In this document: positions 1-64,000 of the stretch, one piece after another
Numbering within the stretch: position 1 is the stretch's first letter
Layout of the letters: each line of letters opens with the position of its first letter
Origin: Bacteroidota bacterium
GTDB taxonomy: Bacteria > Bacteroidota > Ignavibacteria > UBA10030
DNA: 64,000 nucleotides
NCBI GenBank assembly: GCA_049523215.1
Contig: JBEKNC010000003.1
Location: 263,394 to 327,393 of the forward strand
Reading direction: 5' to 3'
Notes under the pieces: model-generated
Seen by the model: only the letters and a program-made list of their open reading frames with translations
What the model was told of the DNA's origin: nothing
Databases searched by the model: none
Translations under genes and position numbers: made by a program

Positions 1-262
1 TGAGGAATTTACCTCGTATTCTGTCATGTTCTTTTCCTGCACTCGTAAAGTGTTGTGAACCATCTATCTCAACAACCAATTTTTCTTTCCAGCATACAAA
101 ATCAACAATGTATTTCCCTATGGGCGTTTGACGTCTGAAATAATATTCTAGTTGCTTTCCACGAAGCCGTGACCAGAGTTTTTGTTCTCCGTCGGTCATG
201 GATTGACGAAATGCTCGTGCTCTGCCAACAGAGCCATGTCGATATTGCAAAGTTTCTGACAT
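1..262 (-). CDS. DUF559 domain protein (endonuclease-like), partial, runs off the window start
   Basis: The reverse-complement of 1-262 translates to MSETLQYRHGSVGRARAFRQSMTDGEQKLWSRLRGKQLEYYFRRQTPIGKYIVDFVCWKEKLVVEIDGSQHF... This is the typical DUF559 motif set (YxVDF, EIDG.QH). It is absent from the ORF track because it is cut by the window edge. Confidence 0.65.
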   Translation of the reverse strand, partial: MSETLQYRHGSVGRARAFRQSMTDGEQKLWSRLRGKQLEYYFRRQTPIGKYIVDFVCWKEKLVVEIDGSQHFTSAGKEHDRIRGKFL

Positions 263-401
263 TATTTTGAACCTCTCCCTAACCCTCTCCTACAAGGAGA
301 GGGTATATTCGCGCTTGGTTTTCCGATAGTCTATTTCTTTTTATCATCTATTACTCTCCTCCCCTGTAGGGGAGGAAAAAGGTGGGGTTGTCAATCTAAC
401 T

Positions 402-606
402 TCCCCTCCGCAATCTTTATCTCTCATTGTCATCCCCGTATGCTTCTAATGGGGATCCAGGATAAGGTTCTTTCCTCTTGCATTTTAATGTTATCCCTGT
501 TTCTGTTCGGGAGAATATTTATCCACGTCCATCTGTAGCCGATGTCGTTGGTTACATTATTTTTTACAGACCGCTTTATCGAACCCCCAGCCTTCGGCTT
601 CCCCCA
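402..606. repeat. Composite repeat copy 1: module A (402-525) plus module C (528-606)
   Basis: Module A consensus: cccctccacaatctttatctccaattgtcatccccRtatgcttctaatggggatccaggRtaaggttctt...ctgtttctgttcgg, with the internal hairpin atccccat/atggggat. Module C: ctgtagccgatgtcgttggttacattattttttacagaccgctttatcgaacccccagccttcggcttccccc. Both modules recur at 716-975, 1397-1766 and 4789-4930. Confidence 0.8.
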
Positions 607-715
607 ACCCCCCTTTGCTCCCCCCTTCAACGAAGGGGAGCGTATCACAACAATACGCGTAAGCGTATCACTAATAAAACGCAGACCACCTTTTAGCAGG
701 GGGGTTCAGCTTTTT

Positions 716-975
716 TCCTTCCACAATCTTCATCTCCAATTGTCATCCCCATATGCTTCTCATGGGGATCCAGGACAAGGTTTTTATCTTTTCTCTCATT
801 TGACGTTATCACTGTTTCTGTTTGGAAAAACATTTATCCTCGACAAACGCTCGCGGCTGTAATGATTTTTGCTTCTGTAGGGACACAACACGTTGTGTCC
901 TGTTTTTGGGCGCATCGTGATGCGCCCCTACGAGGATTTTCCTTTACCCCTCCGCCGCCGCCTTCTTCATCTCTG
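716..975. repeat. Composite repeat copy 2: module A (716-839) plus module B (840-975)
   Basis: Module B: tcgacaaacgctcgcggctgYaatgatttttgcttctgtagggacacaacacgttgtgtcctgtttttgggcgcatcgtgatgcgcccctacgaggattttcctttaccc.tccgccgcc..cttcttcatctctg. It contains two perfect hairpins (ggacacaac..gttgtgtcc and gggcgcatc..gatgcgccc). It is about 95 percent identical to 1631-1766. Confidence 0.8.
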
Positions 976-1378
976 CAAGTTTCGTGGCAAGATCTGCAGG
1001 CAATGCAACGAGAAGCGTTTTAATGTGTTTTGGGAAACGCCCATTATTTTTTTCTTTCTTAATAAGCTCCATCATTGATTTGTCTGTAAATGCAAACACA
1101 ATTTCCTGCGGTTTTTCACTGAGGGAACCTGCCCAAAAAGCATTCGAGCGGACTTTGGCAAGCTCATCTGCTCCAGGTTTATCGCCTGCCGTCTTACTTG
1201 AGCTCGTTGAGATAAAACAGACAATCTTTCCGTCTTCAGAGACAGCATCGCATTCAAATTCGCCGCCGGATTGCACCCCTAATTTCTGTTTTGAGAAGAC
1301 TTGATGATATTTCTTGGGAAGGAATTCGGTTCTTATCCAATTTTCAACATCTTTTGTTGCTAGCGTTGAGTCTGCCAT
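944..1378 (-). CDS. Hypothetical protein, 144 aa, sandwiched between repeat copies; the C-terminal 11 residues are encoded by repeat module B
   Basis: ORF with a plausible start. No motif could be assigned confidently. The segment GGEFECDAVSEDGKIVCFISTSS weakly resembles a PD-(D/E)xK-like strand pair. The 3' end (944-975) lies inside repeat module B. Confidence 0.35.
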   Translation of the reverse strand: MADSTLATKDVENWIRTEFLPKKYHQVFSKQKLGVQSGGEFECDAVSEDGKIVCFISTSSSKTAGDKPGADELAKVRSNAFWAGSLSEKPQEIVFAFTDKSMMELIKKEKNNGRFPKHIKTLLVALPADLATKLAEMKKAAAEG

Positions 1379-1396
1379 TGAATATTCCTTAGCGCT

Positions 1397-1766
1397 ACCT
1401 GTAGCTGATGTCGTTGGTTACATTATTTTTTACAGATCGCTTTATCGAACCCCCCAGCCTTCGGCTTCCCCCCTTTAAGAAAGGGGGGAGCAAGGGGGGT
1501 TAGGTCTTCCCCTCCACAATCTTTATCTCCAATTGTCATCCCCATATGCTTCTAATGGGGATCCAGGGTAAGGTTCTTACCTCTTGCATTTTATTGTTAT
1601 CTCCGTTTCTGTTCGGAAAAACATTTATCCTCGACAAACGCTCGCGGCTGCAATGATTTTTGCTTCTGTAGGGACACAACACGTTGTGTCCTGTTTTTGG
1701 GCGCATCGTGATGCGCCCCTACGAGGATTTTCCTTTACCCTTCCGCCGCCTTCTTCTTCATCTCTG
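1397..1766. repeat. Composite repeat copy 3: module C (1397-1476), a G-rich hairpin spacer, module A (1507-1630) and module B (1631-1766)
   Basis: Direct sequence match to the copies at 402-606 and 716-975. The spacer cccccctttaagaaagggggg is a perfect hairpin. Confidence 0.8.
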
Positions 1767-1921
1767 TTGTTATCGTTATACCCGCGGTTTTTGTAGAGAC
1801 GTCCCCACGATGTTTTCCCTTTTAACCTGCCGTTTGGCCGCTTCTCCATTTCATTCTTCATCCAGAAAAACCAAAGACCGCGCGCTGAAACACGTGCCCT
1901 TTCTCGGATGAGGTGCAATAT

Positions 1922-2755
1922 CTATTTTGTTGTGGATGAATCAGGGACGGCGTTTTTCACCGTTTCATTTCCTAATGTGCCTTGGCCCAATGTGAACATC
2001 TCGTAGTATGCATTCATCAACTTTGCCATCATCATGGTACCCGCTGAATTAACAAGTGCATCGTGATCCTCCGATGCGGCAAATACGAACAGCAACGTCA
2101 CTTTTCCCTTGAACGATTCCGGCAGTGCTATGTCGGAGCCTTCGAATGTTTTGACGCTGAACGAGGGAAGTGGTTTCCCAAGGTACGCATAAAAATCCTG
2201 CCCCTTGCCGAGCGTGAACAACGCCTTGGGTTTGGCATCCGCTTTTTCTTTTGCCAGGGTCGTTTGGAACGGACTTGTTTCGTCAACGGAGATCGCTTCC
2301 TTGCCATCAAGGTTCAACAGAAGTTCTTCCACTAACCGGTTGAAACGGCGCGGATCAAACATGGTCGATTGGCAATGTGCGCGAATGATTCCTTTCCGGT
2401 CGATGGCCAGTACAGTAAAATTGTTCGAATTAAGTTCCAGCACCGAATCGACGGCGGCAGAAAACGCCCTGCCCGAAGCGCTCTTTCCGCCAAACGATAT
2501 ACCGAACGCGCTTTGCGATTTCAGCTTCTTGTACGTCGAGTCGGCGAGTGTCGGGAACAGGAATGTCACATTCATTTTGTCCTTGAAGATCCCGCCGACA
2601 ACATGTTTGGCTGTGGTGAGGTCTTCTGCCATTCCGATTCCTACGATGTTGAGCTTCGGCAGAGGATTGTTGCTATATCGTTCAACAAGCTGGGCGGTCG
2701 CGATGGAACCACCTGTGATCAGGGCGATGAGCGTGATAACGATGATGCGTTGCAT
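1922..2755 (-). CDS. Secreted hypothetical protein with a degenerate (Cys-less) thioredoxin-like/redoxin-like region
   Basis: N-terminal signal peptide MQRIIVITLIALITGGSIATAQ. The segment GKVTLLFVFAASEDHD resembles the redoxin P-loop region, but the CxxC is replaced. The overlapping plus-strand ORF 2205-2885 is judged spurious. Confidence 0.4.
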   Translation of the reverse strand: MQRIIVITLIALITGGSIATAQLVERYSNNPLPKLNIVGIGMAEDLTTAKHVVGGIFKDKMNVTFLFPTLADSTYKKLKSQSAFGISFGGKSASGRAFSAAVDSVLELNSNNFTVLAIDRKGIIRAHCQSTMFDPRRFNRLVEELLLNLDGKEAISVDETSPFQTTLAKEKADAKPKALFTLGKGQDFYAYLGKPLPSFSVKTFEGSDIALPESFKGKVTLLFVFAASEDHDALVNSAGTMMMAKLMNAYYEMFTLGQGTLGNETVKNAVPDSSTTK

Positions 2756-3238
2756 GATAAGCTCCTTTCAACTGGGAACGGCGGCAGCGGATTGGGCTCC
2801 CCCCTTCAAACGATCCCGCCGTAATGCGTGGCCGACGTTACATCTATTGGTTAAAACTGTTCAATTACAGTTACAACAAAAGTAAACCTGAAATTCGTTA
2901 TATGCAAGAAAGACAGCAATTCGTTCCGTATCCAATTTTCAACATCTTTTGTTGCAATAGTCGAATCTGCCATTTTGTAATCGTTTCCCCAGAAATACTT
3001 CTTCCAACGTCTTTGCAGCCGTTAACTTTTTATAAGTAGATCTTCTCGCTCCCAAGCTCTGCTGGGGAGCGTTATTTAAGGAAGCTCTGCTTCCATAAAT
3101 CTTTACCGTTTTGTCTGTACATTAACCAATCAACGGTCTACCTTCAGGTTCTTCCATTATTTAAAGCAGAGCTTCGCCACCTTCCGTTCCCAAACGGAGT
3201 TTGGGAACGAGGGGAAAGCGGGATGGATCGGTACAAAT

Positions 3239-4147
3239 CTATTTTGTACTTTTCACTACACTCATCGCGGTAGCGATCATCGACGAAATATCGCCAAAGT
3301 TCGCCGGAAGAATTAACGTCGTACCCTGCTTTGCAAGATTACCGAATTGTTCCACCAATTTTTCAGCAACGCGTAATTGCACGGCTTCCATTCCGCCTTC
3401 CGACTTAGCTGCCGCTGCAACTGCTTTTACACCGTCTGCGGTTGCATTTGCGACCGCACGGATTGCTTCAGCTTGACCGCTTGCTTCGTTAATTTGTTTC
3501 TGTCGGACCGCTTCAGATTCAAGAACGACCTTCTGTTTCTGCCCTTCGGCAACGTTGATCGCGGACTGTTTTTCTCCTTCTGACTGCAAAATGATCGCCC
3601 GTTTTTCGCGTTCCGCCTGCATCTGTTTTTCCATCGCAATGAGTACAGTCTTCGGAGGGACGATGTTCTTAATTTCGTACCTCAGGATCTTTACGCCCCA
3701 TGTGCGTGATGCCTCATTGATTGCGCTTACGATCGCTGAATTGATCATTGTCCGTTCTTCAAACGTTTTATCCAGGTCGATCTTTCCAACTTCACTGCGC
3801 ATCGTGGTCTGCGACAGCTGCACGATGGAAAACATGTAATTGCTAATGCCATACGACGCCATCTGCGGATCAAACACCTGCACGAAAATCACACCGTCAA
3901 CCCCGACTTGAACGTTGTCCCTGGTGATACAGACCTGCTCAGGAATATCGATCGTCTGTTCTTTCAACGTATGTCTATAGGCGATTTTATCGATGAATGG
4001 AATAATGTAGCTCACTCCCGCATGCAGAGCGATGTGAAATTTACCAAGCCGCTCAACAACATATGCGCTTTGCTGTGGAACAACACGAACGCCGGTCATA
4101 ATTATGATGGCTGCAAGTACGGCGAGGACAATAAAAAATATTTCCAT
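3239..4147 (-). CDS. SPFH/band-7 (stomatin/QmcA-like) membrane protein
   Basis: N-terminal TM helix followed by a typical SPFH core (VVPQQSAYVVERLGKF...) and a C-terminal coiled-coil region rich in A/E/K/Q. Confidence 0.85.
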   Translation of the reverse strand: MEIFFIVLAVLAAIIIMTGVRVVPQQSAYVVERLGKFHIALHAGVSYIIPFIDKIAYRHTLKEQTIDIPEQVCITRDNVQVGVDGVIFVQVFDPQMASYGISNYMFSIVQLSQTTMRSEVGKIDLDKTFEERTMINSAIVSAINEASRTWGVKILRYEIKNIVPPKTVLIAMEKQMQAEREKRAIILQSEGEKQSAINVAEGQKQKVVLESEAVRQKQINEASGQAEAIRAVANATADGVKAVAAAAKSEGGMEAVQLRVAEKLVEQFGNLAKQGTTLILPANFGDISSMIATAMSVVKSTK

Positions 4148-4171
4148 AACAACTCCCTTCTTTTAAGTAGT

Positions 4172-4615
4172 TTATTCGATGAATTTGACTTTCGCCCGAA
4201 TTCCGTCTAATGAAACAATTTCGACTGTGCTCCCTTCGCGTATCGAATTGGTAGATTCACTGAAAGCAATCCATTCCGATCCTCGATAAGAAATCGCGCC
4301 TTCACCGCCGGCTGGAATCGCTTTTACTACCTTAACCCTTTGGCCTTTATAGTCCGGCGGTACATCATGACTGCCAAAGAATAATTTTTTCGCTGTTTTC
4401 CTGAGCACAAACAACAAGAGTAAAGAAGTAATAGAAAAAACTGCAAGCTGGCCGCTTAGTCCAGGCGTGATACCGGCCCAAGTGGTAATTGAGACAATCA
4501 GCGCACCTATTCCAAAGAATGTGAATACGAACGCAAAATGCGTGAGTTCGAGGATGATGAGGACAATTCCTATAATTGCCCAGACAATCACCGGGGACAT
4601 AAATGCTTCAAACAT
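4172..4615 (-). CDS. NfeD-family membrane protein (short form), partner of the stomatin-like protein
   Basis: Three N-terminal TM helices plus a C-terminal OB-fold-like beta domain (GQRVKVVKAIPAGGEGAISYRGSEWIAFSE). It is immediately upstream of, and co-oriented with, the SPFH gene, which is the canonical nfeD-SPFH operon. Confidence 0.7.
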   Translation of the reverse strand: MFEAFMSPVIVWAIIGIVLIILELTHFAFVFTFFGIGALIVSITTWAGITPGLSGQLAVFSITSLLLLFVLRKTAKKLFFGSHDVPPDYKGQRVKVVKAIPAGGEGAISYRGSEWIAFSESTNSIREGSTVEIVSLDGIRAKVKFIE

Positions 4616-4788
4616 GCTGTTAGTTCCTTTCCCTGTTTAGAATGCTTCCGTGTAGAACGTTATCGACGTAAAAAATACGACATTTTAATATCCAACTTGA
4701 CTGAATATAGACTAGTTTTTTAGGAATGGCAAATAGAGGTGGTTGGAATACTCATCGGTACACTCTGGCTTTCTCTAGTCACCATCTA

Positions 4789-4930
4789 CTCCTCCACAAT
4801 CTTTATCTCCAATTGTCATCCCCGTATGCTTCTAACGGGGATCCAGGATAAGGTTCTTATCTCTTGCATTTTAATGTTGACACTGTTTCTGTTCGGGAGA
4901 ACATTTACCGCATACATCTGTAGCCGATTT
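4789..4930. repeat. Composite repeat copy 4: module A plus truncated module C, immediately 3' of the EVE-domain gene
   Basis: ctcctccacaatctttatctccaattgtcatccccgtatgcttctaacggggatccaggataaggttctt...catctgtagccgat matches modules A and C. Confidence 0.8.
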
Positions 4931-4953
4931 GATTCTTTCTGAAAACTTCTTCA

Positions 4954-6063
4954 TCACATCGTCTCCGCCTCTTCGGTGTACTCATCTAGAACTGTGTCTT
5001 TCATGTATTCCAGATGACCTTGCTTGTGTAATTCGATTAACGAATCATAAGAAAGGAAAGTGCATGATTCTACAAGTGGACCCTTTTCCAGCAAGCTGAA
5101 AACAGGTCTGGTAATTTCTTGAAATACTTTTTCTCTTCTTTCTGCTGGTGCTACAATGTGAGCTTTAATGTCAAGGTTAGGTTGTAAGGCAAGTAGATCC
5201 GCCATTCTGAGTATTCCAGAATATATCGATGTCGTATGTTCGACTTCAAAAGCTCTCACGATTGAAGTACGTCGTATCCAAAGCACGTCGATCTGTTCAA
5301 TCGTGCGTAAAGTTGTGTCATCATAATTCATAGGGAGCGACTCTAGCAATGACCCCCCTTGCGGTTTCCATATGTCTAAGACTCGAGACCTATCACTGCG
5401 TGGAACCCATATCTTCATCCCCATTTTTTCGCCAATCTCTGCGAGTAAGGCCTGAATTTGAATGGACTGACGATGTTCTGCAATATCCAGTTTTTGTTCT
5501 TCTATCTCCTCTTCTGGAATTGAAACTGATATTTGCTTATTTAGTGGCGTGCGAATACTATGACCCTGGATCTTCTTTATATCCTCTTCAGAAAGTTCAT
5601 AATTAATGCTATTATGGGTCTGTTCTTTCAATACTCTTTCAAGAAACTCTCCATCATCGTTGTCTAGCTTAAACAGGCTACCTCTCACTCTATTGGTCCA
5701 ACTCTTGTCGTGTTTTGAAAGAGATTTTGTAAAAGAAAGTGTATTCCATACAAGGTCCTCATGGATAGGTACCGCCTTATTTAAATCAAGCCACACATCT
5801 GTTTGAACTTTGAATCTTACTGTGAATGGATCATCTTCAGGAATAAATATTGGTGTATTATCATTAAAACATTTGCTGGTTACTTCAAGAATTCCAACCC
5901 ATCTAGATATTTTTGTTACATAACAGAGAAATTTATCTCCTGGTTTTATCTTATCAGCGGTATTGCGCTGCCTCGGACGGAATCCAGAAATGTCTCTATT
6001 GGATTTGCCAAATGTCTGATATGTCTCTGGTGAAAAAAGATCAATGTAATATGCCATCAACAA
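4954..6063 (-). CDS. EVE (PUA-like) domain protein with a C-terminal uncharacterised, possibly nuclease, domain; candidate modified-DNA reader/restriction component
   Basis: The N-terminal roughly 130 aa (AYYIDLFSPETYQTF...IKPGDKFLCYVTKISRWVGILEVTS) fit the EVE/PUA-like pattern: aromatic residues, GD, Y.....W.G...V. The C-terminal roughly 160 aa (QIDVLWIRRTSIVRAFEVEHTT...) show D/E strand motifs reminiscent of a restriction-endonuclease-like fold. The gene lies directly downstream of the Type IIG gene on the same strand, with a 33-bp gap. Confidence 0.55.
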   Translation of the reverse strand: MLMAYYIDLFSPETYQTFGKSNRDISGFRPRQRNTADKIKPGDKFLCYVTKISRWVGILEVTSKCFNDNTPIFIPEDDPFTVRFKVQTDVWLDLNKAVPIHEDLVWNTLSFTKSLSKHDKSWTNRVRGSLFKLDNDDGEFLERVLKEQTHNSINYELSEEDIKKIQGHSIRTPLNKQISVSIPEEEIEEQKLDIAEHRQSIQIQALLAEIGEKMGMKIWVPRSDRSRVLDIWKPQGGSLLESLPMNYDDTTLRTIEQIDVLWIRRTSIVRAFEVEHTTSIYSGILRMADLLALQPNLDIKAHIVAPAERREKVFQEITRPVFSLLEKGPLVESCTFLSYDSLIELHKQGHLEYMKDTVLDEYTEEAETM

Positions 6064-6096
6064 GCCTCTTTGGTTTCACTAATCCTGGAACAGTTA

Positions 6097-9000
6097 TTAA
6101 GAATTCTTATTTTCTACTTTCCCCTCCACAATCTTTATCTCTTCCTCCGTCAACTCGTACAATTTATACACGATATCATCTATCTTTTTATCTGTGGCGG
6201 CGATTTGACGCTCGACGGGCTCTTTCTCACTGTCAAAATGGGATTTCTGCAATTGCTTGTTGAGTTCCAACATTTTCTCCACGAGCGACACGAGGTCATC
6301 GTGCATTTTCTTTTCGATGGGATTATTAAAATCGATGGCGCGGATAGGAAGTCTTTTAGCATTTTGAATTAATATTTTCTGAAAAACTTCTTTTGATTGA
6401 TCCAAATACTTATGCTTATGGTAAAAATTTATCAATTTGGAATTCAGAATTCCAAGAATATATTTAAGGCTACATTCAGCATCGTTTTTTAACAAAAGAT
6501 TGAAGGCTATTTGAGCATTATATAGCTCCTCCTCGGTGTAGCCGGCATAAATTCTGAGAGGCGAGCCACTTACAATTTGTCTCACTAATATTCGTGGTTC
6601 AGAAAAAAACCTCTGCTCTCTTGGTGCACCTAACCAATCACCGTAACTAATCCATTCTTTCCTACCCCAATCAACTAAGTAACGACTTATATCTTCACCG
6701 GAAAGAATTTTCTTAAAGGTTTTGTCCTTCTTTTTTGTTGAATGAAAGACTCTCTTTTCAATTTGTGCTTGTGTATGTCCTTTGTATTTGTCATATGGCG
6801 TCAAGCCAAGAGAAAAACCACAAACCGCTTCAAGATCGCGACCTATTTTTGACATTTTGTCTATTAAATGCAAAGCATCTGCATTAGAGAAAATATTGAA
6901 AGTACTATAGTCCTCGTTGCTCCAACTCTTTTGATTTATAAAACTATGTTTAAGTGCCTTATCGAAATCTATATGTCCGAGTCTTTCTGTCCGGTCAAAA
7001 ATAATTATTTCACATTTATCGTCATTTAGTACTTTTCTAATGGCAATCGTCAAAACAATAGTTTCCGCAACGACATTCTCAAAAACGCCATCGGGCAACC
7101 TTACAATTTGTTCAACCGCTGCATCTGTTAAGATTTTCTTCCTAAGTTTTGAATATGTGCTTTGAGTTAATATTGAATTAGGTATAATATAACCGAACCT
7201 GCCCTTGTTTTTTATTATACTAAGTGCTCTCTCAATAAATACCGCATACACATTCATCCTGTTTTCGGTTGTTTTGTACTTTTTAAAATAGTAATCAACC
7301 AAAGAAGGATCCAACCCTTTAATATCGATCCATGGCGGATTCCCAATTACCACATCGAAGCCGCCAGTCTTCATAATCTCAGAAAACTCTATTTCCCAGT
7401 CGAATGGGTTTACTTTGTGCCTCGCTTCTTCATCGAACATTTCTCCCTGTGAAGTAAAATCCGTGCCGATAAGTGAATTGCCGCATTTAATATTCTTCGC
7501 GAGCGACGGCAGGTACACTTCTTTTAATGCAAGCGTCATTTGCGGGTTCAGCGTTTCGGCATTTTCTCCTTCAAGCACTTTGAGATACAGCGACATCTGC
7601 GTTACTTCCACCGCCTGCCGATCAATATCCACACCGTAAATATTGTTTACTAAAATATCCCGCTTCTTGCGCGGGGAGAGATGGTAATTGCCGTCTGCGT
7701 CTTTGTAAGAATCAGGGACATTGTTTTCTGTTTTAATATCTTCAGGGTGCGCGGTGTACCATTCAATGTGGTAATCGATCAGTGTCTGGAATGCGCCGAG
7801 CAGGAACGATCCGCTTCCGCAAGCGATGTCGATGATCTTTAATTTTGAAACTTGTTTTGGTGAGAGCCTAAGTCGTTTGATTTCTGTAGCCGACGTCGCT
7901 GACGTCGGTTCTTCCTTTTTCCCGCGATCATCGATCGCGGCTACAATTTTTTCCTCATACAACAATTTACCCAGCGTATTATCCACAATATACTTGACGA
8001 TGTACTGCGGCGTGTAATACACTCCGCCTGCCTTCCGCACTTCCGGCTTTTCTTTTATTATTACATTTTTTGGCGCAAGATGAATTGTCTTGCCGAGGAA
8101 TTTTTCATAAATGCTGCCGAGTATCTCCACGCCGATCTCATTGAAGTGATATGGCGAGAACGGATAATTCAAGTTCTCTAAAATCTTAATCAACACTTCA
8201 TCGCCAACTTCCAACTCTTCGCATTGATGCTGACTAAAGAGCAGCCCATTATACAATGCGCGCCGCTGTTTGAATAAATCATTCAACAGCGAATACAACG
8301 ACAGACCGCGGCGTTCTTTCCACATCCGCAAGATGGCAAGCAGTGTATTTTCAACTTCTATTTCCCTGTCTTCGCACACGCGAATGAAGACGATGCGGTC
8401 AAGAATGCGCTGGACCGCTTCGTTGAGCGTATAATCATTCAGGAACCGACGGTTCTTCGGATGTTTTGCAATATCTCGCGCCAACTCTTCGCGCCATTTA
8501 GATAAATCTTCCAAAAATTCACGGTCGAGTGCAAAGTCGCCGGTGCGCTTCAACATCATCTTTTTTGTCAGCGCTTCCAGGGAACCACCTGCGACAGCAT
8601 CGCGCGAGAATGTATCGAAGAGACGTTCGAATTGATCTAAGTAATGCTTATACGTCAGATCGAAATCTTTGATGATGCCTAATTTCGGTTTCTCAAACGC
8701 AGGTCGCTGGGTGCAATCGAATGTGCGGAATTCTTCAAAGTCTGTAAGTATCGCAAGCGGCACGCGCCCGGAAAATCCGTACCGTTTTACCTGAAAGATC
8801 GCCGATTGGCTTTTTACAAGATCGACGTAGGGCTTTTTTGCTTCAACAAAGAATTTTGTTTGCCCGCCAATGCGAAATCGGTAATCCGGTTTTTTAACTG
8901 CCTCTTTAGAATTGGCTTTGTATTCATCCTCGGCAATATAATCCAGAATGGAAGCGTACTCTTTATACTCTTTGCCAAGAGTTTCTTTTTTCGGAAAGAG

Positions 9001-9252
9001 CGGTTCTTGTTCCTTTACTTCTCTGGCAGTACTGCTCTTCATTCTCGATTCCGGTACGACCTCTTGACGGAATAGCGGTTGCATCAAACGATTATGCACA
9101 TCCCAACCAAGTGCTTCAAAAAACGGATCGATGAGCTGCTGGCGCGCCTGAGTCTCGTTAAACGATGATGATTTGAATTGATAGATGTTCTGATCAAAGA
9201 AATTGACAAGTTTTTCTATATTTTTTCGCGCTGATATTCTATCATTAGCCAT
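6097..9252 (-). CDS. Type IIG/IIL restriction-modification enzyme (MmeI-like): N-terminal PD-ExK nuclease, N6-adenine gamma-class methyltransferase and C-terminal target-recognition domain
   Basis: N-terminal ETQARQQLIDPFFEALGWDV, PDYRF...FFVEAKK (PD..ExK) and LAILTDFEEFRTFD align with the MmeI N-terminal nuclease. MTase motif I IIDIACGSGSFLLGAF and motif IV VVIGNPPWIDIKG are present. The length is 1051 aa. A low-complexity insertion (IVAAIDDRGKKEEPTSATSATEIKR) is encoded by a repeat element. Confidence 0.8.
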   Translation of the reverse strand: MANDRISARKNIEKLVNFFDQNIYQFKSSSFNETQARQQLIDPFFEALGWDVHNRLMQPLFRQEVVPESRMKSSTAREVKEQEPLFPKKETLGKEYKEYASILDYIAEDEYKANSKEAVKKPDYRFRIGGQTKFFVEAKKPYVDLVKSQSAIFQVKRYGFSGRVPLAILTDFEEFRTFDCTQRPAFEKPKLGIIKDFDLTYKHYLDQFERLFDTFSRDAVAGGSLEALTKKMMLKRTGDFALDREFLEDLSKWREELARDIAKHPKNRRFLNDYTLNEAVQRILDRIVFIRVCEDREIEVENTLLAILRMWKERRGLSLYSLLNDLFKQRRALYNGLLFSQHQCEELEVGDEVLIKILENLNYPFSPYHFNEIGVEILGSIYEKFLGKTIHLAPKNVIIKEKPEVRKAGGVYYTPQYIVKYIVDNTLGKLLYEEKIVAAIDDRGKKEEPTSATSATEIKRLRLSPKQVSKLKIIDIACGSGSFLLGAFQTLIDYHIEWYTAHPEDIKTENNVPDSYKDADGNYHLSPRKKRDILVNNIYGVDIDRQAVEVTQMSLYLKVLEGENAETLNPQMTLALKEVYLPSLAKNIKCGNSLIGTDFTSQGEMFDEEARHKVNPFDWEIEFSEIMKTGGFDVVIGNPPWIDIKGLDPSLVDYYFKKYKTTENRMNVYAVFIERALSIIKNKGRFGYIIPNSILTQSTYSKLRKKILTDAAVEQIVRLPDGVFENVVAETIVLTIAIRKVLNDDKCEIIIFDRTERLGHIDFDKALKHSFINQKSWSNEDYSTFNIFSNADALHLIDKMSKIGRDLEAVCGFSLGLTPYDKYKGHTQAQIEKRVFHSTKKKDKTFKKILSGEDISRYLVDWGRKEWISYGDWLGAPREQRFFSEPRILVRQIVSGSPLRIYAGYTEEELYNAQIAFNLLLKNDAECSLKYILGILNSKLINFYHKHKYLDQSKEVFQKILIQNAKRLPIRAIDFNNPIEKKMHDDLVSLVEKMLELNKQLQKSHFDSEKEPVERQIAATDKKIDDIVYKLYELTEEEIKIVEGKVENKNS
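6121..6142. repeat. Fragment of repeat module A (cccctccacaatctttatctc) overlapping the last codons of the Type IIG gene
   Basis: 22-nt identity to the 5' end of module A. It encodes ...EIKIVEG of the MTase C-terminus. Confidence 0.5.
7884..7946. repeat. 63-bp double-hairpin element (GACGTC-type hairpin plus ccgcgatcatcgatcgcgg hairpin) inserted in frame inside the Type IIG coding region; second copy at 52326-52386
   Basis: tagccgacgtcgctgacgtcggttcttcctttttcccgcgatcatcgatcgcggctacaa compared with the 52326 copy gctgacgtcattgacgtcggcattttcttccccgcgaccatcggtcgcggctacaa. Both have the same two-hairpin architecture and the shared tail cgcggctacaa. Confidence 0.75.
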
Positions 9253-9421
9253 TATCTGAGCCTTAAAAATCTCATCAGGTAATTCAATGGTTCAATGCCA
9301 TCGGTGAGCCGCATATCCCCTAATAGCATCTGCTAAGAATGTAGACAAACCTTCTATCTTGTTCAACTTTCATTTCCATTTCATTGCTGGAACAGTTTCA
9401 TATATTCCTTAAAAAATAAAT

Positions 9422-10675
9422 CTACACCCACAATGCTTGGATCGGAACGGCATAAAGATTCTTCTCAAACGGAATGACTTCATTTCCATCATATAATACG
9501 ATGCCGCGCAGAAACTTCTTTTTCATTTCAGCTTCCAGCATCTTCATCGTTTTAAATGACGATGCGTCGACCTTTTGCCCGCTTTTGACTTCAATACAAA
9601 CTATACTGCCATCACGGCGTTCAAGCAGAAAATCAATTTCCTGTCCGGTATGTGTCCGAAAATGATGTATCTGCGTCTGTGTTTTACACCATGAGATCAG
9701 TTTCAGCAATTCATTGAGAACAAATGACTCAACGGCTTTTCCCATAATCTCTCCGTCAGACCGAAGCCGCTGGTCATCTGCACCGAGAAGATACAGCATC
9801 AATCCGGTATCTGTCAGGTACAGCTTCGGTGTCTTAATCAGACGTTTGCTCAGATTCTTAGACCACGGCGTTACCAATCGCACAAGGAACGTTGTTTCAA
9901 GCAGGGTCATGTATCTTTTTAAGGTCGTCTGCGGAATAGTACTGCTATTGGACAACTCTGCAAAATTCAACAAAGAACCTGAACGGCTGGCAAGAAGGGC
10001 AAGCAGCCGAGGAAGCGCCGTTAATCCTTCGATGTGCATGAGATCCCGTATATCACGCTGCAAGATGGTTGTTACATACGAACTGAACCAGGAATTCCTG
10101 CGAGCCGGATCATTGCGCTGCAATGCTTCAAAATATCCGCCTTTTATCATCCGATCACTCAATAGATGACGCGTGATATTTTTGACGGAGTATTTGGGCA
10201 TTTTCTCTGCAAAGATATCCTCTACAAATGATCCCTTTGTTTCTTCGAGTTCACTTTGTGAAAATGGGTACAGGGAAAGTATCTCCATTCGCCCTGCAAG
10301 CGACTCAGAAAGTTTCGGTATGAGAAGGACATTTGCCGAACCCGTTAAAAGAAATTGGCCTGCCCTCTTTTTTTTATCTACGGAGGCTTTCAATGCAAGA
10401 AATATTTCCGGCGCCCTTTGGACTTCATCGATAATGAGCGGCTCTTGATAACCGGCTAAAAATCCTTCCGGATTATTATGCACAGCGGAGAGAACCACCG
10501 CATCGTCCAATGTGACATATCGAGCAGTATGCCCATGCGATGATAGCCACTCCACCAATGTGCTTTTTCCTACCTGCCGGGCTCCATTGAGCAAGACAAC
10601 AGGGCTATCCTTGAGAGCATCAAGTACATTCGGTGTAATAGTACGCTGTCCAATATTTAGCTGATAATCATCCAT
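9422..10675 (-). CDS. AAA+ ATPase of the DUF4143-containing (COG1373-like) family
   Basis: Walker A LLNGARQVGKST and Walker B LIIDEVQ. The C-terminal region has the conserved pattern of the DUF4143 archaeal-type ATPases (...HHFRTHTGQEIDFLLER...CIEVKSG). Confidence 0.8.
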   Translation of the reverse strand: MDDYQLNIGQRTITPNVLDALKDSPVVLLNGARQVGKSTLVEWLSSHGHTARYVTLDDAVVLSAVHNNPEGFLAGYQEPLIIDEVQRAPEIFLALKASVDKKKRAGQFLLTGSANVLLIPKLSESLAGRMEILSLYPFSQSELEETKGSFVEDIFAEKMPKYSVKNITRHLLSDRMIKGGYFEALQRNDPARRNSWFSSYVTTILQRDIRDLMHIEGLTALPRLLALLASRSGSLLNFAELSNSSTIPQTTLKRYMTLLETTFLVRLVTPWSKNLSKRLIKTPKLYLTDTGLMLYLLGADDQRLRSDGEIMGKAVESFVLNELLKLISWCKTQTQIHHFRTHTGQEIDFLLERRDGSIVCIEVKSGQKVDASSFKTMKMLEAEMKKKFLRGIVLYDGNEVIPFEKNLYAVPIQALWV

Positions 10676-10854
10676 AATGTGGACGATTTTACATTCACGC
10701 CGGTTTATACAGATTATGGAGCAACTTGAAATAGCGGAAGGCCCTATTTTAACTTATTCTACCAACTTAAAATAAGCATTTTCTTATTTATCCCGGGCAC
10801 GACAGTGTCGTGCCCCTACAAAAGAACCTCCGGAGGTTGATGGGAACACAATTT

Positions 10855-11075
10855 ATCTTTCTCTCTTTCTTTTACACTCGCCAGCGAAATCGATAGAAGA
10901 TGTTCATCAAATTAATTGTATCCGCGACTCCACCACCCCTTCGAAATAATGTCTGCGTATTTTGGAACACGCAAAGCGTGATGCTTTCCTACGCTCCTCC
11001 TCAAATGAGGAGGGGACAAGCGTAGTGCAAGGGTGGTGGTTTTATGCTTCAAAGAAAGTGGCGATAAGTTTATAT
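10855..11075. repeat. Intergenic repeat modules X (10855-10905), a GC-rich long hairpin (10929-11039) and Y (11046-11073) upstream of the S46 peptidase gene; X and Y recur downstream at 13548-13615 and 13804-13832
   Basis: X: ttctctctttcttttacactcgccagcgaaatcgatagaag compared with 13561 ttcttctctttttcttttcctaagcctgcgaaatcgacggaag. Y: tcaaagaaagtggcgataagtttat compared with 13806 tcaaagaaagtggcgataaatttat. Hairpin: ccaccacccc...ctcctcctcaaatgaggagggg...gggtggtgg. Confidence 0.7.
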
Positions 11076-11248
11076 TATTTGAAATAAATCAAGATTCCCG
11101 CCTGCCCTCCTTCCGCCCAAAAAACTGGCGGACAAGACGGTGGGTAAGCAGGCAGAAAACGCAGAAATGGATGGGTCTCTTTTTTCAAAAAAGTTTCGTT
11201 ATATTATCCCGTCTTCAATAACTCTAATTTCATTTTTGGAGGATTCCT

Positions 11249-13342
11249 ATGAAAACCAAGACCCGTTGGATTAAGTATATTCTGACGTTTGGTGTTGTTC
11301 TTTTTGTATTTCATAGTACAATTTTTTCAGCACCCGATGAAGGAATGTGGACATTTGATAATCCACCGTTGAAGCTGCTCAACGATCGTTATAACTTCAT
11401 CCCAACACAGGAATGGCTTGACCATGTGCGGCTTTCGAGTGTCCGTTTTAACAATGGAGGATCGGGATCATTCGTTAGTCCTACTGGATTGGTACTAACG
11501 AACCACCATGTTGCCCTTGATCAATTACAGAAAGTATCAACATCCCAGAAAGATTATGTCCAAGATGGCTTCTATGCCGCCACACCTGCTGAAGAGATGA
11601 AGTGCCCCGATCTTGAACTTAACGTCCTGATGTCGCTTGAAAATGTTACCGACAGGGTTTTCAGTGTAATAAAAAAGGGAATGAGCGATCAGGAAATCTA
11701 TGCCGCACGAAAAGCTGAAATAGCAAAGATCGAAAAAGAAAGCCTCGAAAAAACAACGCTTCGGTCTGATGTCGTGCCGCTCTATGATGGAGGTGAATAC
11801 TGGCTGTATCGGTACAAGAAGTATACTGAGGTCCGTCTTGTATTTGCCCCTGAAGTGCAGATTGCATTCTACGGCGGTGATCCGGATAATTTCACTTTCC
11901 CGCGTTACGATCTCGACATGGCAATTTTCAGGGTATATGAAGACGGCAAACCTGTCGTGAGCACTCAGTACCTGAAGTGGAACTCAAAAGGCGCCGCCGA
12001 TGGTGATTTGGTATTTGTATCTGGAAATCCGGGCTACACAGCTCGTTTGAACACAATGGCTGAAATTGAAAAAGATCGCGATTATACGTACCCGCTGATA
12101 CTCAAAATATTAAAGCGCCGCCTTGAGGTATTGAAACGCTATGCGGCACTTGGACCTGAGCAGGCAAGGCAGGCGAGCAACATGATTTTCTACTATGAGA
12201 ATTCGGTCAAGGCTCTTACGGGAGAGTATAACGGTCTCCTGGATAAAAATCTTATAGCAAAAAAACAAAAAGAGGAAACTGATTTTCAAACACGCGTCAA
12301 CAGCAAGCCTGAATGGAAATCGGAATTCGGCGGCGTGTGGAACACGATCGCAGAGATCCAGAAAAAGCATAGCGAAAACATGACTAAGATCCGGTACCGT
12401 GCGATTCGCGGTTCACAATTTGCCCAGCTTGCACTGGATATCGTTCGATATGTGACGGAAATACAGAAACCGGATGGAAAACGTCTTGAGGGATTTCACG
12501 ATTCGCAACTCGAATCACTCCGATACGATCTTCTCTCACCTGCACCAATTTATCTGCAGCTTGAAGAAACTATGTTTGCTGATGCGTTGCGGGAATCATT
12601 GGAACAACTGGGTCCCGACGACCCCTTCGTAAAAACAATTCTTGGAACCCGAACACCCGAAGAGGCTGCAAAAGATCTTTTCACCGGTACGAAACTCGCC
12701 GATCCGAAGGTCCGGAAAGCGCTTATTGAGGGCGGAGAAAAAGTCGTCGATGAATCAACCGATCCTTTAATTGCAATGGCACAGAAGGTTGATCCGATTC
12801 TGCGTGAACTTCGAAAATGGATCGAGGACCATCTTGATAGTCAGATGAAAATTGCAGGGGAAAAACTCGGGAAAGCCCGCTTTGCAATCTATGGAAAATC
12901 TGTCAACCCTGATGCTACCTTCACGCTTCGGCTTTCGTACGGCGCTGTCAAAGGATATCCGATGAACGGCACGATAGCACCGTCAAAAACGACATTCTAC
13001 GGATTATATGATCGTGCATCGAGTTTCGATATGAAACAGCCGTTCAATCTTCCCGCACGATATCTTGAGCGGAAAGAGAAGCTCGATCTCTCGACCCCGC
13101 TGAATTTTGTCTGCTCATGCGATATCATCGGCGGCAACTCCGGATCTCCGGTTATCAACAGAGATGGCGAGCTTGTCGGATTGATTTTCGATGGAAATAT
13201 TGAGAGCCTTGTCGGCAATTTTATTTACAGCGATGAGACAAACCGTGCCGTTGCAGTCCATTCGGCTGCAATGATCGAAGCTTTACGGAAACTCTACGAT
13301 GCCGGAAAGCTTGCAGACGAACTGGAGGGAAAATCGAAGTAG
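11249..13342 (+). CDS. S46 family dipeptidyl-peptidase (DPP7/DPP11-like serine peptidase), secreted
   Basis: Signal peptide, then the motif DEGMWTFDNPP typical of the S46 N-terminus. The catalytic Ser motif GGNSGSPV lies near the C-terminus and the His region is TNHHV. The length is 697 aa. A good RBS (ggagg) sits before the ATG. Confidence 0.85.
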   Translation: MKTKTRWIKYILTFGVVLFVFHSTIFSAPDEGMWTFDNPPLKLLNDRYNFIPTQEWLDHVRLSSVRFNNGGSGSFVSPTGLVLTNHHVALDQLQKVSTSQKDYVQDGFYAATPAEEMKCPDLELNVLMSLENVTDRVFSVIKKGMSDQEIYAARKAEIAKIEKESLEKTTLRSDVVPLYDGGEYWLYRYKKYTEVRLVFAPEVQIAFYGGDPDNFTFPRYDLDMAIFRVYEDGKPVVSTQYLKWNSKGAADGDLVFVSGNPGYTARLNTMAEIEKDRDYTYPLILKILKRRLEVLKRYAALGPEQARQASNMIFYYENSVKALTGEYNGLLDKNLIAKKQKEETDFQTRVNSKPEWKSEFGGVWNTIAEIQKKHSENMTKIRYRAIRGSQFAQLALDIVRYVTEIQKPDGKRLEGFHDSQLESLRYDLLSPAPIYLQLEETMFADALRESLEQLGPDDPFVKTILGTRTPEEAAKDLFTGTKLADPKVRKALIEGGEKVVDESTDPLIAMAQKVDPILRELRKWIEDHLDSQMKIAGEKLGKARFAIYGKSVNPDATFTLRLSYGAVKGYPMNGTIAPSKTTFYGLYDRASSFDMKQPFNLPARYLERKEKLDLSTPLNFVCSCDIIGGNSGSPVINRDGELVGLIFDGNIESLVGNFIYSDETNRAVAVHSAAMIEALRKLYDAGKLADELEGKSK

Positions 13343-13360
13343 GAAAAATCATGCTAAAAA

Positions 13361-13386
13361 GCCGGGACACATGTTCCGGCTTTTTT
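13361..13386 (+). terminator. Rho-independent terminator of the S46 peptidase gene
   Basis: gccgggacacatgttccggc stem-loop followed by tttttt, 19 nt after the stop codon. Confidence 0.65.
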
Positions 13387-13489
13387 ATCTCTCCACAATG
13401 TATTCAATATTAGACCTTCAGTCACCGGTTCTTCCCTGAATACTCCATAAATATTGCTACAGTAACACCACAGAACAATAATGAGTGAG

Positions 13490-13897
13490 TAATTTAATTA
13501 AGATACCCGTTTGCACGGGTATGATAGGTAAAACGCGGGAATGGCATTTCCTTCTTTTCCTTTTCTTCTCTTTTTCTTTTCCTAAGCCTGCGAAATCGAC
13601 GGAAGTGAACACGGCCAAGAGGAGGCATTGCTTATTCCATCTTCGATCCAAATCCTAAACGTGAAGCGCATCGAGTCCGTAATAGTCATTCCTCCTTGAG
13701 AATATATTTTCGATTTCGTCCGACTGCCGATCGGCAGTCGAGATCTCGTCTCGACATCGTCAAGACGGACATGTGTTTCTTTCTGCCACTTTCTTTGCAC
13801 ATTCAAAGAAAGTGGCGATAAATTTATGGATCGAATTAGTGGGTAATTTATTTAAGGTGCCCGCGTGCGCGTATGACTGGCAAAACGTGAGGGAAGA
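13490..13897. repeat. Structured intergenic region: two related roughly 57-nt elements (13490-13547 and 13843-13897), a 50-nt CT-rich tract, perfect palindromes (cgactgccgatcggcagtcg; gccactttctttg..caaagaaagtggc) and modules X'/Y'
   Basis: gtgagtaatttaattaagatacccgtttgcacgggtatgataggtaaaacgcgggaa compared with gtgggtaatttatttaaggtgcccgcgtgcgcgtatgactggcaaaacgtgagggaa, about 75 percent identical and in the same orientation. Confidence 0.6.
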
Positions 13898-13901
13898 AAT
13901 T

Positions 13902-14495
13902 CTAGCGCCGAATTTTTAATCCAAGTGAGATACCGTATTCCGGAATTGCATTATGTTCACCGTAGCGACCGGTGAGAGACAGAGAATAGTTTGCTTCCAA
14001 GGGGAATTCCAGGCTGGTTCCAAATCCCCAGTTTTGGTAAATTCCTGTGTTGGCTCCCATCCAAATGCGCGTGCCATTCTGTGCTATCGGCGTCCCCATC
14101 CCTATCCGTAAAAGTCCTTTGCCCGTTGTGTAAGGAATTTCGTCCAGACATTTGATTTCAAAAAAGGTTTTTTCCAAATATCCTACTCGTAAACCTGTTG
14201 TGCCAAATGAAAAGATTCCATTGTCATAAGCAAAGTCCGGATAGCCGAAAACCGCTAAGCTCCCGTTAGAAGGTATCGCACTTATACTCGCTCCTAATCT
14301 CCAGGGAGATTTGAATTTCTGAGTTACACGAAAGCCGGCGTCATAAAAATGTGATGTATGCTCACCGCTGCAATCTTCATATGTATATTGTCCGGTTCCT
14401 GCACCGACGTGCCATTCAGTATAGGAAGAATCCTGCGGAGCAAAACCAACAATGTAAGGCGCTAAAAAGAGTATGATGAAAAAACATTTCGACAT
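13902..14495 (-). CDS. Putative outer-membrane beta-barrel protein (hypothetical)
   Basis: Signal peptide MSKCFFIILFLAPYIVGFA, alternating amphipathic beta-strand pattern rich in G/Y/T, aromatic residue at the C-terminus region. Confidence 0.4.
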   Translation of the reverse strand: MSKCFFIILFLAPYIVGFAPQDSSYTEWHVGAGTGQYTYEDCSGEHTSHFYDAGFRVTQKFKSPWRLGASISAIPSNGSLAVFGYPDFAYDNGIFSFGTTGLRVGYLEKTFFEIKCLDEIPYTTGKGLLRIGMGTPIAQNGTRIWMGANTGIYQNWGFGTSLEFPLEANYSLSLTGRYGEHNAIPEYGISLGLKIRR

Positions 14496-14519
14496 TCATC
14501 CCTCCGTCTGTTGATGAAG

Positions 14520-15624
14520 TCACGCTGCAGCGGATTTCTCTTCCACTTTGAGAATTTCGTACAGCGTTGTACGTTGCGCCGGAATAAATCCTGATTCCCG
14601 AATCATATTCCTGCACTCTTCAGCATCGGTTGTATTGATGAAATTAGCAGCCGCATGCACATTCTCTTCAAGCAACGTGCCGCCAAAATCATCGGCGCCA
14701 AAGTGCAAAGCAATCTGGCCGATCTTCTTCCCTTCTGAGAACCACGACGCCTGGATATGTTCAAAATTGTCCAAATAAACGCGTGAGAAGGCGATCATTT
14801 GCAGATACCGTGTAAGATGTAGCATAATGCGGAATAATCTTCTCTAAAGGCGTGTTACCGGGCTTAAATGACCACGGAATGAAGGCAGTGAACCCGCCGG
14901 TCTCATCCTGCAGCTGGCGGATGGCCTCGAGATGCTCAACAATATCCTCATCTGTTTCGAGGTGCCCGTACATCATAGTTGCCGTTGTTTTGTAGCCAAT
15001 CTGCTGGGCAATGCGCATGACATTCAGCCAATCGGCAAAAGTGCCTTTTTTACTGCTGATCTTCCTCCTCACACGGTCAGAGAGAATTTCGGCGCCTCCG
15101 CCGGGAATAGACCGCAATCCTTTTTCCCACAATTTCTCCAGCACCCCCCGAATCGATAAACCGGAGATTTGCGACATCCCAATAATTTCCGATGTGGAAA
15201 AGAAATGCGGATAGATCTCCGGGACTTCCTTCACGGTACGTTCGACAAGTTCGAGATAATATTCAAATGGAATCGTCGGGTCAACTCCGCCCTGGAGAAG
15301 CACTGTCGTGATACCTTTCGACGCCGCTTCCTTAAATTTCTGAATCAGTTGGTCGCTCGACAGCCGGTACGCGCCTTCTTCGCCCGGATGCCGGTAGAAT
15401 GCGCAGAAGATACAATCGATGTTGCAGACATTTGAATAATTCGGATTGGTATCGAGCAAATAAGTTACCCATTGTTTCGGATTTTTTTGGAATCGGATTT
15501 CATTTGCCATGTCGCCGAGATCCAATAACTCCGCATTCCTCAACAGAAAGAATCCTTCTTCCCGCGAGATACGAACACCTTCCCGAACCTTCTGATAAAT
15601 TTCTTCCAATGTCATACCATACAT
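14520..15624 (-). pseudogene. Radical SAM menaquinone-biosynthesis enzyme (futalosine pathway, MqnC/MqnE-like) interrupted by a frameshift near 14805-14845
   Basis: The CNIDCIFCAF CxxxCxxC cluster lies in the 287-aa ORF (14761-15624). The C-terminal part (AFSRVYLDNFEHIQASWF...GADDFGGT, typical MqnC/E C-terminus) lies in a different frame (14520-14843). The two frames overlap, consistent with a single-base indel. Confidence 0.6.
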
Positions 15625-15773
15625 CCTACAAATTTATTTGATAACCCGATTGGTGTCAGGAATTTCTTCCTGACACTTTTCTATGTCATCCTCGTTCGCT
15701 TTTTCTGTCAGGATGTAAATCCTGACAGCACATCTAATGAAACGCATCCTACAAATTTATTTGATAACCCGAT
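15622..15773. mobile_element. MITE-like insertion (about 94 bp, two hairpins, ends tgtcagga/tcctgaca) flanked by a perfect 29-bp direct duplication (15622-15650 and 15745-15773)
   Basis: DR catcctacaaatttatttgataacccgat appears twice. The internal sequence is tggtgtcaggaatttcttcctgacac...ctgtcaggatgtaaatcctgacag. One DR copy carries the stop codon of gene 15749-16579, the other carries the start codon of gene 14761-15624. Confidence 0.6.
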
Positions 15774-16579
15774 GCTTTAAGATCTTTCAATAATCCGAAG
15801 CTCGCTTCTTCCAACTTGATCACGATCGATTTCGTCAACACGCCCGGCACGTTTTTTGGAAAGTCAACATCTGACATATGAAGAACACAAACACGATTTT
15901 TGCCAAGCTTTCCGACGAAATGCCCAAGCTCGAACATTGCATACGCAAGATCGTTCGGGTTGATGATAAAGAAGGCAAACCTTACGCCCGCATCAACCTG
16001 AAGCGTCTCAAGCGGAAGCATCTGTCCGTGTTGACGTTCGATATCAATTTCCTCTATTCCAATTTCTCCGAGAAATTGCAGCAACTGCACACGGAGCGGA
16101 TCATCTGCTTCCCCGACAACATACACTTTACTGGCATGCGCAGCAGCCTGCGGATGTGCAGAAGGTTGAGCGGGTGCCGTCGCTGCAGGTTTCGGAGGCG
16201 GTTTCAATATTCGGACTCCTCCGGTGTCTGTTGCAGTCTGAACTGTCGGCGTCTGAAGATCCATTGCCGGAGCAGCCGGAGCCGATGCGAGTTCTGGAGA
16301 AGCCTTCACTTTTTCGTACAGTTCACGCAAACAGTTGAGAATCAACTGGGCGGATGGCTGAAAAAAGAATCCGCCTTTTTTATCCCCAAGAATTTTTTGT
16401 TTGTACGGAAATCCAATTGGTCCGGATGATTCGAGCGTTTCCAAACATGCTTTGCGCCAATCCAGATATTTATTTTGTAATCGTGCATTATACCCGGAGG
16501 CCTCGAATCCTCCTTGCGGCGCTAATTGAGTTCCGCTGGCTATTAACTCTTCATATTTTTTTAGTAATTGTTCTGGCAT
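15749..16579 (-). CDS. Hypothetical protein with a C-terminal TIR-like nucleotide-binding domain (COG4271/SLOG-type), a Pro/Ala-rich linker and an N-terminal helical domain
   Basis: The C-terminal region KVYVVGEADDP...FAFFIINPNDLAYAMFELGHFVGKLGKNRVCVL matches the conserved strand-turn pattern of predicted TIR-like nucleotide-binding proteins (fElGyFiGklG..rv). The assignment is from recalled family consensus and not verified by search. Confidence 0.45.
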   Translation of the reverse strand: MPEQLLKKYEELIASGTQLAPQGGFEASGYNARLQNKYLDWRKACLETLESSGPIGFPYKQKILGDKKGGFFFQPSAQLILNCLRELYEKVKASPELASAPAAPAMDLQTPTVQTATDTGGVRILKPPPKPAATAPAQPSAHPQAAAHASKVYVVGEADDPLRVQLLQFLGEIGIEEIDIERQHGQMLPLETLQVDAGVRFAFFIINPNDLAYAMFELGHFVGKLGKNRVCVLHMSDVDFPKNVPGVLTKSIVIKLEEASFGLLKDLKASGYQINL

Positions 16580-16611
16580 AGCTCTTCACACGAATAGTAT
16601 CTCAACTTCTT

Positions 16612-16650
16612 ACTGCTCAGAGTCATCGCGATCCCGATAAATCGGGATCG
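16612..16650. promoter_or_regulatory. Near-perfect 17-bp-arm palindrome upstream of the TIR-like gene
   Basis: gtcatcgcgatcccgat aaa tcgggatcgcaatgac, located about 35 bp upstream of the start at 16579. Confidence 0.3.
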
Positions 16651-16816
16651 CAATGACGTGTTCCTTTCTTTTTGATCACTCCCAGATTTCCAGAGAACAA
16701 AACATGAGGTTACACACGTTCCAATTTATCAATTTCTAAAAGCAGTTCTTGAAATTCTTCTAATTTCAAATCTGTACTACATCTATATGCGTCATACCTT
16801 TGAGGCGTTTAATCTA

Positions 16817-17710
16817 TTATCCGATAAAAAGTCCCACAGCGAGTAAAATCGGTGTTGTCAAATTGATAACTACGTTTAGGCCCATCGAGGGAATCAGGGA
16901 AGGGATATTTTCAGCGTTTTGGTATGCACCCCTATAGGCTTTCCAAGCAGGGATAACTGTCAAGAGAGCAAGCAGACTATAACGAGGCAGTAAAACAAAA
17001 AACACACCGATCACTACCGAAACATACGCAAGCAGCAAGAAGACGCCATATAGTACGGCACTGGCTTGCCGCCCCATGGTAATCGGGAAATGTTTTCGTC
17101 CGATGCTTTTATCGGCATCCACATCAGGAAATTGATTGAGCAGCAGCAAGTCGCTCACAAGAAATGTAGGAGCAAGAGATGCAACAAAAGATGTCCAAGT
17201 GTATGAACCTGTCAAACAGAAGTGCGTCCCCATAACCATGAGAATGCCGAAACCCAATCCCGGCGCTATCAAACAGAGGATCGGATTATACGCCCACCAA
17301 ATAGTATAGGTCACTAATAAGATCAATCCGATGGTGCCAAGCGGCAATAAGAGGAAACCTCGCAGCCATATGAAATAGAACCCCACTACCGCAGTAATAA
17401 CAAAAGTGATTATGGCAAGATAAAGAGTGCTTTTGTTCATCTCCGGATGTGCCTGAAGTGTGCCGCTGCCGCCGCTGAAGGGTGTGCGTTGAGTTTTAGC
17501 GTCAAGTCCGCTTTTAAAATCAAAATATTCGTTAAATGCGTTAGCGCTGATATGACTTGCGAGTCCACCAATAAGAATTATAAGAATCTGGATCCAGCTT
17601 ATTTCATGGGTTTGCCAGAAGGCCGTTCCCGCGCCTACAGCAACACACGCAGGTGGCAGGATTAAAAACGGTACACGCATAGGGCCAAGCAGTGATTTCA
17701 TTTTGTTCAT
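16817..17710 (-). CDS. menA: 1,4-dihydroxy-2-naphthoate (or futalosine-pathway equivalent) polyprenyltransferase, UbiA superfamily
   Basis: Multi-TM UbiA-type protein with NEYFDFKSGLD (N/DxxxD motif) and a second Asp-rich motif DVDADK. Confidence 0.75.
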   Translation of the reverse strand: MNKMKSLLGPMRVPFLILPPACVAVGAGTAFWQTHEISWIQILIILIGGLASHISANAFNEYFDFKSGLDAKTQRTPFSGGSGTLQAHPEMNKSTLYLAIITFVITAVVGFYFIWLRGFLLLPLGTIGLILLVTYTIWWAYNPILCLIAPGLGFGILMVMGTHFCLTGSYTWTSFVASLAPTFLVSDLLLLNQFPDVDADKSIGRKHFPITMGRQASAVLYGVFLLLAYVSVVIGVFFVLLPRYSLLALLTVIPAWKAYRGAYQNAENIPSLIPSMGLNVVINLTTPILLAVGLFIG

Positions 17711-17788
17711 GCAATATTCCTCAATAAGATTGATTTTACCATTCTATCATAATCATAATGCCGAACCATGTTGTTCAGGCACAACTCT

Positions 17789-19858
17789 TTACTTCACAGT
17801 CGCTCCTGTGGATATTTCCGATTGGACACCAACGAGTGTTAATGTGCCGGATTCGTCGCTAGCGGCAAGAATCATGCCTTGCGACTCCTGCCCCATGAGC
17901 TTCGCAGGTTGGAGGTTCGCGACAACTACGATCAACTTTCCGATTAAATCCTCTGGTTTGTACTGCTGGGCGATGCCTGCAACCACCTGGCGCCTTTCGT
18001 TTCCAATTTCAACTTGCAGCTTTATAAGCTTTTCAGACTTGGGTACTTTTTCTGCTTCGATAATTCGTCCGACGCGAAGATCAACCTTTTTAAAATCATC
18101 CATCGTGATCGTAGGTTTCAGAGGAGAAATTGGAACGGCTTCAGGATTGTCTCCGCCTTCGAGGAATTTCACAATCTCGTCGATCTGCTTATCCTCAATT
18201 TTGGTTATGAGAATTTCCGGTTTGTTCAGCTGGTGTCCTTTTTTGATTCTGAATTCAGATGCAGAATCCCATCCATCTTCTCTCAATGGAATATCGAGAT
18301 TGAGGAGTTTCCATATTTTTTCGGAAGTGGCAGGTACAACAGGTTCCAACAAAATTGCAAGAGACCGCACTATTTGGATTGCAACATGAAGAGTCGTTGA
18401 GCAGCGTTCCGGACTCGATTTCAGTGTCTTCCACGGCTCGCTGTCATTAAAATACTTGTTCGCGGCGCGGGAGAGATTCATCACTTCCATCAATCCTTCG
18501 CGAAAGCTGTAATGTTCAAACAACTCACCAATTTTAGACGGTGCTTGTTTCACTGCTGCAATAACTTCTTCGTCAAGCTTATTGAGCGTGCCAAGCTTCG
18601 GTACAATGCCTCCGAAATTCTTATCTATGAACGCAATCGTGCGATTGACAAAGTTCCCGGTAATGTCTGCCAATTCATTATTGATGCGTGCCTGAAAATC
18701 TTTCAGATAAAAATCACTGTCGCGAGTTTCAGGCAGATTGACAGCGAGAGCGTACCGCAACATATCCGCCGGAAAGAATTTCAGAAATTCTTGAAGATTA
18801 ATTCCCCAGCCGCGGCTCTTTGAAAACTTCTGACCTTCAAAATTGAGAAATTCGTTTGCAGGCACATTTTCCGGCAGTACATAGTGATCGGTATTGCCGT
18901 CATTCCAGGCCATCAGCATCGCTGGAAAAACGATGCAATGAAACACCACATTGTCTTTGCCGATAAATGCAACATACTTTGTGTCTTCATTCTGCCAATA
19001 TTCCTTCCACGCTTCCGGTTTTCCGTGAACTGCCGCCCATTCTTTGCCGGATGAAATATACCCGAGCACTGCATCGAACCAGACGTAAATTACTTTATCT
19101 TCGTATCCTGCAACAGGCACGTGTACACCCCAGTTCAGATCGCGTGTCACCGCACGGTCTTTCAATCCATCTTTGAACCATCCTTCGCAATATCGAAGAA
19201 CATTGTCTTTCCAACCATCTCTTTTGTTCCGTTCGGCGATGTACGATTCCAATCGCGACTGATATTTCCCCAGCGGAAAGTACCAATGTGTTGTTTCCCT
19301 CACAACCGGTGTCGTTCCGCACAACTTGCACTTTGGATCAATGAGTTCAGCTTGATCCAGCCACGTACCGCAATTCTCACATTGATCACCGCGCGCCTGT
19401 GTCGATTTACATTTGGGGCAAGTGCCTTCAACATAACGGTCGGCAAGAAACATGGAATCTTGTAAGCAATACAACTGCAGCTCCTTCTTCTCGACCACAA
19501 TATTGCGTTTGTGGAATTCCCCAAAAAATTCTTTCGCTGTTTCGTGATGCAAAGGAAGCGAAGTACGCGAGTAATTATCAAAACTCATTTCGAATGCTTC
19601 GAATGCCGCTTTATTTGCTGGATGGTAGCGGTCGATGATGTTCTTTGGCGTCGTCTTTTCTTTTTCCGCTGAAACAGTAATGGCAACACCGTGCTCATCG
19701 GAGCCGCAGAGGAAGAGAACATCACGTTTCTTCATGCGTTGATAACGGGCATAGATATCTGCCGGCAAATAAGCGCCTGCAAGATGTCCAAGGTGCAGAT
19801 ATCCGTTTGCATACGGCAATGCTGCTGTAATAAGGATTCGTTTGAAAGGAGACTTCAT
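17789..19858 (-). CDS. metG: Methionine--tRNA ligase with C-terminal tRNA-binding domain
   Basis: HLGH (PYANGYLHLGHLAG) and KFSKS motifs, zinc knuckles CPKC/CENC, C-terminal EMAP/tRNA-binding domain. Confidence 0.9.
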   Translation of the reverse strand: MKSPFKRILITAALPYANGYLHLGHLAGAYLPADIYARYQRMKKRDVLFLCGSDEHGVAITVSAEKEKTTPKNIIDRYHPANKAAFEAFEMSFDNYSRTSLPLHHETAKEFFGEFHKRNIVVEKKELQLYCLQDSMFLADRYVEGTCPKCKSTQARGDQCENCGTWLDQAELIDPKCKLCGTTPVVRETTHWYFPLGKYQSRLESYIAERNKRDGWKDNVLRYCEGWFKDGLKDRAVTRDLNWGVHVPVAGYEDKVIYVWFDAVLGYISSGKEWAAVHGKPEAWKEYWQNEDTKYVAFIGKDNVVFHCIVFPAMLMAWNDGNTDHYVLPENVPANEFLNFEGQKFSKSRGWGINLQEFLKFFPADMLRYALAVNLPETRDSDFYLKDFQARINNELADITGNFVNRTIAFIDKNFGGIVPKLGTLNKLDEEVIAAVKQAPSKIGELFEHYSFREGLMEVMNLSRAANKYFNDSEPWKTLKSSPERCSTTLHVAIQIVRSLAILLEPVVPATSEKIWKLLNLDIPLREDGWDSASEFRIKKGHQLNKPEILITKIEDKQIDEIVKFLEGGDNPEAVPISPLKPTITMDDFKKVDLRVGRIIEAEKVPKSEKLIKLQVEIGNERRQVVAGIAQQYKPEDLIGKLIVVVANLQPAKLMGQESQGMILAASDESGTLTLVGVQSEISTGATVK

Positions 19859-20982
19859 ATTGACGGTGCTTCCATTATAAATTTCCGTAAATCAATTGCT
19901 AACGTCGTTAGAATAAGATGAAGGTAGACATTTTTGTCTAGATGAGCAATCGCCTTCTCGACAGTCTGCATGGAAGCAATGAGATTTGCGTGGTTAAATT
20001 TCGTAACAAAATTTTCCATGCTTTTCTTCTCGTCGTCGAGCAATGGCGCTTGCGCGTTCTGCTGCAGAAGGAGCGCATCACGCAGCCATGACTGGAGAAG
20101 TTTCAGCCACCGCTCGATACCGGGGCGATCAGAAGACGACGCAAGTTCATCAATTGCATCGATGAGCGTTGCTCTATTCTTGCCAAGTACCAAGCGCAAG
20201 AATTCGACAATATCTTTTCGCTCATCGAGCATGTCCAATGAACTCAGTCGCCGTGCATTCCCATAACTTCCATGGGAAAGTTGTGCCGCAAGCCGGGCAA
20301 TCGAATGATCCACTCCTTCTCTGCTGATGAGAGCACTTTCAATTTCCGCATCTTGCAACGAATCGCACTGGAGTAATTGACAGCGAGAAATGATCGTTGG
20401 CAGTAGCTGGTCTTTCACCGATGTGGTCAAAAGGAGAATTATTCCGGGCAGTGGTTCTTCCAAAGTCTTTAAAAGTGAATTACTTGCCTCTGCATTCATC
20501 ATATCTGCGTTGAGGATGACGAATATTTTTTCCCCTTCTTCCGCTCGGCTCATAGACGCCTCACGCTTGATATCCCGAACGCTATTGATCTTGATAAAGT
20601 TTGCTTTTTGCACTTCGATGCGATGGTACGGGTCTTTTGCTTTCCATTGGATCTGTTCCCGCACATCAGCAACCTGTGCTTCGGTAAGTATGGTAATCGG
20701 ATCGTCACCGGTTTTTTCACTTTTCCCGGTAGGAAGCGCGAATACCAGCTTGGTATTAGGATGCTGAAATGTATCCATGCGTCTGCAATTCCTGCATGTA
20801 CCGCAAGCTTCTGTGCTCCCGGTCTCACAGTTCATGGCTTTTGCGAATTCGATTGCCAGGGCATCTTTTCCTATTCCCTCAGGTCCATAGAAAAGATACG
20901 CATGAGCAATCCGGTGGTTTTGCAGAATTTGCTTCAGCTGTGTTTTGATGCGTTCTTGTCCTATGATTGACGACCAACTCAT
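19855..20982 (-). CDS. holB: DNA polymerase III delta-prime subunit
   Basis: AAA+ clamp-loader Walker A GPEGIGKDALA, zinc module CETGSTEACGTCRNC, SRC-like motif. It overlaps metG by 4 bp. Confidence 0.8.
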   Translation of the reverse strand: MSWSSIIGQERIKTQLKQILQNHRIAHAYLFYGPEGIGKDALAIEFAKAMNCETGSTEACGTCRNCRRMDTFQHPNTKLVFALPTGKSEKTGDDPITILTEAQVADVREQIQWKAKDPYHRIEVQKANFIKINSVRDIKREASMSRAEEGEKIFVILNADMMNAEASNSLLKTLEEPLPGIILLLTTSVKDQLLPTIISRCQLLQCDSLQDAEIESALISREGVDHSIARLAAQLSHGSYGNARRLSSLDMLDERKDIVEFLRLVLGKNRATLIDAIDELASSSDRPGIERWLKLLQSWLRDALLLQQNAQAPLLDDEKKSMENFVTKFNHANLIASMQTVEKAIAHLDKNVYLHLILTTLAIDLRKFIMEAPSI

Positions 20983-20994
20983 ACGAGATATACT

Positions 20995-23058
20995 TTAGAA
21001 TGTGTGACCTATGCCAAGATGGAGAACGCCGTTTTTGAACGTTTCTGGAAAAAATTCTTTTTGTGTAACCCATCTTCTCGTTGCCGCAGCGTCAGGATCA
21101 TACAATTTCATACCGAAGTCAATGCGGATAGGTCCGGCAATCGTGTTATATCTCAATCCAAATCCAAATGCCATTGCAATTTCACTCAGACTCATCTTCT
21201 GAGGTTCTGTCCAGAGGTTACCGAAGTCATAAAAGAAAACGAGTGAAAATTTTTTGAAATCGAGGAACCAAAATGTTCCGGCTTCATTGAGAAGATTCCA
21301 TCGTGCTTCGATGGTTCCTTCCAGCATTGCATCCCCTCCAAGATTTCTCAGGGAATCAGGCATCGTACCAAGAGTTCTTGCCCTCCAGCCACGAACATCT
21401 CCGCTCCCTCCCGAATAGAACCGTTGTGAAAGAGGTATATCCTTCAACGGTGAATTACCGTAAAGAAGCGCTGCCCCTGCTTGCGCGCGCATTGCCCAGA
21501 TGAGGTCTTGCTTTTTACTTGGATCCAAATACCACTGTCCATCGAGGTATAACTTGACATATTGGGAATAGTCAAGATCCAAGCCGAGCGTTCCGCGAAA
21601 CGCACGTGGAAATAATCCGCCTTCTTCAATTGAGATAGATTGAAAGAAACCTGCAGACGGATAGAAAATATCATTGCGTTTATCGCGTTGTAACGTGAGC
21701 GTAATAAATGAATTGAATTGTTTTATAAAGCCTAATGCTTGATTGTTTGTATCCTGGAGTGTTGCAACTTTTTTTGGATCGCTCAACTGAAGATTCCAAT
21801 CGATAAAAAGTTTTGTGTAAGTCGCTGTCTGTGATTGGGTACCAAGACGAAAGCTGAGAGTTGGATTATAATATGTAGTCTGTTTATCGAGCATAGCAGA
21901 GAAGGCGGCGCTGATACTTGTTTTGTTATTAATGAAGTAGGGCTGAATAACCTGCATCGTCATCTCTGCCCTTGAAACGAGTGAACTGTCCCGCAAAGCG
22001 GCAGTGTTAAAAAGCGATAGATATTGTATCGATTGGAGATTGAGTCGGAGACGGATGGAAAAATTCCGTGCACCTCCAAAAAAGTTTCTGTGATTATATC
22101 CAATACCAACCAGAATATTAAATGCATTATTTTCGTCGTTCACACCGATTTCCGGTGTCAACTCTTGAAACGGCCGAGTGCGCACAAAAACTCGTACAGG
22201 AATACTGGTTATCTCCGACGAGGTATCCGGAAGAGCATTCTCAATTTTTGTCGCTTCAAAAACGCCAAGTCTGTTGAGATTTCTCTCACTCTCTATTTTC
22301 TTTCGTTCGCCATAGTATTCCCCTGTTGTAAAATCGAGATGCCGGATCACAATGGTGGAATCTATGCGTTCTGGTGAAGTGGTATCCTGGTCAACAGAAA
22401 TAGTACCAAACGTATAACGCCTCCCTGGATTAAAGACAAACACAAGAGTAAAATTATCTGTTGAGGCATAATGGCGAGCATCTACAGTAAAAAGTTTCAC
22501 GTTCACATACCCGTTATTGGCAAATACTTTGATGATACGGCGGGATTCTTCTTCCACCTTATTTTGGATATATGGTTGACCCACCTCAATCTGTTTATTC
22601 AAAGTAAGTTCGTCCATGACCTCCGGCGAAAGATTCTCAAATCCCTGATAGATGATCGTATCGATCGATGACCGTCTCCCCTCTTTAATTAAAAAGGTGA
22701 GAAACACCATTTCTTTTTCTGGCCGAACACTGATGCTTGTATCAATTTGAGAATGAATAAAACCATTATCCTGATAAAATTGTTTGACCTGATGAAAGTC
22801 GGAAGAAAAAGTGATGGGGTCAAAATATTCGGGCTTCTGACCACCAAATATTTCTTTATCGAACCAGTGATATATCCATTTCCATACTACCCATGGAGTT
22901 TCACGTGTATTCATGACATTGAGGAGCTGATCGTCCTTCAATGTTTCGTTTCCCTCAAAACGAAGCTGACCGACCTCATATTTCTGTGCCGCAACTTGCG
23001 CCAATACAGGCACCGAACAGAGAATACTGAGGAGTATAGTTAAAATAAAATTCTGCAT
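20995..23058 (-). CDS. BamA/Omp85-family outer membrane protein (POTRA domains plus C-terminal beta-barrel)
   Basis: Signal peptide, POTRA-like repeats and a C-terminal 16-strand barrel with a terminal aromatic (…HLGIGHTF). Confidence 0.75.
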   Translation of the reverse strand: MQNFILTILLSILCSVPVLAQVAAQKYEVGQLRFEGNETLKDDQLLNVMNTRETPWVVWKWIYHWFDKEIFGGQKPEYFDPITFSSDFHQVKQFYQDNGFIHSQIDTSISVRPEKEMVFLTFLIKEGRRSSIDTIIYQGFENLSPEVMDELTLNKQIEVGQPYIQNKVEEESRRIIKVFANNGYVNVKLFTVDARHYASTDNFTLVFVFNPGRRYTFGTISVDQDTTSPERIDSTIVIRHLDFTTGEYYGERKKIESERNLNRLGVFEATKIENALPDTSSEITSIPVRVFVRTRPFQELTPEIGVNDENNAFNILVGIGYNHRNFFGGARNFSIRLRLNLQSIQYLSLFNTAALRDSSLVSRAEMTMQVIQPYFINNKTSISAAFSAMLDKQTTYYNPTLSFRLGTQSQTATYTKLFIDWNLQLSDPKKVATLQDTNNQALGFIKQFNSFITLTLQRDKRNDIFYPSAGFFQSISIEEGGLFPRAFRGTLGLDLDYSQYVKLYLDGQWYLDPSKKQDLIWAMRAQAGAALLYGNSPLKDIPLSQRFYSGGSGDVRGWRARTLGTMPDSLRNLGGDAMLEGTIEARWNLLNEAGTFWFLDFKKFSLVFFYDFGNLWTEPQKMSLSEIAMAFGFGLRYNTIAGPIRIDFGMKLYDPDAAATRRWVTQKEFFPETFKNGVLHLGIGHTF

Positions 23059-23158
23059 GAGAAATCAGCAATAAAAAAACCCAGCAGGAAAGTGCTGGGC
23101 TTCATTCAATACAAACAATCCTGAGGTGCCCTGATGATAAAAAACGAATGTTGTAATT

Positions 23159-23383
23159 CTAATACTCTTTCTCGTCCTCAAAGAAATAGTCTTCGTCAGT
23201 TGGGTAATCTGACCAGATTTCCTCAATACTTTCGTAAGGTTCATCCGAATCCTCAAGCTCTTCCAAATTCTGGATAACTTGACTCGGAGCGCCTGTGCGC
23301 ATCGCGTAATCGATCAACTCTTCCTTTGTCGCAGGCCAAGGAGCGTCATCTAAATATGTTGCCAGCTCGATGGTCCAAATCAT
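23159..23383 (-). CDS. Small acidic hypothetical protein (74 aa)
   Basis: ORF only. It is highly acidic with C-terminal DE-rich repeats. Coding status is uncertain. Confidence 0.3.
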   Translation of the reverse strand: MIWTIELATYLDDAPWPATKEELIDYAMRTGAPSQVIQNLEELEDSDEPYESIEEIWSDYPTDEDYFFEDEKEY

Positions 23384-23418
23384 CGTCGGTTCAATCCTTT
23401 AAAAATTCTTATTGTGAA

Positions 23419-24357
23419 TTAATTCTGGAAATCACTTGCATGTACATCGTCAAAAAAATAATCTATCGGATTCTGTGCCACGCCGTTCACTCGTACTTCA
23501 TAGTGAAGATGCGGTGCATTCGAAAGTCCTGAATTTCCGCAACGACCAATGAGTTCGCCGCGCTTCACTCGTTGTCCCTCATGCACGAGAACCTTCGAGA
23601 GATGTCCGTACCGCGTCTTCAATGAAAAACCATGATTGATCTCAAGGGTTAGTCCATATCCACCTTGGTGCCCGGTGAACTCTATGGTGCCTTCCGCTGC
23701 CGCATAAATTGGAGTGCCTACTTCATTGTCGATATCAATACCTTCATGTTTTCGGAGGATATGCAAGATAGGATGAAAACGCATTCCAAACCCATTCTTA
23801 TTATAAAATCCATCCATCGGTTTGATCGCCGGAAGATGAGAGAAGCGCACTTTATTCTTTTCGTATGCACCTTCAATTTCTTCATAGCTCAATGCTTGGA
23901 GACGCAACTCATGTTCTGCTTGCTCGGAAGTTGAACGCAAATTATTAAGAAGTGAATTTACGCTTATGGAAGATGTAAAATCAATTCGTGATTCAATGCC
24001 GCCTGTTCCAGCTTTCCGCAAATCTTCATCTAATTTTGGCAAATCTGCAAGCAGCCGCATTTCATTTCCTTTGTCACCTAAAAGGTTTAGCTGTTTCTGA
24101 ATGCCATTCAATTGATGCGTGAGAAATTGCAATTGGTTCTGCAATACTCTATTCTCATTGACCAGAGCAGTCTGTTGAATGAATCCCAATCCAAGAACAT
24201 CACCATAGTGTTGGTTCATAACAATGATAGACCAGAGAACAGCACCGCCCATCAGAAGCCCCGTTACCATAAGGCGGGTTCTAGCCAAACGAACCTCATG
24301 GAAGGTTAATGACTTCATTGAAAATTTATAGAGCTTAGTTTTTCTCATATGTATCAA
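23419..24357 (-). CDS. M23 family metallopeptidase (LytM-like) with N-terminal TM and coiled coil
   Basis: HxxxD and HLHYEV motifs (GHQGGYG...APHLHYEVRVNG). Confidence 0.85.
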   Translation of the reverse strand: MIHMRKTKLYKFSMKSLTFHEVRLARTRLMVTGLLMGGAVLWSIIVMNQHYGDVLGLGFIQQTALVNENRVLQNQLQFLTHQLNGIQKQLNLLGDKGNEMRLLADLPKLDEDLRKAGTGGIESRIDFTSSISVNSLLNNLRSTSEQAEHELRLQALSYEEIEGAYEKNKVRFSHLPAIKPMDGFYNKNGFGMRFHPILHILRKHEGIDIDNEVGTPIYAAAEGTIEFTGHQGGYGLTLEINHGFSLKTRYGHLSKVLVHEGQRVKRGELIGRCGNSGLSNAPHLHYEVRVNGVAQNPIDYFFDDVHASDFQN

Positions 24358-24456
24358 GATTTATCAGTATCAGTGAACGAACACGTCTACAAGTTCAGAC
24401 TAACTGCTGGCTGAAAATAGGTAATTATCAATTCTTTGTCAAGAATCACCATCACG

Positions 24457-25464
24457 TTATTCAAAATCGTGGTGAAAATAGTTAATAGCCCTCTTTCCCT
24501 TCAATTTTTCGGCAATTGTAGAATCAAGACGCTTTTTAAATTCCTGCGCTGAATCATATCCATATTGCTTAAGGAGATAATCCAAAGCAATCACTTCGAC
24601 GATGACAGTGATATTTTTACCAGGAAAAATCGGTAATTTGATGTGGGGAAGATTAACTCCCAGAATAGGAATGTATTCGTGATCTAAGCCTGTACGCGTG
24701 TATTCCACATCATTCTTCCATTCCTGCAATTCTACAATGACTTCAACGCGTTTTTGAAAACGAATTGCCTGAATACCAAAGATGGAACGGACATCGATCA
24801 GTCCGAGACCACGAATTTCCATATAATTCCTTACGACATCCGAACCCGCACCCAACAAAATCCCTTCTCCTTTGCGAGAGACCATAACCACGTCATCTGC
24901 GACAAGACGATGTCCTCGTTCAATGAGATCCAACGCTATTTCACTCTTACCGATACCTGAACGCCCTGTAATCAACACTCCAATGCCATAGACGTCCATA
25001 AAGGAACCGTGCAAAACAGTTTGAGGTGCAAAATGGTCGTCAAGAAAATCACTGAGGAAATAGACAAACTTTGTGGTTTCCAACGGTGTCGAGATAACCG
25101 ATACGCGATGTTCCGTTGCAATGGCAATAAGTTCGTCGTCGAGCTTGTTTTCGCTTGTAACAAAAATACAAGGTAAATCAAATTGAAAGATTGTCTGAAA
25201 TGCTTTGATCCTTTCGGCGAAGGTCAAGTGATTGAGATAGCGGACTTCTGTATTACCAAAAATCTGCACGCGATCGTAGGTGAATAATTCCACATATCCA
25301 GCAAGCGCTAATCCAGGCCTGTGAATATTTTTATCCGTGACCTCTTTTTCAAATCCAACATCACCATTGGCTGTCTCTAATGTGAGCCGCTTCTTGAGGA
25401 CTTCGAACAGAGAACCAACCGTAATATTATTATTCTGTGTTTCTTTCGTATTTTCCAGCGCCAT
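24457..25464 (-). CDS. hprK: HPr kinase/phosphorylase
   Basis: P-loop GVLITGRSGIGKSE and the C-terminal HprK signature. Confidence 0.85.
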   Translation of the reverse strand: MALENTKETQNNNITVGSLFEVLKKRLTLETANGDVGFEKEVTDKNIHRPGLALAGYVELFTYDRVQIFGNTEVRYLNHLTFAERIKAFQTIFQFDLPCIFVTSENKLDDELIAIATEHRVSVISTPLETTKFVYFLSDFLDDHFAPQTVLHGSFMDVYGIGVLITGRSGIGKSEIALDLIERGHRLVADDVVMVSRKGEGILLGAGSDVVRNYMEIRGLGLIDVRSIFGIQAIRFQKRVEVIVELQEWKNDVEYTRTGLDHEYIPILGVNLPHIKLPIFPGKNITVIVEVIALDYLLKQYGYDSAQEFKKRLDSTIAEKLKGKRAINYFHHDFE

Positions 25465-25484
25465 CGTCCCGTCTCCCGGGTTAG

Positions 25485-25817
25485 TTATTCTTTCTCACGT
25501 ATTTTTCTTACACCTTTTTTGTCTTTTGTATGAAGTTTTTCTTTGTATTTTTTTAATCGAGTTTTTATTTTTGCAAGTGCTAAATCGATAGACTTTTCAA
25601 ACTCTTCACTCTTGCCTACACCGGTGAGGACCGCACCATAGACTGTCAGAGATAATTCTGCGATCTTCACACTATTCCGTGCTTTTTCGAAGGAAAAAAT
25701 AACTTCTGCTTTGATGATGCCATCATAGAAATGTGAAAGCTCCTCAATGGAGTTCTTTGCATACTCCGAGAGCGAGTTGTGTGATTTGAAATGTCTTGAA
25801 GTGACTTTGATGTTCAT
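25485..25817 (-). CDS. hpf: Ribosome hibernation promoting factor / RaiA family
   Basis: 110 aa with the conserved N-terminal MNIKVTSRHF...L and a typical S30AE-family length. Confidence 0.8.
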   Translation of the reverse strand: MNIKVTSRHFKSHNSLSEYAKNSIEELSHFYDGIIKAEVIFSFEKARNSVKIAELSLTVYGAVLTGVGKSEEFEKSIDLALAKIKTRLKKYKEKLHTKDKKGVRKIREKE

Positions 25818-25871
25818 CGCGAATTCTCCGTCTTGCTAGGTGTGCGTATGGATAGGTCGTTCTCCTTGAAT

Positions 25872-26768
25872 CTACGCCTTTGGATGTGACTCCTCATAGA
25901 CCTTTTTCATGCGGGCAGATGACACATGGGTGTATACTTGTGTGGTAGATAAACTTTCGTGTCCCAACAATTCTTTCACAGCGCGTATATCTGCTCCATG
26001 ATTAAGCAAGTGCGTTGCAAATGTATGACGCAGCACATGGGGACTCTTTTTCTCAATCTCTGAAACCGCTCCAATGTACTTCCGAACAATTCGACCAACT
26101 GCCTGAGGATACAATTTCCGACCTTTTCCGGTTACAAACAGAGATCGCTCGTTGTGTGTTCTCTGCGCTGCCAATAACAAATCTCTTCTTGTGGCAAGGT
26201 ATTCGTTGATTACTGATAATGCTTTTTTCCCAACAGGCACAAAACGCTCTTTGCGTCCCTTTCCCTTTACTTTGATCAGTCCTTCTTCCTGCTTGAGATC
26301 GTTCAACGTAAGATTAATTAATTCACTGAGGCGGATACCAGTACTGTAAAACAGTTCCATGATTGCTAGATCTCTTTTTTTGTGTGGTCCGGTATGATCT
26401 GAAGACAAAAAAAGTTTGCTCATCGACTGTTCATCCAAGAACACTGGCAATCTCTTTCCTACTTTCGGCGTGATGAGTACTAACGCAGGATTACCCTCTA
26501 CGATTTTGTGTCTCCGAAGATATTTAAAAAACGAACGCAGTGATGCAATTTTTCTGGCAACACTCCTTTGGCCAAAACCTTCATCGAGAAGAAATCCAAT
26601 AAATGCTCTTAACGATTCCTTATGTACTTGGTCAAAAGATTCTATCCTTTCGTTCCGAAGAAATTGAACCAAACTCATCAAATCTGTTTCGTACGAAAGG
26701 ATTGTATGAGCAGAATAATTCCGTTCTGTTTCTAAATATTCGAGGTAACCTCTGACGATCTTCTCCAT
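25872..26768 (-). CDS. Tyrosine site-specific recombinase, XerC/XerD family
   Basis: Catalytic motifs R...HxxR...Y: HVLRHTFATHLL, LGHESLSTTQVYTHV. Confidence 0.85.
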   Translation of the reverse strand: MEKIVRGYLEYLETERNYSAHTILSYETDLMSLVQFLRNERIESFDQVHKESLRAFIGFLLDEGFGQRSVARKIASLRSFFKYLRRHKIVEGNPALVLITPKVGKRLPVFLDEQSMSKLFLSSDHTGPHKKRDLAIMELFYSTGIRLSELINLTLNDLKQEEGLIKVKGKGRKERFVPVGKKALSVINEYLATRRDLLLAAQRTHNERSLFVTGKGRKLYPQAVGRIVRKYIGAVSEIEKKSPHVLRHTFATHLLNHGADIRAVKELLGHESLSTTQVYTHVSSARMKKVYEESHPKA

Positions 26769-26799
26769 AGTCCTTTTCGTTCCGTTACCCTTGCATCTC

Positions 26800-29058
26800 T
26801 TACGCCGAAGCAGCGACTTCTATCTGATCCACTTCCTGCTTACATACCGGACAGACCATGTACTCACCTTTTGTCTGAGAGTATTTCGCCACGACATATT
26901 CGTTGCCGCAGGATGTACATGCTTGAGCGACAGGTTTATCCCAAGAAGCAAAATCACAGTTGGGATATTTTGAACATCCATAAAACGTTCGCTTGCCTTT
27001 CTTTGTCTTCCGCTCGATAAGATCGCCCTCTTTACATTTCGGACATTTGATACCCATAGAAATGGGTTTTGTATTCTTGCATGTAGGATAATTTGAACAT
27101 CCAAGAAATGCCCCGAATCGTCCTCCCTTTACTACCATATCACCGCTACAGAGGTCACACTTCCCGCCTACAACATGTTGATGCTTCTCTGCGTCTTCGG
27201 CAAGCGGCTTAGTATTCTTGCATCCCGGATACCCTGTGCACGCCATGAATCTTCCGTTCCGTCCCCACTTTGTCACCATCGGCTTCCCGCACAACTCGCA
27301 CAGTTCTCCCGTCGTTTCCTGCATCGACTTCTTAATAGTGGACGCTAAACCGGAAGCTTTCTCCACTGCATGATGAAAGGGGCCATAAAAATCTTTCATG
27401 ACATTCAAATACTCTTGTTTACCGGATGCGATCGTATCTAACTCCTCCTCCATTTTTGCAGTAAACTTTACGTTGAATATTTCAGGGAAATGACTGACGA
27501 GTAACTTATTCACCTGCATGCCAAGTTCAGAAGCGTACAGCTTCCGTTCTTTCTGTTCAACATATTTTCGATCAACCACTGTTGTAACAATCATTGCATA
27601 GGTACTCGGACGACCGATACCGAGCGATTCTAATTCCTTCACCAGACTGGCTTCCGAATATCGACCCGGCGGTTTGGTGAAATGTTGCAGAGGAAGGAGT
27701 TCTGTAAGCTGAGCTGCTTGACCTTTCGCTAGATTCGCCGGAAGTTTTGATGTCGGATCGACATCCTCTTGTTCTCCACCGTTCTCTTCCACAATGTCAT
27801 CATACACCTGAAGGAACCCGCGAAATGTCGGAAGTTGATCGCTTGCCCGGAAAAGATAATCTCCTCCCGTTACTTCCACGGTGATTTGTTCAAATTCTGC
27901 CGGTTCCATCTGGCAAGCGATGAAACGATTCCAGATGAGTTCGTACAGCGCAAACATATCTTTATCGAGATACTTCTTCACAACTTTTGGTGTGAGTTTG
28001 ACAGAAGTAGGCCGAATGGCTTCATGCGCATCCTGAGATGCCTTTCCTTTCTTAAAAAGACGCGGCTCTTTCGGTAGGTACTCTTTACCATAATTATTGT
28101 AAATATATTCTCGTATGTGCGCTACTGCTTCTTCGCTCAAACGAGTAGAGTCGGTACGCATATAGGTGATGAGTCCCGTCAGTCCCTCTTCACCGATTTC
28201 CTGACCTTCATATAACTTCTGTGCTAACATCATTGTCCGTTTAGAGGACATCCGAAGTCGCTTCGCCGCTTCTTGTTGCAGCGTACTGGTAATAAAAGGC
28301 GCTGGGGCATTTCGCTTGACCGGTTTTCGAGAGACACTCGTAATTTCATATTGTTGTTTCCGGACGTCAGCGATATACCCGTTGGTCGTTGTTTCATCAG
28401 GCATTCGAGGATCATCACCTGCAACCTTAACAAGTTTTGCCAGAAATTTATCGTCACGCTGAGTTGTGAATTCTGCCGTCAACGACCAGTATTCTTCCGG
28501 CACAAACTTCAGAATGGATGCTTCCCGTTCGCAGATCAACCGCAGTGCTACTGATTGAACCCGCCCGGCCGATAGACCGTAATACATCGTCTTCCAAACG
28601 AACGGCGTTACTTTGTATCCTACAATCCGATCCATTGCACGCCGCGCTTGCTGAGACATCACCATGTGTGTGTCGATCTTCTTCGGATGCGCCATGCCAT
28701 CTTTGACACCGATTTCTGTGATTTCATGAAACAGTACGCGTCGAATGTGCTTATTGACATCTTTTACCTCATCGGCGATATGCGCAGCAATTGCTTCGCC
28801 TTCGCGGTCCGGATCAGTTGCGATAAATACTGCTTTTGCTTTCGCTGCTTTTTCTTTGATTCGGGCTACAATATTTTCTTTTCCTACGATAGTTTCGTAT
28901 ACCACTGAAAAGTCGTTATCGATATCAACGCTCAATTTGCTTTTTGGAAGATTTTTGATGTGACCAACAGAAGCTTCAACAATATACTCTTTCCCTAAAT
29001 ATTTGTTGATGGTTTTTGCTTTGGCGGGAGATTCTACAATAATAAGTGATTTTTCCAT
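26800..29058 (-). CDS. topA: DNA topoisomerase I with C-terminal zinc-ribbon repeats
   Basis: TOPRIM N-terminus (IVESPAKAKTI), active-site Tyr region and four C-terminal C4 zinc fingers. Confidence 0.9.
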   Translation of the reverse strand: MEKSLIIVESPAKAKTINKYLGKEYIVEASVGHIKNLPKSKLSVDIDNDFSVVYETIVGKENIVARIKEKAAKAKAVFIATDPDREGEAIAAHIADEVKDVNKHIRRVLFHEITEIGVKDGMAHPKKIDTHMVMSQQARRAMDRIVGYKVTPFVWKTMYYGLSAGRVQSVALRLICEREASILKFVPEEYWSLTAEFTTQRDDKFLAKLVKVAGDDPRMPDETTTNGYIADVRKQQYEITSVSRKPVKRNAPAPFITSTLQQEAAKRLRMSSKRTMMLAQKLYEGQEIGEEGLTGLITYMRTDSTRLSEEAVAHIREYIYNNYGKEYLPKEPRLFKKGKASQDAHEAIRPTSVKLTPKVVKKYLDKDMFALYELIWNRFIACQMEPAEFEQITVEVTGGDYLFRASDQLPTFRGFLQVYDDIVEENGGEQEDVDPTSKLPANLAKGQAAQLTELLPLQHFTKPPGRYSEASLVKELESLGIGRPSTYAMIVTTVVDRKYVEQKERKLYASELGMQVNKLLVSHFPEIFNVKFTAKMEEELDTIASGKQEYLNVMKDFYGPFHHAVEKASGLASTIKKSMQETTGELCELCGKPMVTKWGRNGRFMACTGYPGCKNTKPLAEDAEKHQHVVGGKCDLCSGDMVVKGGRFGAFLGCSNYPTCKNTKPISMGIKCPKCKEGDLIERKTKKGKRTFYGCSKYPNCDFASWDKPVAQACTSCGNEYVVAKYSQTKGEYMVCPVCKQEVDQIEVAASA

Positions 29059-29070
29059 ACTGCCTATTCT

Positions 29071-29517
29071 TCAGTGAATCGTATCATTCATACCAAGTGA
29101 AACCTGTCCATTGCTGCCTTCCATATCAAATAAATATCCAGCAACAAAGGATTTCATTTCCGGTAATCCTATGGTTGTAAATCCTGCCGTCATAATTCGT
29201 TCGATGATGGTTTCAACATCAATATTGTTAAAAAGTCCAAGCTGCTGACATTGAATCAAATAACCATATGCTTGCGATTCAACGACCATCTTCTCAGTAT
29301 CATTCAACATGCGATGCGATGTGCTAGCTCCGCTGGTAACATCTGTCATGGATTTTCCCAGAGAGAGACGTTCAAAGAGCCATGAAAATGCCGATGAAAT
29401 TTCGCTTTGCGTATAACCATCACGCGTCAGCGACGATACATCCACATCACTGAGACGCTTATTGGAACGCAATTCACTTACCAGATATAATATTATTTCC
29501 ACAATCCGTTCTTGCAT
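29071..29517 (-). CDS. smg: DUF494 (Smg) family protein
   Basis: About 150 aa with Smg-like conserved positions. It is adjacent to topA, as smg commonly is. Confidence 0.55.
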   Translation of the reverse strand: MQERIVEIILYLVSELRSNKRLSDVDVSSLTRDGYTQSEISSAFSWLFERLSLGKSMTDVTSGASTSHRMLNDTEKMVVESQAYGYLIQCQQLGLFNNIDVETIIERIMTAGFTTIGLPEMKSFVAGYLFDMEGSNGQVSLGMNDTIH

Positions 29518-29523
29518 AACTCC

Positions 29524-29961
29524 TTACTTCCTTTTCTTTTTCTTCATCAATTCTAAATATATATCCTCACGCTCACTCATCTTTTTCTTTCTGCCTCTTG
29601 TTGTGTCATCGTACCCAAGCAGATGAAGCGCACCGTGGATCAGCAGTCGACGCGACTCTTGAGTGTATGTCACACCATATTCACGGGCTTGTTTTCGCAC
29701 CGCATCCAAATTAATATAAATTTCCCCTTCCACGCCGCCATCTTCTCCAAGCGGAAAGGCAATTACATCGGTTACATAGTCGTGCTTAAGAAAGTCCCGA
29801 TTCATCTTCCTGATAGAACGGTTATGAGTAAAGACGATTGCGAGTGAAGGAAGTTCCTTCCCTTCTCCCCGATAGACAAGATACAACGCACGGAGAACAT
29901 CCCCGCTGGAAAACCGCAGATGAGGATGGTTGGTCGATATAAGAATCATTCGCTGCGTCAT
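29524..29961 (-). CDS. ybeY: rRNA maturation endoribonuclease YbeY
   Basis: HGxLHLxGYDH-type motif HGALHLLGYDD. Confidence 0.85.
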   Translation of the reverse strand: MTQRMILISTNHPHLRFSSGDVLRALYLVYRGEGKELPSLAIVFTHNRSIRKMNRDFLKHDYVTDVIAFPLGEDGGVEGEIYINLDAVRKQAREYGVTYTQESRRLLIHGALHLLGYDDTTRGRKKKMSEREDIYLELMKKKKRK

Positions 29962-30461
29962 CTCCGCTTCTGACTCCTTCCCCGCACATGTTCCGATGGT
30001 TTCTTGTGAACTTGCGGTGGAAGAATCGATTCGGTCAATGACAATGCAATACCCGAGAGCATCACTTCGGGTCCCAGTTTTGTAAAATCACCGGATAATA
30101 TTTCCCGATCAACATTCGCGTAGAGCGAGCACCCGCCTTCGCGTTCAATGGTTAAGCCGGAAAGTTTTCCATCTGACTCTCCGATAAAAGTAATTTCTCC
30201 TAACATCTTACTGACAACATACCCCGTACAGAAATGCAACTGCAGATGCGCCGTAGAGGTATAGACCGAGATGAGACTTCCTTTTCGATTACCGATTTCA
30301 ATATTGGAATAAATCTCTACTGCCAGTTTCCTCTGCTGTTTTTTATTTTCAATTTCAAAACGCATGCTGCTTCCAATATGCTTCGGTTTGACCTCCAGCA
30401 CTTGTGCCAACTTTTGAAAATCTTTTTGTTTGAATTCGAATGTCATTCTTACTTGTCTCAA
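29958..30461 (-). CDS. Hypothetical protein, 4-bp overlap with ybeY (same operon)
   Basis: ORF with translational coupling to ybeY. No recognisable motif. Confidence 0.4.
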   Translation of the reverse strand: MRQVRMTFEFKQKDFQKLAQVLEVKPKHIGSSMRFEIENKKQQRKLAVEIYSNIEIGNRKGSLISVYTSTAHLQLHFCTGYVVSKMLGEITFIGESDGKLSGLTIEREGGCSLYANVDREILSGDFTKLGPEVMLSGIALSLTESILPPQVHKKPSEHVRGRSQKRR

Positions 30462-30593
30462 AGAAAATCTTTTAATTCATGTTCCATTTTTCTACAATTG
30501 CTCTCCGCATGTCCACATCCACTGCTCTACGATAAGCACTCAGAGTACAAATAACCATCGCCAATATACATTCCGCCTCAGTGAATGTCAAGT

Positions 30594-31496
30594 TCAGATA
30601 GAAATTGTTGTATTCTCAACAGCAGCTTCACACTCGAATTTGTATCCCCTGCTTCTGATCTCCTTTTTACATTTTTTTAGAATGTCATCCACTTTTTCGT
30701 CGCTATGATTCTGATCGTGATGAAAAATATACAATCGCCGCACATTCGCTTCCGCTGCCAATCGAAGCGAGAAGAGATAATCCGAGTGTCCCCAGCCAAT
30801 GCGATCAATGTATTCTTCTGGCGTATAAGTCGTGTCATGAATCAGCACATCCGCGCCCCGGCAAAAATCAAAGATACGTTGGTTGGGATCGCCGGTGCTA
30901 TCACTCATAAATTTTTCTTTTACCTTCGGCTCAAAATTACTCATCAAAGCCGCTGATGCCCTATCAAACGGCTCGTTGTCGCTGATGTAAATGAGTGACT
31001 TTCCTTTATATTCCACGCGATACCCAAGCGAGAATCCAGGATGATTCACGTAGATCATCTTCACCAATGCATCATACACTTTCATTTCACCTTCTTCCCT
31101 GATTGGTACAAATTTGATCTTCGCCTTAAGATCATGAAGCTGTACCGGGAAATAGATTCGGTTCATTTGTTCCGAGATGATTTCGTTCAGCGGTTTCTCG
31201 GCGCGATCTGTCCCAATAATTGTCAACTCGTTGCCGGGAATGAATGCCGGCTTGAAAAATGGAAATCCCTGAATGTGATCCCAGTGCGGGTGTGAAATGA
31301 AAAGATGCGCTTTGACGGATTCTCCCTTATTGATTAAATAATCCCCGAAACTACGGATCCCTGTACCAGCATCGAAAATAATAAGCCGATCGTCATCCAG
31401 ACGGAGTTCCAAACATGGGGTATTGCCGCCATAGCGAACAGTATGCTTTCCAGGAGTCGGAATGGAACCACGCACACCCCAAAATGTTAGTTTCAT
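30594..31496 (-). CDS. MBL-fold metallo-hydrolase
   Basis: HxHxDH motif (ISHPHWDHIQG) plus downstream His/Asp ligands. Confidence 0.8.
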   Translation of the reverse strand: MKLTFWGVRGSIPTPGKHTVRYGGNTPCLELRLDDDRLIIFDAGTGIRSFGDYLINKGESVKAHLFISHPHWDHIQGFPFFKPAFIPGNELTIIGTDRAEKPLNEIISEQMNRIYFPVQLHDLKAKIKFVPIREEGEMKVYDALVKMIYVNHPGFSLGYRVEYKGKSLIYISDNEPFDRASAALMSNFEPKVKEKFMSDSTGDPNQRIFDFCRGADVLIHDTTYTPEEYIDRIGWGHSDYLFSLRLAAEANVRRLYIFHHDQNHSDEKVDDILKKCKKEIRSRGYKFECEAAVENTTISI

Positions 31497-31515
31497 AGTA
31501 TGTCTCTTTGGTTAT

Positions 31516-32073
31516 TCATGATCGATAGTTATCACAATAGCGAACATAGTTCGCAGCCGACCGATGTAAAAATTGTTTTTCTTCTTCCGTAAGAGGTCGT
31601 TTAATTTTTGCCGGAACTCCGGCAACAAGCATTCCTTCTGGAACATTAAATCCTTCCAGCACCATCGCCCCGGCAGCTACAATAGAATTTCTGCAAATAC
31701 GAACACCATCTAGCACAATCGCTCCCATCCCGATCAAACAACAATCGTCAACAGTGCATCCATGGAGAACAGCGCTGTGTCCAATAGTTACCTCCGAGCC
31801 GATATGAAGCGGTGCAGTTTTCGTCGTCACGTGCAAAACCGCATTATCCTGAACATTCGTACATGCACCGATACGAATGTAATTTACATCACCACGAACA
31901 ACCGCATTAAACCAGATGCTGCTCTTCTCTTCAATCTCCACGTCACCGATGATTCTTGCACCTTCAGCAACAAATACCGAAGGATGAAGACGCGGTATTT
32001 GCCCCCGATATGGAATTAAATCGCTCAATTCTCTGTCGTTGCTTTTGGGGGCATCCAATCGCCGCGTTTCCAT
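31516..32073 (-). CDS. Gamma-carbonic-anhydrase-like / hexapeptide-repeat protein
   Basis: Left-handed beta-helix hexapeptide repeats and a His triad pattern (HxxxxH). The annotated start overlaps the upstream gene, so the true start may be a non-ATG codon. Confidence 0.75.
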   Translation of the reverse strand: METRRLDAPKSNDRELSDLIPYRGQIPRLHPSVFVAEGARIIGDVEIEEKSSIWFNAVVRGDVNYIRIGACTNVQDNAVLHVTTKTAPLHIGSEVTIGHSAVLHGCTVDDCCLIGMGAIVLDGVRICRNSIVAAGAMVLEGFNVPEGMLVAGVPAKIKRPLTEEEKQFLHRSAANYVRYCDNYRS

Positions 32074-32900
32074 TTCCTTAATTCCACGCGAACGCTTCCT
32101 ACAACCACTTTCATTCGTGCGGTTATAGGAATACCAGCAAGATCGTTGCTAAAGACTCCTTCAAAGGCACCGGTCAAGCCGAATACTCCGACAAATTCTG
32201 CACGTCCGTCCAGCTTGACAACATCTATCGGATAATCAACCGCTTCAATCTCTTCTTCCAAGTTTTCAATGCCCAAATTTATTTTTGTTGTCACTTCGTT
32301 TGTATCGATGAAGGTTGGAATACTCTTCTGCCTTCTCTCTAGTACATGTTCTCGTGCGTAATAGAACAGTGATAACCCATCCTGACATTCTGGTGTAATA
32401 GCAACGGTGTCTGTACCGTTTTGTTTCCGCTCACCTGATGGCAATCTTTCTCCCCATTCGAAGTACATCTTGTTTTTCTTGTAATCGAAACTCATCTTCC
32501 GATAGGTCACTTTTTTACTCGTGCTGTCTTCGCTCACCCATCCATAGGAAAATGCATCCTGATCAATTTCACTATAGAAGCGGACATGCAGGTCAACCAG
32601 CCAACTGAGTGATGGATTCGAATCCATGAACGCAGAGGCATGGTACACTGTCCTTCCATTTCGTTCTTCTTTATCTGTTACTCTGAAAATTATTTTCCCG
32701 ATATTGAAGAACGAATAATGAACACTATACTCCAATTCTTCTCCCACTTGAAGCATTCTCTTTATCGGAGGTGTTGTCGACTCAACAGGATTGACGGAAG
32801 AGTCCTGGTTTTGCTTTGAGAAGCAAAAAATAGTTTGTGAAACTATGAGTACAGCAATGGCACTACCACTCAGAACCCGCAGCGATTTCATTCTAATCAA
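32025..32900 (-). CDS. Secreted hypothetical protein (DUF3108-like?)
   Basis: Signal peptide and a beta-rich composition. The family assignment is tentative. Confidence 0.4.
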   Translation of the reverse strand: MIRMKSLRVLSGSAIAVLIVSQTIFCFSKQNQDSSVNPVESTTPPIKRMLQVGEELEYSVHYSFFNIGKIIFRVTDKEERNGRTVYHASAFMDSNPSLSWLVDLHVRFYSEIDQDAFSYGWVSEDSTSKKVTYRKMSFDYKKNKMYFEWGERLPSGERKQNGTDTVAITPECQDGLSLFYYAREHVLERRQKSIPTFIDTNEVTTKINLGIENLEEEIEAVDYPIDVVKLDGRAEFVGVFGLTGAFEGVFSNDLAGIPITARMKVVVGSVRVELRKWKRGDWMPPKATTEN

Positions 32901-32908
32901 ATTATCTC

Positions 32909-34537
32909 TTATTCTAGTTTAGCAATTTTCTCTGCTTCCGGGAAGAGAGTTAACGCCTTCCGTATTTGATTATCGACACCTGCCAAAATACCAATAGATC
33001 CCTCGAACCCAAAAATCATTTGCGCTATTTCCGCTTTGAGCCGTGCTTTCAAGAAATCGATATCTTTCAAATATTCTTTCTCCTCGATTTTAATTTCTTT
33101 GCTCTCAACAAACCTGCGAAACTCATTCATGAATTCTTCCGATATGACATATTTCAATTTATACTCTTCATAGTGTTTATCATACTTTTTTCTCAGAGCA
33201 AACCCCGGTCCTTCCATATATATTTTGATAAAGTCATAGAAAAGGTTCTTACGAAAAATTGTCAAGACCAATCCAGTTGCCCTTTCAGATTTGACAACAT
33301 AATCCGGTGTAATGCCTCCACCACCGAGGACAGTTCGTCCGCCATTTGTTTTAAAAATGGGAATAGTTGTATCAGGCTTCGCGTCATGTTTGTGCTCGAG
33401 ATTGTATCCTTCTTGCTCATCCCGCTGAAAAGCTTCCATTTGATATTCATCTTTGTCTTTCCCTTCATACGACCTCTGGATCAGCCGCCCGCTCGGCGTA
33501 TAATACCGTGCAACAGTGAGCCGGAATGCCGAACCGTCCTGCAACGGCCACTGCCTCTGAACCAATCCCTTGCCAAACGATGTCTCACCCACGATCAAAC
33601 CGCGATCCCAATCTTGTATCGCACCTGCTACTATTTCGCTTGCGCTTGCAGAGGCATTGTTGACAAGAATAATCAGCGGAAGTTTTTCATATGGTTCACC
33701 TGTTTTCGCAGAATATGTTTCTTCAAAGTCGGGTTTTCGAGCTTTTGTGTAAACTATTCGGTGCGGGTTTTCGGTTGTTCCTCCGTCAAGGAATTGATCG
33801 ACCATACGAACAGCTTCTTCTAAATACCCGCCGCCGTTGCCTCGTAAATCAAGGATGAGCTTTTTCATTCCATCTTCGTGGAGCTTTTGAAGCGCTTTTT
33901 CCATTTCGGTGTGTGTTGTCTCTTTGAATTGATTCACGAGAATATATCCTACTTCCTTATCCAGCATAAATGCAGCATCGATACTCGTGATCGCAATCTC
34001 ATCGCGGATAATAACGAACTCAAGGATTTCCTTTACGCTCGGGCGTACTATGGAAATCTTTACTCTCGTGCCTTTTGGTCCACGGAGAGTGTGCATCACT
34101 TGTTGATCTGTCCATTTAATAGATGACGTATCGTTGATCTTTACGATACGATCATTTGAAATGACGCCCATACGTGCCGATGGTCCGCCGCCGATAGGCT
34201 CAATCACGGTGATCGTGTCATTCAGAACGCGGAAAGAAATTCCCACCCCTTCAAACTTTCCCTTGAACTTCTCCATTACATCTTCATATTGCTTGGGGGG
34301 GATATATACCGAGTGCGGATCGAGTGTATTCAGCATTCCAACAATCGCTGCATCGGTCAGTTTTCCTGTATCAACATCTTCTACGTATGCCTTGTCTGTG
34401 GCACTGAGAACATCTCCAAACTTCTTAATCTGTGTGTAGATGTTGTCGGCAGAAACCAGCTTGTCGATTCCCATGCCTGCAAAAATACTGATAACGACCA
34501 ATGCCGCGAGAGTAGCCAAAGAAAATCTTTTCTTCAT
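32909..34537 (-). CDS. S41 family C-terminal processing peptidase with PDZ domain
   Basis: Ser/Lys dyad region GNGGGYL and TSFGKGLVQ, PDZ domain. The likely true start is MKKRFSL at about 34537; the ORF track extends to 34651. Confidence 0.85.
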   Translation of the reverse strand: MKKRFSLATLAALVVISIFAGMGIDKLVSADNIYTQIKKFGDVLSATDKAYVEDVDTGKLTDAAIVGMLNTLDPHSVYIPPKQYEDVMEKFKGKFEGVGISFRVLNDTITVIEPIGGGPSARMGVISNDRIVKINDTSSIKWTDQQVMHTLRGPKGTRVKISIVRPSVKEILEFVIIRDEIAITSIDAAFMLDKEVGYILVNQFKETTHTEMEKALQKLHEDGMKKLILDLRGNGGGYLEEAVRMVDQFLDGGTTENPHRIVYTKARKPDFEETYSAKTGEPYEKLPLIILVNNASASASEIVAGAIQDWDRGLIVGETSFGKGLVQRQWPLQDGSAFRLTVARYYTPSGRLIQRSYEGKDKDEYQMEAFQRDEQEGYNLEHKHDAKPDTTIPIFKTNGGRTVLGGGGITPDYVVKSERATGLVLTIFRKNLFYDFIKIYMEGPGFALRKKYDKHYEEYKLKYVISEEFMNEFRRFVESKEIKIEEKEYLKDIDFLKARLKAEIAQMIFGFEGSIGILAGVDNQIRKALTLFPEAEKIAKLE

Positions 34538-34736
34538 CACTTTTTCCTTTAGAATTATCAACTCATTTTCAATATAGTTCCATTGATTCAAAACTATACT
34601 TTCTATCACTTTGAATAATAAGGTACGTGAAATCGATGGAAAATCAAACAACAGCCATCATAGACTTTTTTTAATTACGGATATTCATTGAGAGAGTTGC
34701 TGTTTTATGCATGTCACTTTCACAGCTCATCTTTTC

Positions 34737-36272
34737 TTAGCGTTCTTCGGATTTCATTTGTGGGAAGAAGATGACATCCCTGATCGAATCCTGATTCGTC
34801 AACAACATAGTAAGACGATCGATACCGATACCCAATCCCGTTGTTGGGGGCATGCCATATTCAAGAGCGCGAAGGAAATCTTCATCAAGCACTTGCGCTT
34901 CTTCATCACCACGATCAAGGAGTTTCATCTGCTCTTCAAATCTTGATCGTTGATCAAGCGGATCGTTCAATTCAGAAAACGCATTGCATAATTCCTTCCC
35001 GTTCACAATTGCCTCGAAGCGCTCAACTAATCCCGGCTCCATGCGGTGCTTCTTTGCGAGCGGTGACATCTCAAGCGGATAGTCGGTGATGAATGTCGGT
35101 TGGATTAAATGCGGTTCTACTTTTTCGCCGAAGATTTCATCAATGATCCCGCCTGCACCTATTTTCGGATCTACTTCGATGTGCAATTCTTTCGCGATCT
35201 TTCGCAACTCATCTTCCGCTTTGCCCCTGAGATCTTTGCCGGTCTTTTCCTTGATAGCATCAAACACCGTTATTCTTTTCCAAGGCGGCGTGAAATCAAT
35301 TTCATGATTTCCTACTTTCGCAATCGTCGTTCCGTTGATCGCCATTGCTATCGTTGAAACAAGTTCTTCCACCAAATTCATCATCCAGCGATAATCTTTG
35401 TAGGCAACGTAGAGTTCCATCATCGTAAACTCCGGATTGTGCGTCCGATCCATGCCTTCATTGCGAAAATCTTTGGAAATTTCATACACCCTATCATAGC
35501 CGCCGACAATGAGGCGTTTAAGATACAACTCATCTGCAATACGCATATAAAGCTTGACATCGAGTGCATTATGATGAGTAACAAATGGTCGAGCAGATGC
35601 GCCCCCGTAGATTGGCTGTAAAACAGGCGTTTCCACTTCAAGATACCCACGCTCATCTAAAAACCTGCGAAGAGTACTGATGATCTTTGCCCGTTTTACA
35701 AACACTTGCCGCACATTCTGATTGACTGCAAGGTCGAGATACCGTTGGCGGTAACGTAACTCCTTGTCCGAAAACGGGTCATAGACAATTTTATTCCCTT
35801 GTTCATCAATTTTTTCTTTAGCGATAGGCAAAGGCCGAAGAGATTTTGATAAAAGGATAAATTCCGATGCATGAATCGATACTTCTCCCATCTTCGTTCG
35901 AAAGACAAATCCCTTGATACCGACGATGTCACCGATATCCATCAACTTGAAAGCATCGTACACTGCGCCAAGATCGTCTCGTTTCAAATACGCCTGTATT
36001 CTCCCCTGCGAATCTTGAATGTGACAGAATGATGCTTTCCCCATCCTGCGAATGGACATAATCCGCCCTGCTATTGCTACCATGCGCTGGGGAGCATCAT
36101 CACGAAATTGTTCGATAATTTGAACAGAGAACGCATCTCTGTCAAATTCATATGGGTATGGATTGATGCCGAGTTTAGTCAGTTGTTCTAATTCTTCCCG
36201 ACGACGAAGCATCAGCACATTCAAGTCTTCAGGTTCGTGTTCGGTCGATTGAGTTTTCTTTCCGTCGGTCAT
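34737..36272 (-). CDS. lysS: Lysine--tRNA ligase (class II)
   Basis: N-terminal OB anticodon-binding domain and class II motifs 1-3 (FRNEG, GGIDRL). Confidence 0.9.
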
Positions 36273-36319
36273 TATTCTTCCAAATTTCAGATTAATTGAA
36301 GAGTCTGGTAAAATTTTTG

Positions 36320-37837
36320 TTATGATAAAAGATTAAGTCTATCAGGATTACACCTGCCGTAGAGTGCAGTGAGCTCATAGAGTCGATTCGCCGAATCAGT
36401 TCCGACTTGATCCCAAGTAAAACGCCATTCCCAATTCCCTTCGATTGTGCCTGGGATATTCATTCGCCCCTCACTACCAAGTCCAATGACATCTTGATAC
36501 GGAATAACTGCAATATCTGCCACTGATTCCAAAGCAAGCTTTATAAAATCCCATTGAATTTCTTTCCCATCCGTTTTACAATATCTCCTGACAAAATCGC
36601 GTTCATGATTCGATGTTTTTTCATACCACCCGCGCGTTGTATCATTGTCATGTGTGCCGGTGTAGACAACACAGTTTGGTTCGTACCGATGAGGAAGAAA
36701 AGCATTCTCGGGTCCGCTGTTGAATGCAAATTGGAGTACTTTCATACCTGGAAATTCCAATTTCTCACGCAACGCATGCACTTCCGTTGTAATAATTCCT
36801 AAATCCTCAGCAATGATAGGCAATGTACCTAGTTTTCGTTGAACATTCTTAAAGAATTCCTCACCCGGCCCTTTCACCCATCTACCTTTTTCTGCAGTCT
36901 CTTCTTCTTCGGGAATCTCCCAATATGTTTCGAAACCCCGAAAATGGTCGATGCGAAGAACATCAAACAACGCAAATGTCTTTCTGAAACGTTCGATCCA
37001 CCATTGATACTTGGTTTCCTTTATAACATCCCATCGATACAGTGGATTTCCCCATCGTTGCCCTGTTTTACTAAAGTAATCCGGAGGGACTCCGGCAACA
37101 ACCGTAGGCATTCCATCTTTATCTAAATGAAACTCCTTAGGATGCGCCCAAACATCTGCACTATGATAAGCGACAAAAATGGGAATGTCTCCAACAAATA
37201 TTACATTTCTGTCATTTGCATATTTCTTCAATAAACTCCACTGTCGAGCGAAACACCACTGTGTGAATTTGTGGATGGCGACGCTATCGTGCAATTCTTC
37301 AGAGGCTTTCTTCAGTGCATTTGGCTCTCGATGCGCCAGATTAGCATCCCAGGAAGACCATTCCTGCTCGCCATGCTTATGATTAAGCGCTTGAAAAAGT
37401 GCATAATCATCCAACCATGACTTTTCAGCCGCACAATACAGAACATACTGCTTCATATCTTCTGAAGTTCCTTGTTTAAAAAATTGCTCTGATGCCTTCG
37501 CAAGCATCCTCATTCTGAAGTCTGTAACTTCTGAATAATTAACTCGATAAGCTGAAAGACCTTGAGTGATACAAAGGTCTTCTTGAGTCAGCCAGCCATG
37601 AGAAACAAGTTCCTGCAGATCAATAAGTAACGGGCTTCCTGCAAAAGCGGAATGTGACATATATGGAGAGTTTGCCAAGCCTGCCGGACCAAGGGGGAGC
37701 ATTTGCCAGATGGATTGACCTGCTGCAACTAACCAATCAACAAAATGGTAGGCTGGTGCACCAAGATCCCCTGAACCAAATTGTCCGGGTAATGATGTAG
37801 GATGGAGAAGAATACCACTGCTACGAGGAAATCTCAT
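36320..37837 (-). CDS. malQ: 4-alpha-glucanotransferase (amylomaltase, GH77)
   Basis: GH77 conserved segments ([30 protein letters not shown]). Confidence 0.85.
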
Positions 37838-38609
37838 CGATCTCTTTTCTGCTTATTGCGCCAGTGAGTTTTTTAAGTTTGTTGACCTCGCTTCGGGTTA
37901 AATATCTCGAACTTCCGCGCGAAAGCCCAAGCGGTGTGAGCCCTGCAAAAGAAACGCGGTCAAGCTGGCGTACATCGTGCCCGATGACCTCGAACATTCT
38001 CCGCACTTCACGATTTCGTCCCTCCAGAAGCGTGAGCAGCACTTTCTTTCGTTTGGAGCCCTCAATCATTTCTGCAGTGCTTGCCTTTGCCGGACCATCT
38101 TCAAGACGAACACCTTTGCGAAGCTTTTTCAAATCCTCATCGTTCACTTGACGATCGAGCGTTACACGGTACATTTTTTCAATTTCAAACTTCGGATGGA
38201 TCAATGCATTTGCCAGATCGCCGTCATTCGTGAAAAGTAATACACCTGTTGTATTCCTATCTAATCGGCCGACCGGAAAAATACGCTCCTTCACGCGAAC
38301 ATATTTCATGACGGTCGTACGTCCTTTTTCATCGCTCGTCGTTGTGATGGTATCTTTCGGTTTATTTAAAAGGATATATACAAGCTTCTCTTCGAGATTA
38401 ACCAACTCTCCGTTGATAGAAATCTTGTCTTTGCCGACATGTACTTGAACACCCAATTTGTGTACAACACGACCATTCATCTTTACTGCACCGGATAGAA
38501 TCAAATCATCATTCTTTCTTCGTGAACCAATACCCGCCATGGCGAGATAACGGTTCAGGCGAACAGTTTCTTTATGAAACCCTGGATTTTTTCTTTCCAT
38601 ACCTTCCAA
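37821..38609 (-). CDS. Pseudouridine synthase, RsuA/RluB family (S4 domain plus catalytic domain)
   Basis: S4 domain RLNRYLAMAGIGSRR and catalytic Asp motif PVGRLDRNTTGVLLFTNDG. Confidence 0.85.
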   Translation of the reverse strand: MEGMERKNPGFHKETVRLNRYLAMAGIGSRRKNDDLILSGAVKMNGRVVHKLGVQVHVGKDKISINGELVNLEEKLVYILLNKPKDTITTTSDEKGRTTVMKYVRVKERIFPVGRLDRNTTGVLLFTNDGDLANALIHPKFEIEKMYRVTLDRQVNDEDLKKLRKGVRLEDGPAKASTAEMIEGSKRKKVLLTLLEGRNREVRRMFEVIGHDVRQLDRVSFAGLTPLGLSRGSSRYLTRSEVNKLKKLTGAISRKEIDEISS

Positions 38610-39754
38610 CGTTTTGGTTGTTGACTATTTTCTTCTACTGCCGCGCTTGCCTCTGCGAGTCCAACCGCATGTTCGGTCTTGACTTTTATTATATCTGTTT
38701 CGATTGCCTGTTCCGGTATAACGTCTACCTCCACTTCACTCTGAGAGATTTCGGCAATCGGATCAACCACCAATTCGTTCGGCACTTGAATAGAATTTTC
38801 TTGCTCGTCAACTTCTTCCTGAATGTTTTCCTGAGACGAAATGAACGTCAATTCCACTTTGGGTTCTTCCTCTGTAATAAGCGGAGCATGTAATTGTTCT
38901 ACCGGCGGTACATCATCCGAATTGAATATGATCGTTTCCTGTCCTGCTTCTTCTAGGAGCTTGCGATCCACAACAGGCACAATTCTGATTTCACGTGTCT
39001 TTTTGCTCTGAATTATTTCAACATCTTTCTCTTCAAGGCCAGGTTTCTTCTTCGGAATATGCGGTAAGCGCGACTTGAAGTCTTCCTGTTCCTTCTTCAT
39101 AAGCTCTGCGCCTTCTTGAGCTTCCAACATTCTGCGTTCGGTCTCGAATTGGCTTTCACCAAGAATCTCTTCAATCTCTCTTGGACGCGGGAGATCGGTG
39201 ATATCGTTCAATCCAAAATGTTTTAGAAATTCCTTTGTTGTGCCATATAAAAGCGGACGTCCGACACTTTCCGCACGTCCCGTTACCGTAAGTAATTCTT
39301 TTTCCAATAAAGTCTTGAGCACATAATCGCAATTCACGCCGCGGATTTTCTCGATCTCCGCCTTCGTGACGGGCTGTTTGTAAGCTACAATCGCAAGTGT
39401 TTCCATACCGGATTGCGAAAGCTTTCGTCGTCCCTGTTCCTTATAGAGCTTCCCTAGCCACTCTGCATAATCAGATAATGTTGCGAACTGATATCCACCT
39501 GCAATTTGCACAATGCGATACGGTCGATCGTTTTTTTCATACTCTAAGTTCAGATCTGTTACACTTTGCCGAATGGTCTCCGGTTCAATTTGTTTTAATC
39601 CGTTATTTCGCGCATCATCACCTTGATAGATCGCACGAATCTGGTTGATCGAAAGCGGTTCCTGCGCTGCAAAGATGAGCGCTTCCACCAACGCCTTCAG
39701 CGTTGTCGGAATTTTCAGTTCTGCTTTTTCTATCGTTGTTTGTTCTTGCATCAA
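38555..39754 (-). CDS. scpB: Segregation and condensation protein B with extended acidic C-terminal tail
   Basis: N-terminal winged-helix pair LKALVEALIFAAQEPLSINQI. Confidence 0.8.
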   Translation of the reverse strand: MMQEQTTIEKAELKIPTTLKALVEALIFAAQEPLSINQIRAIYQGDDARNNGLKQIEPETIRQSVTDLNLEYEKNDRPYRIVQIAGGYQFATLSDYAEWLGKLYKEQGRRKLSQSGMETLAIVAYKQPVTKAEIEKIRGVNCDYVLKTLLEKELLTVTGRAESVGRPLLYGTTKEFLKHFGLNDITDLPRPREIEEILGESQFETERRMLEAQEGAELMKKEQEDFKSRLPHIPKKKPGLEEKDVEIIQSKKTREIRIVPVVDRKLLEEAGQETIIFNSDDVPPVEQLHAPLITEEEPKVELTFISSQENIQEEVDEQENSIQVPNELVVDPIAEISQSEVEVDVIPEQAIETDIIKVKTEHAVGLAEASAAVEENSQQPKRWKVWKEKIQGFIKKLFA

Positions 39755-40467
39755 TTTATATTTCTCATGATCGAAAGTTCACCGAACGGCTGCAACTGGC
39801 GGATGATAAGTTTTTTTGAGCGGATGACTTCGAGCAAAGCAATGAATGTTACGATAATGCGAACTCTTTCTGTAAAGTCTTTCACCATTTCATAGAATGT
39901 TGCCTCTGAACGCCGTGAGAAGAAATCTTCAATATAGGCAATCTGTTCCTCGACAGTGACATTGATCTTTTCAATTTCGTGAATAAACTTCTTCGGCATC
40001 CTATCCATTGCAAATTTAAATGATGCAATAAGGTCAAAGAATGTCACATCACGAATCAAATCTTCGCCTGTCTCTTCTTCTACCGCATGTTCGTCGGCAG
40101 AATGATATCCGCGGTAACATACTTTCATTTGTTCATCTTCACGCCTCTTCATCTCCACCGACATTTCTTTAAAGCGCTTGTATTCCACCAACCGTTGTAC
40201 CAAATAAGCGCGCGGGTCTGCTTCTTCTTCTTCGCCCGGTTCCGGTGGAAGAAGTAATCTGACCTTAATTTGCATCAGTTCAGCCGCCATAACTAAGAAT
40301 TCACCTGCAATTTCTAAATCGAGTTGTTGCATGTAATGGAGATATTCTAAAAATTCCTTCGTGATTCGAGCAATTGGAATGTCGTAGATATCCAATTCAT
40401 CCCGCTTGATGAAGAAAAGCAAAAGATCCAGCGGACCTTCAAAGTCAAGGAGTTTAATCGTATACAT
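39751..40467 (-). CDS. scpA: Segregation and condensation protein A
   Basis: ScpA signature FEGPLDLLLFFIKRDELDIYDIPIA. It overlaps scpB by 4 bp. Confidence 0.85.
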   Translation of the reverse strand: MYTIKLLDFEGPLDLLLFFIKRDELDIYDIPIARITKEFLEYLHYMQQLDLEIAGEFLVMAAELMQIKVRLLLPPEPGEEEEADPRAYLVQRLVEYKRFKEMSVEMKRREDEQMKVCYRGYHSADEHAVEEETGEDLIRDVTFFDLIASFKFAMDRMPKKFIHEIEKINVTVEEQIAYIEDFFSRRSEATFYEMVKDFTERVRIIVTFIALLEVIRSKKLIIRQLQPFGELSIMRNIN

Positions 40468-40469
40468 AG

Positions 40470-41453
40470 TTACCCGAGCTTCATTGCTTCATGAACTTCA
40501 GCCATTGTCTGTTTCGCGATTGCTTTGGCTCGCTGTTCACCGTCTGCAAGAATATTTTTTACTATATCTATATGCGATTCATAATAGGCGCGCTTTTCAC
40601 GGTTTGGTGCCAGTGTGTCGATAATTTTTTTTGCACAGTTCATCTTGCAATCCACGCATCCGAGTTTTCCGCTTTCACAATTGGCGCGAATCTCCGGCAC
40701 TTCTATCGGATTAAATTTATTATGGTACGCAAACACCAAGCACACATCCGGATGTCCCGGATCACCTTTTCGTATTTTCTGCGGATCCGTGACTGCGGTT
40801 TTCAATTTCTTTGTGATTGCTTCCGGTACATCCGATAGCAATATCGTATTGCCAATTGATTTGCTCATTCGTTTACCATCGAGCCCGGGTAGACGTGCAA
40901 ACTTTGTGATCTTCCCCTCTGGTTCCGGAAATACTGGTGCGTATTGGGCATTGAAACGCCTTGCAATCTCGCGTGTAATTTCGATATGCGGTAATTGGTC
41001 TTCACCTACAGGAACAAGATCGCCTTTGTAGAGCAAAATATCCGCAGCCTGCAACACCGGATACCCAAGATGTCCATAGACTACGCTGTCTATCTCGAGA
41101 TCGCGAATTTGTTCCTTCAGAGTCGGGTTCCGCTCAAGACGTGCCGTTGTGATGAGCATCGAGAAAATCAAATGTAATTCAGCATGTTCTTTGATCTGTG
41201 ATTGTCTGAACATCGGACTTTGCTCAGGTTCAAGTCCGGCGGCAAGCCAATCGATGAGCATATCGATGGAATTATCGTAAATTTCAGAAGTATCTGGATT
41301 TGTTGTCAGCGCATGATAATCTGCGATGAGATGATAATTTTGGTATTCACCCTGCAATGCAACCCAGTTTTCGAGAGCGCCTGTAAGATGACCAAGATGC
41401 AGTTTGCCTGTAGGGCGCATTCCGCTCAGGATAATTTTTTTCTTCTGACTCAA
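40470..41453 (-). CDS. trpS: Tryptophan--tRNA ligase
   Basis: Class I HIGH-like (TGKLHLGH) and KMSKS motifs. Confidence 0.9.
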   Translation of the reverse strand: MSQKKKIILSGMRPTGKLHLGHLTGALENWVALQGEYQNYHLIADYHALTTNPDTSEIYDNSIDMLIDWLAAGLEPEQSPMFRQSQIKEHAELHLIFSMLITTARLERNPTLKEQIRDLEIDSVVYGHLGYPVLQAADILLYKGDLVPVGEDQLPHIEITREIARRFNAQYAPVFPEPEGKITKFARLPGLDGKRMSKSIGNTILLSDVPEAITKKLKTAVTDPQKIRKGDPGHPDVCLVFAYHNKFNPIEVPEIRANCESGKLGCVDCKMNCAKKIIDTLAPNREKRAYYESHIDIVKNILADGEQRAKAIAKQTMAEVHEAMKLG

Positions 41454-41556
41454 AAGAACAAGAGACTCCTTTTGATGAAACAGTAAACAGTTTTCAGTTG
41501 TCAGTAATCAGAAAAATTAAATTGATAACTGACGACTGAGGACTGATAACTAACAA

Positions 41557-42045
41557 CTAATTCATAAACAAATACGGCTTCCAATGGTCATCCACAGTGC
41601 CGACGAAATGGCGGATAAACATCACGTGGTTGGGACGAATCGGTCTGCGGAGGAGAGTCATCTGTGATTCATGCAAAGTTCTGTCTCCTTTTTTGTTGTT
41701 ACAAGAGACACACGCTGCCACCAGATTTTCCCACGAATCTGGGCCGCCCTTCGCTCTTGGGATAATATGATCCACGGTGAGCATGGTGTCAGTTCTCCCG
41801 CAATATTGACAACTATGTCCATCGCGGCGCAAAATATTCTTGCGTGAGAGGACAATCTTTTTATAAGGGACGCGAACGAAAACACAGAGGCGAACTATGC
41901 TTGGATAGGGCATCGTCAAATAGACAGAATGCAATTTTTTTCCATCGCACGCCGCAATCAACTCAGCTTTGCCTAAATACAAGAGGATGACAGCTTTCTT
42001 GACATTACAGATGCTTAATGGCTCATAATTATGATTGAGCACCAA
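41557..42045 (-). CDS. HNH endonuclease family protein
   Basis: CxxC...H...N...CxxC pattern: CQYCGRTDTMLTVDHIIPRAKGG...WENLVAACVSCNNKK. Confidence 0.8.
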   Translation of the reverse strand: MVLNHNYEPLSICNVKKAVILLYLGKAELIAACDGKKLHSVYLTMPYPSIVRLCVFVRVPYKKIVLSRKNILRRDGHSCQYCGRTDTMLTVDHIIPRAKGGPDSWENLVAACVSCNNKKGDRTLHESQMTLLRRPIRPNHVMFIRHFVGTVDDHWKPYLFMN

Positions 42046-42265
42046 TACTTTTCGGCTTAGTTTTATGCTTGTACCGATGGTTTCTGCGAATATACTGAAG
42101 ACCTATGCACCTCCTTTTGACCAATTGAGCTGTTAGCTCATATCTTTCTTGAGGTATTTCGTTCTTTCCATTGAAAATATAGCATATTCCACAGCCAGAG
42201 TCAAGATTAGAATGGATTTGAGATTGTAGAGATATGAGGAATAAACTATCTCAGACCAAGGTTCG

Positions 42266-42365
42266 GGGTATTCTATCTGTTTTTCTGGATTCTCGATTAG
42301 CTGGAAAGCTGATAATGTATTACGCTTCGCGTGATTCAATTCTACGCCTCCGGCTGGGAATGATA
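42266..42365. repeat. Roughly 100-bp repeat, second copy at 57413-57508 (about 88 percent identity, same orientation)
   Basis: ggtattctatctgtttttctggattctcgattagctggaaagctgataatgtattacgcttcgcgtgattcaattctacgcctccggctgggaatga compared with the 57413 copy. Confidence 0.75.
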
Positions 42366-42455
42366 GTACTTTCTTTTTTATCCACTTGTCATATTCGGCA
42401 CACAACACCTTGTCATTCCCGCACCTAAAGTTAAAAGATGCCCGCAGTTACTTAG

Positions 42456-42932
42456 TTAGGCTATACGCTTGCCAAAAATTTTCAAACTTCTTTCCACACC
42501 GTCTAATGAAGCAATATTGGGAAGTGTTGCCCAGACTTCAAAGCCAAAACGTTTAAATAATTTTATACTTGGTTCATTATGGGCAAAAATATATCCCAGG
42601 ATTGTCTTCACACCAAATTTTGGAGCTTCATCTATTGCATGGCGCAGCACCTGCTTACCCAATCCTTTGCTTCTGTGCACAACGTCCAGATAAATACTTA
42701 GCTCGATAGTCGCATCATACGCCGGCCTGCCGTAGAACGATTGAAAACTGACCCAACCGATGATTTCACTATTTTTGTTTTCGACAACCCATAAAGGACG
42801 TTTATTGGGAGTGTGTTCATGAAACCATCGTATTCTGCTTTCTACTGAGATAGGTTCTGTGTCGGCAGTGCCAGCCCTGTCTGCGCTGATGGTATTTTTC
42901 TTTCTATACGAAACGCTCTCACCGACGGGCAT
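42456..42932 (-). CDS. GNAT N-acetyltransferase, phosphinothricin-acetyltransferase-like, with a replaced, non-canonical N-terminus
   Basis: PAT-family core (…WVVENKNSEIIGWVSFQSF...LGKQVLRHAIDEAPKFGVKTILGYIFAHNEPSIKLFKRFGFEVW). The first roughly 24 residues are unrelated to the canonical N-terminus, which is found in the fragment at 51184-51290. Confidence 0.8.
   Translation of the reverse strand: MPVGESVSYRKKNTISADRAGTADTEPISVESRIRWFHEHTPNKRPLWVVENKNSEIIGWVSFQSFYGRPAYDATIELSIYLDVVHRSKGLGKQVLRHAIDEAPKFGVKTILGYIFAHNEPSIKLFKRFGFEVWATLPNIASLDGVERSLKIFGKRIA
42699..42870. repeat. 172-bp direct repeat (copy A) internal to the GNAT gene; copy B at 51012-51183 (3 mismatches)
   Basis: Direct alignment of tagctcgatagtcgcatcatacgccggcctgccgtagaacg...gataggttctgtgtcggcagtg at both sites. 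Confidence 0.9.
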
Positions 42933-42993
42933 TTATGAAATGATTATCATGTTCACTGCCAACTGTGTGGATTTTATTTCGCGAATGGCTCTA

Positions 42994-45714
42994 TTATGAC
43001 TGGCTATTGTCGGAGCTTGTGCCGCGGTGGCCGGAGTTAGAATTCTCTTTCTTCGGTAAATCTGTCGGGAGATGTTGAGATAAAATCGTCCCGCGTTTAT
43101 CTTTGATTTTTGACAGATAGCCTCCATACAGCTTTTCTGCACATGTCGGACAAACACCATGGCTGAAGGTTGCTTCAGAATGCTCATTAATGTATTGTTC
43201 CAGTTGATTCCAGTACCCTTTATCATCGCGTATTTTTTTACAGTTCGCGCATATCGGAATGAGACCATTGAGTACTTTGATCTTCGACATTGCTTCTTCA
43301 ACATTTACTTTCAGTATTTTTTCCCGCACTATGAGGCGCCACACGCGAAGTCGATGTATACCAAGACCCGATAGGATAGCCACAATTACCATAAGGCCAC
43401 GAAACCAATTCGTCTGATAGAAATACGCAGCGATATTCAATTCCAATGCTGCGCCTTTCCAATTCCATACACCGTCGTTATTGCATGCAATGACCTTGAA
43501 TGTATATTTCCCATGAGGAATATGGGTGTAAGATGCCACGCGTCGTGTGCCAGCATCAATCCAATCTTTGTCATAACCAGCAAGCATATATTTGAAGCTT
43601 ATCAGCTGGGGTGCTGCATAACTCAGTGCGGTATAGTGAAACTCTAGTTCGCCTTGCCCCGGTCCTACTTGTATCAAACTATCAATAGCTACTTCCTCGT
43701 TGTTGACAAAAGCGTGCTCTATAAACACAGGCGGAATAAGTGTGCTCTGTCCGGCTGTTGCAGGGTCTATGATTACTACACCATTGAGTGTTGGGATCCA
43801 AAGTTTCCCATCATACGTGCGAATCCCCGCAGGCTGCGAACTTCCATTACATTTTGTGCTTATCATACCGTTATCTTTACCAAACACTGTACAATGGATT
43901 TTTTGGATCTTCCCCTCAGTAAAATCATTAAGCTCTTTCTTGTTGACACGGAAGACCCCCCGATTGCTCGTCATCCAGAGATTATTTTGCTCATCCGGAA
44001 GAATTTGGAATACACCGTTATTGTACAGACCGTCTTTCGTGGTATATGAGTTGAAGCGGCCATCTTTGAATCTACTTAGACCACCACCAAATGTGCCAAT
44101 CCAGAGAATATTGTTTTCGTCCTCGAAGAGAGAAAAAACTTCGTTGTATGCAAGCCCGTCTTTTGCGGAATACCGTGTCAGCTTCCCGTCTTTGAATCTG
44201 TGTAATCCGTTATCGGAACAGATCCATAAATTTCCATCGTGGGTCTCCAGAATAGTCCGGATACCATTACTCCCCAAACCATCCTTAGTTGTATACGTTG
44301 TGAACTTGCCATTCTTCAATGTATTGAAACCACCAAGTGTGCCGATCCAAAGAGTATGATCCCTGCTCAGGAAGAGGCTATATATAAAGTTATTTGCCAA
44401 TCCGTTTTTTGTTGTCCATGTGGTAAACTTGCCGTTTTTCAACCGGCATAAACCCTGATCAGAAGTTCCAATCCACAATGAACCGTCCACATCTTCGCAG
44501 AGTGCACGTATACTATTGGAAGGGAGACCATCCTTCATGGTGAACGTTTTCACCGATCCGTTCTTGAAACGAGATAAACCTCCGCCGATTGTTCCCACCC
44601 ATACAGAGCTATCGGATGTTTGGTAGATAGGTCGTACCTCGTTATTTCTCAACCCTTCTTTATCCGTGTAGACTGTGAACCTCCCGGGACGGAAACAATT
44701 CAGTCCGTTATTCAATGTACCGACCCAAAGATTTCCTTCAATATCTTCAAAGAATGCCTTCACAAATTTACCACTCAACACATCATCGGAGGTGTACGCA
44801 CAGATATGGTTATCCCGGATGCGGTTGAGACCTCCATTGGTTCCGATCCATAAGTTGCCGTCACGATCTTTGTAGATGCTTCGCACCCAATTGTTTGCCA
44901 AACCATCTTTGGTTGTGAATGTCGTCCATTTCCCATTCTTGAGTTGGCTGAGACCGGCGTTGGTGGCAACCCATAAAACATTGTCAATATTTTGGCACAC
45001 AGATGTGATAGTGTTGCTGGCAAGTCCGTTGGCGGTAGTATAGGTGGAAAAGACTCCATCCTTGAATCTACTCAACCCGGCAGTAGTCGAACCGATGTAG
45101 ATGCTTCCGTCGATCCCCCCGCTCACGCATGTTAAGTAATTACTGGAAAGGCCATCTTTTGTAGTGTAGTTTGTAAATTTCTCTTCCTTCCACACACTTA
45201 ATCCTTCGTACAGGGTCGTAATCCAGAGCCTTCCTTCAGCATCTTCAAAGAGATCTGTTACATAATTATTTGCAAGTCCATCTGCCCTTGTATAAGTGAT
45301 GAATTTTCCATTTCGTATTCGTGTGAGGCCATCCTGGGTTCCTATCCACAGGCTTCCGTCGGTAGATTGAATGAGTGCTTCAATGCCATTGTACCTGAGT
45401 CCTGCTGTTGTGCTTCTATCAAAAACAGTAAACTGTACTCCATCGAATCGGATAAGTCCTTCTTGTGTTCCGAGCCAAAGATAACCGTCACGTGTCTGTG
45501 TGATGCACTGTACCAAATCCTGCGGCAATCCATCTTCCTGTTTCCACACTAAATGGCTATACTGAATAGTGGTCTTTGTCGGGTCAAGCGCAAAGGAAGA
45601 TGGAGTCACAGCAAGCTGGACAAGCAGGAACCCGACAAGAATGTTCAATGCAATATTTTTCACCTCTCTAGTACTACAACTCTGAGAGTTTATCATACGA
45701 ATATTCGCATTCAT
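42994..45714 (-). CDS. Transmembrane sensor: signal peptide, double beta-propeller (two-component regulator propeller repeats), Y_Y_Y domain, TM helix, short cytoplasmic coiled coil and a C-terminal Cys4/His zinc-ribbon-like module; no kinase domain
   Basis: At least 14 Reg_prop-like repeats (G.LW.GT..GL..). Y_Y_Y region (GELEFHYTALSYAAPQLISFKYMLAGYDKDW...YTFKVIACNNDGVWN). TM helix WFRGLMVIVAILSGLGI. C-terminus LIPICANCKKIRDDKGYWNQLEQYINEHSEATFSHGVCPTCAEKLY. Confidence 0.8.
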   Translation of the reverse strand: MNANIRMINSQSCSTREVKNIALNILVGFLLVQLAVTPSSFALDPTKTTIQYSHLVWKQEDGLPQDLVQCITQTRDGYLWLGTQEGLIRFDGVQFTVFDRSTTAGLRYNGIEALIQSTDGSLWIGTQDGLTRIRNGKFITYTRADGLANNYVTDLFEDAEGRLWITTLYEGLSVWKEEKFTNYTTKDGLSSNYLTCVSGGIDGSIYIGSTTAGLSRFKDGVFSTYTTANGLASNTITSVCQNIDNVLWVATNAGLSQLKNGKWTTFTTKDGLANNWVRSIYKDRDGNLWIGTNGGLNRIRDNHICAYTSDDVLSGKFVKAFFEDIEGNLWVGTLNNGLNCFRPGRFTVYTDKEGLRNNEVRPIYQTSDSSVWVGTIGGGLSRFKNGSVKTFTMKDGLPSNSIRALCEDVDGSLWIGTSDQGLCRLKNGKFTTWTTKNGLANNFIYSLFLSRDHTLWIGTLGGFNTLKNGKFTTYTTKDGLGSNGIRTILETHDGNLWICSDNGLHRFKDGKLTRYSAKDGLAYNEVFSLFEDENNILWIGTFGGGLSRFKDGRFNSYTTKDGLYNNGVFQILPDEQNNLWMTSNRGVFRVNKKELNDFTEGKIQKIHCTVFGKDNGMISTKCNGSSQPAGIRTYDGKLWIPTLNGVVIIDPATAGQSTLIPPVFIEHAFVNNEEVAIDSLIQVGPGQGELEFHYTALSYAAPQLISFKYMLAGYDKDWIDAGTRRVASYTHIPHGKYTFKVIACNNDGVWNWKGAALELNIAAYFYQTNWFRGLMVIVAILSGLGIHRLRVWRLIVREKILKVNVEEAMSKIKVLNGLIPICANCKKIRDDKGYWNQLEQYINEHSEATFSHGVCPTCAEKLYGGYLSKIKDKRGTILSQHLPTDLPKKENSNSGHRGTSSDNSQS

Positions 45715-45876
45715 TTTACACCTCTCATATCGAGATCCGTTTTATAGAGCATAATATATATGTTGTCTTAACCTGAAAGTCAACGTTTTTTCTTGCTTTT
45801 ACCTTGACGCTGCGTACTATTTTCTTTGATCTTTCATGGACATATATTTTTATAAAAAAAGCTGACTAGAAATTAC

Positions 45877-48800
45877 TTAGCAACTTTCATCTAATACTTT
45901 CCGGATTATCTGTAGAATTTCATCAATCATATAAGGCTTCTGAATAAAACCGCGAGCCCCAGCTTTTAGGAGTTCAGATTTAACATTCGGATCAAAAAAA
46001 CCACTGGCAAAAATTACTTTTACATTCGAATTAATCTCTTTGAGTCTCTTAAATTCCTCCATACCACTAATTCCCGGAAGGCCAAGATCAGTGATGACAA
46101 GGGCAATTTTCTGTTTATGCTGTGAGTACATATCGATCCCTTCAAGACCGTCATTTGCCGTATAGACAGTATATCCTTTGAATTCGAGAAATGGACATGC
46201 GGTATCTCTTAGAAGTTCTTCATCCTCTACAAACAGAATGGTCTCTGTACCGCCAACCGAAAAAGATTTATTCGGTGTTTGCACATCCATTATGTTATCA
46301 CCGGGAGTTGAAACCGGGAAATAAAGGTGAAACGTAGTTCCAATGCCCAGTTTGCTTTCTACGCTAATGAAACCTTGATGTGCTTGCATAACACCGTAGA
46401 CAACAGACAATCCCATCCCCGTTCCTTTTCCTAACGGCTTTGTTGTGAAAAACGGATCAAATATCCTTTGTCGGGTTGCTTCATCCATTCCTTCGCCAGT
46501 ATCACTCACACTGATACTCACATATGAATCTTGATCGGCAGAAGCAAATTGTGCTCGAACGTATTCTTTAAGATGTTTCTCCACTTTCATTGAAATTGTT
46601 CCGCCATTGGGCATGGCATCCCTCGCATTAACACAAAGGTTCAATAATGCCTGATGAATCTGTATGCGATCGGCAGAGATGTATGGAATGTTCTTATCAA
46701 AAGTCTCTGTAAAGATGATGAGCTTGGAAAAGGTTTGTTTGAGCATCGACAGAATTTCGTGCACGAGTTCGGTAATATCTATCGGCTCGAATGAAATTTC
46801 GGTCTTTCGTGCGAATGTCAAAATTTGACGCACCAGCGCTGCTCCGCGCTGAATTGTTTGCGTAACAGCCGATAGACTCTCGATAAATTTCTGATCATCT
46901 GATCTTTGTTTACTCAGCAACGAAGTGTACCCGAGCATAATGCCGAGAATATTATTGAAGTCGTGCGCAATACCGCCGGCAAGCGTGCCGATACTTTGCA
47001 TTTTTTGCGATTGGAGCAACTCTTGTTGGAGTTTTTTTTGCTCAGTAATGTCTCGACTAATGCCGACAAGACCAACGATCTTCCCTTGTTCATCTCGCAA
47101 AGGCAACTTGGATGTAAGCATCCAATGTTTTTTTCCTTCCTTATCGAGAAAGAATTCCTCCTTATTGATGAGCGGTGTATTAGTCTGAATGACCGACTGA
47201 TCCTCATTATGGAAATCTGTTGCTATGTCTTTTGGGAAAAAATCAAAATTGGTTTTTCCTAAAACTTCTGCTTCTGACTGTGCTCCCATGTTATGAAAAT
47301 CTGTGATATTCGCTATGGTGATACGGCAATCAGTATCTTTGACATAGATACCATCCGGAATATTATCAATCAATATCCGGAATAAATTGCGTTCTTTTGC
47401 CAGCGTTTCCTCTACTGCTCGGCGTTCAAAGACGTGCTGTTCCAGTTGTTTCTCTCTCTTTACAAATTGCCGCACACGCCGGCGATATACACCAAATCCG
47501 GTGCTGATTATAACCACCAGCACAAGACCATAGAACCACAATGTTTGGTAGAAATGCGGTTCAAGTTCGAACGCAAAGCTTGCTCCGGTTTCATTCCACA
47601 CACCATCGCTATTGCATGCCGTGACACGAAAGACGTATTCCCTTGGCGGTAAGTTCGTATAAAACGCTTCGTGCCGTGTTCCCACCGATCTCCATTCCTT
47701 ATCAAATCCCTCCAATTTATAACGGAAATTCACTTTCTGCGGTGTAGTGAAACTCAATCCTCCATAGTGAAATTCTACCTGACCGTTGCCGGGCGCGAAA
47801 TGTCCGTACTCATATGGAGAATAATCTACCCTATCCATCACCACTCGTTCAATCACGACAGGCGGTGGAAGATTGCTTTTCTGTAATTGCTTTGGATCTA
47901 CAACGACAATACCTCCGGCGGTGGAAAACCAGAGACGGCCGTCAGAAGTCTTACACGCAGTTGATTGCCCATTACTGGAACAAACATCATTCAACATGCC
48001 ATCAGAATATGTATATGCTGTATGTTGAATACGATCAATTTTACCATCCGCAAAATCGTTGAGAATTTGTTTGCTGACACGACTGATACCATTGATATGG
48101 CTCATCCAAAGATATCCAAGATCATCCTCAAGGATTTCATACACTGCATCATTATAGAGACCATGTTTGCGGGTGAATCGAGTGAATTTACCATCCTTCA
48201 CTCGTACAAGCCCACCGCCATAACTTCCCATCCAAAGAATATGTTCACGATCTTCCATCATACCATAGATGGGTTCAACCGGCAATCCATCTTTTTGTGT
48301 ATATGTTGTTACAGATCCATTTTGCCATCGCATGACCGCCTCATTCCCTCCAATCCACATGGCGCCGCTGTGGTCAACGAGAATAGACCGGATCACATTC
48401 ATCGGTAATCCTTTATCCCGATAATTCACAAATCTTCCATTTTCTAATCGATGAATTCCACCGTTGAGCGTCCCTACCCATAAATATCCTTGGTGATCTT
48501 CTCCAATTGCGCGAATGTAGACATCTGTCAATCCATCCTTCGCAGTATACGCATGGAAAATACCATTACGAAATTCTGTGAGACCTATTTCCGTACCAAT
48601 CCATATGGTACCATGAGAATCCTCAAAAAATGAACGAACATTATTACTCGGAAGAATATTCTTTATGTGACAGACCATGAACTTCTTCCCGTCGAAACGT
48701 ACTACGCCAGCACAACCGATCCACATATCCCCATTATGTGCTTGCATGATAGACCCGGTACCAACGCTGGGTAATCCTTCACGTTCAGTGTAATTGAGAA

Positions 48801-49803
48801 ACTTCCCCTTCCAGAATTGATCCAATCCAGTATTGTAGTTGCCAACCCATAAAGTCCCTTCACGATCTTCTAATATGGAAACTACTACATCACCCGAGAG
48901 ACCATCGGAAGAACGAAATGGCATGAAGACACCAGAAGCAAACTGACAAATACCACCTCCTTCAGTTCCAATCCACAACTCTCTTGAACGATCTTCATAG
49001 ATTGCCCGAATCCTATTATTAGAAAGTCCGTCATCTGTTGTAAATGTGTGAAGTGAGCCTTTCCTCCACCTGACGAGACCTCCCGACGTACCAATCCACA
49101 TAGTGCTGTCAGATGCTTTATAAATACTTCTCACCGTTTCATGCGGTAATCCATTTTTACTCGTATAGTACGACCATCGGCCATGACGATACACGCTTAC
49201 ACCTGCATTTGTTCCTACCCAAATGTTACCTTGATGATCTTCTGCAATTGCATACACTACGTTACTGGAAAGACCTTGTGCAGTAGTGATGGATTCTGTT
49301 TTCCCATCTTTGTACTTGCGAAGCCCGGCATTCATCGTGCCTATCCAACAATTTCCCTCATGGTCTATTGCCAGCGCCCGAATGACTTCAAGTCCTCCAG
49401 TCGTGTTTGTTGGATGATACGTGAAGATACCGTTCTTGAGACTGGTAAGTCCATTGTACGTTCCAATCCAAAGCGTTCCATCGGAAGACTCAATCAACGC
49501 TGTAATGTCATTGTGCTTTAGCGCAGGCGTGTTGTCTTTATCAAACACTTGAAAGATGGATCCATTGAAGCGAACGAGACCATCTTGTGTGGCAATCCAG
49601 AGATATCCGTCTTGTGTCTGAACAAGTGCCCGACCGGAATTATGCGGCAATCCATCTTTGTTCGTCCATATTTTATGGATATACTGCCTCAGTGGTGTTT
49701 TTTGTTGTTCTTGTGCAAGAGAGCCGGGACATACAAACAAACAGGTGAGGAGAAACAATAGCAACCATCGCAATCGATGTATTGTATTCATGAAAGGCAG
49801 CAC
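45877..49803 (-). CDS. Hybrid sensor histidine kinase: double beta-propeller, Y_Y_Y, TM, PAS, HisKA, HATPase_c and receiver
   Basis: Same periplasmic architecture as the neighbouring gene. The cytoplasmic part has PAS, H-box GIAHDFNNIL, N/G boxes (DTGEGMD, GTGMGLS) and REC (ILFVEDEE...VITDLGLPGISG). Confidence 0.9.
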   Translation of the reverse strand: MLPFMNTIHRLRWLLLFLLTCLFVCPGSLAQEQQKTPLRQYIHKIWTNKDGLPHNSGRALVQTQDGYLWIATQDGLVRFNGSIFQVFDKDNTPALKHNDITALIESSDGTLWIGTYNGLTSLKNGIFTYHPTNTTGGLEVIRALAIDHEGNCWIGTMNAGLRKYKDGKTESITTAQGLSSNVVYAIAEDHQGNIWVGTNAGVSVYRHGRWSYYTSKNGLPHETVRSIYKASDSTMWIGTSGGLVRWRKGSLHTFTTDDGLSNNRIRAIYEDRSRELWIGTEGGGICQFASGVFMPFRSSDGLSGDVVVSILEDREGTLWVGNYNTGLDQFWKGKFLNYTEREGLPSVGTGSIMQAHNGDMWIGCAGVVRFDGKKFMVCHIKNILPSNNVRSFFEDSHGTIWIGTEIGLTEFRNGIFHAYTAKDGLTDVYIRAIGEDHQGYLWVGTLNGGIHRLENGRFVNYRDKGLPMNVIRSILVDHSGAMWIGGNEAVMRWQNGSVTTYTQKDGLPVEPIYGMMEDREHILWMGSYGGGLVRVKDGKFTRFTRKHGLYNDAVYEILEDDLGYLWMSHINGISRVSKQILNDFADGKIDRIQHTAYTYSDGMLNDVCSSNGQSTACKTSDGRLWFSTAGGIVVVDPKQLQKSNLPPPVVIERVVMDRVDYSPYEYGHFAPGNGQVEFHYGGLSFTTPQKVNFRYKLEGFDKEWRSVGTRHEAFYTNLPPREYVFRVTACNSDGVWNETGASFAFELEPHFYQTLWFYGLVLVVIISTGFGVYRRRVRQFVKREKQLEQHVFERRAVEETLAKERNLFRILIDNIPDGIYVKDTDCRITIANITDFHNMGAQSEAEVLGKTNFDFFPKDIATDFHNEDQSVIQTNTPLINKEEFFLDKEGKKHWMLTSKLPLRDEQGKIVGLVGISRDITEQKKLQQELLQSQKMQSIGTLAGGIAHDFNNILGIMLGYTSLLSKQRSDDQKFIESLSAVTQTIQRGAALVRQILTFARKTEISFEPIDITELVHEILSMLKQTFSKLIIFTETFDKNIPYISADRIQIHQALLNLCVNARDAMPNGGTISMKVEKHLKEYVRAQFASADQDSYVSISVSDTGEGMDEATRQRIFDPFFTTKPLGKGTGMGLSVVYGVMQAHQGFISVESKLGIGTTFHLYFPVSTPGDNIMDVQTPNKSFSVGGTETILFVEDEELLRDTACPFLEFKGYTVYTANDGLEGIDMYSQHKQKIALVITDLGLPGISGMEEFKRLKEINSNVKVIFASGFFDPNVKSELLKAGARGFIQKPYMIDEILQIIRKVLDESC

Positions 49804-49904
49804 CCTTTCTTAACATATAGAGATAAATGCTTTTAAATGGTAATCAATTTAATAATCCTTTTCCACTCTTAAGTTTGATGAGTTTACGCATTGTAATAGC
49901 TCAT

Positions 49905-51011
49905 TAAGAATGTCAGGTTTGCGTATGTTAGAAGTCCTCAAAAGAGAAATGACTTCTGGAATGGGACAAACCATAACAATGAGCATATAAGAGAAATGGA
50001 AACCCGATTGAAAATGATAGTACGGAACAAAGAAGGCAAAATCATCGTGTTAGAAGCAGCCGAGAGCATACATCTCAGCGAGCGGCAGATGTATCGTGTG
50101 TTAGCCCGCTATCGGACACAGGCAGAAGCAGGACTGGTGCATCGACTCCGCGGGGCACGAGTTCTCATCGAGGATATTCGGAAGAGAACGCGGAAGAAAG
50201 TATTTCGATTGTTCCGAGAGCAGTATTCAGATTATGATCCAACGCTGTTTTCCGAGAAGTGAGAGGAATATCACGCTTTGCGCATTTCACGGCAAACGCT
50301 CACTCGGTGGTTGGTCAAGGAAAGTCTCTGGGCGCCCAGACGCAAGAAGCGAACGGTGTCAGACAATGGGCTCACTCATTCAATTCGACGGTAGTGATCA
50401 CGATTGGTTTGAGGGACGTGGTCCGGCGCGGTGTTGTTTGTTGGTTGCCATTGACGATGCCTCGGGAAGTGTGATGCTGCGTTTTACCAAGGAAGAAGAT
50501 ACGGCAAGCGTCCCCTTTTGAGTTCTGACATAGATACATTCAACACAGAGGCATTCCTGCAGAAATCTACACAGATGGCGGTACGATCTATTTTGACACC
50601 AAAAATCCTAAACGTTTGACGCAGTTTGGCTGTGTTCTTAAAGCACTGGGCATTCATCATATCCATGCCTATTCTCCTCAGGCAAAGGAGCGGGTGAAAC
50701 GATCCAATCGAACGTATCAAGATCACCTGTTGAAGGCGTTACGCGAACAGGGCATTTCCAGCATCAAAGATGCAAATCGGTTTTTAGAGGAACTCTACTG
50801 TACTCAACACAATATGCGTTTTGCACAGTGCGAAGGACTTTCAGACATTCACCGCCCTGCTAATGGGATTGATCTCGACAACATCTTTTGCTTCGAAGAT
50901 ACTCGGAAGGTGTATAACAACTATACCATTACTCTGCACAGTCAGTTTATTCAGTTACTTCGCTCAGAAGCACCTCTGCCGCCTCCGCGCTCTACGCTGC
51001 TCCTGCGGCAA
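49905..51011 (+). mobile_element. Degraded IS, IS1202 (ISNCY)-like; DDE transposase split over three frames and truncated at the 3' end
   Basis: The ORFs 49996-50262, 50234-50521 and 50616-51014 together resemble one rve-type transposase: HTH ...LSERQMYRVLARYRTQAEAGLVHRLRGAR, then ...QFDGSDHDWFEGRGP..LLVAIDDASG, then ...HAYSPQAKERVKRSNRTYQDHL. The family call is from memory of ISNCY/IS1202 transposases. Confidence 0.65.
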
Positions 51012-51290
51012 TAGCTCGATAGTCGCATCATACGCCGGCCTGCCGTAGAACGATTGAAAACTGACCCAACCGATGATTTCACTATTTTTGTTTTCGACAA
51101 CTTATAAAGGACGTTTGTTGGGAGTGTGTTCATGAAACCATCGTATTCTGCTTTCTACTGAGATAGGTTCTGTGTCGGCAGTGACCATCCTTGAAGAGAT
51201 TGTCGAATTATATATCTCGACAATCCTTTCCAGGTCTTGAAGATTTGCGTCTCTATATATAAGTTCATCTATAGCTGTAATTGTCTTCAC
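51012..51290 (-). pseudogene. GNAT (PAT-like) gene fragment: canonical N-terminus plus the 172-bp repeat, with a premature stop
   Basis: [62 protein letters not shown]. It is identical to gene 42456-42932 over the repeat except for a ccc to ctt change that creates the stop. It ends at the IS junction. Confidence 0.8.
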
Positions 51291-51386
51291 TCCTTCTTGT
51301 AATGTGTACCTACTCGCTAAACTTTTCGCTTATTCCAGCGACCTGCATTTTATGCCGTTGTTATAGGGACGTATCGCCGTACGTTC

Positions 51387-52301
51387 CTACGAGGACTTCC
51401 CTTTCTTCACAAATGTATTGTTCTCGTATTCCCGAAAAGCAATTTCCAATTCTTTTTGTGTATTCATCACCACCGGTCCATACCATGCAATGGGTTCGCC
51501 GATCGGTTTCCCGGATATCAGGAGAAATCTCATGGACTGATCTTCTGTTTGAACAACGATTTGATCGCCGTCATCAAACAAGACAAGCGTGCCATTGGAT
51601 GCGTACGGCTCGCGCTTGATATCAAAATAATTGACTCCATCTGCTTCATAGGAAAACGGCTTCCTCTCCTTGCACAGAAATCCTTGCCCTTCGATCACGT
51701 ATGCGAAGACCGTATATCCCCTCTTCGTCGCGTGTATAAATTCCGAGCTTGACGGCACGGTAATATCGAGATACTCCGGATCGACAATAATATCCTGTAC
51801 AGGTCCCTTTGTCTTTTTGTAAGAGCCGCAGATAAGTTTTATCTTCGTTCCGTTCTCCAGAACCACGTCCGGAATATCCGCCTGTTTAACTTCCTGATAC
51901 CGCGGATCCATCATTTTGTGAGAAGCTGGAAGATTTGCCCAGAGTTGAAACCCGTACATCGCGCTTCCCGTACCGGGCTTCGGCATTTCCTGATGAATAA
52001 TTCCGCTGCCTGCCGTCATCCATTGAACATCACCCGAAGAAATGATCCCGCTGTTGCCCATACTGTCTTTGTGTTCTACGCTTCCCTTGAGCATATACGT
52101 GATCGTTTCAATTCCCCGATGAGGATGCCAGGGAAATCCTTTGATGTAATCATCCGGATGATCGGAACGAAAATCATCTAAAAGAAGGAAAGGATCGAAT
52201 TGAGGCACTTCTTTATTTCCCATCGCCCGTTTGAGACGGACTCCCGCTCCTTCAAGAACAGACTGACTTTTGAAAACTTTTTTTATTTTTCGCGTCTCCA
52301 T
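51387..52301 (-). CDS. Pirin family protein (bicupin)
   Basis: HPHRGIETITYMLKGSVEHKD cupin metal-site motif and a second cupin domain. Confidence 0.9.
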   Translation of the reverse strand: METRKIKKVFKSQSVLEGAGVRLKRAMGNKEVPQFDPFLLLDDFRSDHPDDYIKGFPWHPHRGIETITYMLKGSVEHKDSMGNSGIISSGDVQWMTAGSGIIHQEMPKPGTGSAMYGFQLWANLPASHKMMDPRYQEVKQADIPDVVLENGTKIKLICGSYKKTKGPVQDIIVDPEYLDITVPSSSEFIHATKRGYTVFAYVIEGQGFLCKERKPFSYEADGVNYFDIKREPYASNGTLVLFDDGDQIVVQTEDQSMRFLLISGKPIGEPIAWYGPVVMNTQKELEIAFREYENNTFVKKGKSS

Positions 52302-52325
52302 CTTACACCTCCGTTTAGTTATTTT

Positions 52326-52386
52326 TAGCTGACGTCATTGACGTCGGCATTTTCTTCCCCGCGACCATCGGTCGCGGCTACAAAAT
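52326..52386. repeat. Second copy of the 63-bp double-hairpin element (see 7884-7946), intergenic downstream of pirin
   Basis: gctgacgtcattgacgtcggc and ccgcgaccatcggtcgcgg hairpins plus the shared tail ctacaa. Confidence 0.75.
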
Positions 52387-52495
52387 CATTTTACCACCGA
52401 CTCTATTATTGTTTCTTAAGTTCCGCCTTGCAAAATTCCGAACGTTAAACGATGTTTAAGAAACCGATAGGATATGCTCAATCCAATCTTAAGCT

Positions 52496-53008
52496 CTATT
52501 CAATTGAATACTTCTTAATTTTATTGCAGAATTCATCAAGATCGGTACCTTCAATATCCTTTAGTTCCATATTCTTTAAAATTGGCAACATCTTTTGGGG
52601 ACACTTTAATTCACCTTCCCACCACTCCTTTGAATGATCCGCATCGGCAAATTGTTCCCATAAAGAAATATCCACATTTGCTTCAGATATTTCGTTTTTG
52701 ATTAAATTCGTGAATACAGTTTTTATCCCTTTAAATGAATAGTAGTTTTCGATGCTATATCTTTTCAATACTGTGGGAATAATATTTATGGATTTACATC
52801 GTTCTATAAATTTATCTCGCGGCTTCTTATCTTTTGTGTCTTTATCAAGCAAAACAAAAACATTTCTTAATTGTGCAAATGGAGTCGGATCAAAGAACGC
52901 CATCATACTTCCTGAGAGGAATACGTATGAGACAGAGAAAGTATTAGCAATGTTATACCAATGTTTAAGAATATAATCCATTAGTATGGGATCATTTTTC
53001 CCCTCCAT
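52496..53008 (-). CDS. AT-rich ORFan, possible Toprim-like (DUF4276/OLD-C-terminal-like) domain protein
   Basis: N-terminal EGKND and later VFVLLDKDTKD resemble Toprim E..(G) and DxD motifs. The codon usage is AT-rich and atypical for the window. It abuts a truncated DUF559 gene. The assignment is speculative. Confidence 0.3.
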   Translation of the reverse strand: MEGKNDPILMDYILKHWYNIANTFSVSYVFLSGSMMAFFDPTPFAQLRNVFVLLDKDTKDKKPRDKFIERCKSINIIPTVLKRYSIENYYSFKGIKTVFTNLIKNEISEANVDISLWEQFADADHSKEWWEGELKCPQKMLPILKNMELKDIEGTDLDEFCNKIKKYSIE

Positions 53009-53249
53009 GAGAATCGCCGTCTATCTCAAGAACCAATTTCAATCGCGGACAATAAAAATCTACCACATATTCATCAATCGGCTTCTGCCTGTGAAAATCA
53101 TAACCTAATAATTGCTTGCCCTTAATTTGCTGCCAGAGAAGAATTTCTGTCAATGTCATATTCTTCCGCAATGTCCGTGCAGCCTGTTTGAGTCTCGGAT
53201 TGTATTCTATCCATTGGTTTCTCACGAACACACCCCTTACCCCTCTCAA
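52992..53249 (-). pseudogene. DUF559 endonuclease-like gene, C-terminally truncated
   Basis: ...YVVDFYCPRLKLVLEIDGDSHGGEK* stops right after the EIDG.SH motif, whereas family members (including the copy at 1-262) continue about 40 aa further. Confidence 0.55.
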
Positions 53250-53395
53250 GAGGGGACGTTTAAGCTTAAATTCAAAAATCTTTTCTTAGCACCACATCAT
53301 TTTCCTTCTTCCTCATATTCATCCCGCCGGCATACTATCCGATGAACGTTTGTGATATATGAAACGTAGAGATAATATATCGCCTGATCTGCCAA

Positions 53396-53737
53396 TTACA
53401 CACTTGGAGCTTTACAAATTTTTGATACAAATAATTCAATGAACAATCCAAATATGGTTCCTCCTATAGTGTAAGGAATAAAACCCATTACATTATTATC
53501 AAGAATCATACCTATGGAATATGATAGAGTTACTAAAAAACCAATGAATGCTCCGTGGAGGAGATAATTCATTTTTAACCTACTTATACCGATAACAAAA
53601 CCAATTAAAATTCGATTTCCAAAAGATGAAACAATTAATGCAGATAATGTGATGGATGGAATTAAATATTTCCTTCCGATAGCACATATAATCGCACAAA
53701 TAATTCCAGCTATGATAGATAATGATAATCTTTTCAT
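53396..53737 (-). CDS. Small 4-TM membrane protein, hypothetical (AT-rich)
   Basis: Hydrophobic helices starting from MKRLSLSIIAGIICAI. The upstream in-frame extension to 53821 is less likely. Confidence 0.35.
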   Translation of the reverse strand: MKRLSLSIIAGIICAIICAIGRKYLIPSITLSALIVSSFGNRILIGFVIGISRLKMNYLLHGAFIGFLVTLSYSIGMILDNNVMGFIPYTIGGTIFGLFIELFVSKICKAPSV

Positions 53738-53971
53738 TTTTTCTCTCCTTAAAATTGTTATTTGTGGACAATTGCGTACAACATACAGATACATGCATAG
53801 ACAACGGCTGAGAAGAGCCAATGGAGTTCATTTGCCCTGCACAATATCTTTTCTCTTTTAGATTTTTCTTCGAATCGGAATCCCCAATGATGATTACGGC
53901 GGCTCGGGATTTTTCTAACTATAAATATACGCGTTTCCGGATGGTCGGGCAAGGGCTGCTTTTACTCTGAT

Positions 53972-54009
53972 GCCACCACCCCACACCCCTCCTCATATGA
54001 GGAGGGGAC
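53972..54009. repeat. GC-rich hairpin ccaccacccc..cccctcctcatatgaggagggg; related to 10929-11039 and to cccctctcaagagggg at 53236-53256
   Basis: 22-nt perfect palindrome preceded by a ccaccacccc box, the same pair of motifs as at 10929-11039. Confidence 0.6.
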
Positions 54010-54216
54010 GTTCCGATGTATTTCAATCGGAACAGGGGTGGTCGATAAACGCCAGAGAGTAATCAAAGGCAAGCATATCACTTCAAGAGAGTGTCGGGAG
54101 GAAACTCCCGCCATCACATTTACACGTGAAATCATTAAAAAATCAAGATTTGCTTGTTTCTTCGGAAATTTATTTGAATATAGATTAAAACAGAATAACA
54201 TAATTATCAAAAGGGA

Positions 54217-54624
54217 TTGTGTATGCCTCTCATAGAATGGAACAACACCTTTTCGGTTGAAATACAAAAAATCGATGAACAACATAAGAAGTTTTTTTCT
54301 ATTATCAACGTGTTATATGATGCTATAATGCAAGGCAAGGGTGAAGAGGTTGTGGGTTCGGTATTGAAGGAGTTACAACAATATGTGATATTTCATTTCA
54401 AATCCGAAGAGTCCTGGATGGAAATGTACAATTATCCGGATATAAACAAGCACATCCTGGAACATGAAGGGGCGATTCAAAAAGTGAACAAGCTCGTACT
54501 GGAATATGAACGAGGCCAACAAACCGTCGATATTGAATTATTGAAATTCTTAAGCGATTGGCTCCAAAATCATATTCTCAAGGCCGATAGGAATTATATT
54601 CCATATTTCCGGGGAAAAGTATAG
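54217..54624 (+). CDS. Hemerythrin-like (bacteriohemerythrin) protein
   Basis: HHE cation-binding pattern: H...HF..EE..M......H..EH...D; IEWNNTFSV...IDEQHKKFF...HFKSEE...HILEH...DWLQNHILKAD. The start is probably MPLIEW at 54223. Confidence 0.8.
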   Translation: MCMPLIEWNNTFSVEIQKIDEQHKKFFSIINVLYDAIMQGKGEEVVGSVLKELQQYVIFHFKSEESWMEMYNYPDINKHILEHEGAIQKVNKLVLEYERGQQTVDIELLKFLSDWLQNHILKADRNYIPYFRGKV

Positions 54625-54694
54625 CAAAGTATTTTAGATATTAATTCGAGGTCGTGCGCAATGCAATCACATTTACAAGCTGCAAAATTATTCA

Positions 54695-55354
54695 TCACTT
54701 AAGCAGAACAAGTTTCCTGGTGTCTGTAAATGACCCGGTTTGTAGCCTATAAAAATATACTCCGCTCGGCATCGATGCAGCATTCCATATCTTCGAGTAA
54801 CTGCCGGCCGCCATATTTTCACTCACTATAGTCGCCACCTCCTGTCCTACCAGATTGTACACCTTTATCGAAACATAGGTTTGAAATGGAATATCAAACG
54901 AGACCGTTGTTGTTGGGTTGAACGGATTCGGATAATTCTGCTTCAGCCCGAAAGCATCGGGTCGGAAAGAAATCCGATCATTCTCAATACCGGTGGCTGC
55001 GGACGCAGTGAACGATCCTGTCATCCCCGCCGAAAAATGGAAGTCGCATTGATAGAGATACATGCCCGCAACTGCGACAGGATACGTAAATACGCTACCG
55101 GAAGCCTGATGAAAGCTTTGTGCACCGGCGGGAACACTCGTGGAACTCAGCGGATGCATACTAAAATCACCCTCCCACTTGACCGTGTCCCCTACGAAAA
55201 CATTCAGAGAATTGGGCGAATAAGTAAGTCCAAACGAACCCCCGAACTGGATGACATGGGTTGTGGCATGCGCTGTAGTCGCAACTGCGAGTAACATTAC
55301 TACCCACACAATCGATGTCGTTCTCTGAAATACCAAGATGGATTGTTTTTTCAT
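54695..55354 (-). CDS. Type-1 copper (cupredoxin/plastocyanin-like) protein with T9SS C-terminal sorting domain
   Basis: Signal peptide, copper ligand cluster YLYQCDFHFSAGM (C..H....M) and a C-terminal approximately 80 aa Por-secretion CTD (NYPNPFNPTTTVSFDI...VYNLVGQEVATIV...GVYFYRLQ). Confidence 0.75.
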   Translation of the reverse strand: MKKQSILVFQRTTSIVWVVMLLAVATTAHATTHVIQFGGSFGLTYSPNSLNVFVGDTVKWEGDFSMHPLSSTSVPAGAQSFHQASGSVFTYPVAVAGMYLYQCDFHFSAGMTGSFTASAATGIENDRISFRPDAFGLKQNYPNPFNPTTTVSFDIPFQTYVSIKVYNLVGQEVATIVSENMAAGSYSKIWNAASMPSGVYFYRLQTGSFTDTRKLVLLK

Positions 55355-55975
55355 GATAAATCCTTTCTGATTTGGTTTGTGATTACTTTGAGTTGAATCT
55401 GAGTCACCGCTTGTTCATTCCTTCGTCTCGATGATGGCAAAGCAATACCAAGAGGTGCCTTAGTTTTCATAGGAATAATTTCTTTTATGATTTTTGCATT
55501 TTACCAACCAGCTTTAGAAAGCATTGCCGCGCTTTTACCACAATCCGATTATACTTTCTATTATGAACAGTTTAGAGACCTACAATGTTCCCACGGAGGT
55601 ATTCATTTTTAAGCCTCTTTTTGAGTTCTCCCTTTGCCTTACCAGAACCAAATATCAAAATAGATATTGCATTACGATAAATTAATCATGTTGCCGTTAG
55701 AAGCAATAGTCTATTCACATGGAAATACTCCATCATCCACGTCTCCACGCGCCAACAACCGGGGCTTTAATTGCGCCGCCATTTTTGGAGGGAACGATGC
55801 ATTGGAAACCTAATCATCTTCCCGCACTTTGTCAGCTGAAATTATCTCTTAATTCGGCGTATTTTCCCAACACCTTACTATCTCTCAAACTTACTTGATA
55901 ACCATGCTAACTTTCCCTATCATAAGAATAGACATGTTCATTCGCTAATTCTGTTAACCTAACAGGAGGTATGTT

Positions 55976-56698
55976 ATGAAGAGTAAATATCTGGCTATCA
56001 TCATCGTTGTTGCTTTTATCGTGGTGGCTGCCGTGTCAAATTCGGAAGCCGCTGTCAAGATCACTGTCACTCAAACTGCAGACAAAATCACCATCATGGG
56101 TTATAAAGGTAAAAAAATCACTTCAGACAAATTCGCACTCAGCAATGACGGGTGGTATATCATTAAGGTTTCGTACACGGGCGTTGATGCCAGTATTTGC
56201 CAGCTATCACTTGTTACCCAGAAAATGATCACCGATCAAGAGACTGTTGCCGGCTCGTTAACAAACTGGATGGGGCCGAATATGACAGAGAAAATCCGGT
56301 CTAAGGGTTCAGCAAACTCAGAAGATTACATGATTTATGTAGAAAATTCAGGAGGGCCGTGGACAATCGAGATTTTGAAGAACCCGAAGCCCGCACCATT
56401 ATCCAGCAACACTACGTTCAGCAACACTACGTTCAGCGACACTACGGACAAAGTAACGCCGTTCTTCAACTTGAATAAAGGATCAGCGACGTTTACCATG
56501 CACCAAAAGCTGAAAGGCCAGTTCTCTATGCGCCTTGAGGTCGCTCTCTACGATGCTAACACGGGCAAGATTGTGAGTGACTTGTGCCATAACGACGCTT
56601 CGCCTACGCTGGAAGCAACCACGGACATACCGGAAGCCGGTACCTATATTCTTGAGGTTTCTGGCGGCGACAGCTGGAATGTCTCGTATAAACAGTAA
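55976..56698 (+). CDS. Secreted hypothetical protein with two related beta-rich halves joined by an S/T/N-rich linker (SSNTTFSNTTFSDTT)
   Basis: Signal peptide, aggagg RBS and an internal duplication (KITVTQTADKITIMGYKG... compared with ...TFTMHQKLKGQFSMRLEVAL...TYILEVSGG). Confidence 0.5.
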   Translation: MKSKYLAIIIVVAFIVVAAVSNSEAAVKITVTQTADKITIMGYKGKKITSDKFALSNDGWYIIKVSYTGVDASICQLSLVTQKMITDQETVAGSLTNWMGPNMTEKIRSKGSANSEDYMIYVENSGGPWTIEILKNPKPAPLSSNTTFSNTTFSDTTDKVTPFFNLNKGSATFTMHQKLKGQFSMRLEVALYDANTGKIVSDLCHNDASPTLEATTDIPEAGTYILEVSGGDSWNVSYKQ

Positions 56699-56841
56699 AT
56701 ATTCGAGTACGGCCTGAGGGCACTTTAAATTCCGCCCTCATCACGTGAGGAGTGGTGTGTGATTCGTCACAACACTTCTGCCTCCTTTTTATATACTGAT
56801 AGCGCCTTAGAGAAGGCATAGAGATTTGGTGAATCGAGTCA

Positions 56842-57378
56842 TTGTGTATGCCATATAAAACCATTAAACAAGCTGAAAAAACATTTCGTACTGCTATTTA
56901 CGGCCGTGCAGCCCAATTTGATATGGAAACGATTCATCGAGCAGAAACACTTTTGCTTCAAGCTCGGTCTCTGGCAATGAGCGATCCGATAAAGAGCAAG
57001 GCATTGGCAGAGAGTGCACGACAAATTGCGTTAAAAGCTATTGCAAAAACCGAAATGGAAAAAACACGGCTCAAGGGGATTTTAAGTTCCGAAGTCGCAT
57101 CCCTGGTCCAAGAATATTCTCGCGACAAAATAACACTTGGCGATATCAGAGAGAGAATTAACAACCAGACGTATTTAATAATTTCACAACGCATGGAAAT
57201 TGCCGAAGTCTGCATGAGACAAGCGAAGGAAGGATTGGACAAAGGGCAGTTCGACTCTTTTCCGGCATTGTGCACCAGAACAAGACAACGGTTGTCCGAC
57301 GTTGCACATGTTCTGACACCCGTGATTGACCAGTTACATTATTCGGAGTCCCCGAAGATTCTTCCTCGAAAAAAGTAA
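56842..57378 (+). CDS. Hypothetical helical protein
   Basis: ORF with an alternative start MPYKTIKQAE at 56848, predicted all-alpha, no motif assigned. Confidence 0.35.
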   Translation: MCMPYKTIKQAEKTFRTAIYGRAAQFDMETIHRAETLLLQARSLAMSDPIKSKALAESARQIALKAIAKTEMEKTRLKGILSSEVASLVQEYSRDKITLGDIRERINNQTYLIISQRMEIAEVCMRQAKEGLDKGQFDSFPALCTRTRQRLSDVAHVLTPVIDQLHYSESPKILPRKK

Positions 57379-57526
57379 GCCGCTGAACAAACTACCTCGG
57401 AGCAAGCTCCGAGGTATTCAAACTGTTTTTCTGGATTCCCGATAGCTGGAAGCCTGATAATGTATCACGATTCGCGTGATTCAATTTTACGCCTCCGGCT
57501 GGGAATGACTTTTCCTTTTTGGGAAA

Positions 57527-58699
57527 TCAGACATTACACCTGCTCGATAACTCTTTCAGCGAGTCCCCGCCGAATTTCTCCAACAATGCATTTGCTAACA
57601 CCGGAGCAATCACCGCCTCGCCGATAACTGAAGCAGCCGGAACGGCACAAACATCCGAACGCTCATAGCGCGATTGCACAAGTTTGTTTGTAGCAAGATC
57701 AACAGCCATCAACGGCTTGGCAAGCGTCGCTATTGGTTTCATTGCAGCATGGAGAACGATCATCTCGCCGTTTGTCACACTCCCTTCGAGTCCGCCGGCT
57801 CGATTGGTCTTGCGTGCGATAGTTCCATTCTTCAGCATGAATTCGTCATGCACGTCCGAGCCGGACTTTGCCGCGTTTGCAAATCCATTACCAATCTCGA
57901 TGCCTTTGATTGCTTGAATCGACATCAAAGCTTGCGCAAGTTGACCGTCAAGTTTTCTGTCGTACTGCGTATAGCTGCCAAGTCCGATCGGTACACCGCT
58001 TACGATAACTTCAAAAACACCACCAAGTGTGTCACCGGACTTCTTTGATTTCTTAATTGCGGCAATAGCTTTCGCTTCGGCGGATTTGTCGAGAATGCGT
58101 ACTTCGGATTTATCCGCTTCCTCTGTCACCTTGTACGCTGCGGATGATGTTTGTGTGGTAAGCTTCGCAATCATCTGATCGATCTTTGTTCTGTTCTTCA
58201 CTGTCGCGGAACCAATATTCAAGACGTAGCTCCCGATGAAAATTCCGCAATCCTCCAGCATCTTCCGTGCAATTGTGCAGCAGGCGACACGCATTGCAGT
58301 CTCGCGCGCACTCGATCGGTCAATAACATTGCGTAAATCATCAAACCCGTACTTTATCGCACCGACATAATCTGCATGACCTGGACGAGGAACGGTAATT
58401 TTCTCGATTCCTGCACCGTCCCCCTCTACCGCCATTTTCTCTGTCCAATTCTGCCAATCTTTATTCTGAATCATCAGAGCAATGGGTGAACCAAGAGTTT
58501 TCCCGAATCTGACACCTGAAAGAATCTCCACGGTATCTGTTTCAATTTTCATACGGCCGCCGCGCCCGTAACCCTGCTGGCGTCGCCACAATTGGTGATT
58601 GATGTACTCAGTGGAAATTTCGACACCTGCCGGCATTCCTTCGACAATCCCAATAAGCACTTTCCCATGTGATTCTCCGGCTGTGAGATAGCGGATCAT
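57527..58699 (-). CDS. aroC: Chorismate synthase
   Basis: MIRYLTAGESHGKVLIGIVEGMPAGV N-terminal signature and conserved RSSARETA, GGRSSARET-like motifs. Confidence 0.9.
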   Translation of the reverse strand: MIRYLTAGESHGKVLIGIVEGMPAGVEISTEYINHQLWRRQQGYGRGGRMKIETDTVEILSGVRFGKTLGSPIALMIQNKDWQNWTEKMAVEGDGAGIEKITVPRPGHADYVGAIKYGFDDLRNVIDRSSARETAMRVACCTIARKMLEDCGIFIGSYVLNIGSATVKNRTKIDQMIAKLTTQTSSAAYKVTEEADKSEVRILDKSAEAKAIAAIKKSKKSGDTLGGVFEVIVSGVPIGLGSYTQYDRKLDGQLAQALMSIQAIKGIEIGNGFANAAKSGSDVHDEFMLKNGTIARKTNRAGGLEGSVTNGEMIVLHAAMKPIATLAKPLMAVDLATNKLVQSRYERSDVCAVPAASVIGEAVIAPVLANALLEKFGGDSLKELSSRCNV

Positions 58700-58887
58700 A
58701 GGTCTGATTCCTTAGTATACAATTTGTTCTTCAAGATGAATACACCCAACCTTTACATAGATTCAATTAAACAAAATTTCGAGGGAGATTCAATTGGCGG
58801 ACAAATAAAAAGCGCGACCGATATTCTCAGCCGCGCCTCGTAGATTTCGAGTTTCGGATTTAGGATTTCTAATTTAGGATTTTGGAT

Positions 58888-60429
58888 TTATTTAGGCATT
58901 TCTATAGGGACAAAACGCATCTTTTTGTCTTCGCCCTTTACCCGAAGCATCACAGCATCACCCGGTTTAAGTTTCTTTACCGAACTCTCAAACTGATCCG
59001 GGGTTGAGACTTTTTGATCTCCGACTTCTGTCACCACATCGCCTTTCTTGAGTCCGCGATCCTGTGCGGGACTCATGTCTTCGATATTCGAAACCATCAC
59101 ACCTTTGTCCACTTCGTACTGTTTCTTTATTTTGGAATCGATCGATTTCACGGTCACTCCGAGTTCTTTCACAGTAACAACTTTTTCTGCATCCGAATCA
59201 GAGTCAGACTCTCCTTTATCATTTTTTACTTTTTCAGCAATTGTTTCGCCTTCTTCATCGCGGGATCCAAGTTGGGCTTTTTTCTCTATGATCTTTTTGT
59301 TTCTCCAAATCCCGAGCATAACAATGGACCCCGGATGTTTACTCGCAACCGTTGTCTGTAACTCTTGCGGTGAATTTACTTCTTTTCCATCGACCGTAAG
59401 AATAATATCGCCGTACTCAACACCTGCTTTATCGCCGGCAGCATCTTTCGCTACATTTTCGACCCACACACCTTTCGCTTTGTCCAAACCTGCAGCTTTT
59501 GCCGTGACTGCATCGACCGGTCGGATCCCGATGCCAAGAAATCCTCGCCGGAATTTTCCGTACTTGATAATATCGGTTGCCACCTGCTTCGCAAGATTCA
59601 GCGGAATAGCAAAACTGTATCCCTGATATCGAGCGTTTGTTGTGGCAATCGCAGAGGTAATACCGACAACCTCGCCGTCGATATTCACAAGCGGTCCGCC
59701 GCTGTTCCCGGGATTGACTGCGGCATCAGTTTGAATGAAGTTCTCAATTCCATATCCGCTATTATCATCTCCGATGATGCCGATATTTCGCCCAAGCGCA
59801 CTGACAATTCCCTGTGTCATCGTCGATTTCAATCCCAATGGTGCACCGATCGCAAAGACGATATGTCCAACTTCGACTTCATCGGAATTTCCAAGGGCAG
59901 CAACCGGTAAGTTATCTGCATCAATCTTGATCACGGCAAGGTCCGTATACTTATCTGTACCGATAAGTTTTGCCTTGTACTCGCGTGTATCAGAAAGCTG
60001 AACTTTTATGCCATTTTTCTTCGCACTCGTCACAACATGGTTGTTCGTAAGAATATATCCGTTCGCTGTGATAATAACTCCTGAACCTGCTCCGATTTCC
60101 GGACCACGCTTCGGCATATCAAATTTAAAATCAGGACCGAAGAACCGATGAAAGAACTGACTTCCATCATCTTGAGAATCTGACTCCTGATCCATTTCCA
60201 CTTTCACAAAGACAACTGAAGGCGTCACCGTTTTGCTGACGGTATGGAATGCATCATTCAGGGCTTGAAGCGTAGAGTTTGGTTTTAAGGGAGCCTGTTG
60301 TGCACCAAGCTTGACGTCTTCTCCTGCAAATGAGAAATCAACACCCTTGAAACTGGACACCAGCACAACACCGAAAATAATGCCGAGACTAATAAGAAAT
60401 ACTGCTGCAAGAATCGATTTTGTTGACAT
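58888..60429 (-). CDS. htrA: Periplasmic serine endoprotease HtrA/DegP family with two PDZ domains
   Basis: Catalytic triad segments TNNHV, D (TDLAVIKI) and GNSGGPLVN, with two PDZ domains. Confidence 0.9.
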   Translation of the reverse strand: MSTKSILAAVFLISLGIIFGVVLVSSFKGVDFSFAGEDVKLGAQQAPLKPNSTLQALNDAFHTVSKTVTPSVVFVKVEMDQESDSQDDGSQFFHRFFGPDFKFDMPKRGPEIGAGSGVIITANGYILTNNHVVTSAKKNGIKVQLSDTREYKAKLIGTDKYTDLAVIKIDADNLPVAALGNSDEVEVGHIVFAIGAPLGLKSTMTQGIVSALGRNIGIIGDDNSGYGIENFIQTDAAVNPGNSGGPLVNIDGEVVGITSAIATTNARYQGYSFAIPLNLAKQVATDIIKYGKFRRGFLGIGIRPVDAVTAKAAGLDKAKGVWVENVAKDAAGDKAGVEYGDIILTVDGKEVNSPQELQTTVASKHPGSIVMLGIWRNKKIIEKKAQLGSRDEEGETIAEKVKNDKGESDSDSDAEKVVTVKELGVTVKSIDSKIKKQYEVDKGVMVSNIEDMSPAQDRGLKKGDVVTEVGDQKVSTPDQFESSVKKLKPGDAVMLRVKGEDKKMRFVPIEMPK

Positions 60430-60442
60430 ACTGCTTCTTCCT

Positions 60443-61252
60443 TTACATTGTTGATATATGTTGTTGTTGAAAAAACTCTGCCGATTTCAATGGTTTTAAT
60501 CCATCAAAGTGATATCGCAAGTACAAACGTAATAGCTCGTTCATTTCGTTCCCTACACGCGCGTCGAACTCAAGAGTACTGAGACTTGAGAGTTGCGCAT
60601 GTACAAGACGGCGAACAATTTGCAATCCCTGTACTGAAAGTGTCGTGAATGCGATACTCTGATCACTGTCATGTACCGCAGAATCATTTGGCGTGCAGCA
60701 CTTATTGCAAAACACCGCGCCACGAACAATCTGAAATGCAACTTGCCTTTCTCCGTTGCCGAGAAGGACGGGTTTTCCGCACTCGCCGCAAGTATCAAAA
60801 TTCGGTGCATAGCCGAACAATGCTGCAAGCCGCAGCTGGAACGCCTGTAAATACGTTTCATAATTTTTCGTGCTGGCATTCAATGCGCTCAATGTTTCAA
60901 CAAGCAGGGCAAACATCGCCGGAGTGCGTTCTTCATGGTGCGTTACCTGATCGATAAGTTCTAAAACCGACAGACCAGTAGACATCCGATCTAAATCTTC
61001 AGTGAGATTTCGAAAGGAGTCAATAGAATCACATTGTGAAATCAAATGGAGATCGCGATGTTCTTTTTTATAGATGAGAAGCATCGAATGAGAGAGCGGT
61101 TCCAATGCAGAGCCGAATTTATTTTTTGCGGATCTCGCACCTTTCGCAATACCTTTCAACTTGCCATATTCCTTTGAGTAAAACGTGACGATTTTACTCG
61201 TGTCGCGGTACTTCATCGATCTCAGAACTATCACCTCGGTCTTAACCAGCAC
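60443..61252 (-). CDS. recO: DNA repair protein RecO
   Basis: N-terminal OB-fold signature (EVIVLRSMKYRDTSKIVTFYSKEYGKLKGIAKGARS) and C-terminal Cys cluster CGECGK...CNKCC. Confidence 0.8.
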   Translation of the reverse strand: MLVKTEVIVLRSMKYRDTSKIVTFYSKEYGKLKGIAKGARSAKNKFGSALEPLSHSMLLIYKKEHRDLHLISQCDSIDSFRNLTEDLDRMSTGLSVLELIDQVTHHEERTPAMFALLVETLSALNASTKNYETYLQAFQLRLAALFGYAPNFDTCGECGKPVLLGNGERQVAFQIVRGAVFCNKCCTPNDSAVHDSDQSIAFTTLSVQGLQIVRRLVHAQLSSLSTLEFDARVGNEMNELLRLYLRYHFDGLKPLKSAEFFQQQHISTM

Positions 61253-62300
61253 GGTCCCTCCGAAAGTTCAATCTTTTGAGCGAAACTGAGAATGGAGGTC
61301 GATGCACTCCTTGGTCTGTCACAATCGCCGTCACGAATTCATTGGGTGTCACATCAAATGCCGGTGAATATACATTGACCGTCTCCGGTGCAGTCCGTTT
61401 GCCAAACGATTCTGTCACTTCCCTTGCATCCCGTTCTTCAATAGGAATATCTTTCCCCGTACTCATCTGAACATCTATGGTCGAAACAGGCGCCGCAACA
61501 TAGAATGGAATTCCATGGTGCTTTGCCAGCACTGCAAGAGAGTATGTTCCTACTTTATTCGCCACATCTCCGTTCATTGCTATTCGATCTGCACCGACAA
61601 TGACTGCATCAATTTTTCTTTGCTGCATGAGAACCGCTGCGACGTTATCGACTATCAGCGTCGCTGGAATCTTTGCTTGCATCATTTCCCACGCTGTCAG
61701 TCTTGCGCCCTGCAAGAGCGGCCGCGTTTCATCTATATAGACGTGTTTCAGTCTTCCCAGTTCCCACGCTTTGGAAATTATACCGACGGCTGTACCGCGT
61801 CCGCCGGTGGCAAGGGCGCCGGCATTGCAGTGCGTAAGGATGGAACAATCGTTGGGAAGAAGTTCTATGCCAAAAGAACTGATCCGCTCGCACATCTCCG
61901 CATCCTCTTGATGAATCCGTTTTGCTTCGTCAAGTAAATTATTTTGCAGGTCGGTGATGGAGTCTGCGTGCCATGCATCCAGCACGCGACGCTGTCGTTC
62001 TAAAGCCCAAAAAAGATTAATAGCGGTTGGACGCGTGGAAGCAAGAAGATCGATAACCGATAAGAGATGCGAGCGTGCTTCTTTCATCATTGAATAGTTC
62101 AGCGAAAGACTTGCAAGTGCGACACCATATGCCGCCGCGATGCCGATGAGTGGAGCGCCGCGAATGGCGAGCCGCTTGATCGCCTCTGCTACAAAAACAA
62201 CATCATCGGTCTCGCAGAAGAATTCTTCGAGGGGGAGTTTTGTCTGATCGAGAAACTTCAGCTTGCCGTCTATCCATTCTAACGGCTTCATCACAATCAC
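61242..62300 (-). CDS. mtnA: S-methyl-5-thioribose-1-phosphate isomerase (eIF-2B alpha/beta/delta family)
   Basis: Family signature WIDGKLKFLDQTKLP...IRGAPLIGIAAAYG. Confidence 0.8.
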   Translation of the reverse strand: MIVMKPLEWIDGKLKFLDQTKLPLEEFFCETDDVVFVAEAIKRLAIRGAPLIGIAAAYGVALASLSLNYSMMKEARSHLLSVIDLLASTRPTAINLFWALERQRRVLDAWHADSITDLQNNLLDEAKRIHQEDAEMCERISSFGIELLPNDCSILTHCNAGALATGGRGTAVGIISKAWELGRLKHVYIDETRPLLQGARLTAWEMMQAKIPATLIVDNVAAVLMQQRKIDAVIVGADRIAMNGDVANKVGTYSLAVLAKHHGIPFYVAAPVSTIDVQMSTGKDIPIEERDAREVTESFGKRTAPETVNVYSPAFDVTPNEFVTAIVTDQGVHRPPFSVSLKRLNFRRDRAG

Positions 62301-63211
62301 TTCTCATCAAATCTTGATAAATCCATGAACGAATGGAACCTATCGCGAATTTTGAGATAACTCAAATCGCGCAAACTGTCTATGCTGAACTTCTCGACGC
62401 AGAACGACGCCAACGTACTGCCATAGACGACAGCGCGTTTCAAGTTTTCCGTCGAGATATCATCCGTGCGGGCAATCCAACCGATGAAACCTCCGGCGAA
62501 TGCATCTCCGGCTCCGGTGGGGTCGAAGATAGTTTCCAACGGAAATGCGGGGGCTGAGAATATAGTATTTTCAGTCACCAACATTGCACCATGTTCGCCT
62601 TTCTTAATGATAATGATACGCGGACCCATCTTGATGATTTTCTTCGCTGCTTTAATGAGGTTGGGTTCGTGTGTGAAAAGACGTGCTTCGGAATCATTCA
62701 CGATGAGAACATCCATGAATTTCATGGTTTTCATCAACTCTTTCGGCTTCGTTTCTATCCAATAATTCATCGTGTCGCCGACAACGAGCCGCGGTTTATT
62801 GATTTGATTCAACACCCGCAATTGAAGTACAGGATCGATATTACCAAGACAAACATAGGCGGAAGATTTGAATCCTGGGGGAATCTTCGGATCGAAATTC
62901 TTAAATACATTGAGATCTGTGAAAAGTGTATCGCGAACATTTAAATCATAGTGATACTTGCCGCCCCACCGGAATGTTTTTCCTTTTTCAACAATCTGCA
63001 ATCCATCAAGATCGATTTGACGCGATTCCATAAATTTGATATGCTCTTTCGGGAAATCTCCGCCGACCACTGCTACCAGACGAATGGGCGTGGTAAAATA
63101 ACCTGCTGCTACCGCAATGTATACTGCTGAACCACCGAGTGCGTCTTTGATACTTCCAAACGGCGTCTCGACAGTATCGAGTGCAACGGATCCAACGACC
63201 AAGAGACTCAC
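62297..63211 (-). CDS. PfkB-family carbohydrate/nucleoside kinase
   Basis: N-terminal GG motif region and C-terminal DPTGAGDAFAGGF anion-hole motif. It overlaps mtnA by 4 bp. Confidence 0.8.
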   Translation of the reverse strand: MSLLVVGSVALDTVETPFGSIKDALGGSAVYIAVAAGYFTTPIRLVAVVGGDFPKEHIKFMESRQIDLDGLQIVEKGKTFRWGGKYHYDLNVRDTLFTDLNVFKNFDPKIPPGFKSSAYVCLGNIDPVLQLRVLNQINKPRLVVGDTMNYWIETKPKELMKTMKFMDVLIVNDSEARLFTHEPNLIKAAKKIIKMGPRIIIIKKGEHGAMLVTENTIFSAPAFPLETIFDPTGAGDAFAGGFIGWIARTDDISTENLKRAVVYGSTLASFCVEKFSIDSLRDLSYLKIRDRFHSFMDLSRFDEK

Positions 63212-63228
63212 ACTAGTTTCCTTTCAAA

Positions 63229-63699
63229 TTAGAATTGCGTTATTTCCAATAATCGAGCAGCTTCTTTTCCGCCGGCGATAAATTCATGCACGATTTCAAT
63301 TGCTTGCCGCTGACCGGGCCATACAACGCGGTCTCTTGCCGCGACATACACCAGCCACTCAAAGCGTCGATGCTCGCGGGATAAGCGCACATTGAGTGCT
63401 GCATCCACTTCAGTCGCAAAAATCGGCACCATCTGGACAGCGTCATTCCGTCTGTCAAAATACGAATCCATGATCGGAACTATCCAGAATCGTTTCGGAC
63501 GCAATCCGGTTTCTTCCTCAAGTTCACGCAACGCTGCTTTGTCTGCGCTTTCATTTTTCTTCATTGACCCGGTTACTATTTGCCAAATACCAGGATAAAG
63601 TTCTTCGTCATCTGCACGTTGGAGCAGAAGGTATTGAGGTTCACCTGCACTCCATCGAAATATACAAATCTCAACAATCTGGCTAAGAATTGTCGCCAA
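63229..63699 (-). CDS. NUDIX hydrolase
   Basis: Nudix box GSMKKNESADKAALRELEEETGL (Gx5Ex7REUxEExGU). Confidence 0.85.
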   Translation of the reverse strand: MATILSQIVEICIFRWSAGEPQYLLLQRADDEELYPGIWQIVTGSMKKNESADKAALRELEEETGLRPKRFWIVPIMDSYFDRRNDAVQMVPIFATEVDAALNVRLSREHRRFEWLVYVAARDRVVWPGQRQAIEIVHEFIAGGKEAARLLEITQF

Positions 63700-63771
63700 G
63701 CCTGATTCCTTTTTCTTTAAAAAGATAACCGAATTTTCATTGAATTCAAATTGAGGGAAAGAGAAGAGTGA

Positions 63772-64000
63772 TTATCGTTGGTCTGATCGATTTCGCCAAT
63801 GTTCGAGAAAAATACCGCATGCAATTCCGACATTAAGCGATTCAGCTTGACCATAGCGTGGAATACTCACGACCGCATCTGCTTGCTGAATCAATTGAGG
63901 GTTCACTCCTTGTGCTTCATTTCCCAACAGAAGGACAATTTTTTCCGGCAACGAGTACGCTTTCAGCGTTTTGCCATTGAGAGCCGTTGCGATCACTTTG
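63772..64000 (-). CDS. SpoU/TrmH-family RNA 2'-O-methyltransferase, C-terminal part (the gene continues beyond the window end)
   Basis: LLLGNEAQGV and ESLNVGIACGI motifs of the SPOUT class. Confidence 0.7.
   Translation of the reverse strand, partial: KVIATALNGKTLKAYSLPEKIVLLLGNEAQGVNPQLIQQADAVVSIPRYGQAESLNVGIACGIFLEHWRNRSDQR

What the first reader, a model, noticed from the sequence alone, without database searches (positions are those of the whole stretch)
15749..16579. Stand-alone TIR-like (COG4271/SLOG-type) nucleotide-binding protein, originally in an operon with a futalosine-pathway radical SAM gene
The C-terminal roughly 110 residues fit the conserved pattern of predicted TIR-like nucleotide-binding proteins (beta-strand VYVVG, FAFFIINPND, ELGHFVGKLGKNRVCVL). 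They are preceded by a P/A-rich linker and an uncharacterised helical N-domain. TIR-like/SLOG domains are typical of nucleotide-signalling conflict systems. Here the gene sits between menA and an MqnC/E-like gene and was stop/start-coupled to the latter. It could be a moonlighting nucleotide- or nucleoside-processing step in a futalosine-type pathway (the intermediates are nucleoside derivatives). Alternatively it is a defence or signalling gene embedded in a housekeeping operon. Either would be unusual.
Basis: partly seen in the sequence, partly recalled or inferred. Interest (0 to 1): 0.6.

Follow-up and report, generated by a model that had tools for sequence, protein, structure and literature searches.

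The report
Immune-type TIR gene entrenched in menaquinone operon
This is a real gene for a remodelled relative of stand-alone bacterial TIR "defence-candidate" proteins; it landed between two vitamin-K2 (menaquinone) synthesis genes in an ancestor of the Ignavibacteria, has been kept by selection ever since, even where the pathway has decayed as in this genome, and is not a step of that pathway.

Summary
The ORF at 15749-16579 (-) is real and intact. It has three parts: an N-terminal four-helix bundle, a P/A-rich disordered tether, and a C-terminal CAP12/Pycsar-class TIR domain (Pfam PF10137, above threshold). It aligns end to end with PADLOC "PDC-S35" stand-alone TIR defence candidates. Compared with them it carries a ~55-residue linker insertion and a 14-residue deletion in the TIR CC loop.

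Full-length orthologues occur in 76 species-level Ignavibacteria-type MAGs. They usually sit between an mqnE::MqnA/D-type (VitK2_biosynth) fusion gene and mqnC in the futalosine operon. That linkage does not reflect a shared function.
- At least 7 lineages, including this window, deleted or pseudogenised every mqn gene yet kept the TIR gene under purifying selection (domain dN/dS about 0.01-0.17).
- Sister lineages have mqnE directly next to mqnC with no TIR gene.
- The same junction carries a RelB/ParE module or other cargo elsewhere.

The catalytic Glu (E217) is invariant in the 72 aligned members. The SfSTING-type NAD-binding Arg and Asn, the trans Asp and the CC-loop dimer insert are lost.

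The "futalosine enzyme" reading is refuted. The "defence/signalling gene embedded in a housekeeping operon" reading is closest, but the protein looks re-purposed. Its biochemical function remains inferred.

The parts
15749..16579 (-). Whole gene: 276-aa protein made of a four-helix N-domain, a tether and a TIR domain (remodelled PDC-S35-type)
   Evidence: ORF. 415 homologues, the top 120 full length. 76 genome loci. dN/dS well below 1. GC 0.469, like its neighbours at 0.457-0.478.
16283..16579 (-). N-terminal four-helix bundle (residues 1-99) with the invariant loop G23 G24 .. G29 Y30 N31 .. Q35 .. W41 R42, shared with PDC-S35 proteins
   Evidence: AlphaFold2 model of the domain alone: pLDDT 90.7, pTM 0.83. 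Invariant columns in an alignment that includes PDC-S35-type sequences. Collinear BLASTP to P0139. No significant PDB Foldseek match. dN/dS 0.014-0.17.
16136..16282 (-). P/A-rich disordered tether (residues 100-148), an insertion relative to PDC-S35 proteins
   Evidence: pLDDT below 50 over residues 101-147. About 55-residue gap in the BLASTP alignment to P0139. Fast evolving, with dN/dS 0.09-1.26. Replaced by PK/PE-rich or charged helical spacers in distant members.
16190..16213 (-). Conserved short linear motif R-I/V-L-K-P-P-P-K (residues 123-130) inside the tether
   Evidence: R123, L125, K126, P127, P128, P129 and K130 are invariant among 20 diverse orthologues. Coordinates. Its partner is unknown.
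15749..16135 (-). C-terminal CAP12/Pycsar-class TIR domain (residues 149-276 plus stop) with a shortened CC loop
   Evidence: PF10137, E=3.4e-08. PDC-S35 HMMs, E=1.4e-17 over residues 140-275. Best PDB Foldseek hits are TIR-STING 9lmq/9lmr, probability 1.00, E=6e-3. 14-residue deletion between strand C and helix C relative to P0139.
15929..15931 (-). Codon of E217, the counterpart of the TIR catalytic glutamate (SfSTING E84)
   Evidence: Aligned to the Glu of Cap12 'VVFEFG' and to P0139/7un8. Invariant in 72/72 family members. The role of E84 is taken from PMC9402430.
15622..15773 (.). Junction lesion: a 94-bp insert with two hairpins (15651-15744) flanked by perfect 29-bp direct repeats (15622-15650 and 15745-15773). 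The repeats duplicate the TIR stop / mqnC start junction.
   Evidence: Repeat finder. The hairpin motif TGTCAGGA..TCCTGACA occurs twice here and nowhere else in the window. Absent from L009-L012. Folds at -48.4 kcal/mol, z=-5.5. No Rfam match.
14520..15624 (-). mqnC pseudogene (cyclic dehypoxanthinyl futalosine synthase), split into ORFs 14761-15624 and 14520-14825 by a +1 insertion at 14808-14823
   Evidence: TIGR03699 covers model positions 2-253 and 255-342 in two ORFs. DNA alignment with intact L009 shows the +1 nt. Relatives L010, L011 and L012 carry further indels and deletions at or near the same site. Coordinates.
16817..17710 (-). MenA-like UbiA prenyltransferase occupying the place of the ancestral mqnP-ubiX-ubiD-mqnE::MqnA/D-type block
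   Evidence: NF004749, E=4e-34, below cut-off. Relatives carry mqnP-ubiX-ubiD-mqnE fusion here. The same cassette is found in L010-L012, L017, L018, L021 and L025.
17789..19858 (-). metG, the conserved upstream anchor of the locus in Ignavibacteria-type genomes
   Evidence: tblastn synteny across loci.

Best explanation
The gene encodes a remodelled, vertically entrenched descendant of the PADLOC 'PDC-S35' family of stand-alone TIR proteins, which combine a four-helix N-terminal sensor-like domain with a CAP12/Pycsar-class TIR domain.

Shown. One copy sits in the junction between the mqnE::MqnA/D-type (VitK2_biosynth) fusion gene and mqnC of the futalosine operon across the Ignavibacteria group and a sister lineage. 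It was formerly translationally coupled to mqnC. It evolves under purifying selection. It is functionally separable from menaquinone synthesis: it survives precise loss of all flanking mqn genes (as in this window, where mqnC is a pseudogene and a menA-like cassette has replaced mqnP-mqnE), and sister lineages run the same operon without it. The junction is also a recurrent landing site for selfish or defence-type cargo.

Inferred. The gene entered the operon once and hitch-hiked on its transcription, and it now gives a benefit that does not depend on quinone synthesis. Mechanistically it is a 'tamed' or re-purposed TIR. Helix C and the catalytic Glu (E217) are invariant, and a new set of polar residues is fixed, so it probably still binds, and likely cleaves, an N-glycosidic nucleotide or nucleoside ligand under control of the conserved N-domain. 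It has lost the CC-loop dimer insert, the Arg and Asn that hold the ADP-ribose part of NAD+, and the trans-acting Asp of the SfSTING-type site. It has gained a flexible tether. It is therefore unlikely to work as a canonical filament-activated NAD+-depleting suicide effector.
For: - Domain identity: PF10137 above threshold; PDC-S35 HMMs at E=1.4e-17; TIR-STING is the top PDB fold match.
- Homology over both domains to bona fide PDC-S35 proteins. BLASTP to P0139 gives E=1e-28 and is collinear. P0139, P0319 and P0290 match PDC-S35 model PDLC05005 end to end at about 1e-72. Invariant N-domain residues are shared.
- PDC-S35-type relatives are scattered over unrelated phyla, and one lies beside RM, RmuC and AAA_15/21 genes.
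- Entrenchment: 76 species-level MAG loci, all Ignavibacteria/Bacteroidota-type, carry the gene at the same position. Distant members (35% identity) sit in the same mqnE-TIR-mqnC triad with different outer flanks.
- Independence from mqn (a): 20 genome loci plus the window are mqn-less. They fall in at least 7-8 separate places on both the TIR and MetG trees. Domain dN/dS there is 0.01-0.17, the same range as in mqn-intact pairs. The mqnA/D paralogue on the other strand is also gone, while UbiE and Amidohydro_2 stay. mqnC decays progressively in the window, L010, L011 and L012 while the TIR gene stays intact.
- Independence from mqn (b): at least 7 metagenome loci with the same mqnE fusion have mqnC directly adjacent and no TIR gene, and they nest among TIR+ lineages in the MqnC tree.
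- Hotspot: RelB/ParE in L106 and DUF6994+ORF6N in L118 at the same junction, and a hairpin insert in the window.
- Remodelling: E217 is 72/72 invariant. The SfSTING residues map as R78->L211, N80->Y213, D110->variable position 243, and the CC-loop insert is deleted.
Against: - No biochemical or genetic data exist for this family or for PDC-S35, which is only a 'candidate' in PADLOC. No paper was found.
- The scans were seeded with the TIR protein or with MqnC, so genomes that lost both are invisible. 'Always spared' therefore cannot be claimed.
- TIR-less mqn loci could carry the gene elsewhere in the genome.
- The trees are neighbour-joining without support values, and MAGs can be chimeric.
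- Active-site mapping rests on sequence alignment to SfSTING, not on a structure. The full-length model is only moderately confident (pLDDT 71.5).
- The very strong conservation of the N-domain, the strict Glu conservation, and the pathway-ordered position (mqnE, then TIR, then mqnC) with no mqnB in the cluster would also fit a metabolic enzyme.
- Three distant members have Ala in place of the Glu, which argues against catalysis being the universal function.
Confidence: 0.5

Rival explanations
1. Futalosine-pathway enzyme. The TIR-like domain is an N-glycosidase that replaces MqnB/MTAN, cleaving (amino)futalosine to dehypoxanthinyl futalosine between the MqnE and MqnC steps. A broader version would be an MTAN-like adenine-nucleoside hydrolase that also clears 5'-deoxyadenosine from radical-SAM enzymes.
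For: - The gene order follows the pathway order: mqnE::MqnA/D-type fusion, then TIR, then mqnC. The gene is tightly spaced with or coupled to mqnC.
- The fullest clusters (L087, L092) contain every step except a nucleosidase, and the TIR gene is the only unassigned conserved member.
- No PNP_UDP_1/MtnN-like gene was found in any fetched locus (the query sequence was recalled from memory).
- TIR and NDT-type folds are N-glycosidases with a Glu on helix C (PMC9402430).
- Loss of the residues that bind the ADP part of NAD+ would suit a nucleoside-sized substrate.
- The window encodes mtnA plus a PfkB kinase, a salvage route that needs an upstream nucleosidase.
Against: - Double dissociation. The gene is kept under purifying selection after complete loss of mqn genes in at least 7 lineages, and it is absent from sister operons that keep mqnE and mqnC adjacent.
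- Three distant members still sit in the triad but have Ala for the catalytic Glu.
- The architecture (sensor-like helical domain, long disordered tether) and the PDC-S35 ancestry are atypical for a pathway enzyme.
- All occurrences can descend from one insertion, so the synteny is a single event, not repeated evidence.
- The broader MTAN-analogue version escapes the first objection but has no positive evidence.
Confidence: 0.08
2. Unchanged defence gene. It is simply a PDC-S35-type abortive-infection TIR NADase that happens to be parked in an operon. A phage cue sensed by the N-domain triggers TIR oligomerisation and NAD+ depletion.
For: - Homology over both domains to PDC-S35 candidates, with conserved N-domain signature residues and the catalytic Glu.
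- Relatives lie in a defence-island context.
- A variable RM/ATPase island lies about 3 kb downstream in the window and in relatives.
- The presence/absence polymorphism among sister lineages, and two possibly disrupted copies (L070, L081), fit an accessory gene.
- The same junction accepts a TA module.
Against: - Three of the four named polar residues of the SfSTING NADase site, and the CC-loop dimer insert, are lost. They are retained in canonical PDC-S35 proteins.
- The PDC-S35 HMMs match only the C-terminal half, at 62 bits against about 240 bits for true members.
- The gene has stayed in one locus across class-level divergence with a very conserved 'sensor' (dN/dS as low as 0.014), unlike the sporadic, laterally moving PDC-S35 genes.
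- PDC-S35 itself has never been shown to defend.
Confidence: 0.2
3. Non-catalytic adaptor or scaffold. The TIR domain serves as a protein-protein interaction module, the N-domain and the PPPK motif dock other partners, and the Glu is structural.
For: - Distant members P0133, P0136 and P0137 keep the N-domain and a recognisable C-domain in the same operon position but have Ala for the Glu and escape Pfam detection.
- The N-domain is the best-conserved part.
- The spacers vary in length and are extended (PK/PE-rich or charged helix).
- A conserved linear motif lies in the tether.
- The NAD-binding residues are lost.
Against: - The Glu is invariant in all 72 aligned members, together with a cluster of fixed polar residues (D210, H220, H234, D237, E257, E258), which looks like an active or ligand site.
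- No partner is identifiable.
- The retention after loss of every neighbouring mqn gene removes the obvious candidate partners.
Confidence: 0.15
4. Not a functional gene: a chance ORF or a decaying remnant, like its neighbour mqnC.
For: It lies in a locus that is visibly decaying in this genome (mqnC frameshift, junction insert).
Against: - The ORF is intact here and in 70+ species.
- dN/dS against close mqn-less relatives is 0.10-0.23 overall and about 0.1 in both domains.
- An identical protein was recovered from independent assemblies.
Confidence: 0.01

Closest known systems
PADLOC PDC-S35 (phage-defence candidate, subtype model PDLC05005): stand-alone proteins of about 255 aa, 'predicted nucleotide-binding protein containing TIR-like domain' (COG4271)
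   Same: Same two domains in the same order. The four-helix N-domain carries the GG..SGYN..Q..WR signature and the TIR domain is PF10137 with the FELGxFxGKLG helix C. BLASTP is collinear at E=1e-28.
   Different: - A tether of about 55 residues is inserted.
- 14 residues of the CC loop, including the R-x-N of 'RARQN', are deleted.
- 'HGHD' after strand A is replaced by 'GE(A)DD'.
- The 'PSD' Asp is lost.
- Only the C-terminal half matches the HMMs (62 against about 240 bits).
- It is vertically inherited inside a biosynthetic operon, instead of being scattered across phyla and placed near defence genes.
Cap12 / TIR-STING (SfSTING; PDB 7un8, 9lmq) and PycTIR: CBASS and Pycsar TIR NADase effectors, the founding members of PF10137
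   Same: Same Pfam family. Best structural match. Helix C with the catalytic Glu aligns (E84 to E217), as does the following GxxG..V..L strand.
   Different: - No STING or cNMP sensor domain and no cyclase neighbour.
- NCBIfam Cap12 scores 15 bits against a cut-off of 450.
- The R78, N80 and D110 equivalents and the beta-D'/beta-E' CC-loop insert, which build the NAD+ pocket and the dimer, are missing.
MqnB (futalosine hydrolase) / MTAN (MtnN), the PNP_UDP_1-family nucleosidases of the futalosine pathway
   Same: The gene occupies, in gene order, the slot between the MqnE and MqnC steps where such a nucleosidase acts. The TIR fold is also an N-glycosidase fold.
   Different: No sequence relationship. 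Presence and absence are uncoupled from the pathway in both directions.
Dictyostelium TirB/C/D: CAP12-class TIR domains domesticated after transfer to a eukaryote (bioRxiv 10.64898/2026.04.30.722052)
   Same: An immune-type PF10137 TIR kept long-term in a new genomic setting, with new N-terminal or regulatory context and a conserved catalytic Glu.
   Different: Those proteins keep the CC-loop beta-hairpin, and TirC is a potent NADase. Here the hairpin is deleted, the host is a bacterium, and the setting is an operon.

Membership tests
Pfam PF10137 CAP12/Pycsar TIR domain | Profile score above the curated gathering threshold | tested here: met
   34.0 bits against 24.7, E=3.4e-08, residues 151-250, profile positions 1-115 of 119. 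All top 120 homologues carry PF10137 except two.
Pfam PF10137 CAP12/Pycsar TIR domain | Catalytic glutamate on helix C (SfSTING E84) | tested here: met
   E217 aligns with the Glu of Cap12. It is invariant in 72/72 members. It is lost only in the distant P0133, P0136 and P0137.
Pfam PF10137 CAP12/Pycsar TIR domain | CC-loop beta-hairpin insertion (beta-D'/beta-E') that extends the TIR dimer; named as distinctive in PMC9402430 and bioRxiv 2026.04.30.722052 | tested here: not met
   14-residue deletion between strand C and helix C relative to PDC-S35 P0139. The model goes from strand 202-206 straight into helix 208-225.
Pfam PF10137 CAP12/Pycsar TIR domain | Polar NAD+-pocket residues (SfSTING R78, N80, and D110 in trans) | tested here: not met
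   By transitive alignment these become L211, Y213 and a variable position 243 (N/K/G/S/T). Canonical PDC-S35 proteins keep R, N and D.
Pfam PF10137 CAP12/Pycsar TIR domain | NAD+ glycohydrolase activity | not testable with these tools
   Needs a recombinant protein assay.
PADLOC PDC-S35 | End-to-end match to a PDC-S35 model | tested here: not met
   Only residues 140-275 match (model positions 109-258 of 264, 62 bits). P0139, P0319 and P0290 match positions 4-262 at 240-247 bits.
PADLOC PDC-S35 | Homologous N-terminal domain | tested here: met
   Collinear BLASTP that includes residues 6-86. Invariant G23 G24 G29 Y30 N31 Q35 W41 R42 across both groups.
PADLOC PDC-S35 | Sporadic, laterally mobile distribution and defence-island context | tested here: not met
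   One fixed locus in 76 related species. By contrast, PDC-S35 relatives occur in Brocadiia, Hodarchaeales, Elusimicrobiota, Rheinheimera and NC10, and one lies beside RM/RmuC/AAA_15 genes.
PADLOC PDC-S35 | Anti-phage activity | not testable with these tools
   PDC-S35 is only a candidate system. No paper mentions it.
CBASS Cap12 / Pycsar PycTIR effector | Cyclic-nucleotide sensor domain and an adjacent cyclase gene | tested here: not met
   The N-domain has no Pfam match and no significant structural match. The neighbours are metG, men/mqn genes and a hypothetical gene. NCBIfam Cap12 scores 15 bits against 450.
MqnB / MTAN (futalosine-pathway nucleosidase) | PNP_UDP_1-family sequence | tested here: not met
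   The only Pfam hit is PF10137.
MqnB / MTAN (futalosine-pathway nucleosidase) | Phyletic coupling to the pathway: present where mqn genes are, dispensable where they are lost | tested here: not met
   Kept under selection in mqn-less lineages. Absent from sister mqnE-mqnC operons.
MqnB / MTAN (futalosine-pathway nucleosidase) | Hydrolysis of (amino)futalosine | not testable with these tools
   Needs an enzyme assay.
SLOG / LOG superfamily | Match to LOG/SLOG profiles | tested here: not met
   No such family at E<=1 in Pfam or NCBIfam. Profile-profile (HHpred-type) comparison was not available.

The most novel reading that the evidence does not exclude
An immune-type TIR protein has been domesticated within bacteria into a housekeeping enzyme. 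The example proposed is an adenine-nucleoside N-glycosidase that clears radical-SAM by-products (5'-deoxyadenosine, MTA) and can also turn aminofutalosine into dehypoxanthinyl futalosine. This would explain three things: its birth between the two radical-SAM mqn genes, the loss of the residues that bind the dinucleotide part of NAD+, and its retention after the pathway is lost.
Probability: 0.12. Interest if true: 0.85.

Novelty: new variant of a known kind. Interest (0 to 1): 0.55.

Why it matters
Bacterial TIR proteins are studied almost only as phage-defence suicide enzymes that come and go by lateral transfer. Here a member of that class has sat in one chromosomal slot, inside a core biosynthetic operon, through class-level divergence.

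Three features make it stand out.
- It outlives the operon around it.
- It keeps its catalytic glutamate.
- It has shed the residues and the loop that make the canonical NAD+-depleting dimer.

This is a natural, well-replicated case for asking how a dangerous immune enzyme is tamed and what non-canonical chemistry or signalling a TIR domain can take on in bacteria. There are at least 7 independent operon losses and several independent TIR losses to compare.

It also carries a warning for genome-context inference. A strikingly conserved, pathway-ordered neighbourhood can be a single frozen insertion rather than evidence of shared function.

Tried and rejected
- N-domain fold: Foldseek with the confident N-domain model gave only generic four-helix bundles at E>1 (NarX sensor, HPt). 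No family could be assigned.
- TIR domain against PDB sequences: phmmer at E<=10 gave only Cap12 and a chance-level glutaminase hit. A resemblance I recalled between the shortened CC loop and nucleoside 2-deoxyribosyltransferases is therefore unsupported and was dropped.
- MTAN search: tblastn with an E. coli MtnN sequence recalled from memory found nothing in any fetched locus. This is uninformative, because MTAN need not be linked.
- Whole-genome checks: I could not test whole genomes for mqnB/mtnN, for a second mqn set, or for joint loss of TIR and mqn.
- RNA: the Rfam scan of 15400-17000 found nothing.
- Promoters and terminators: the sigma-70 and terminator scan was at background level and does not suit Bacteroidota promoters.
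- Literature: searches for TIR+futalosine, futalosine+Ignavibacteria, mqnB 'missing' and PDC-S35 found nothing relevant.
- Flavodoxin idea: I considered a flavodoxin-like electron donor for the two radical-SAM enzymes, because flavodoxin-fold proteins appear among weak fold hits. I rejected it. Sequence homology is to TIR, and there is no FMN-binding loop motif.
- TIR remnants: a relaxed tblastn search of TIR-less junctions found no TIR remnants.
Full report
**1. Observation**

The ORF 15749-16579 (-) starts at ATG and encodes 276 aa. Pfam assigns residues 151-250 to PF10137, the CAP12/Pycsar-effector TIR domain, with E=3.4e-08 and 34 bits against a gathering score of 24.7. It gives nothing else at E<=1, so there is no SLOG/LOG hit. 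NCBIfam shows only sub-threshold Cap12 matches around residues 214-254.

PADLOC's phage-defence-candidate PDC-S35 models match residues 140-275 at E=1.4e-17. AlphaFold2 on a 20-sequence alignment gives four helices (residues 2-99), a disordered stretch (101-147, pLDDT below 50) and an alpha/beta domain (151-269), with mean pLDDT 71.5. The best PDB Foldseek hits are the TIR domains of TIR-STING 9lmq/9lmr (probability 1.00, E about 6e-3), followed by generic flavodoxin-like folds.

- Upstream is a MenA-like UbiA prenyltransferase (16817-17710), which scores below the NCBIfam cut-offs.
- Downstream is a radical-SAM gene whose best match is MqnC (TIGR03699). It is split into two ORFs.
- Alignment with the intact relative L009 shows the ancestral junction ...TTG TAG G ATG..., that is, TIR stop then mqnC start.
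- In the window that junction is interrupted by a 94-bp two-hairpin insert flanked by a perfect 29-bp direct repeat.

**2. The family**

A search of 5.8 billion proteins returned 415 homologues. The best 120 are nearly all full length and 60-100% identical, and those with a source name are labelled Bacteroidota/Ignavibacteriales MAGs. A scan of one genome per GTDB species found 76 distinct loci, all in Ignavibacteria-type MAGs.

In a 72-sequence alignment the N-domain and the TIR domain are densely conserved. E217 (FELG), G219, G226, P245 and E258 are invariant. The tether is variable apart from the motif R-[VI]-L-K-P-P-P-K.

An exhaustive profile search of 1.84 billion representatives found few further full-length members. 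P0121, P0125-P0127 and P0130 keep the Glu. P0133, P0136 and P0137 have Ala instead and escape Pfam. Below these lie thousands of proteins that match only the TIR part.

**3. Origin**

P0139 and relatives share the N-domain signature (GG..SGYN..Q..WR) and have a canonical TIR domain (HGHD, TPDD, RARQNVIxELG, LPSD). P0139, P0319 and P0290 match PDC-S35 model PDLC05005 end to end at about 1e-72.

BLASTP of the window protein against P0139 is collinear over both domains (E=1e-28). It shows two structural changes in our family:
- an insertion of about 55 residues, which is the tether;
- a 14-residue deletion between strand C and helix C.

PDC-S35-type proteins are scattered over unrelated phyla (Brocadiia, Hodarchaeales, Elusimicrobiota, Rheinheimera, NC10) at 45-52% identity. 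One lies beside an RM system, RmuC and an AAA_15/21 ATPase. The window protein is therefore a derived member of a laterally mobile, defence-candidate family. Note that PDC-S35 has no experimental record.

**4. Neighbourhood**

In most loci the order is holB-metG-mqnP(UbiA)-ubiX-ubiD-[mqnE::VitK2_biosynth fusion]-TIR-mqnC. On the opposite strand lie Amidohydro_2, a second VitK2_biosynth gene (MqnA/D-type) and ubiE.

Distant members (35% identical to ours) sit in the same mqnE-TIR-mqnC triad with other outer flanks. In L085, L089 and L092 the upstream flank is Iso_dh. In L093 it is a Por_Secre_tail gene.

**5. Why it is not a pathway gene**

(a) *The TIR gene persists without mqn.* Twenty genome loci plus the window lack the mqn genes.
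- metG is followed directly by the TIR gene, or by a menA-like gene and then the TIR gene. L025 has metG-TIR-menA.
- In these loci the opposite-strand MqnA/D-type gene is also gone, while Amidohydro_2 and ubiE remain.
- On both the TIR tree and a MetG tree these loci fall in at least 7-8 separate places.
- Within mqn-less clades, dN/dS is 0.03-0.17 for the N-domain and 0.01-0.12 for the TIR domain. These values match those of mqn-intact pairs. The tether runs at 0.09-1.26.
- In the window's own clade mqnC is decaying stepwise: +1 nt here, +2 nt in L011 and L012, and large deletions in L010 and L012. The TIR gene stays intact throughout.

(b) *mqn persists without the TIR gene.* A metagenome scan seeded with MqnC returned 80 loci.
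- Among those carrying the same mqnE fusion and a MqnC 65-85% identical to the reference, 6 have the TIR gene.
- At least 7 (L099, L100, L104, L112-L115) have mqnE directly adjacent to mqnC, with a gap under 60 bp.
- Others have different inserts.
- In the MqnC tree the TIR-less loci nest among TIR+ lineages.
- No TIR gene occurs next to the more distant, unfused mqnE/mqnC pairs.

(c) *The junction is a landing site.* L106 carries a RelB-like/ParE toxin-antitoxin pair there. L118 carries DUF6994 plus an ORF6N-domain gene. The window carries a hairpin element.

(d) *Occasional decay.* Two copies look disrupted: L070 has an in-frame stop and L081 a frameshift.

Together these results give a double dissociation. 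They fit one ancestral insertion whose position is preserved because the operon is preserved.

**6. Mechanism (inferred)**

Morehouse et al. 2022 (PMC9402430) define the SfSTING TIR site as follows:
- the catalytic E84 on helix C;
- R78 and N80, which hold the phosphodiester and the adenosine ribose of NAD+;
- D110, supplied by the dimer mate;
- a beta-D'/beta-E' insertion in the CC loop that extends the dimer.

Transitive alignments map these residues onto our protein. E84 corresponds to E217, which is invariant. R78 corresponds to L211. N80 corresponds to Y213. D110 corresponds to position 243, which varies (N/K/G/S/T). The CC-loop insertion falls in the 14 deleted residues. Canonical PDC-S35 proteins keep all of these features.

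At the same time a new polar set is fixed in our family: D210, Y213, H220, H234, D237, K255, E257 and E258. The N-domain alone models confidently (pLDDT 90.7) as a four-helix bundle with no significant structural relative.

I read this as a re-purposed TIR. It probably still binds, and perhaps cleaves, an N-glycosidic ligand, gated by the N-domain across a flexible tether. It is not the canonical filament NADase. The Glu-less distant members show that a non-catalytic role cannot be excluded. None of this is tested biochemically.

**7. Caveats**

- The scans were seeded with the TIR protein or with MqnC, so joint losses are invisible.
- TIR-less operons might have the gene elsewhere in the genome.
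- The trees are neighbour-joining without support values.
- The genomes are MAGs.
- The active-site mapping is by sequence only.
- Two structure libraries were unavailable.

**8. Verdict**

The finding is real and more interesting than an ordinary annotation, but not in the way first proposed. It is a new, vertically entrenched and remodelled variant of a known kind, the PDC-S35/CAP12-class TIR proteins. It was embedded in the futalosine operon and has outlived it in some lineages. The futalosine-enzyme reading is improbable (about 0.08). A broader 'domesticated housekeeping nucleosidase' reading is not excluded (about 0.12) and would be notable if true.

Noticed in passing
window 15622-15773: A 94-bp insert (15651-15744) carries two 10-bp hairpins built on TGTCAGGA..TCCTGACA. 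It is flanked by a perfect 29-bp direct repeat that duplicates the TIR-stop/mqnC-start junction. It folds far better than shuffles (z=-5.5), has no Rfam match, and is absent from close relatives. Single copies of the hairpin occur in L060 and L070. It looks like a small MITE/REP-like element with an unusually long target duplication.
   Followed up: partly
window 14520-15624: mqnC is a pseudogene, with +1 nt at 14808-14823. Relatives L010, L011 and L012 have different indels at the same spot plus further deletions. The closely related L009 has an intact gene and a full mqn operon. The futalosine pathway is being lost in this clade.
   Followed up: yes
window 16817-17710; L010-L012, L017, L018, L021, L025: A MenA-like prenyltransferase cassette replaces mqnP-ubiX-ubiD-mqnE. 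It is 92-96% identical between clades whose MetG is about 85% and whose TIR protein is 63-67% identical. This suggests the cassette moved laterally or by recombination between lineages, possibly marking a switch of menaquinone pathway.
   Followed up: partly
L106:2438-2924 and L118:4403-6001: The same mqnE|mqnC junction carries a RelB-like/ParE toxin-antitoxin pair in L106. In L118 it carries DUF6994 plus an ORF6N-domain gene. The junction is a recurrent insertion hotspot inside an operon.
   Followed up: partly
window 4954-10675: A variable defence-type island lies about 3 kb downstream of the locus. It holds a 1051-aa MmeI-like RM fusion (HSDR_N, N6_Mtase, MmeI_Mtase, Eco57I, TaqI_C), an AAA_14/DUF4143 ATPase and a 369-aa protein with a weak PRK00809-type match. 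Relatives L003 and L004 carry a different Type ISP enzyme and an HATPase/DUF4325 gene at the same place.
   Followed up: no
window 61242-63211: mtnA (S-methyl-5-thioribose-1-phosphate isomerase, 458 bits) overlaps a PfkB-family sugar kinase. This is a possible MTA/5'-deoxyadenosine salvage pair, which would need an upstream nucleosidase. No MTAN was seen in the window.
   Followed up: no
L070:5252-6110 and L081:10001-10790: Two orthologues look disrupted although their mqn operons are intact. L070 has an in-frame stop. L081 has a frameshift with loss of the first TIR strand. These could be real decay or assembly error. The apparent break in L080 is a run of N.
   Followed up: partly
P0133 (L092), P0136, P0137 (L089): Distant family members still sit between mqnE and mqnC but have Ala in place of the catalytic Glu. 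Their spacers are much longer, charged or helical, and they have no Pfam TIR hit.
   Followed up: partly
loci L024, L034, L048, L051, L063 and others (opposite strand downstream of TIR): A 307-aa Amidohydro_2 gene and ubiE are retained next to the TIR gene in mqn-less loci, while the MqnA/D-type gene between them is deleted. The role of the Amidohydro_2 gene in these clusters is unknown.
   Followed up: no
window 16622-16657: A 17-nt inverted repeat (94% complementary, 2-nt loop) lies 43-78 bp upstream of the TIR start, in the 237-bp gap after the menA-like gene. It could be a terminator or a regulatory hairpin.
   Followed up: no
window 50234-51014: Short ORFs resemble fragments of a transposase/integrase (judged by eye only). 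This may be an IS remnant.
   Followed up: no

Follow-up and report, generated by a model that had tools for sequence, protein, structure and literature searches.

A 172-nt direct repeat in a GNAT gene that probably reflects the tandem joining of two allelic layouts of one locus

During conjugation in E. coli, most recombinants were found to arise by single crossovers of shortened circles, which gave lacZ duplications of 109-950 bp, and homology-facilitated illegitimate recombination, tested in the same organism, was rarer (PMC3240628). The latter process is traced by PMC5361080 to de Vries & Wackernagel 2002, Prudhomme et al. 2002 and Meier & Wackernagel 2003. Much shorter repeats accompany transposition: the IS1202 family generates target repeats of up to 27-29 bp, and its ISTde1 subgroup repeats of 16-17 bp (bioRxiv 10.1101/2022.12.17.520857).

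The locus described here lies in a 64-kb window (the whole stretch of DNA that was analysed), which belongs to a short-read metagenome contig assembled with MEGAHIT (ena:ERZ27250059:k141_226828). A reading of the sequence alone had reported that 172 bp of a GNAT gene occur twice in it with only 3 mismatches, and had proposed that a circular element carrying a GNAT fragment integrated there by a single crossover. Repeat search and alignment bear out the duplication. Two alternative layouts, X and Y, exist at this locus among relatives, and the window holds both in tandem. Our analysis indicates that the repeat probably arose when these two allelic layouts of one locus were joined in tandem. The 172 bp are the overlap of two separate truncation points in the GNAT gene; they are neither a target duplication nor an attachment site.

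Anatomy of the repeat and of the DNA between its copies

The features that matter to the argument are given below by coordinate in the window; loci of relatives are cited by number (L004, L006 and so on).

42456..42932, minus strand: chimeric ORF of 158 aa, made of 24 unrelated residues and GNAT residues 37-173
42699..42870, minus strand: left repeat copy, GNAT nt 108-279, placed by repeat search and alignment
42871..42993, minus strand: spacer (3' flank of HK2), 90-94% identical over its full length in L004, L006 and L018
42994..45714, minus strand: HK2, a Reg_prop/Y_Y_Y sensor of 906 aa (Pfam) without a kinase module and with a Cys-rich C-terminal tail
45877..49803, minus strand: HK1, a hybrid sensor histidine kinase of 1308 aa (Pfam: Reg_prop propellers, Y_Y_Y, PAS, HisKA, HATPase, REC)
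49804..49891, minus strand: region upstream of HK1, where the Y-type part starts; L006 and L018 match it at 96-97% identity
49892..51011, plus strand: truncated and decayed IS remnant, IS1202 family (ISNCY, ISTde1-like), with its left inverted repeat at 49892-49917
51012..51023, no strand assigned: microhomology patch TAGCTCGATAGT at the GNAT/IS joint, placed by alignment to intact IS copies
51012..51183, minus strand: right repeat copy, GNAT nt 108-279; TAA stop codon at 51102-51104
51184..51290, minus strand: GNAT 5' end (nt 1-107), X-type part, running into the right copy exactly as in intact genes
51387..52301, minus strand: pirin gene (Pfam Pirin and Pirin_C), the upstream neighbour of GNAT in the X type

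A repeat search of the window grouped 42699-42870 and 51012-51183 as a direct repeat of 172 nt with 98% identity (family D4). The three mismatches (42789/51102 C/T, 42790/51103 C/T and 42804/51117 A/G) separate exact runs of 90, 13 and 66 nt, and the similarity of both copies breaks off sharply at either end. The GNAT gene is read from the minus strand, the right copy being tied to its 5' part and the left copy to its 3' part. As the sequence-only reading had noted, the right copy continues a canonical GNAT N-terminus and carries a 2-nt change that creates a stop: the double change TGG to TAA at 51102-51104 leaves an ORF of 62 aa (51290-51102), and the 5' end upstream of the copy (51184..51290) is 96% identical to L005 and 93% to L037. 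The left copy was likewise correctly described as attached to a novel N-terminus that restores an ORF. This chimeric ORF (158 aa, 42932-42456) starts with MPVGESVSYRKKNTISADRAGTAD and matches the GNAT Pfam models from about profile position 21-30 on; the codons of its novel N-terminus are the last 62 nt of the spacer. Outside the 172 nt, alignment found no residual GNAT similarity, one side being IS DNA and the other the HK2 flank. Ancient, diverged tandem paralogues joined by a gene-conversion tract were considered and rejected, since the two fragments are complementary and share no GNAT homology beyond the 172 nt.

Compared with uninterrupted GNAT loci, the window carries an extra 8.1 kb inside GNAT, with the duplication on both sides. 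The two large propeller sensors and the degraded IS reported between the copies were recovered with Pfam and NCBIfam. HK1 shares 94.7% amino acid identity with L006, and HK2 shares 66-77% with L006 and L018 and 94% with the L004 fragment. An HK2 paralogue in L016 has a flank that aligns with the first ~38 nt of the spacer as well. Pfam found no integrase, replication or transfer gene in the block, whose sole mobility gene is the dead IS, and its G+C content (0.40-0.45) equals that of the flanks. With no element genes and a host-like G+C, the block does not qualify as the discrete accessory element it had been taken for; in close relatives it constitutes the resident alternative layout of the same locus. 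A foreign genomic island or integrative element was rejected on the same grounds, Pfam detecting only the sensors and the IS remnant.

The IS was assigned to the IS1202 family, for which ISNCY is the older nomenclature. NCBIfam model NF033594 matches three ORF fragments of the transposase remnant, which is frameshifted (an in-frame stop, frame breaks and several indels), and the left end of the element has a 25-nt deletion. Intact relatives are about 1494 bp long, have TGT ends and encode a transposase of 450-467 aa. These copies set the left end as TGTAATAGCTC..., and the same start in the window is 49892. The left inverted repeat is present once in the 64-kb window, and the right inverted repeat is absent from all of it: ~345 nt of the right end, including that repeat, are missing, and the element ends at transposase residue ~340 of 450-467. 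A target repeat of 16 nt was found at the intact copy L033 and none at L034 and L035.

At the right junction (51011/51012), GNAT nt 279 is joined to the interior of the transposase gene, and no IS terminus is present there. The patch at this joint pairs T-G-GCTCGAT-G-GT of the IS with T-A-GCTCGAT-A-GT of GNAT, 10 of the 12 positions being identical and 7 contiguous; its IS sequence was taken from four intact relatives (80-82% protein identity) and may differ from the lineage's own IS before the event. The joint is illegitimate, at a short microhomology and without a site-specific or transposase end. No second right junction was recovered from 5.8 billion proteins searched with the N-terminal fragment and its read-through tail; one protein, P0241 (99 aa), runs on into normal GNAT sequence and is not a right junction. 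The minus-strand ORF that crosses the junction (50951-51133) had no exact record, and the only exact record for the chimeric GNAT and pirin proteins was the window's own contig. A 60-aa gene called in L001 corresponds to 50505-50687 and does not cross the right junction.

Two layouts of the locus in relatives

Four loci (L003, L005, L037 and L038) have the X type, composed of pirin, intact GNAT, HNH and trpS, and represent the empty site. The uninterrupted GNAT gene that had been suggested as a check is found in all four, directly after pirin and coding for 167-180 aa, in L003 within a 3.64-Mb contig. HNH and trpS follow in L003 and L038, and neither HK1 nor HK2 was detected in L003 or L005. 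A tandem GNAT arrangement was looked for in relatives devoid of the sensor genes and was not seen.

The Y type is composed of HK1, HK2, the spacer, an N-terminally truncated GNAT, HNH and trpS, and lacks pirin, the GNAT N-terminus and the IS. It occurs in L006 and L018, which are two GTDB species representatives, and in the independent JGI contigs L029 and L030. These loci are collinear with the window from 61.7 kb to 55771 and then jump straight to 49891, past which they continue with HK1, HK2, the spacer, GNAT from nt 108 onward and HNH-trpS. On both sides the window has sequence homologous to the Y-type relatives, with 91% identity in the left flank and 94% in the right. Pirin is absent from L006 and L018, and in none of the four Y-type assemblies was any part of the IS or the right copy found. 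The IS terminus at 49892 is flush with the last base common to L006 and L018, where the Y-type sequence runs on unbroken, which argues that the Y layout was already in place when the IS inserted. From there, L006 and L018 pass into unrelated native sequence with a hairpin and a T-run, and then into the conserved left flank (window 55771 and up).

The left junction (42870/42871), where the HK2 flank meets GNAT nt 108, is old and common to the Y-type relatives, being present in L006, in L018/L029/L030 and in L004. The latter, a JGI sequence of 929 bp, has the same HK2-end/spacer/chimeric-GNAT junction at about 93% nucleotide identity and the same N-terminal peptide, its chimera being protein P0037; in L006 and L018 the chimera is shortened further by deletions. 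Since this junction is found in relatives without the right copy, pirin or the IS, the two ends of the repeat would come from different events at different times, and the right junction, because it cuts the IS, would be younger than the IS insertion. What lies upstream of GNAT varies, close relatives having different cargo in this slot. A metagenome scan with HK1 yielded 3 loci, two repeating the L018 layout and one a paralogue, with no window-like relative among them, and a genome scan with HK2 yielded many distant paralogues (among L007-L027) that are uninformative for the locus. No X-type genome from the strain's own population was found.

Of the 172 positions, 3 distinguish the two copies, compared to 11-21 that distinguish each of them from every relative, and derived states are common to both. 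Likewise, orthologous copies in lineages with the left junction differ by 7.6-9%, against 1.7% for the two copies of the window. This near-identity requires either a very close donor and recipient or later gene conversion. Over the 172-nt segment, the left copy is no nearer to Y-type relatives (11-15 differences) than to X-type L005 and L037 (13-15), and this segment by itself did not yield a simple tree with one origin for all Y junctions. Measured at synonymous sites over R+C, the left copy is nearest to Y-type L004 (dS 0.135 versus 0.20-0.23). The dN/dS values on GNAT pieces, which rely on small counts, are 0.21-0.36 for Y-type L004 and 0.11-0.17 for the left copy of the window, and are suggestive only of a relaxed GNAT in the former and not in the latter.

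Order of events and competing explanations

We infer the following order of events. The ancestral locus would have had the X layout, in which the conserved left flank was followed by a variable segment with pirin at its end, and this by intact GNAT and HNH-trpS-scpAB. In an old second step, HK1-HK2 and the HK2 3' flank would have taken the place of the variable segment and of GNAT nt 1-107, producing the Y layout with its left junction (42870/42871) and a truncated GNAT that is decaying in relatives. An ISTde1-like element of the IS1202 family would then have inserted 88 nt upstream of HK1 in a Y-type chromosome. Finally, recently and in the strain's own lineage, X-type DNA and IS-bearing Y-type DNA of closely related cells may have recombined; the involvement of another cell is proposed because X and Y, as allelic layouts, should not be found together in one genome. 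One exchange would have been an illegitimate joining of GNAT nt ~270-279 to internal sequence of the IS transposase gene, at the 12-nt patch with its 10 identical positions, and the other homologous, in common flanking or GNAT sequence. The homologous crossover point could not be located, the left-flank boundary (about 55771) being too variable across X and Y types. The product would consist of an X part up to GNAT nt 279 and a Y part from nt 108, so that nt 108-279 are present twice. Linear incoming DNA, acting through homology-facilitated illegitimate recombination, would be as compatible with the sequence as a circle closed at the illegitimate joint and then integrated by a Campbell-like single crossover. 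The circular integration proposed at the outset is partly supported: one homologous crossover within the repeat is topologically valid as a last step, but the junctions would have been made at different times and the block is no discrete element.

Both junctions could instead have been made at once, in a common ancestor of the window and the Y types, by Campbell integration of a circle bearing IS-HK1-HK2 and an internal 172-bp GNAT fragment, provided that deletion subsequently removed the pirin side, the right copy and the IS from the Y types and that gene conversion kept the copies of the window alike. The topology fits, the insert being bordered by a direct duplication and empty sites being known, and single-crossover duplications of 109-950 bp are known experimentally (PMC3240628). 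However, the deletion in the Y types would have to stop exactly at the IS terminus (49891/49892) and to leave a native-looking hairpin and T-run that are missing from the window at either breakpoint, and neither the IS nor the right copy can be discerned in the four Y-type assemblies. Sustained gene conversion would also be needed to hold the copies 1.7% apart when left-junction lineages differ by 7.6-9%, and the block has no element genes and the composition of the host. This one-step integration is already disfavoured, and we give it a slim chance. Far less credible still is a transposase-driven event in which the IS moved the sensor genes into GNAT by one-ended or composite transposition, the 172 bp being an aberrant target duplication. 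An IS does lie at one end of the block, and target repeats in its family can reach an unusual length (up to 27-29 bp). Neither repeat copy, though, sits at an IS terminus: the right one borders on internal sequence of the transposase gene, and 7 kb separate the left one from the left end of the IS. Moreover, no right inverted repeat exists anywhere in the window, target repeats of the subgroup measure 16-17 bp (16 nt in L033), and the left junction is found in relatives without the IS. Such an event is already contradicted by these data. A composite transposon was rejected, the repeats not being at IS termini and the right inverted repeat being absent. The initial judgement that 172 bp is far too long for a transposase target duplication therefore stands in view of the 16-17-bp repeats, but the IS-mediated duplicative rearrangement offered as an alternative does not, because the right copy begins at a microhomology in the transposase interior and not at an IS terminus.

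Linkage of the two copies and the right junction rest on one MEGAHIT contig. The tandem might exist in no cell if X-type and Y-type strains in the metagenome each carried a related IS remnant, beside GNAT or HK1, and MEGAHIT crossed from one to the other via the IS sequence. This is conceivable for a short-read contig of this kind, given that X/Y-type relatives and related intact IS copies are present in the same or sister samples (L033 in the same assembly, L038 in ERZ27245388) and that the right junction has no independent sighting: a Logan contig (SRR7028477) that is 100% identical spans 48405-50259 and supports the IS-HK1 junction only. Nevertheless, k-mer overlap cannot create either junction, as the patch is 12 nt long and the longest exact run (90 nt) is shorter than k = 141. 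An assembly chimera would need two separate copies of the same decayed IS remnant, exactly alike over >141 nt, and among other IS copies of this assembly the closest reaches only 80% protein identity. We therefore consider it unlikely, and retain the joining of X-type and Y-type layouts in tandem as the probable origin of the repeat.

In a tandem of this kind, the block would be lost by RecA-type recombination of one repeat copy with the other; an intact GNAT would result if the crossover lay 5' of the TAA in the direction of the gene. It is a long shot that the tandem represents a real, metastable intermediate of recombinase-free cassette exchange, in which the block loops out via the 172-bp repeats, rebuilding a working GNAT, and the circle or linear DNA re-enters X-type cells by a single crossover. 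If so, the two-sensor cassette would be a mobilisable module relying only on host homologous recombination.

Comparison with described systems

The locus is a case of ordinary genome plasticity, neither a new mobile element nor a new mechanism. It offers, in an uncultivated peat/fen Ignavibacteria-like lineage, a natural example of a long, integration-like direct repeat without integrase, attachment site or transposase action, and adds a case from nature in which microhomology mediated joining to a dead IS. Two unrelated breakpoints of different age in one gene may mimic the Campbell signature once locus variants are joined, which calls for caution with automated island or integrative-element calls based on flanking direct repeats.

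The IS remnant resembles the ISTde1 subgroup of the IS1202 family in its fit to the NCBIfam ISNCY model and in the TGT termini and ~1.5-kb length of its intact relatives, but here it is a dead, 3'-truncated bystander that provided chance similarity, not transposase activity. The topology of the product is that of Campbell insertion-duplication: an internal gene fragment is present on both sides of the insert together with 5' and 3' gene fragments, and the repeat length is within the lacZ range (PMC3240628). Unlike in that process, the window contains no plasmid or element backbone, any circle would have been a non-replicating excision product of a Y-type chromosome closed at the IS/GNAT microhomology, and one end of the homology would have been set by a much older rearrangement. 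Homology-facilitated illegitimate recombination is similar in that one side is joined at an imperfect microhomology of short length, where neither a recombinase nor a transposase has left a signature, and the other side would lie in sequence homologous to the recipient. In its classic form, recipient DNA is usually lost where the illegitimate joint forms, but 172 bp are duplicated in the window, and uptake from another cell is here proposed for an uncultivated Ignavibacteria/Bacteroidota-like bacterium. Cassette displacement, as at Rhs C-terminal regions and in the T6SS effector-immunity arrays of V. cholerae (PMC5361080), also features a variable segment between conserved flanks and strain-specific cassettes, and its recombinants keep the old and new cassettes in tandem with leftover gene fragments. 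The window has neither toxin-immunity logic nor a repeated array and is apparently a one-off, its cassettes being a pirin-GNAT segment and a pair of propeller sensors.

The 172-nt repeat and the intact GNAT locus

The 172-bp direct duplication described by the sequence-only reading is real: positions 42699-42870 and 51012-51183 are 98% identical, differ at three of 172 positions (42789/51102 C/T, 42790/51103 C/T and 42804/51117 A/G) and lose identity abruptly at either end. The locus, which comes from a MEGAHIT metagenome contig (ena:ERZ27250059:k141_226828, 328 kb), has its genes on the minus strand and a transposase remnant in the opposite orientation.

Features of the locus, in gene direction
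52301-51387, minus: pirin, first in gene direction
51290-51102, minus: GNAT codons 1-62, ended by TAA through a TGG to TAA double change; the repeat runs on to 51012
49892-51011, opposite to the other genes: ISNCY transposase remnant
49803-45877, minus: HK1, 1308-aa hybrid sensor kinase (Reg_prop propellers, Y_Y_Y, PAS, HisKA, HATPase, REC)
45714-42994, minus: HK2, 906-aa Reg_prop/Y_Y_Y protein
Between HK2 and the left repeat copy: spacer, 123 nt
After the spacer, minus: second repeat copy and remaining GNAT
42932-42456, minus: chimeric ORF, 158 aa (spacer, second repeat copy and GNAT 3′ part)

The reconstructed full GNAT gene belongs to the PAT/YncA/ArsN1-like acetyltransferases, and its intact homologues (167-182 aa) are 88-94% identical. 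All four loci of this intact type that we read (X layout: L003, on a 3.64-Mb contig, L005, L037 and L038) have the intact gene directly after pirin; in L003 and L038 the syntenic order of the window then continues with HNH, trpS, scpA and scpB. HK1 and HK2 are absent from every X-type locus extending far enough, and relative to the X layout the window carries an extra 8.1 kb within GNAT.

Between GNAT and trpS lies a stand-alone 162-aa HNH endonuclease (41557-42045, minus) whose conservation, 97-98% aa in all relatives, exceeds that of the neighbouring genes. A stretch of some 210 nt that follows GNAT on its downstream side (window 42243-42455) and forms the 5′ portion of an ORF of 91 aa has no counterpart in L003, L005, L006, L018 or L038, where homology returns at about 42242; this looks like a further small indel at the locus.

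The Y layout and the left junction

The closest relatives found are two GTDB species representatives, L006 ('Ignavibacteriae bacterium fen_1299') and L018 ('Bacteroidota bacterium SPRUCE 214'), with HNH at 98% and trpS at 95-98% aa identity. These loci, and the independent JGI contigs L029 and L030 of identical layout, are collinear with the window from 61.7 kb to 55771 and then pass straight to 49891, followed by the HK1 upstream region, HK1, HK2, the spacer, GNAT from nt 108 and HNH-trpS (Y layout). All four lack a counterpart of window 55770-49892, a segment with genes for a Por_Secre_tail protein, hemerythrin, DUF559 and pirin, followed by GNAT nt 1-107, the right repeat copy and the IS. 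Relatives conserve the spacer at 90-94% across its full length, and L004, a 929-bp JGI contig, shares the window's HK2-end/spacer/GNAT junction (about 93% identical) and also encodes the N-terminal peptide of the chimera that had been called novel (P0037, VPVGESVSYRKKNIISADRAGTAD...). The left junction (42870/42871), present in L006, L018, L029, L030 and L004, is thus an old one that is widespread among these relatives and occurs in the absence of the right junction. The truncated GNAT has suffered further 3′ loss in L006 (window 42732-42216) and L018 (42634-42238), as would be expected of a pseudogene.

Window 52000-55770, which separates pirin from the conserved left flank, is a slot of variable content. 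Its cargo here (a Por_Secre_tail gene, hemerythrin, a 141-aa membrane ORF, DUF559 and a 170-aa ORF) is low in G+C (0.35-0.38 at 52-54.5 kb); L003 carries DinB and GH2, L005 carries GH3 and GH2, and in Y types the slot is empty. The adjacent sensors diverge from those of L006 and L018 to very unequal degrees: HK1 is 94.7% identical (aa) to that of L006, with patchy similarity to L018 (73-94%), while HK2 reaches only 66% (L006) and 77% (L018), against 95-98% for flanking housekeeping genes. The pattern suggests sequence exchange between these two genes and the numerous sensor-pair paralogues of these genomes (L007, L008, L016, L028). Pfam models found no kinase or output domain in HK2 and did not match its Cys-rich tail past the transmembrane segment (GLIPICANCKKIRDDKGYWNQLEQYINEHSEATFSHGVCPTCAEKLYG, CxxC...CxxC; 43100-43290, minus, residues ~815-865), which is kept in L004 (94% aa).

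The insertion sequence and the right junction

NCBIfam's ISNCY transposase model is matched by three pieces of the remnant, whose intact relatives (450-467 aa) are 80-82% identical. The four intact IS copies that we read (L033-L036) measure about 1494 bp, with ends TGTAATAGCTC... and ...GAGCTTCTACA, features consistent with the ISTde1 subgroup within the IS1202 family (TGT ends, 16-17-bp repeats; bioRxiv 10.1101/2022.12.17.520857). The window copy has decayed: it contains several indels, an in-frame stop and, close to the left end, a deletion of 25 nt. It is cut off at roughly residue 340 of the transposase, and its right inverted repeat was not found anywhere in the 64-kb window. One intact copy, L033:3111-4605 (contig k141_609739 of the window's own metagenome assembly), lies between nusB and a guanylate-cyclase/TPR gene. 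This ISTde1-like element of ~1494 bp is apparently intact, encodes a transposase of 462 aa, has TGT ends and a target repeat of 16 nt (TGAAGAATTATAGTAG), and is a candidate for description as a new IS.

The left inverted repeat begins at 49892, flush with the final base that the window has in common with L006 and L018: the window reads ...TTTACGCAT|TGTAATAGCTC... where L006 reads ...TTTACGCAT|TGAAACAAAAAACCCTCAGC... Beyond this base L006 and L018 carry an entire hairpin with its T-run, after which comes the conserved left flank. The most parsimonious interpretation has the IS entering a pre-existing Y-type junction. On the opposite reading, Y derived from a window-like ancestor through deletion, but the deletion end would then have to coincide exactly with the IS tip, and sequence found at neither breakpoint of the window would be needed. 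Under IS entry into Y, the right junction (51011/51012), since it cuts the IS, would be younger than the insertion and hence younger than the Y layout.

At the right junction intact IS copies read CGACAG-T-G-GCTCGAT-G-GT-TC, GNAT (plus strand) reads ATACT-T-A-GCTCGAT-A-GT-CGC and the window reads CGGCAA-T-A-GCTCGAT-A-GT-CGC. IS sequence thus gives way to GNAT sequence within a 12-nt patch, identical at 10 of 12 positions, seven of them contiguous; by our own estimate the chance of such a match at a fixed alignment is about 4×10−5. The junction is in all likelihood the mark of microhomology-mediated illegitimate recombination, and its position in this patch led us to reject transposition and site-specific recombination. 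It is known from a single short-read contig, and an assembly chimera via two near-identical IS remnants would be an alternative source. We consider such a misjoin unlikely: the longest exact run in the repeat (90 nt) is below k = 141, a 12-nt patch is too short to connect de Bruijn nodes, the decayed IS remnant is unique, and a Logan contig (SRR7028477), though probably from the same sample, is exact over 48405-50259.

Outside the window, P0243 (ENA, 1428-bp contig), a GNAT homologue of 75% aa identity, is cut directly after '...YDGTVEI', at the codon that corresponds to the repeat end, and continues into unrelated GRAHV; this may be another break that arose independently at the same position.

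Age and origin of the tandem locus

The repeat copies differ mutually at 3 of 172 positions and each differs at 11-21 from every relative's copy; they have derived states in common, such as Ile and Ser in TEP-I-SV and NKN-S-EI, and a search of 5.8 billion proteins with the N-terminal fragment joined to the IS read-through peptide gave no other case. The tandem layout therefore appears to be of recent origin and restricted to the window's strain. Given how nearly identical the copies are, either the two parents, X-type and Y-type, were very closely related or the copies later exchanged sequence. The tree of the 172-nt segment alone did not group the left copy with Y types; by synonymous distances over the GNAT pieces R+C it is nearest L004.

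We think it rather probable that the repeat is the overlap of two GNAT truncation points, created when X and Y layouts were joined in tandem. The old 5′ truncation point (nt 107/108) would date from the making of Y, and the young 3′ point (nt 279/280) would be the joint to the IS; X DNA to nt 279 followed by Y DNA from the IS interior onward would give exactly the window. The final step would require one illegitimate joint and one homologous exchange, either on linear DNA by homology-facilitated illegitimate recombination or through a circle closed at the illegitimate joint and then integrated by a single crossover, with the same product. The Campbell-type integration proposed earlier is thus a possible topology for the last step; its 'accessory element' is unsupported, the block being host-like in G+C, devoid of mobility genes and a resident allele in relatives.

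The tandem locus, while of low general interest, cautions usefully against taking long direct repeats at the flanks of a block as a sure sign of an integrative element. It is a natural instance, in an uncultivated lineage, of known recombination processes. Both routes have experimental precedent; in E. coli, lacZ duplications of 109-950 bp arose by single crossover of a circle (PMC3240628). Cassette displacement at Rhs and T6SS loci, which leaves orphan fragments behind (PMC5361080), is comparable to the window locus in that respect.

Follow-up and report, generated by a model that had tools for sequence, protein, structure and literature searches.

A helix-coupled four-cysteine module ends a propeller-type membrane sensor and recurs as a widespread signal-output domain

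A propeller-type membrane sensor encoded in the window, our term for the entire 64,000-nt stretch of Bacteroidota DNA analysed here, ends in a short helix and a four-cysteine (Cys4) module that together form a widespread autonomous signal-output domain. That this is a real output domain and not the product of truncation follows from the very large family to which it belongs and from its position as the sole non-sensor domain, at the C-terminus, behind sensors or receiver (REC) domains. The module occupies the place held by HisKA-HATPase, GGDEF or HTH domains in other sensors and response regulators, and it is without a name, a solved structure or a known function in any library that we searched. 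Our preferred reading, offered tentatively and at somewhat under even confidence, is that the gene encodes an intact sensor in which a dimeric metal module, coupled through the helix, switches the binding of one common cytoplasmic partner.

The minus-strand open reading frame coincides exactly with the gene boundaries given in Table 1, and its product is recorded at NCBI as MGA3286700.1, a 'two-component regulator propeller domain-containing protein' from a Bacteroidota MAG. Pfam recovered Reg_prop in 11 stretches (E 3e-62) and a single Y_Y_Y domain (E 2e-15), and a hydropathy scan revealed two hydrophobic segments, at aa 18-43 and approximately aa 768-786, bearing out the propeller, Y_Y_Y and single-transmembrane (TM) architecture proposed by an initial annotation of this DNA. 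As that annotation had also held, Pfam at E<=1 found no HisKA, HATPase_c, Response_reg, HTH or AraC domain in the 906-aa protein. The cytoplasmic portion, aa 787-906, is short as claimed, though its actual length is ~120 rather than about 100 residues; it runs from a heptad helix through a CxxC-X29-CxxC module into a tail of low complexity, contains ICANCKKIRDDKGYWNQLEQYINEHSEATFSHGVCPTCAEKLY with cysteines C822, C825, C855 and C858, and carries in its tail an LPTDLPKKE motif common to close relatives. The gene is an intact type-I membrane sensor gene. Its product resembles one-component systems in joining input and module in one chain without phosphotransfer domains, and it shares the propeller, Y_Y_Y and TM helix of hybrid two-component systems (HTCS) and histidine kinases while lacking their HisKA/HATPase_c, REC and AraC-type HTH domains.

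Table 1. Features of the sensor gene and its upstream neighbour, in window positions
Feature	Position	Strand	Basis
Whole gene, 906-aa sensor	42994..45714	-	ORF call, Pfam, NCBI record
N-terminal hydrophobic segment aa 18-43, signal peptide or first membrane anchor	45586..45663	-	hydropathy scan
Periplasmic sensor aa 44-767: Reg_prop repeats (double beta-propeller) and Y_Y_Y	43414..45585	-	Pfam
Y_Y_Y domain, aa 699-761	43432-43620	-	Pfam
TM helix aa 768-786, then positive stretch HRLRVWR	43357..43413	-	hydropathy scan
Juxtamembrane signalling helix aa 787-815	43270..43356	-	family-wide heptad pattern
Conserved Cys4(His) module aa 816-865	43120..43269	-	profile searches, conservation, AF2 model
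Variable low-complexity tail aa 866-906	42997..43119	-	sequence comparison
Paralogous hybrid histidine kinase, upstream, Reg_prop/Y_Y_Y-TM-PAS-HisKA-HATPase-REC	45877..49803	-	Pfam

The helix and module together span ~70 residues, of which the four-cysteine part alone accounts for ~47. In the window protein the module reads G-L-I-P-I-C-x2-C-K-K-I-R-D-D-x-G-Y-W...F-S-H-G-x-C-P-x-C...Y (C822, C825, H852, C855, C858), and every residue of the family signature, L-x-G-x-[LI]-P-I-C-x2-C-K-K-I-R-D-D-x-G-Y-W...F-[ST]-H-G-x-C-P-x-C, is present. In a set of 330 unique homologous cores, conservation is 100% for the four cysteines and 95% for the SHG histidine H852, three residues ahead of the third cysteine, and ~25 of the 46 module positions reach >=85%; these figures are drawn from the best-scoring family members and therefore overstate conservation. 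The CxxC...H..H..CxxC motif described initially accordingly stands for its cysteines and second histidine, the first histidine (H845) being conserved at only 87%. A spacing of exactly 29 residues separated the two CxxC pairs in all 342 modules. Comparison with the orthologue at locus L001 gave 94% identity for the module (11 synonymous and 3 non-synonymous codon differences) and 75.5% for the sensor part (134 and 177, respectively); the module is under strong purifying selection. Tandem or multiple paralogues bear near-identical modules.

The four cysteines would coordinate a metal ion in a structural role, with Zn the likeliest candidate. An AF2 model of the module (pLDDT ~86) predicts a helix starting at the second knuckle, an arrangement known from treble clefs. 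The zinc-ribbon fold suggested by the initial annotation, in which two beta-hairpin knuckles form a three-stranded ribbon with likeness to known zinc-ribbon families, found no support. An HMM search with the last 148 aa of the sensor, a check proposed at the outset, gave no match to the module in Pfam-A 2025, NCBIfam 2026, PHROGs or PADLOC, and the PDB gave none whether searched by sequence (single sequence and a 105-sequence profile) or by fold; the best PDB match, a membrane protein at E 0.09, and a glutamate dehydrogenase N-terminal hairpin ('IRRDDGSWEVIEGYRAQHS', E ~0.6) were treated as chance. Literature searches with motif strings (CKKIRDD, FSHGICP and others) and zinc-finger output-domain keywords returned nothing relevant except HalOD2.

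A taxonomic survey of the motif, likewise suggested initially, revealed the extent of the family. The module profile matched 24,831 cluster representatives (50% identity) at E<=1e-3 and 20,519 at E<=1e-10, placing the motif far beyond chance. The family spans at least 12 phyla and at least 598 genomic loci, distributed among Bacteroidota, Ignavibacteriota, Desulfobacterota, Nitrospirota, Acidobacteriota, Spirochaetota, Verrucomicrobiota, Hydrogenedentota, Calditrichota, Nitrospinota and others. A plasmid search yielded one IS-disrupted remnant, in Dongshaea, and 2.9 million viral contigs yielded 3 matches, so the module is not a mobile-element feature.

Domain censuses agreed with the supposition that a conserved yet functionally undescribed C-terminal module sits on many sensors, and extended it to proteins with REC domains. 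The median distance between module and C-terminus is 15 residues, and the module is almost always the last and sole non-sensor domain, preceded by PAS, GAF, HAMP, Cache, multi-TM or propeller sensors; one chain, at L078, reads propeller-Y_Y_Y-PAS-PAS-module. Alternatively it stands behind an intact REC domain, in a gene just downstream of a hybrid kinase. Among 85 genome-encoded module proteins we counted 29 with PAS, 16 with REC and 12 with Reg_prop and Y_Y_Y, besides HAMP, Cache, GAF and SBP_bac_3, and among 125 metagenome representatives 76 with PAS, 11 with REC, 7 with GAF, 5 with HAMP and 5 with MASE6. In both independent censuses the partner domains were of input or receiver types only, with no GGDEF, EAL or HTH among the partner families listed. 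The REC-helix-module proteins (200-236 aa) retain D57, T87 and K109 in 11 of 11 cases, and 5 of 12 such genes lie directly behind a histidine kinase gene, a hybrid kinase in three; some family members are true response regulators. A second homology search, started from divergent members, recovered more consensus-like members, with no new architecture and no name.

The coupling of sensor to module is equally regular. Across 274 family sequences the heptad a/d positions of the helix fall at -21, -17, -14, -10, -7 and -3 relative to C822, and the register remains constant right up to the module. We examined 13 linkers that join propeller, TM and module directly: the stretch between the pre-TM motif and the module measured exactly 56 residues in 11 of them and probably in 12 (one judged by eye), and 56+35 in the other. 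The window protein has the same build, a fixed-register heptad helix followed by the module at the extreme C-terminus behind a sensor.

These features suggest how the sensor might work. The protein would be a dimer in which the four cysteines hold a structural metal, and a periplasmic ligand, perhaps a glycan by analogy with Bacteroides HTCS, would bind the double propeller and Y_Y_Y. Binding might shift the two helices in register or tilt and so reposition the two modules relative to each other, toggling the binding or release of a common conserved cytoplasmic partner, whether protein or small phosphate-bearing ligand. In this way many sensors per cell could converge on the same target, as the STAS domains of RsbR/YtvA do on the stressosome and chemoreceptor tips on CheA/CheW. 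In those systems, by analogy, a sensor, a helical linker and a small output are likewise joined in series, the outputs are non-enzymatic, non-DNA-binding hub contacts, and the output is carried by many paralogues and is far more conserved than the sensor; they differ in having no sequence or fold kinship with the Cys4 module. The near-invariant sequence of the module, its neutral net charge and the fixed helical register point to a shared partner, protein or ligand, rather than to the binding of specific DNA sequences.

Somewhat less firmly, we suggest that the helix-Cys4 unit may represent an undescribed, phylum-spanning output class of more than 20,000 clusters that can be exchanged freely among membrane, cytosolic PAS/GAF and phosphorylatable REC inputs and acts on one conserved target. 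Signal-transduction censuses sort proteins by output domain, and the labels that module proteins now carry ('PAS domain S-box protein', 'response regulator' or 'propeller domain-containing protein') leave the module out, so the output of these proteins is invisible to such censuses. If the reading is correct, this would be a new output class for both two-component and one-component signalling, in which dozens of inputs per cell feed one target through a pathway parallel to phosphorelay, c-di-GMP and chemotaxis; its absence from model Proteobacteria and Firmicutes would explain why it has gone unstudied. Should there be a single common target, identifying it would give a function to sensors numbering in the tens of thousands across the environmentally dominant Desulfobacterota, Nitrospirota, Acidobacteriota, Bacteroidota and Spirochaetota. 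Small and coupled through a helix of fixed length, the module also lends itself well as a minimal system for the study of transmembrane signal transmission.

Some observations speak against a common partner. All-against-all clustering of 959 neighbour proteins from 81 loci revealed no conserved non-signalling neighbour, the commonest clusters being generic (ABC ATPase, AMP-ligase, SDR) and found at no more than 7 of the 81 loci, so that no conserved partner gene lies nearby, and a DNA-binding regulator would look alike. In addition, the protein at L065 (propeller-Y_Y_Y-HisKA-HATPase-REC-module) carries the module exactly where Bacteroides HTCS have their DNA-binding AraC domain. Both would fit if the module were a DNA- or RNA-binding metal finger and the window protein a membrane-tethered one-component transcription factor, comparable to ToxR/CadC or to the AraC end of HTCS, with the REC-module proteins being ordinary DNA-binding response regulators. 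DNA is the usual target of response-regulator and one-component outputs, a dimeric coiled coil would offer two modules to a palindrome, and the module contains a local basic cluster (K826, K827, R829, K832, K861). An archaeal precedent exists in HalOD2, a halobacterial response-regulator output with a helical N-terminal part and two CXXC motifs 20-25 residues apart, which is reported in few halobacteria only and is predicted to bind DNA or RNA (PMC5847659). Compared by description alone, HalOD2 resembles our module in being REC-associated, in placing a helix before a predicted Cys4 finger and in lacking functional characterisation, but the module family is bacterial and very large, and its spacing is always 29.

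Nevertheless, we consider nucleic-acid binding unlikely, and the DNA-binding output raised by the initial annotation is not favoured. The mean net charge of the module is -0.44 over 332 cores, few of its positions vary between paralogues or phyla and could specify different DNA sites, and neither profile nor fold searches revealed any likeness to solved DNA-binding zinc domains. The genomic setting also lacks an obvious target: the window protein shares with Bacteroides HTCS (BT4663-type, Reg_prop/Y_Y_Y-TM-HisKA-HATPase-REC-AraC) the double propeller and Y_Y_Y, the single TM, the helical exit and the phylum, but its cytoplasmic part consists of helix, 47-aa module and tail, and no SusC/SusD, glycoside hydrolase, PUL or other obvious target operon lies near the gene.

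The adjacent hybrid kinase, correctly identified at the outset by its PAS-HK-REC output, is a true paralogue (41% identity, aa 36-815 versus 24-807), and a functional link between the two proteins may exist. The module protein could conceivably act as an accessory or decoy co-sensor that heterodimerises with this kinase through propeller, TM and helix and tunes its output, a minimal form of the 'branched pathway' envisaged initially, with the Cys4 module serving mainly as a stable dimerisation cap. The two genes lie on the same strand, 162 nt apart without a terminator-like site (a sigma-70 scan of this region is uninformative for Bacteroidota), their similarity extends across the TM into the beginning of the helix, the synteny is conserved at L001, and ~16 of 77 module genes have a kinase no more than two genes away. 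However, most propeller-module genes have no adjoining kinase (L004, L006, L009, L018, L052), and the module is conserved to the same degree on these sensors as on PAS and REC proteins of the cytosol. An invariant KKIRDD.G.W surface would be superfluous in a mere cap, and the identity between the paralogues seems low for heterodimerising partners. We therefore regard this arrangement as improbable.

Slightly more doubtful still is the idea that the Cys4(His) site is itself a redox- or metal-labile sensor rather than an output, either a Zn-thiolate switch of the Hsp33/RsrA kind or a rubredoxin-type Fe site, giving many sensors an additional redox or metal input on the cytoplasmic side. The CxxC...CPxC arrangement with its conserved histidine is suggestive, many host lineages are anaerobes or microaerophiles, and no fold match assigns the site a purely structural role. 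Such a role would, however, leave the PAS-module and REC-module proteins without any output, and the family also occurs in aerobes (Nitrospira, Chitinophagaceae). With two CxxC knuckles, the module has only the C-P-x-C of its second knuckle in common with rubredoxin; there was no structural match, and Pfam returned no rubredoxin or ZAS match even at E<=1.

That the gene is a truncated or decayed histidine kinase with a chance or frame-shifted C-terminal motif, as the full-length kinase paralogue next door and an in-frame stop inside the module of the L001 orthologue might suggest, can be rejected, since tblastn with the PAS-HisKA-HATPase-REC region of the neighbour against 40000-43400 detected zero kinase remnants in any frame, a GNAT gene begins 62 nt downstream, and the module recurs in more than 20,000 clusters and differs from its orthologue mainly at synonymous sites. 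The L001 stop itself points to an assembly error or a very recent event, because the sequence beyond it is still conserved and the L001 kinase gene also contains several frameshifts.

In the literature, the CxxC-X29-CxxC spacing of the module was found only in EpsE and in papillomavirus E6/E7, both of which are unrelated to it in sequence and fold. In the T2SS/T4P ATPase EpsE/GspE, this tetracysteine zinc site is structural and supports protein-protein contacts (PMC5061722), and the E6/E7 zinc domains, with the same spacing as the module, likewise combine structural zinc with protein-protein contacts.

The sensor gene product (NCBI MGA3286700.1, an identical sequence from a Bacteroidota MAG annotated as 'two-component regulator propeller domain-containing protein') contains eleven Reg_prop stretches (Pfam, E 3e-62) and one Y_Y_Y domain, and no HisKA, HATPase_c, Response_reg, PAS or HTH domain was found in it by Pfam, even at E<=1. 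Hydropathy indicated a periplasmic sensor with one TM helix and approximately 120 cytoplasmic residues. The initial annotation had anticipated both the missing HisKA, HATPase and REC output and a short cytoplasmic part with a helix before the Cys motif, although it put this part at about 100 residues. Given that all three defining domains were tested and absent, the window protein is neither a Bacteroides-type hybrid two-component system (HTCS) nor a kinase; formally it is a one-component-type sensor, in which a classical scaffold carries an undescribed output domain.

Features of the sensor gene, its product and the surrounding region (nucleotide positions in the window; aa, residues of the window protein)
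Feature	Position	Strand	Remark
Sensor gene	42994..45714	(-)	genuine, uninterrupted ORF; product 906 aa
Signal or anchor segment	aa 18-43		N-terminal; hydropathy
Y_Y_Y domain	aa 699-761		Pfam
Single TM helix	aa 768-786		hydropathy; basic stretch follows
Cytoplasmic helix	aa 787-815
Module	aa 816-865		G-L-I-P-I-C822-A-N-C825-K-K-I-R-D-D-K-G-Y-W...F-S-H852-G-V-C855-P-T-C858-A-E-K-L-Y
Low-complexity tail	aa 866-906 = 42997-43119	(-)	41 residues, after module
HNH endonuclease gene	41557-42045	(-)	downstream of sensor gene, same strand
GNAT acetyltransferase gene	42456-42932	(-)	starts 62 nt downstream of sensor gene
Hybrid histidine kinase gene	45877..49803	(-)	Reg_prop/Y_Y_Y-TM-PAS-HisKA-HATPase-REC (Pfam)
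Degraded IS element	49996-51014	(+)	directly upstream of kinase gene
Type IX-sorted protein gene	54695-55354	(-)	219 aa

The HMM search of the C-terminal residues that the initial annotation had advised returned no match to the module in Pfam-A (2025) or NCBIfam (June 2026), nor was one found in PHROGs, PADLOC or among PDB sequences, whether one sequence or a profile of 105 served as query; the module is a member of no named family in the libraries searched. Full-text literature searches, by motif string and by zinc-finger output domain, returned nothing on the module. By description, the nearest published concept is the HalOD2 output of halobacterial response regulators, which combines a helical part with two CXXC motifs spaced by 20-25 residues, as against 29 in the module (PMC5847659). 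The CxxC-X29-CxxC spacing is common to papillomavirus E6/E7 and also occurs in the EpsE/GspE ATPase (PMC5061722), but because these proteins were absent from the matches in our sequence and fold searches we treat the shared spacing as coincidence rather than kinship. The probability that the module forms a separate, new output class is substantial. The profile did align IRDDKGYW..E.Y...HS (aa 828-846) weakly with the glutamate dehydrogenase N-terminal hairpin IRRDDGSWEVIEGYRAQHS in the PDB, at chance level (E about 0.6-1), which hints at a possible beta-hairpin in the KKIRDD.G.W segment.

Searching 1.84 billion 50%-identity representatives with a profile of 50 module sequences yielded 24,831 proteins at E<=1e-3, 20,519 at E<=1e-10 and 4,024 at E<=1e-30, bearing out the proposal that this C-terminal motif is conserved on sensor proteins. 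The corresponding taxonomic survey, with each species represented by one genome, confirmed at least 598 loci; the phyla among the matches listed are Bacteroidota, Ignavibacteriota, Calditrichota, Desulfobacterota/Thermodesulfobacteriota, Nitrospirota, Nitrospinota, Acidobacteriota, Spirochaetota, Verrucomicrobiota, Hydrogenedentota, Poribacteria, Marinimicrobia and others. The module is nearly absent from viral contigs (3 matches in 2.9 million) and plasmids, where the sole match is an IS-disrupted remnant (L081 6001-6135). This unannotated remnant lies on Dongshaea marina plasmid NZ_CP028898.1; an IS21 insertion stands between it and an upstream GAF-domain gene, and an IS91 transposase comes after it. 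In 342/342 modules (332 unique cores), 29 residues separated the two CxxC pairs. Among the unique cores, which are the best-scoring family members so that conservation is somewhat overstated, about 25 of 46 positions were >=85% conserved (P, I, C, C, K, K, I, R, D, D, G, Y, W, E, Y, H, S, A, F, S, H, C, P, C, Y), and net charge averaged -0.44 (range -5 to +4).

In 84 of 85 proteins from genome loci, 45-78 residues separated the start of the module from the stop codon; the sole exception, at locus L001, is shortened by an in-frame stop. Partner domains in this census were PAS (29 proteins), REC (16), Reg_prop + Y_Y_Y (12), HAMP (4), SBP_bac_3 (3) and Tll0287-like (3), with Cache and GAF also present. 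An independent sample of 125 metagenome representatives gave PAS (76), REC (11), GAF (7), HAMP (5), MASE6 (5), HisKA_7TM (1) and cNMP_binding (1). GGDEF, EAL and HTH were missing from the families listed in either census, as was HATPase from those of the second; the single kinase case in the first is L065 (4296-8180), a 1295-aa Reg_prop/Y_Y_Y-HisKA-HATPase-REC-helix-module protein whose HTCS-like chain has the module at the place that AraC occupies in Bacteroides HTCS. REC-helix-module proteins (200-236 aa) kept the phospho-acceptor Asp, Thr and Lys in 11/11 cases, and 5 of 12 are encoded directly after a histidine kinase gene, which specifies a hybrid kinase in three cases. These proteins are ordinary response regulators with the module as their only output. 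Other arrangements were propeller-Y_Y_Y-PAS-PAS-module (L078) and minimal forms in which helix and module follow a TM anchor or nothing. Collectively, these data show the module to be a strongly constrained output unit, found at the C-terminus throughout the family and fed by sensors of the membrane and the cytosol as well as by REC domains. Module genes are often tandem or fused paralogues (loci L004, L009, L078 and L079; database proteins P0121-P0131). Some database proteins hold two full sensor-helix-module units per chain (e.g. P0124, 1405 aa), either true fusions or read-through gene calls.

In 274 sequences, a clean a/d heptad pattern (-21, -17, -14, -10, -7, -3) marked the 21-residue stretch ahead of the module, in a helix of invariant length. 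Counted from the aromatic FYQTxWF motif that precedes the TM helix, P-I-C lay at exactly 56 residues in 11 of 13 direct propeller-TM-module linkers, including the window protein and the GC-rich, distantly related P0124; the L009 first-gene linker, which escaped the regular-expression count, is apparently 56 by eye, and that of L052 is 91, or 56 plus five heptads. Fixed-register helical linkers mark outputs governed by dimeric signalling-helix geometry, such as DHp, GGDEF and cyclases, and these alignments show helical, fixed-register coupling of the same signature. We propose that the window protein would form a dimer, with the four Cys of each module holding Zn, and that a change in helix register or tilt would reposition the two modules, which might then act on a single shared partner. 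This partner could be a protein or else a small ligand carrying phosphate, to which the invariant KKIRDD.G.W patch would bind. The closest functional analogies would be the STAS outputs that signal to the stressosome and the chemoreceptor tips that signal to CheA/CheW.

A shared partner is favoured, on sequence grounds, because same-locus paralogues and proteins from different phyla carry nearly identical modules, and because the module is neutral in net charge with few variable positions. The main rival is that the module binds DNA, which is supported by its place in the AraC slot of L065 and by the lack of a conserved partner gene among 81 module neighbourhoods. Weaker are the readings that the four-Cys module is a redox- or metal-sensing centre, and that the window protein is an accessory to the adjacent kinase. 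This kinase is, as had been proposed, a true paralogue with PAS-HK-REC output, judging from 41% identity that begins at the propeller start and extends past the TM helix into the cytoplasmic helix, beyond whose first part the two diverge; the 162-nt gap between the genes lacks a terminator-like site, and the pair recurs in L001. Truncation of a longer kinase gene, of which the initial annotation had seen no remnants, is refuted: tblastn of 40000-43400 with the neighbour's PAS-HisKA-HATPase-REC part found no remnant and the GNAT gene follows closely. Module-region GC (0.43) matches that of the remainder of the intact sensor gene.

L001, the closest relative among the matches listed (Bacteroidota MAG SPRUCE 214, peat site), shows 86-94% nucleotide identity. 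The modules are 94% identical (11 synonymous, 3 non-synonymous codon differences) and the periplasmic sensors 75.5% (134 and 177), indicating far tighter selection on the module. The L001 module gene (8001-8228) has its in-frame stop at the Tyr834 codon (DDKG*WNQ), and the kinase orthologue (1600-5437) is spread over three reading frames by several frameshifts; because sequence beyond the stop remains conserved, these defects are probably assembly errors or very recent change or decay of the whole locus.

The window protein's tail contains LPTDLPKKE, and LP.D.PKE-like motifs terminate the tails of P0005, P0006, P0016 and P0034; this may be a short linear motif specific to its subfamily. Surrounding genes include housekeeping functions (ScpA/ScpB, TrpRS, pseudouridine synthase) and a pirin gene, with no PUL nearby and no functional tie to the sensor found for the HNH or GNAT genes. 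The IS element, three short consecutive ORFs in differing frames, looks frameshifted and decayed; its first ORF matches HTH_23/HTH_28, and its third (YSPQAKERVKRSNRTYQD...) resembles, by eye, the C-terminal part of a DDE integrase core. In the 219-aa protein, a plastocyanin-like copper-binding region is combined with a C-terminal sorting domain for type IX secretion, which fits a window of Bacteroidota (FCB group) origin.
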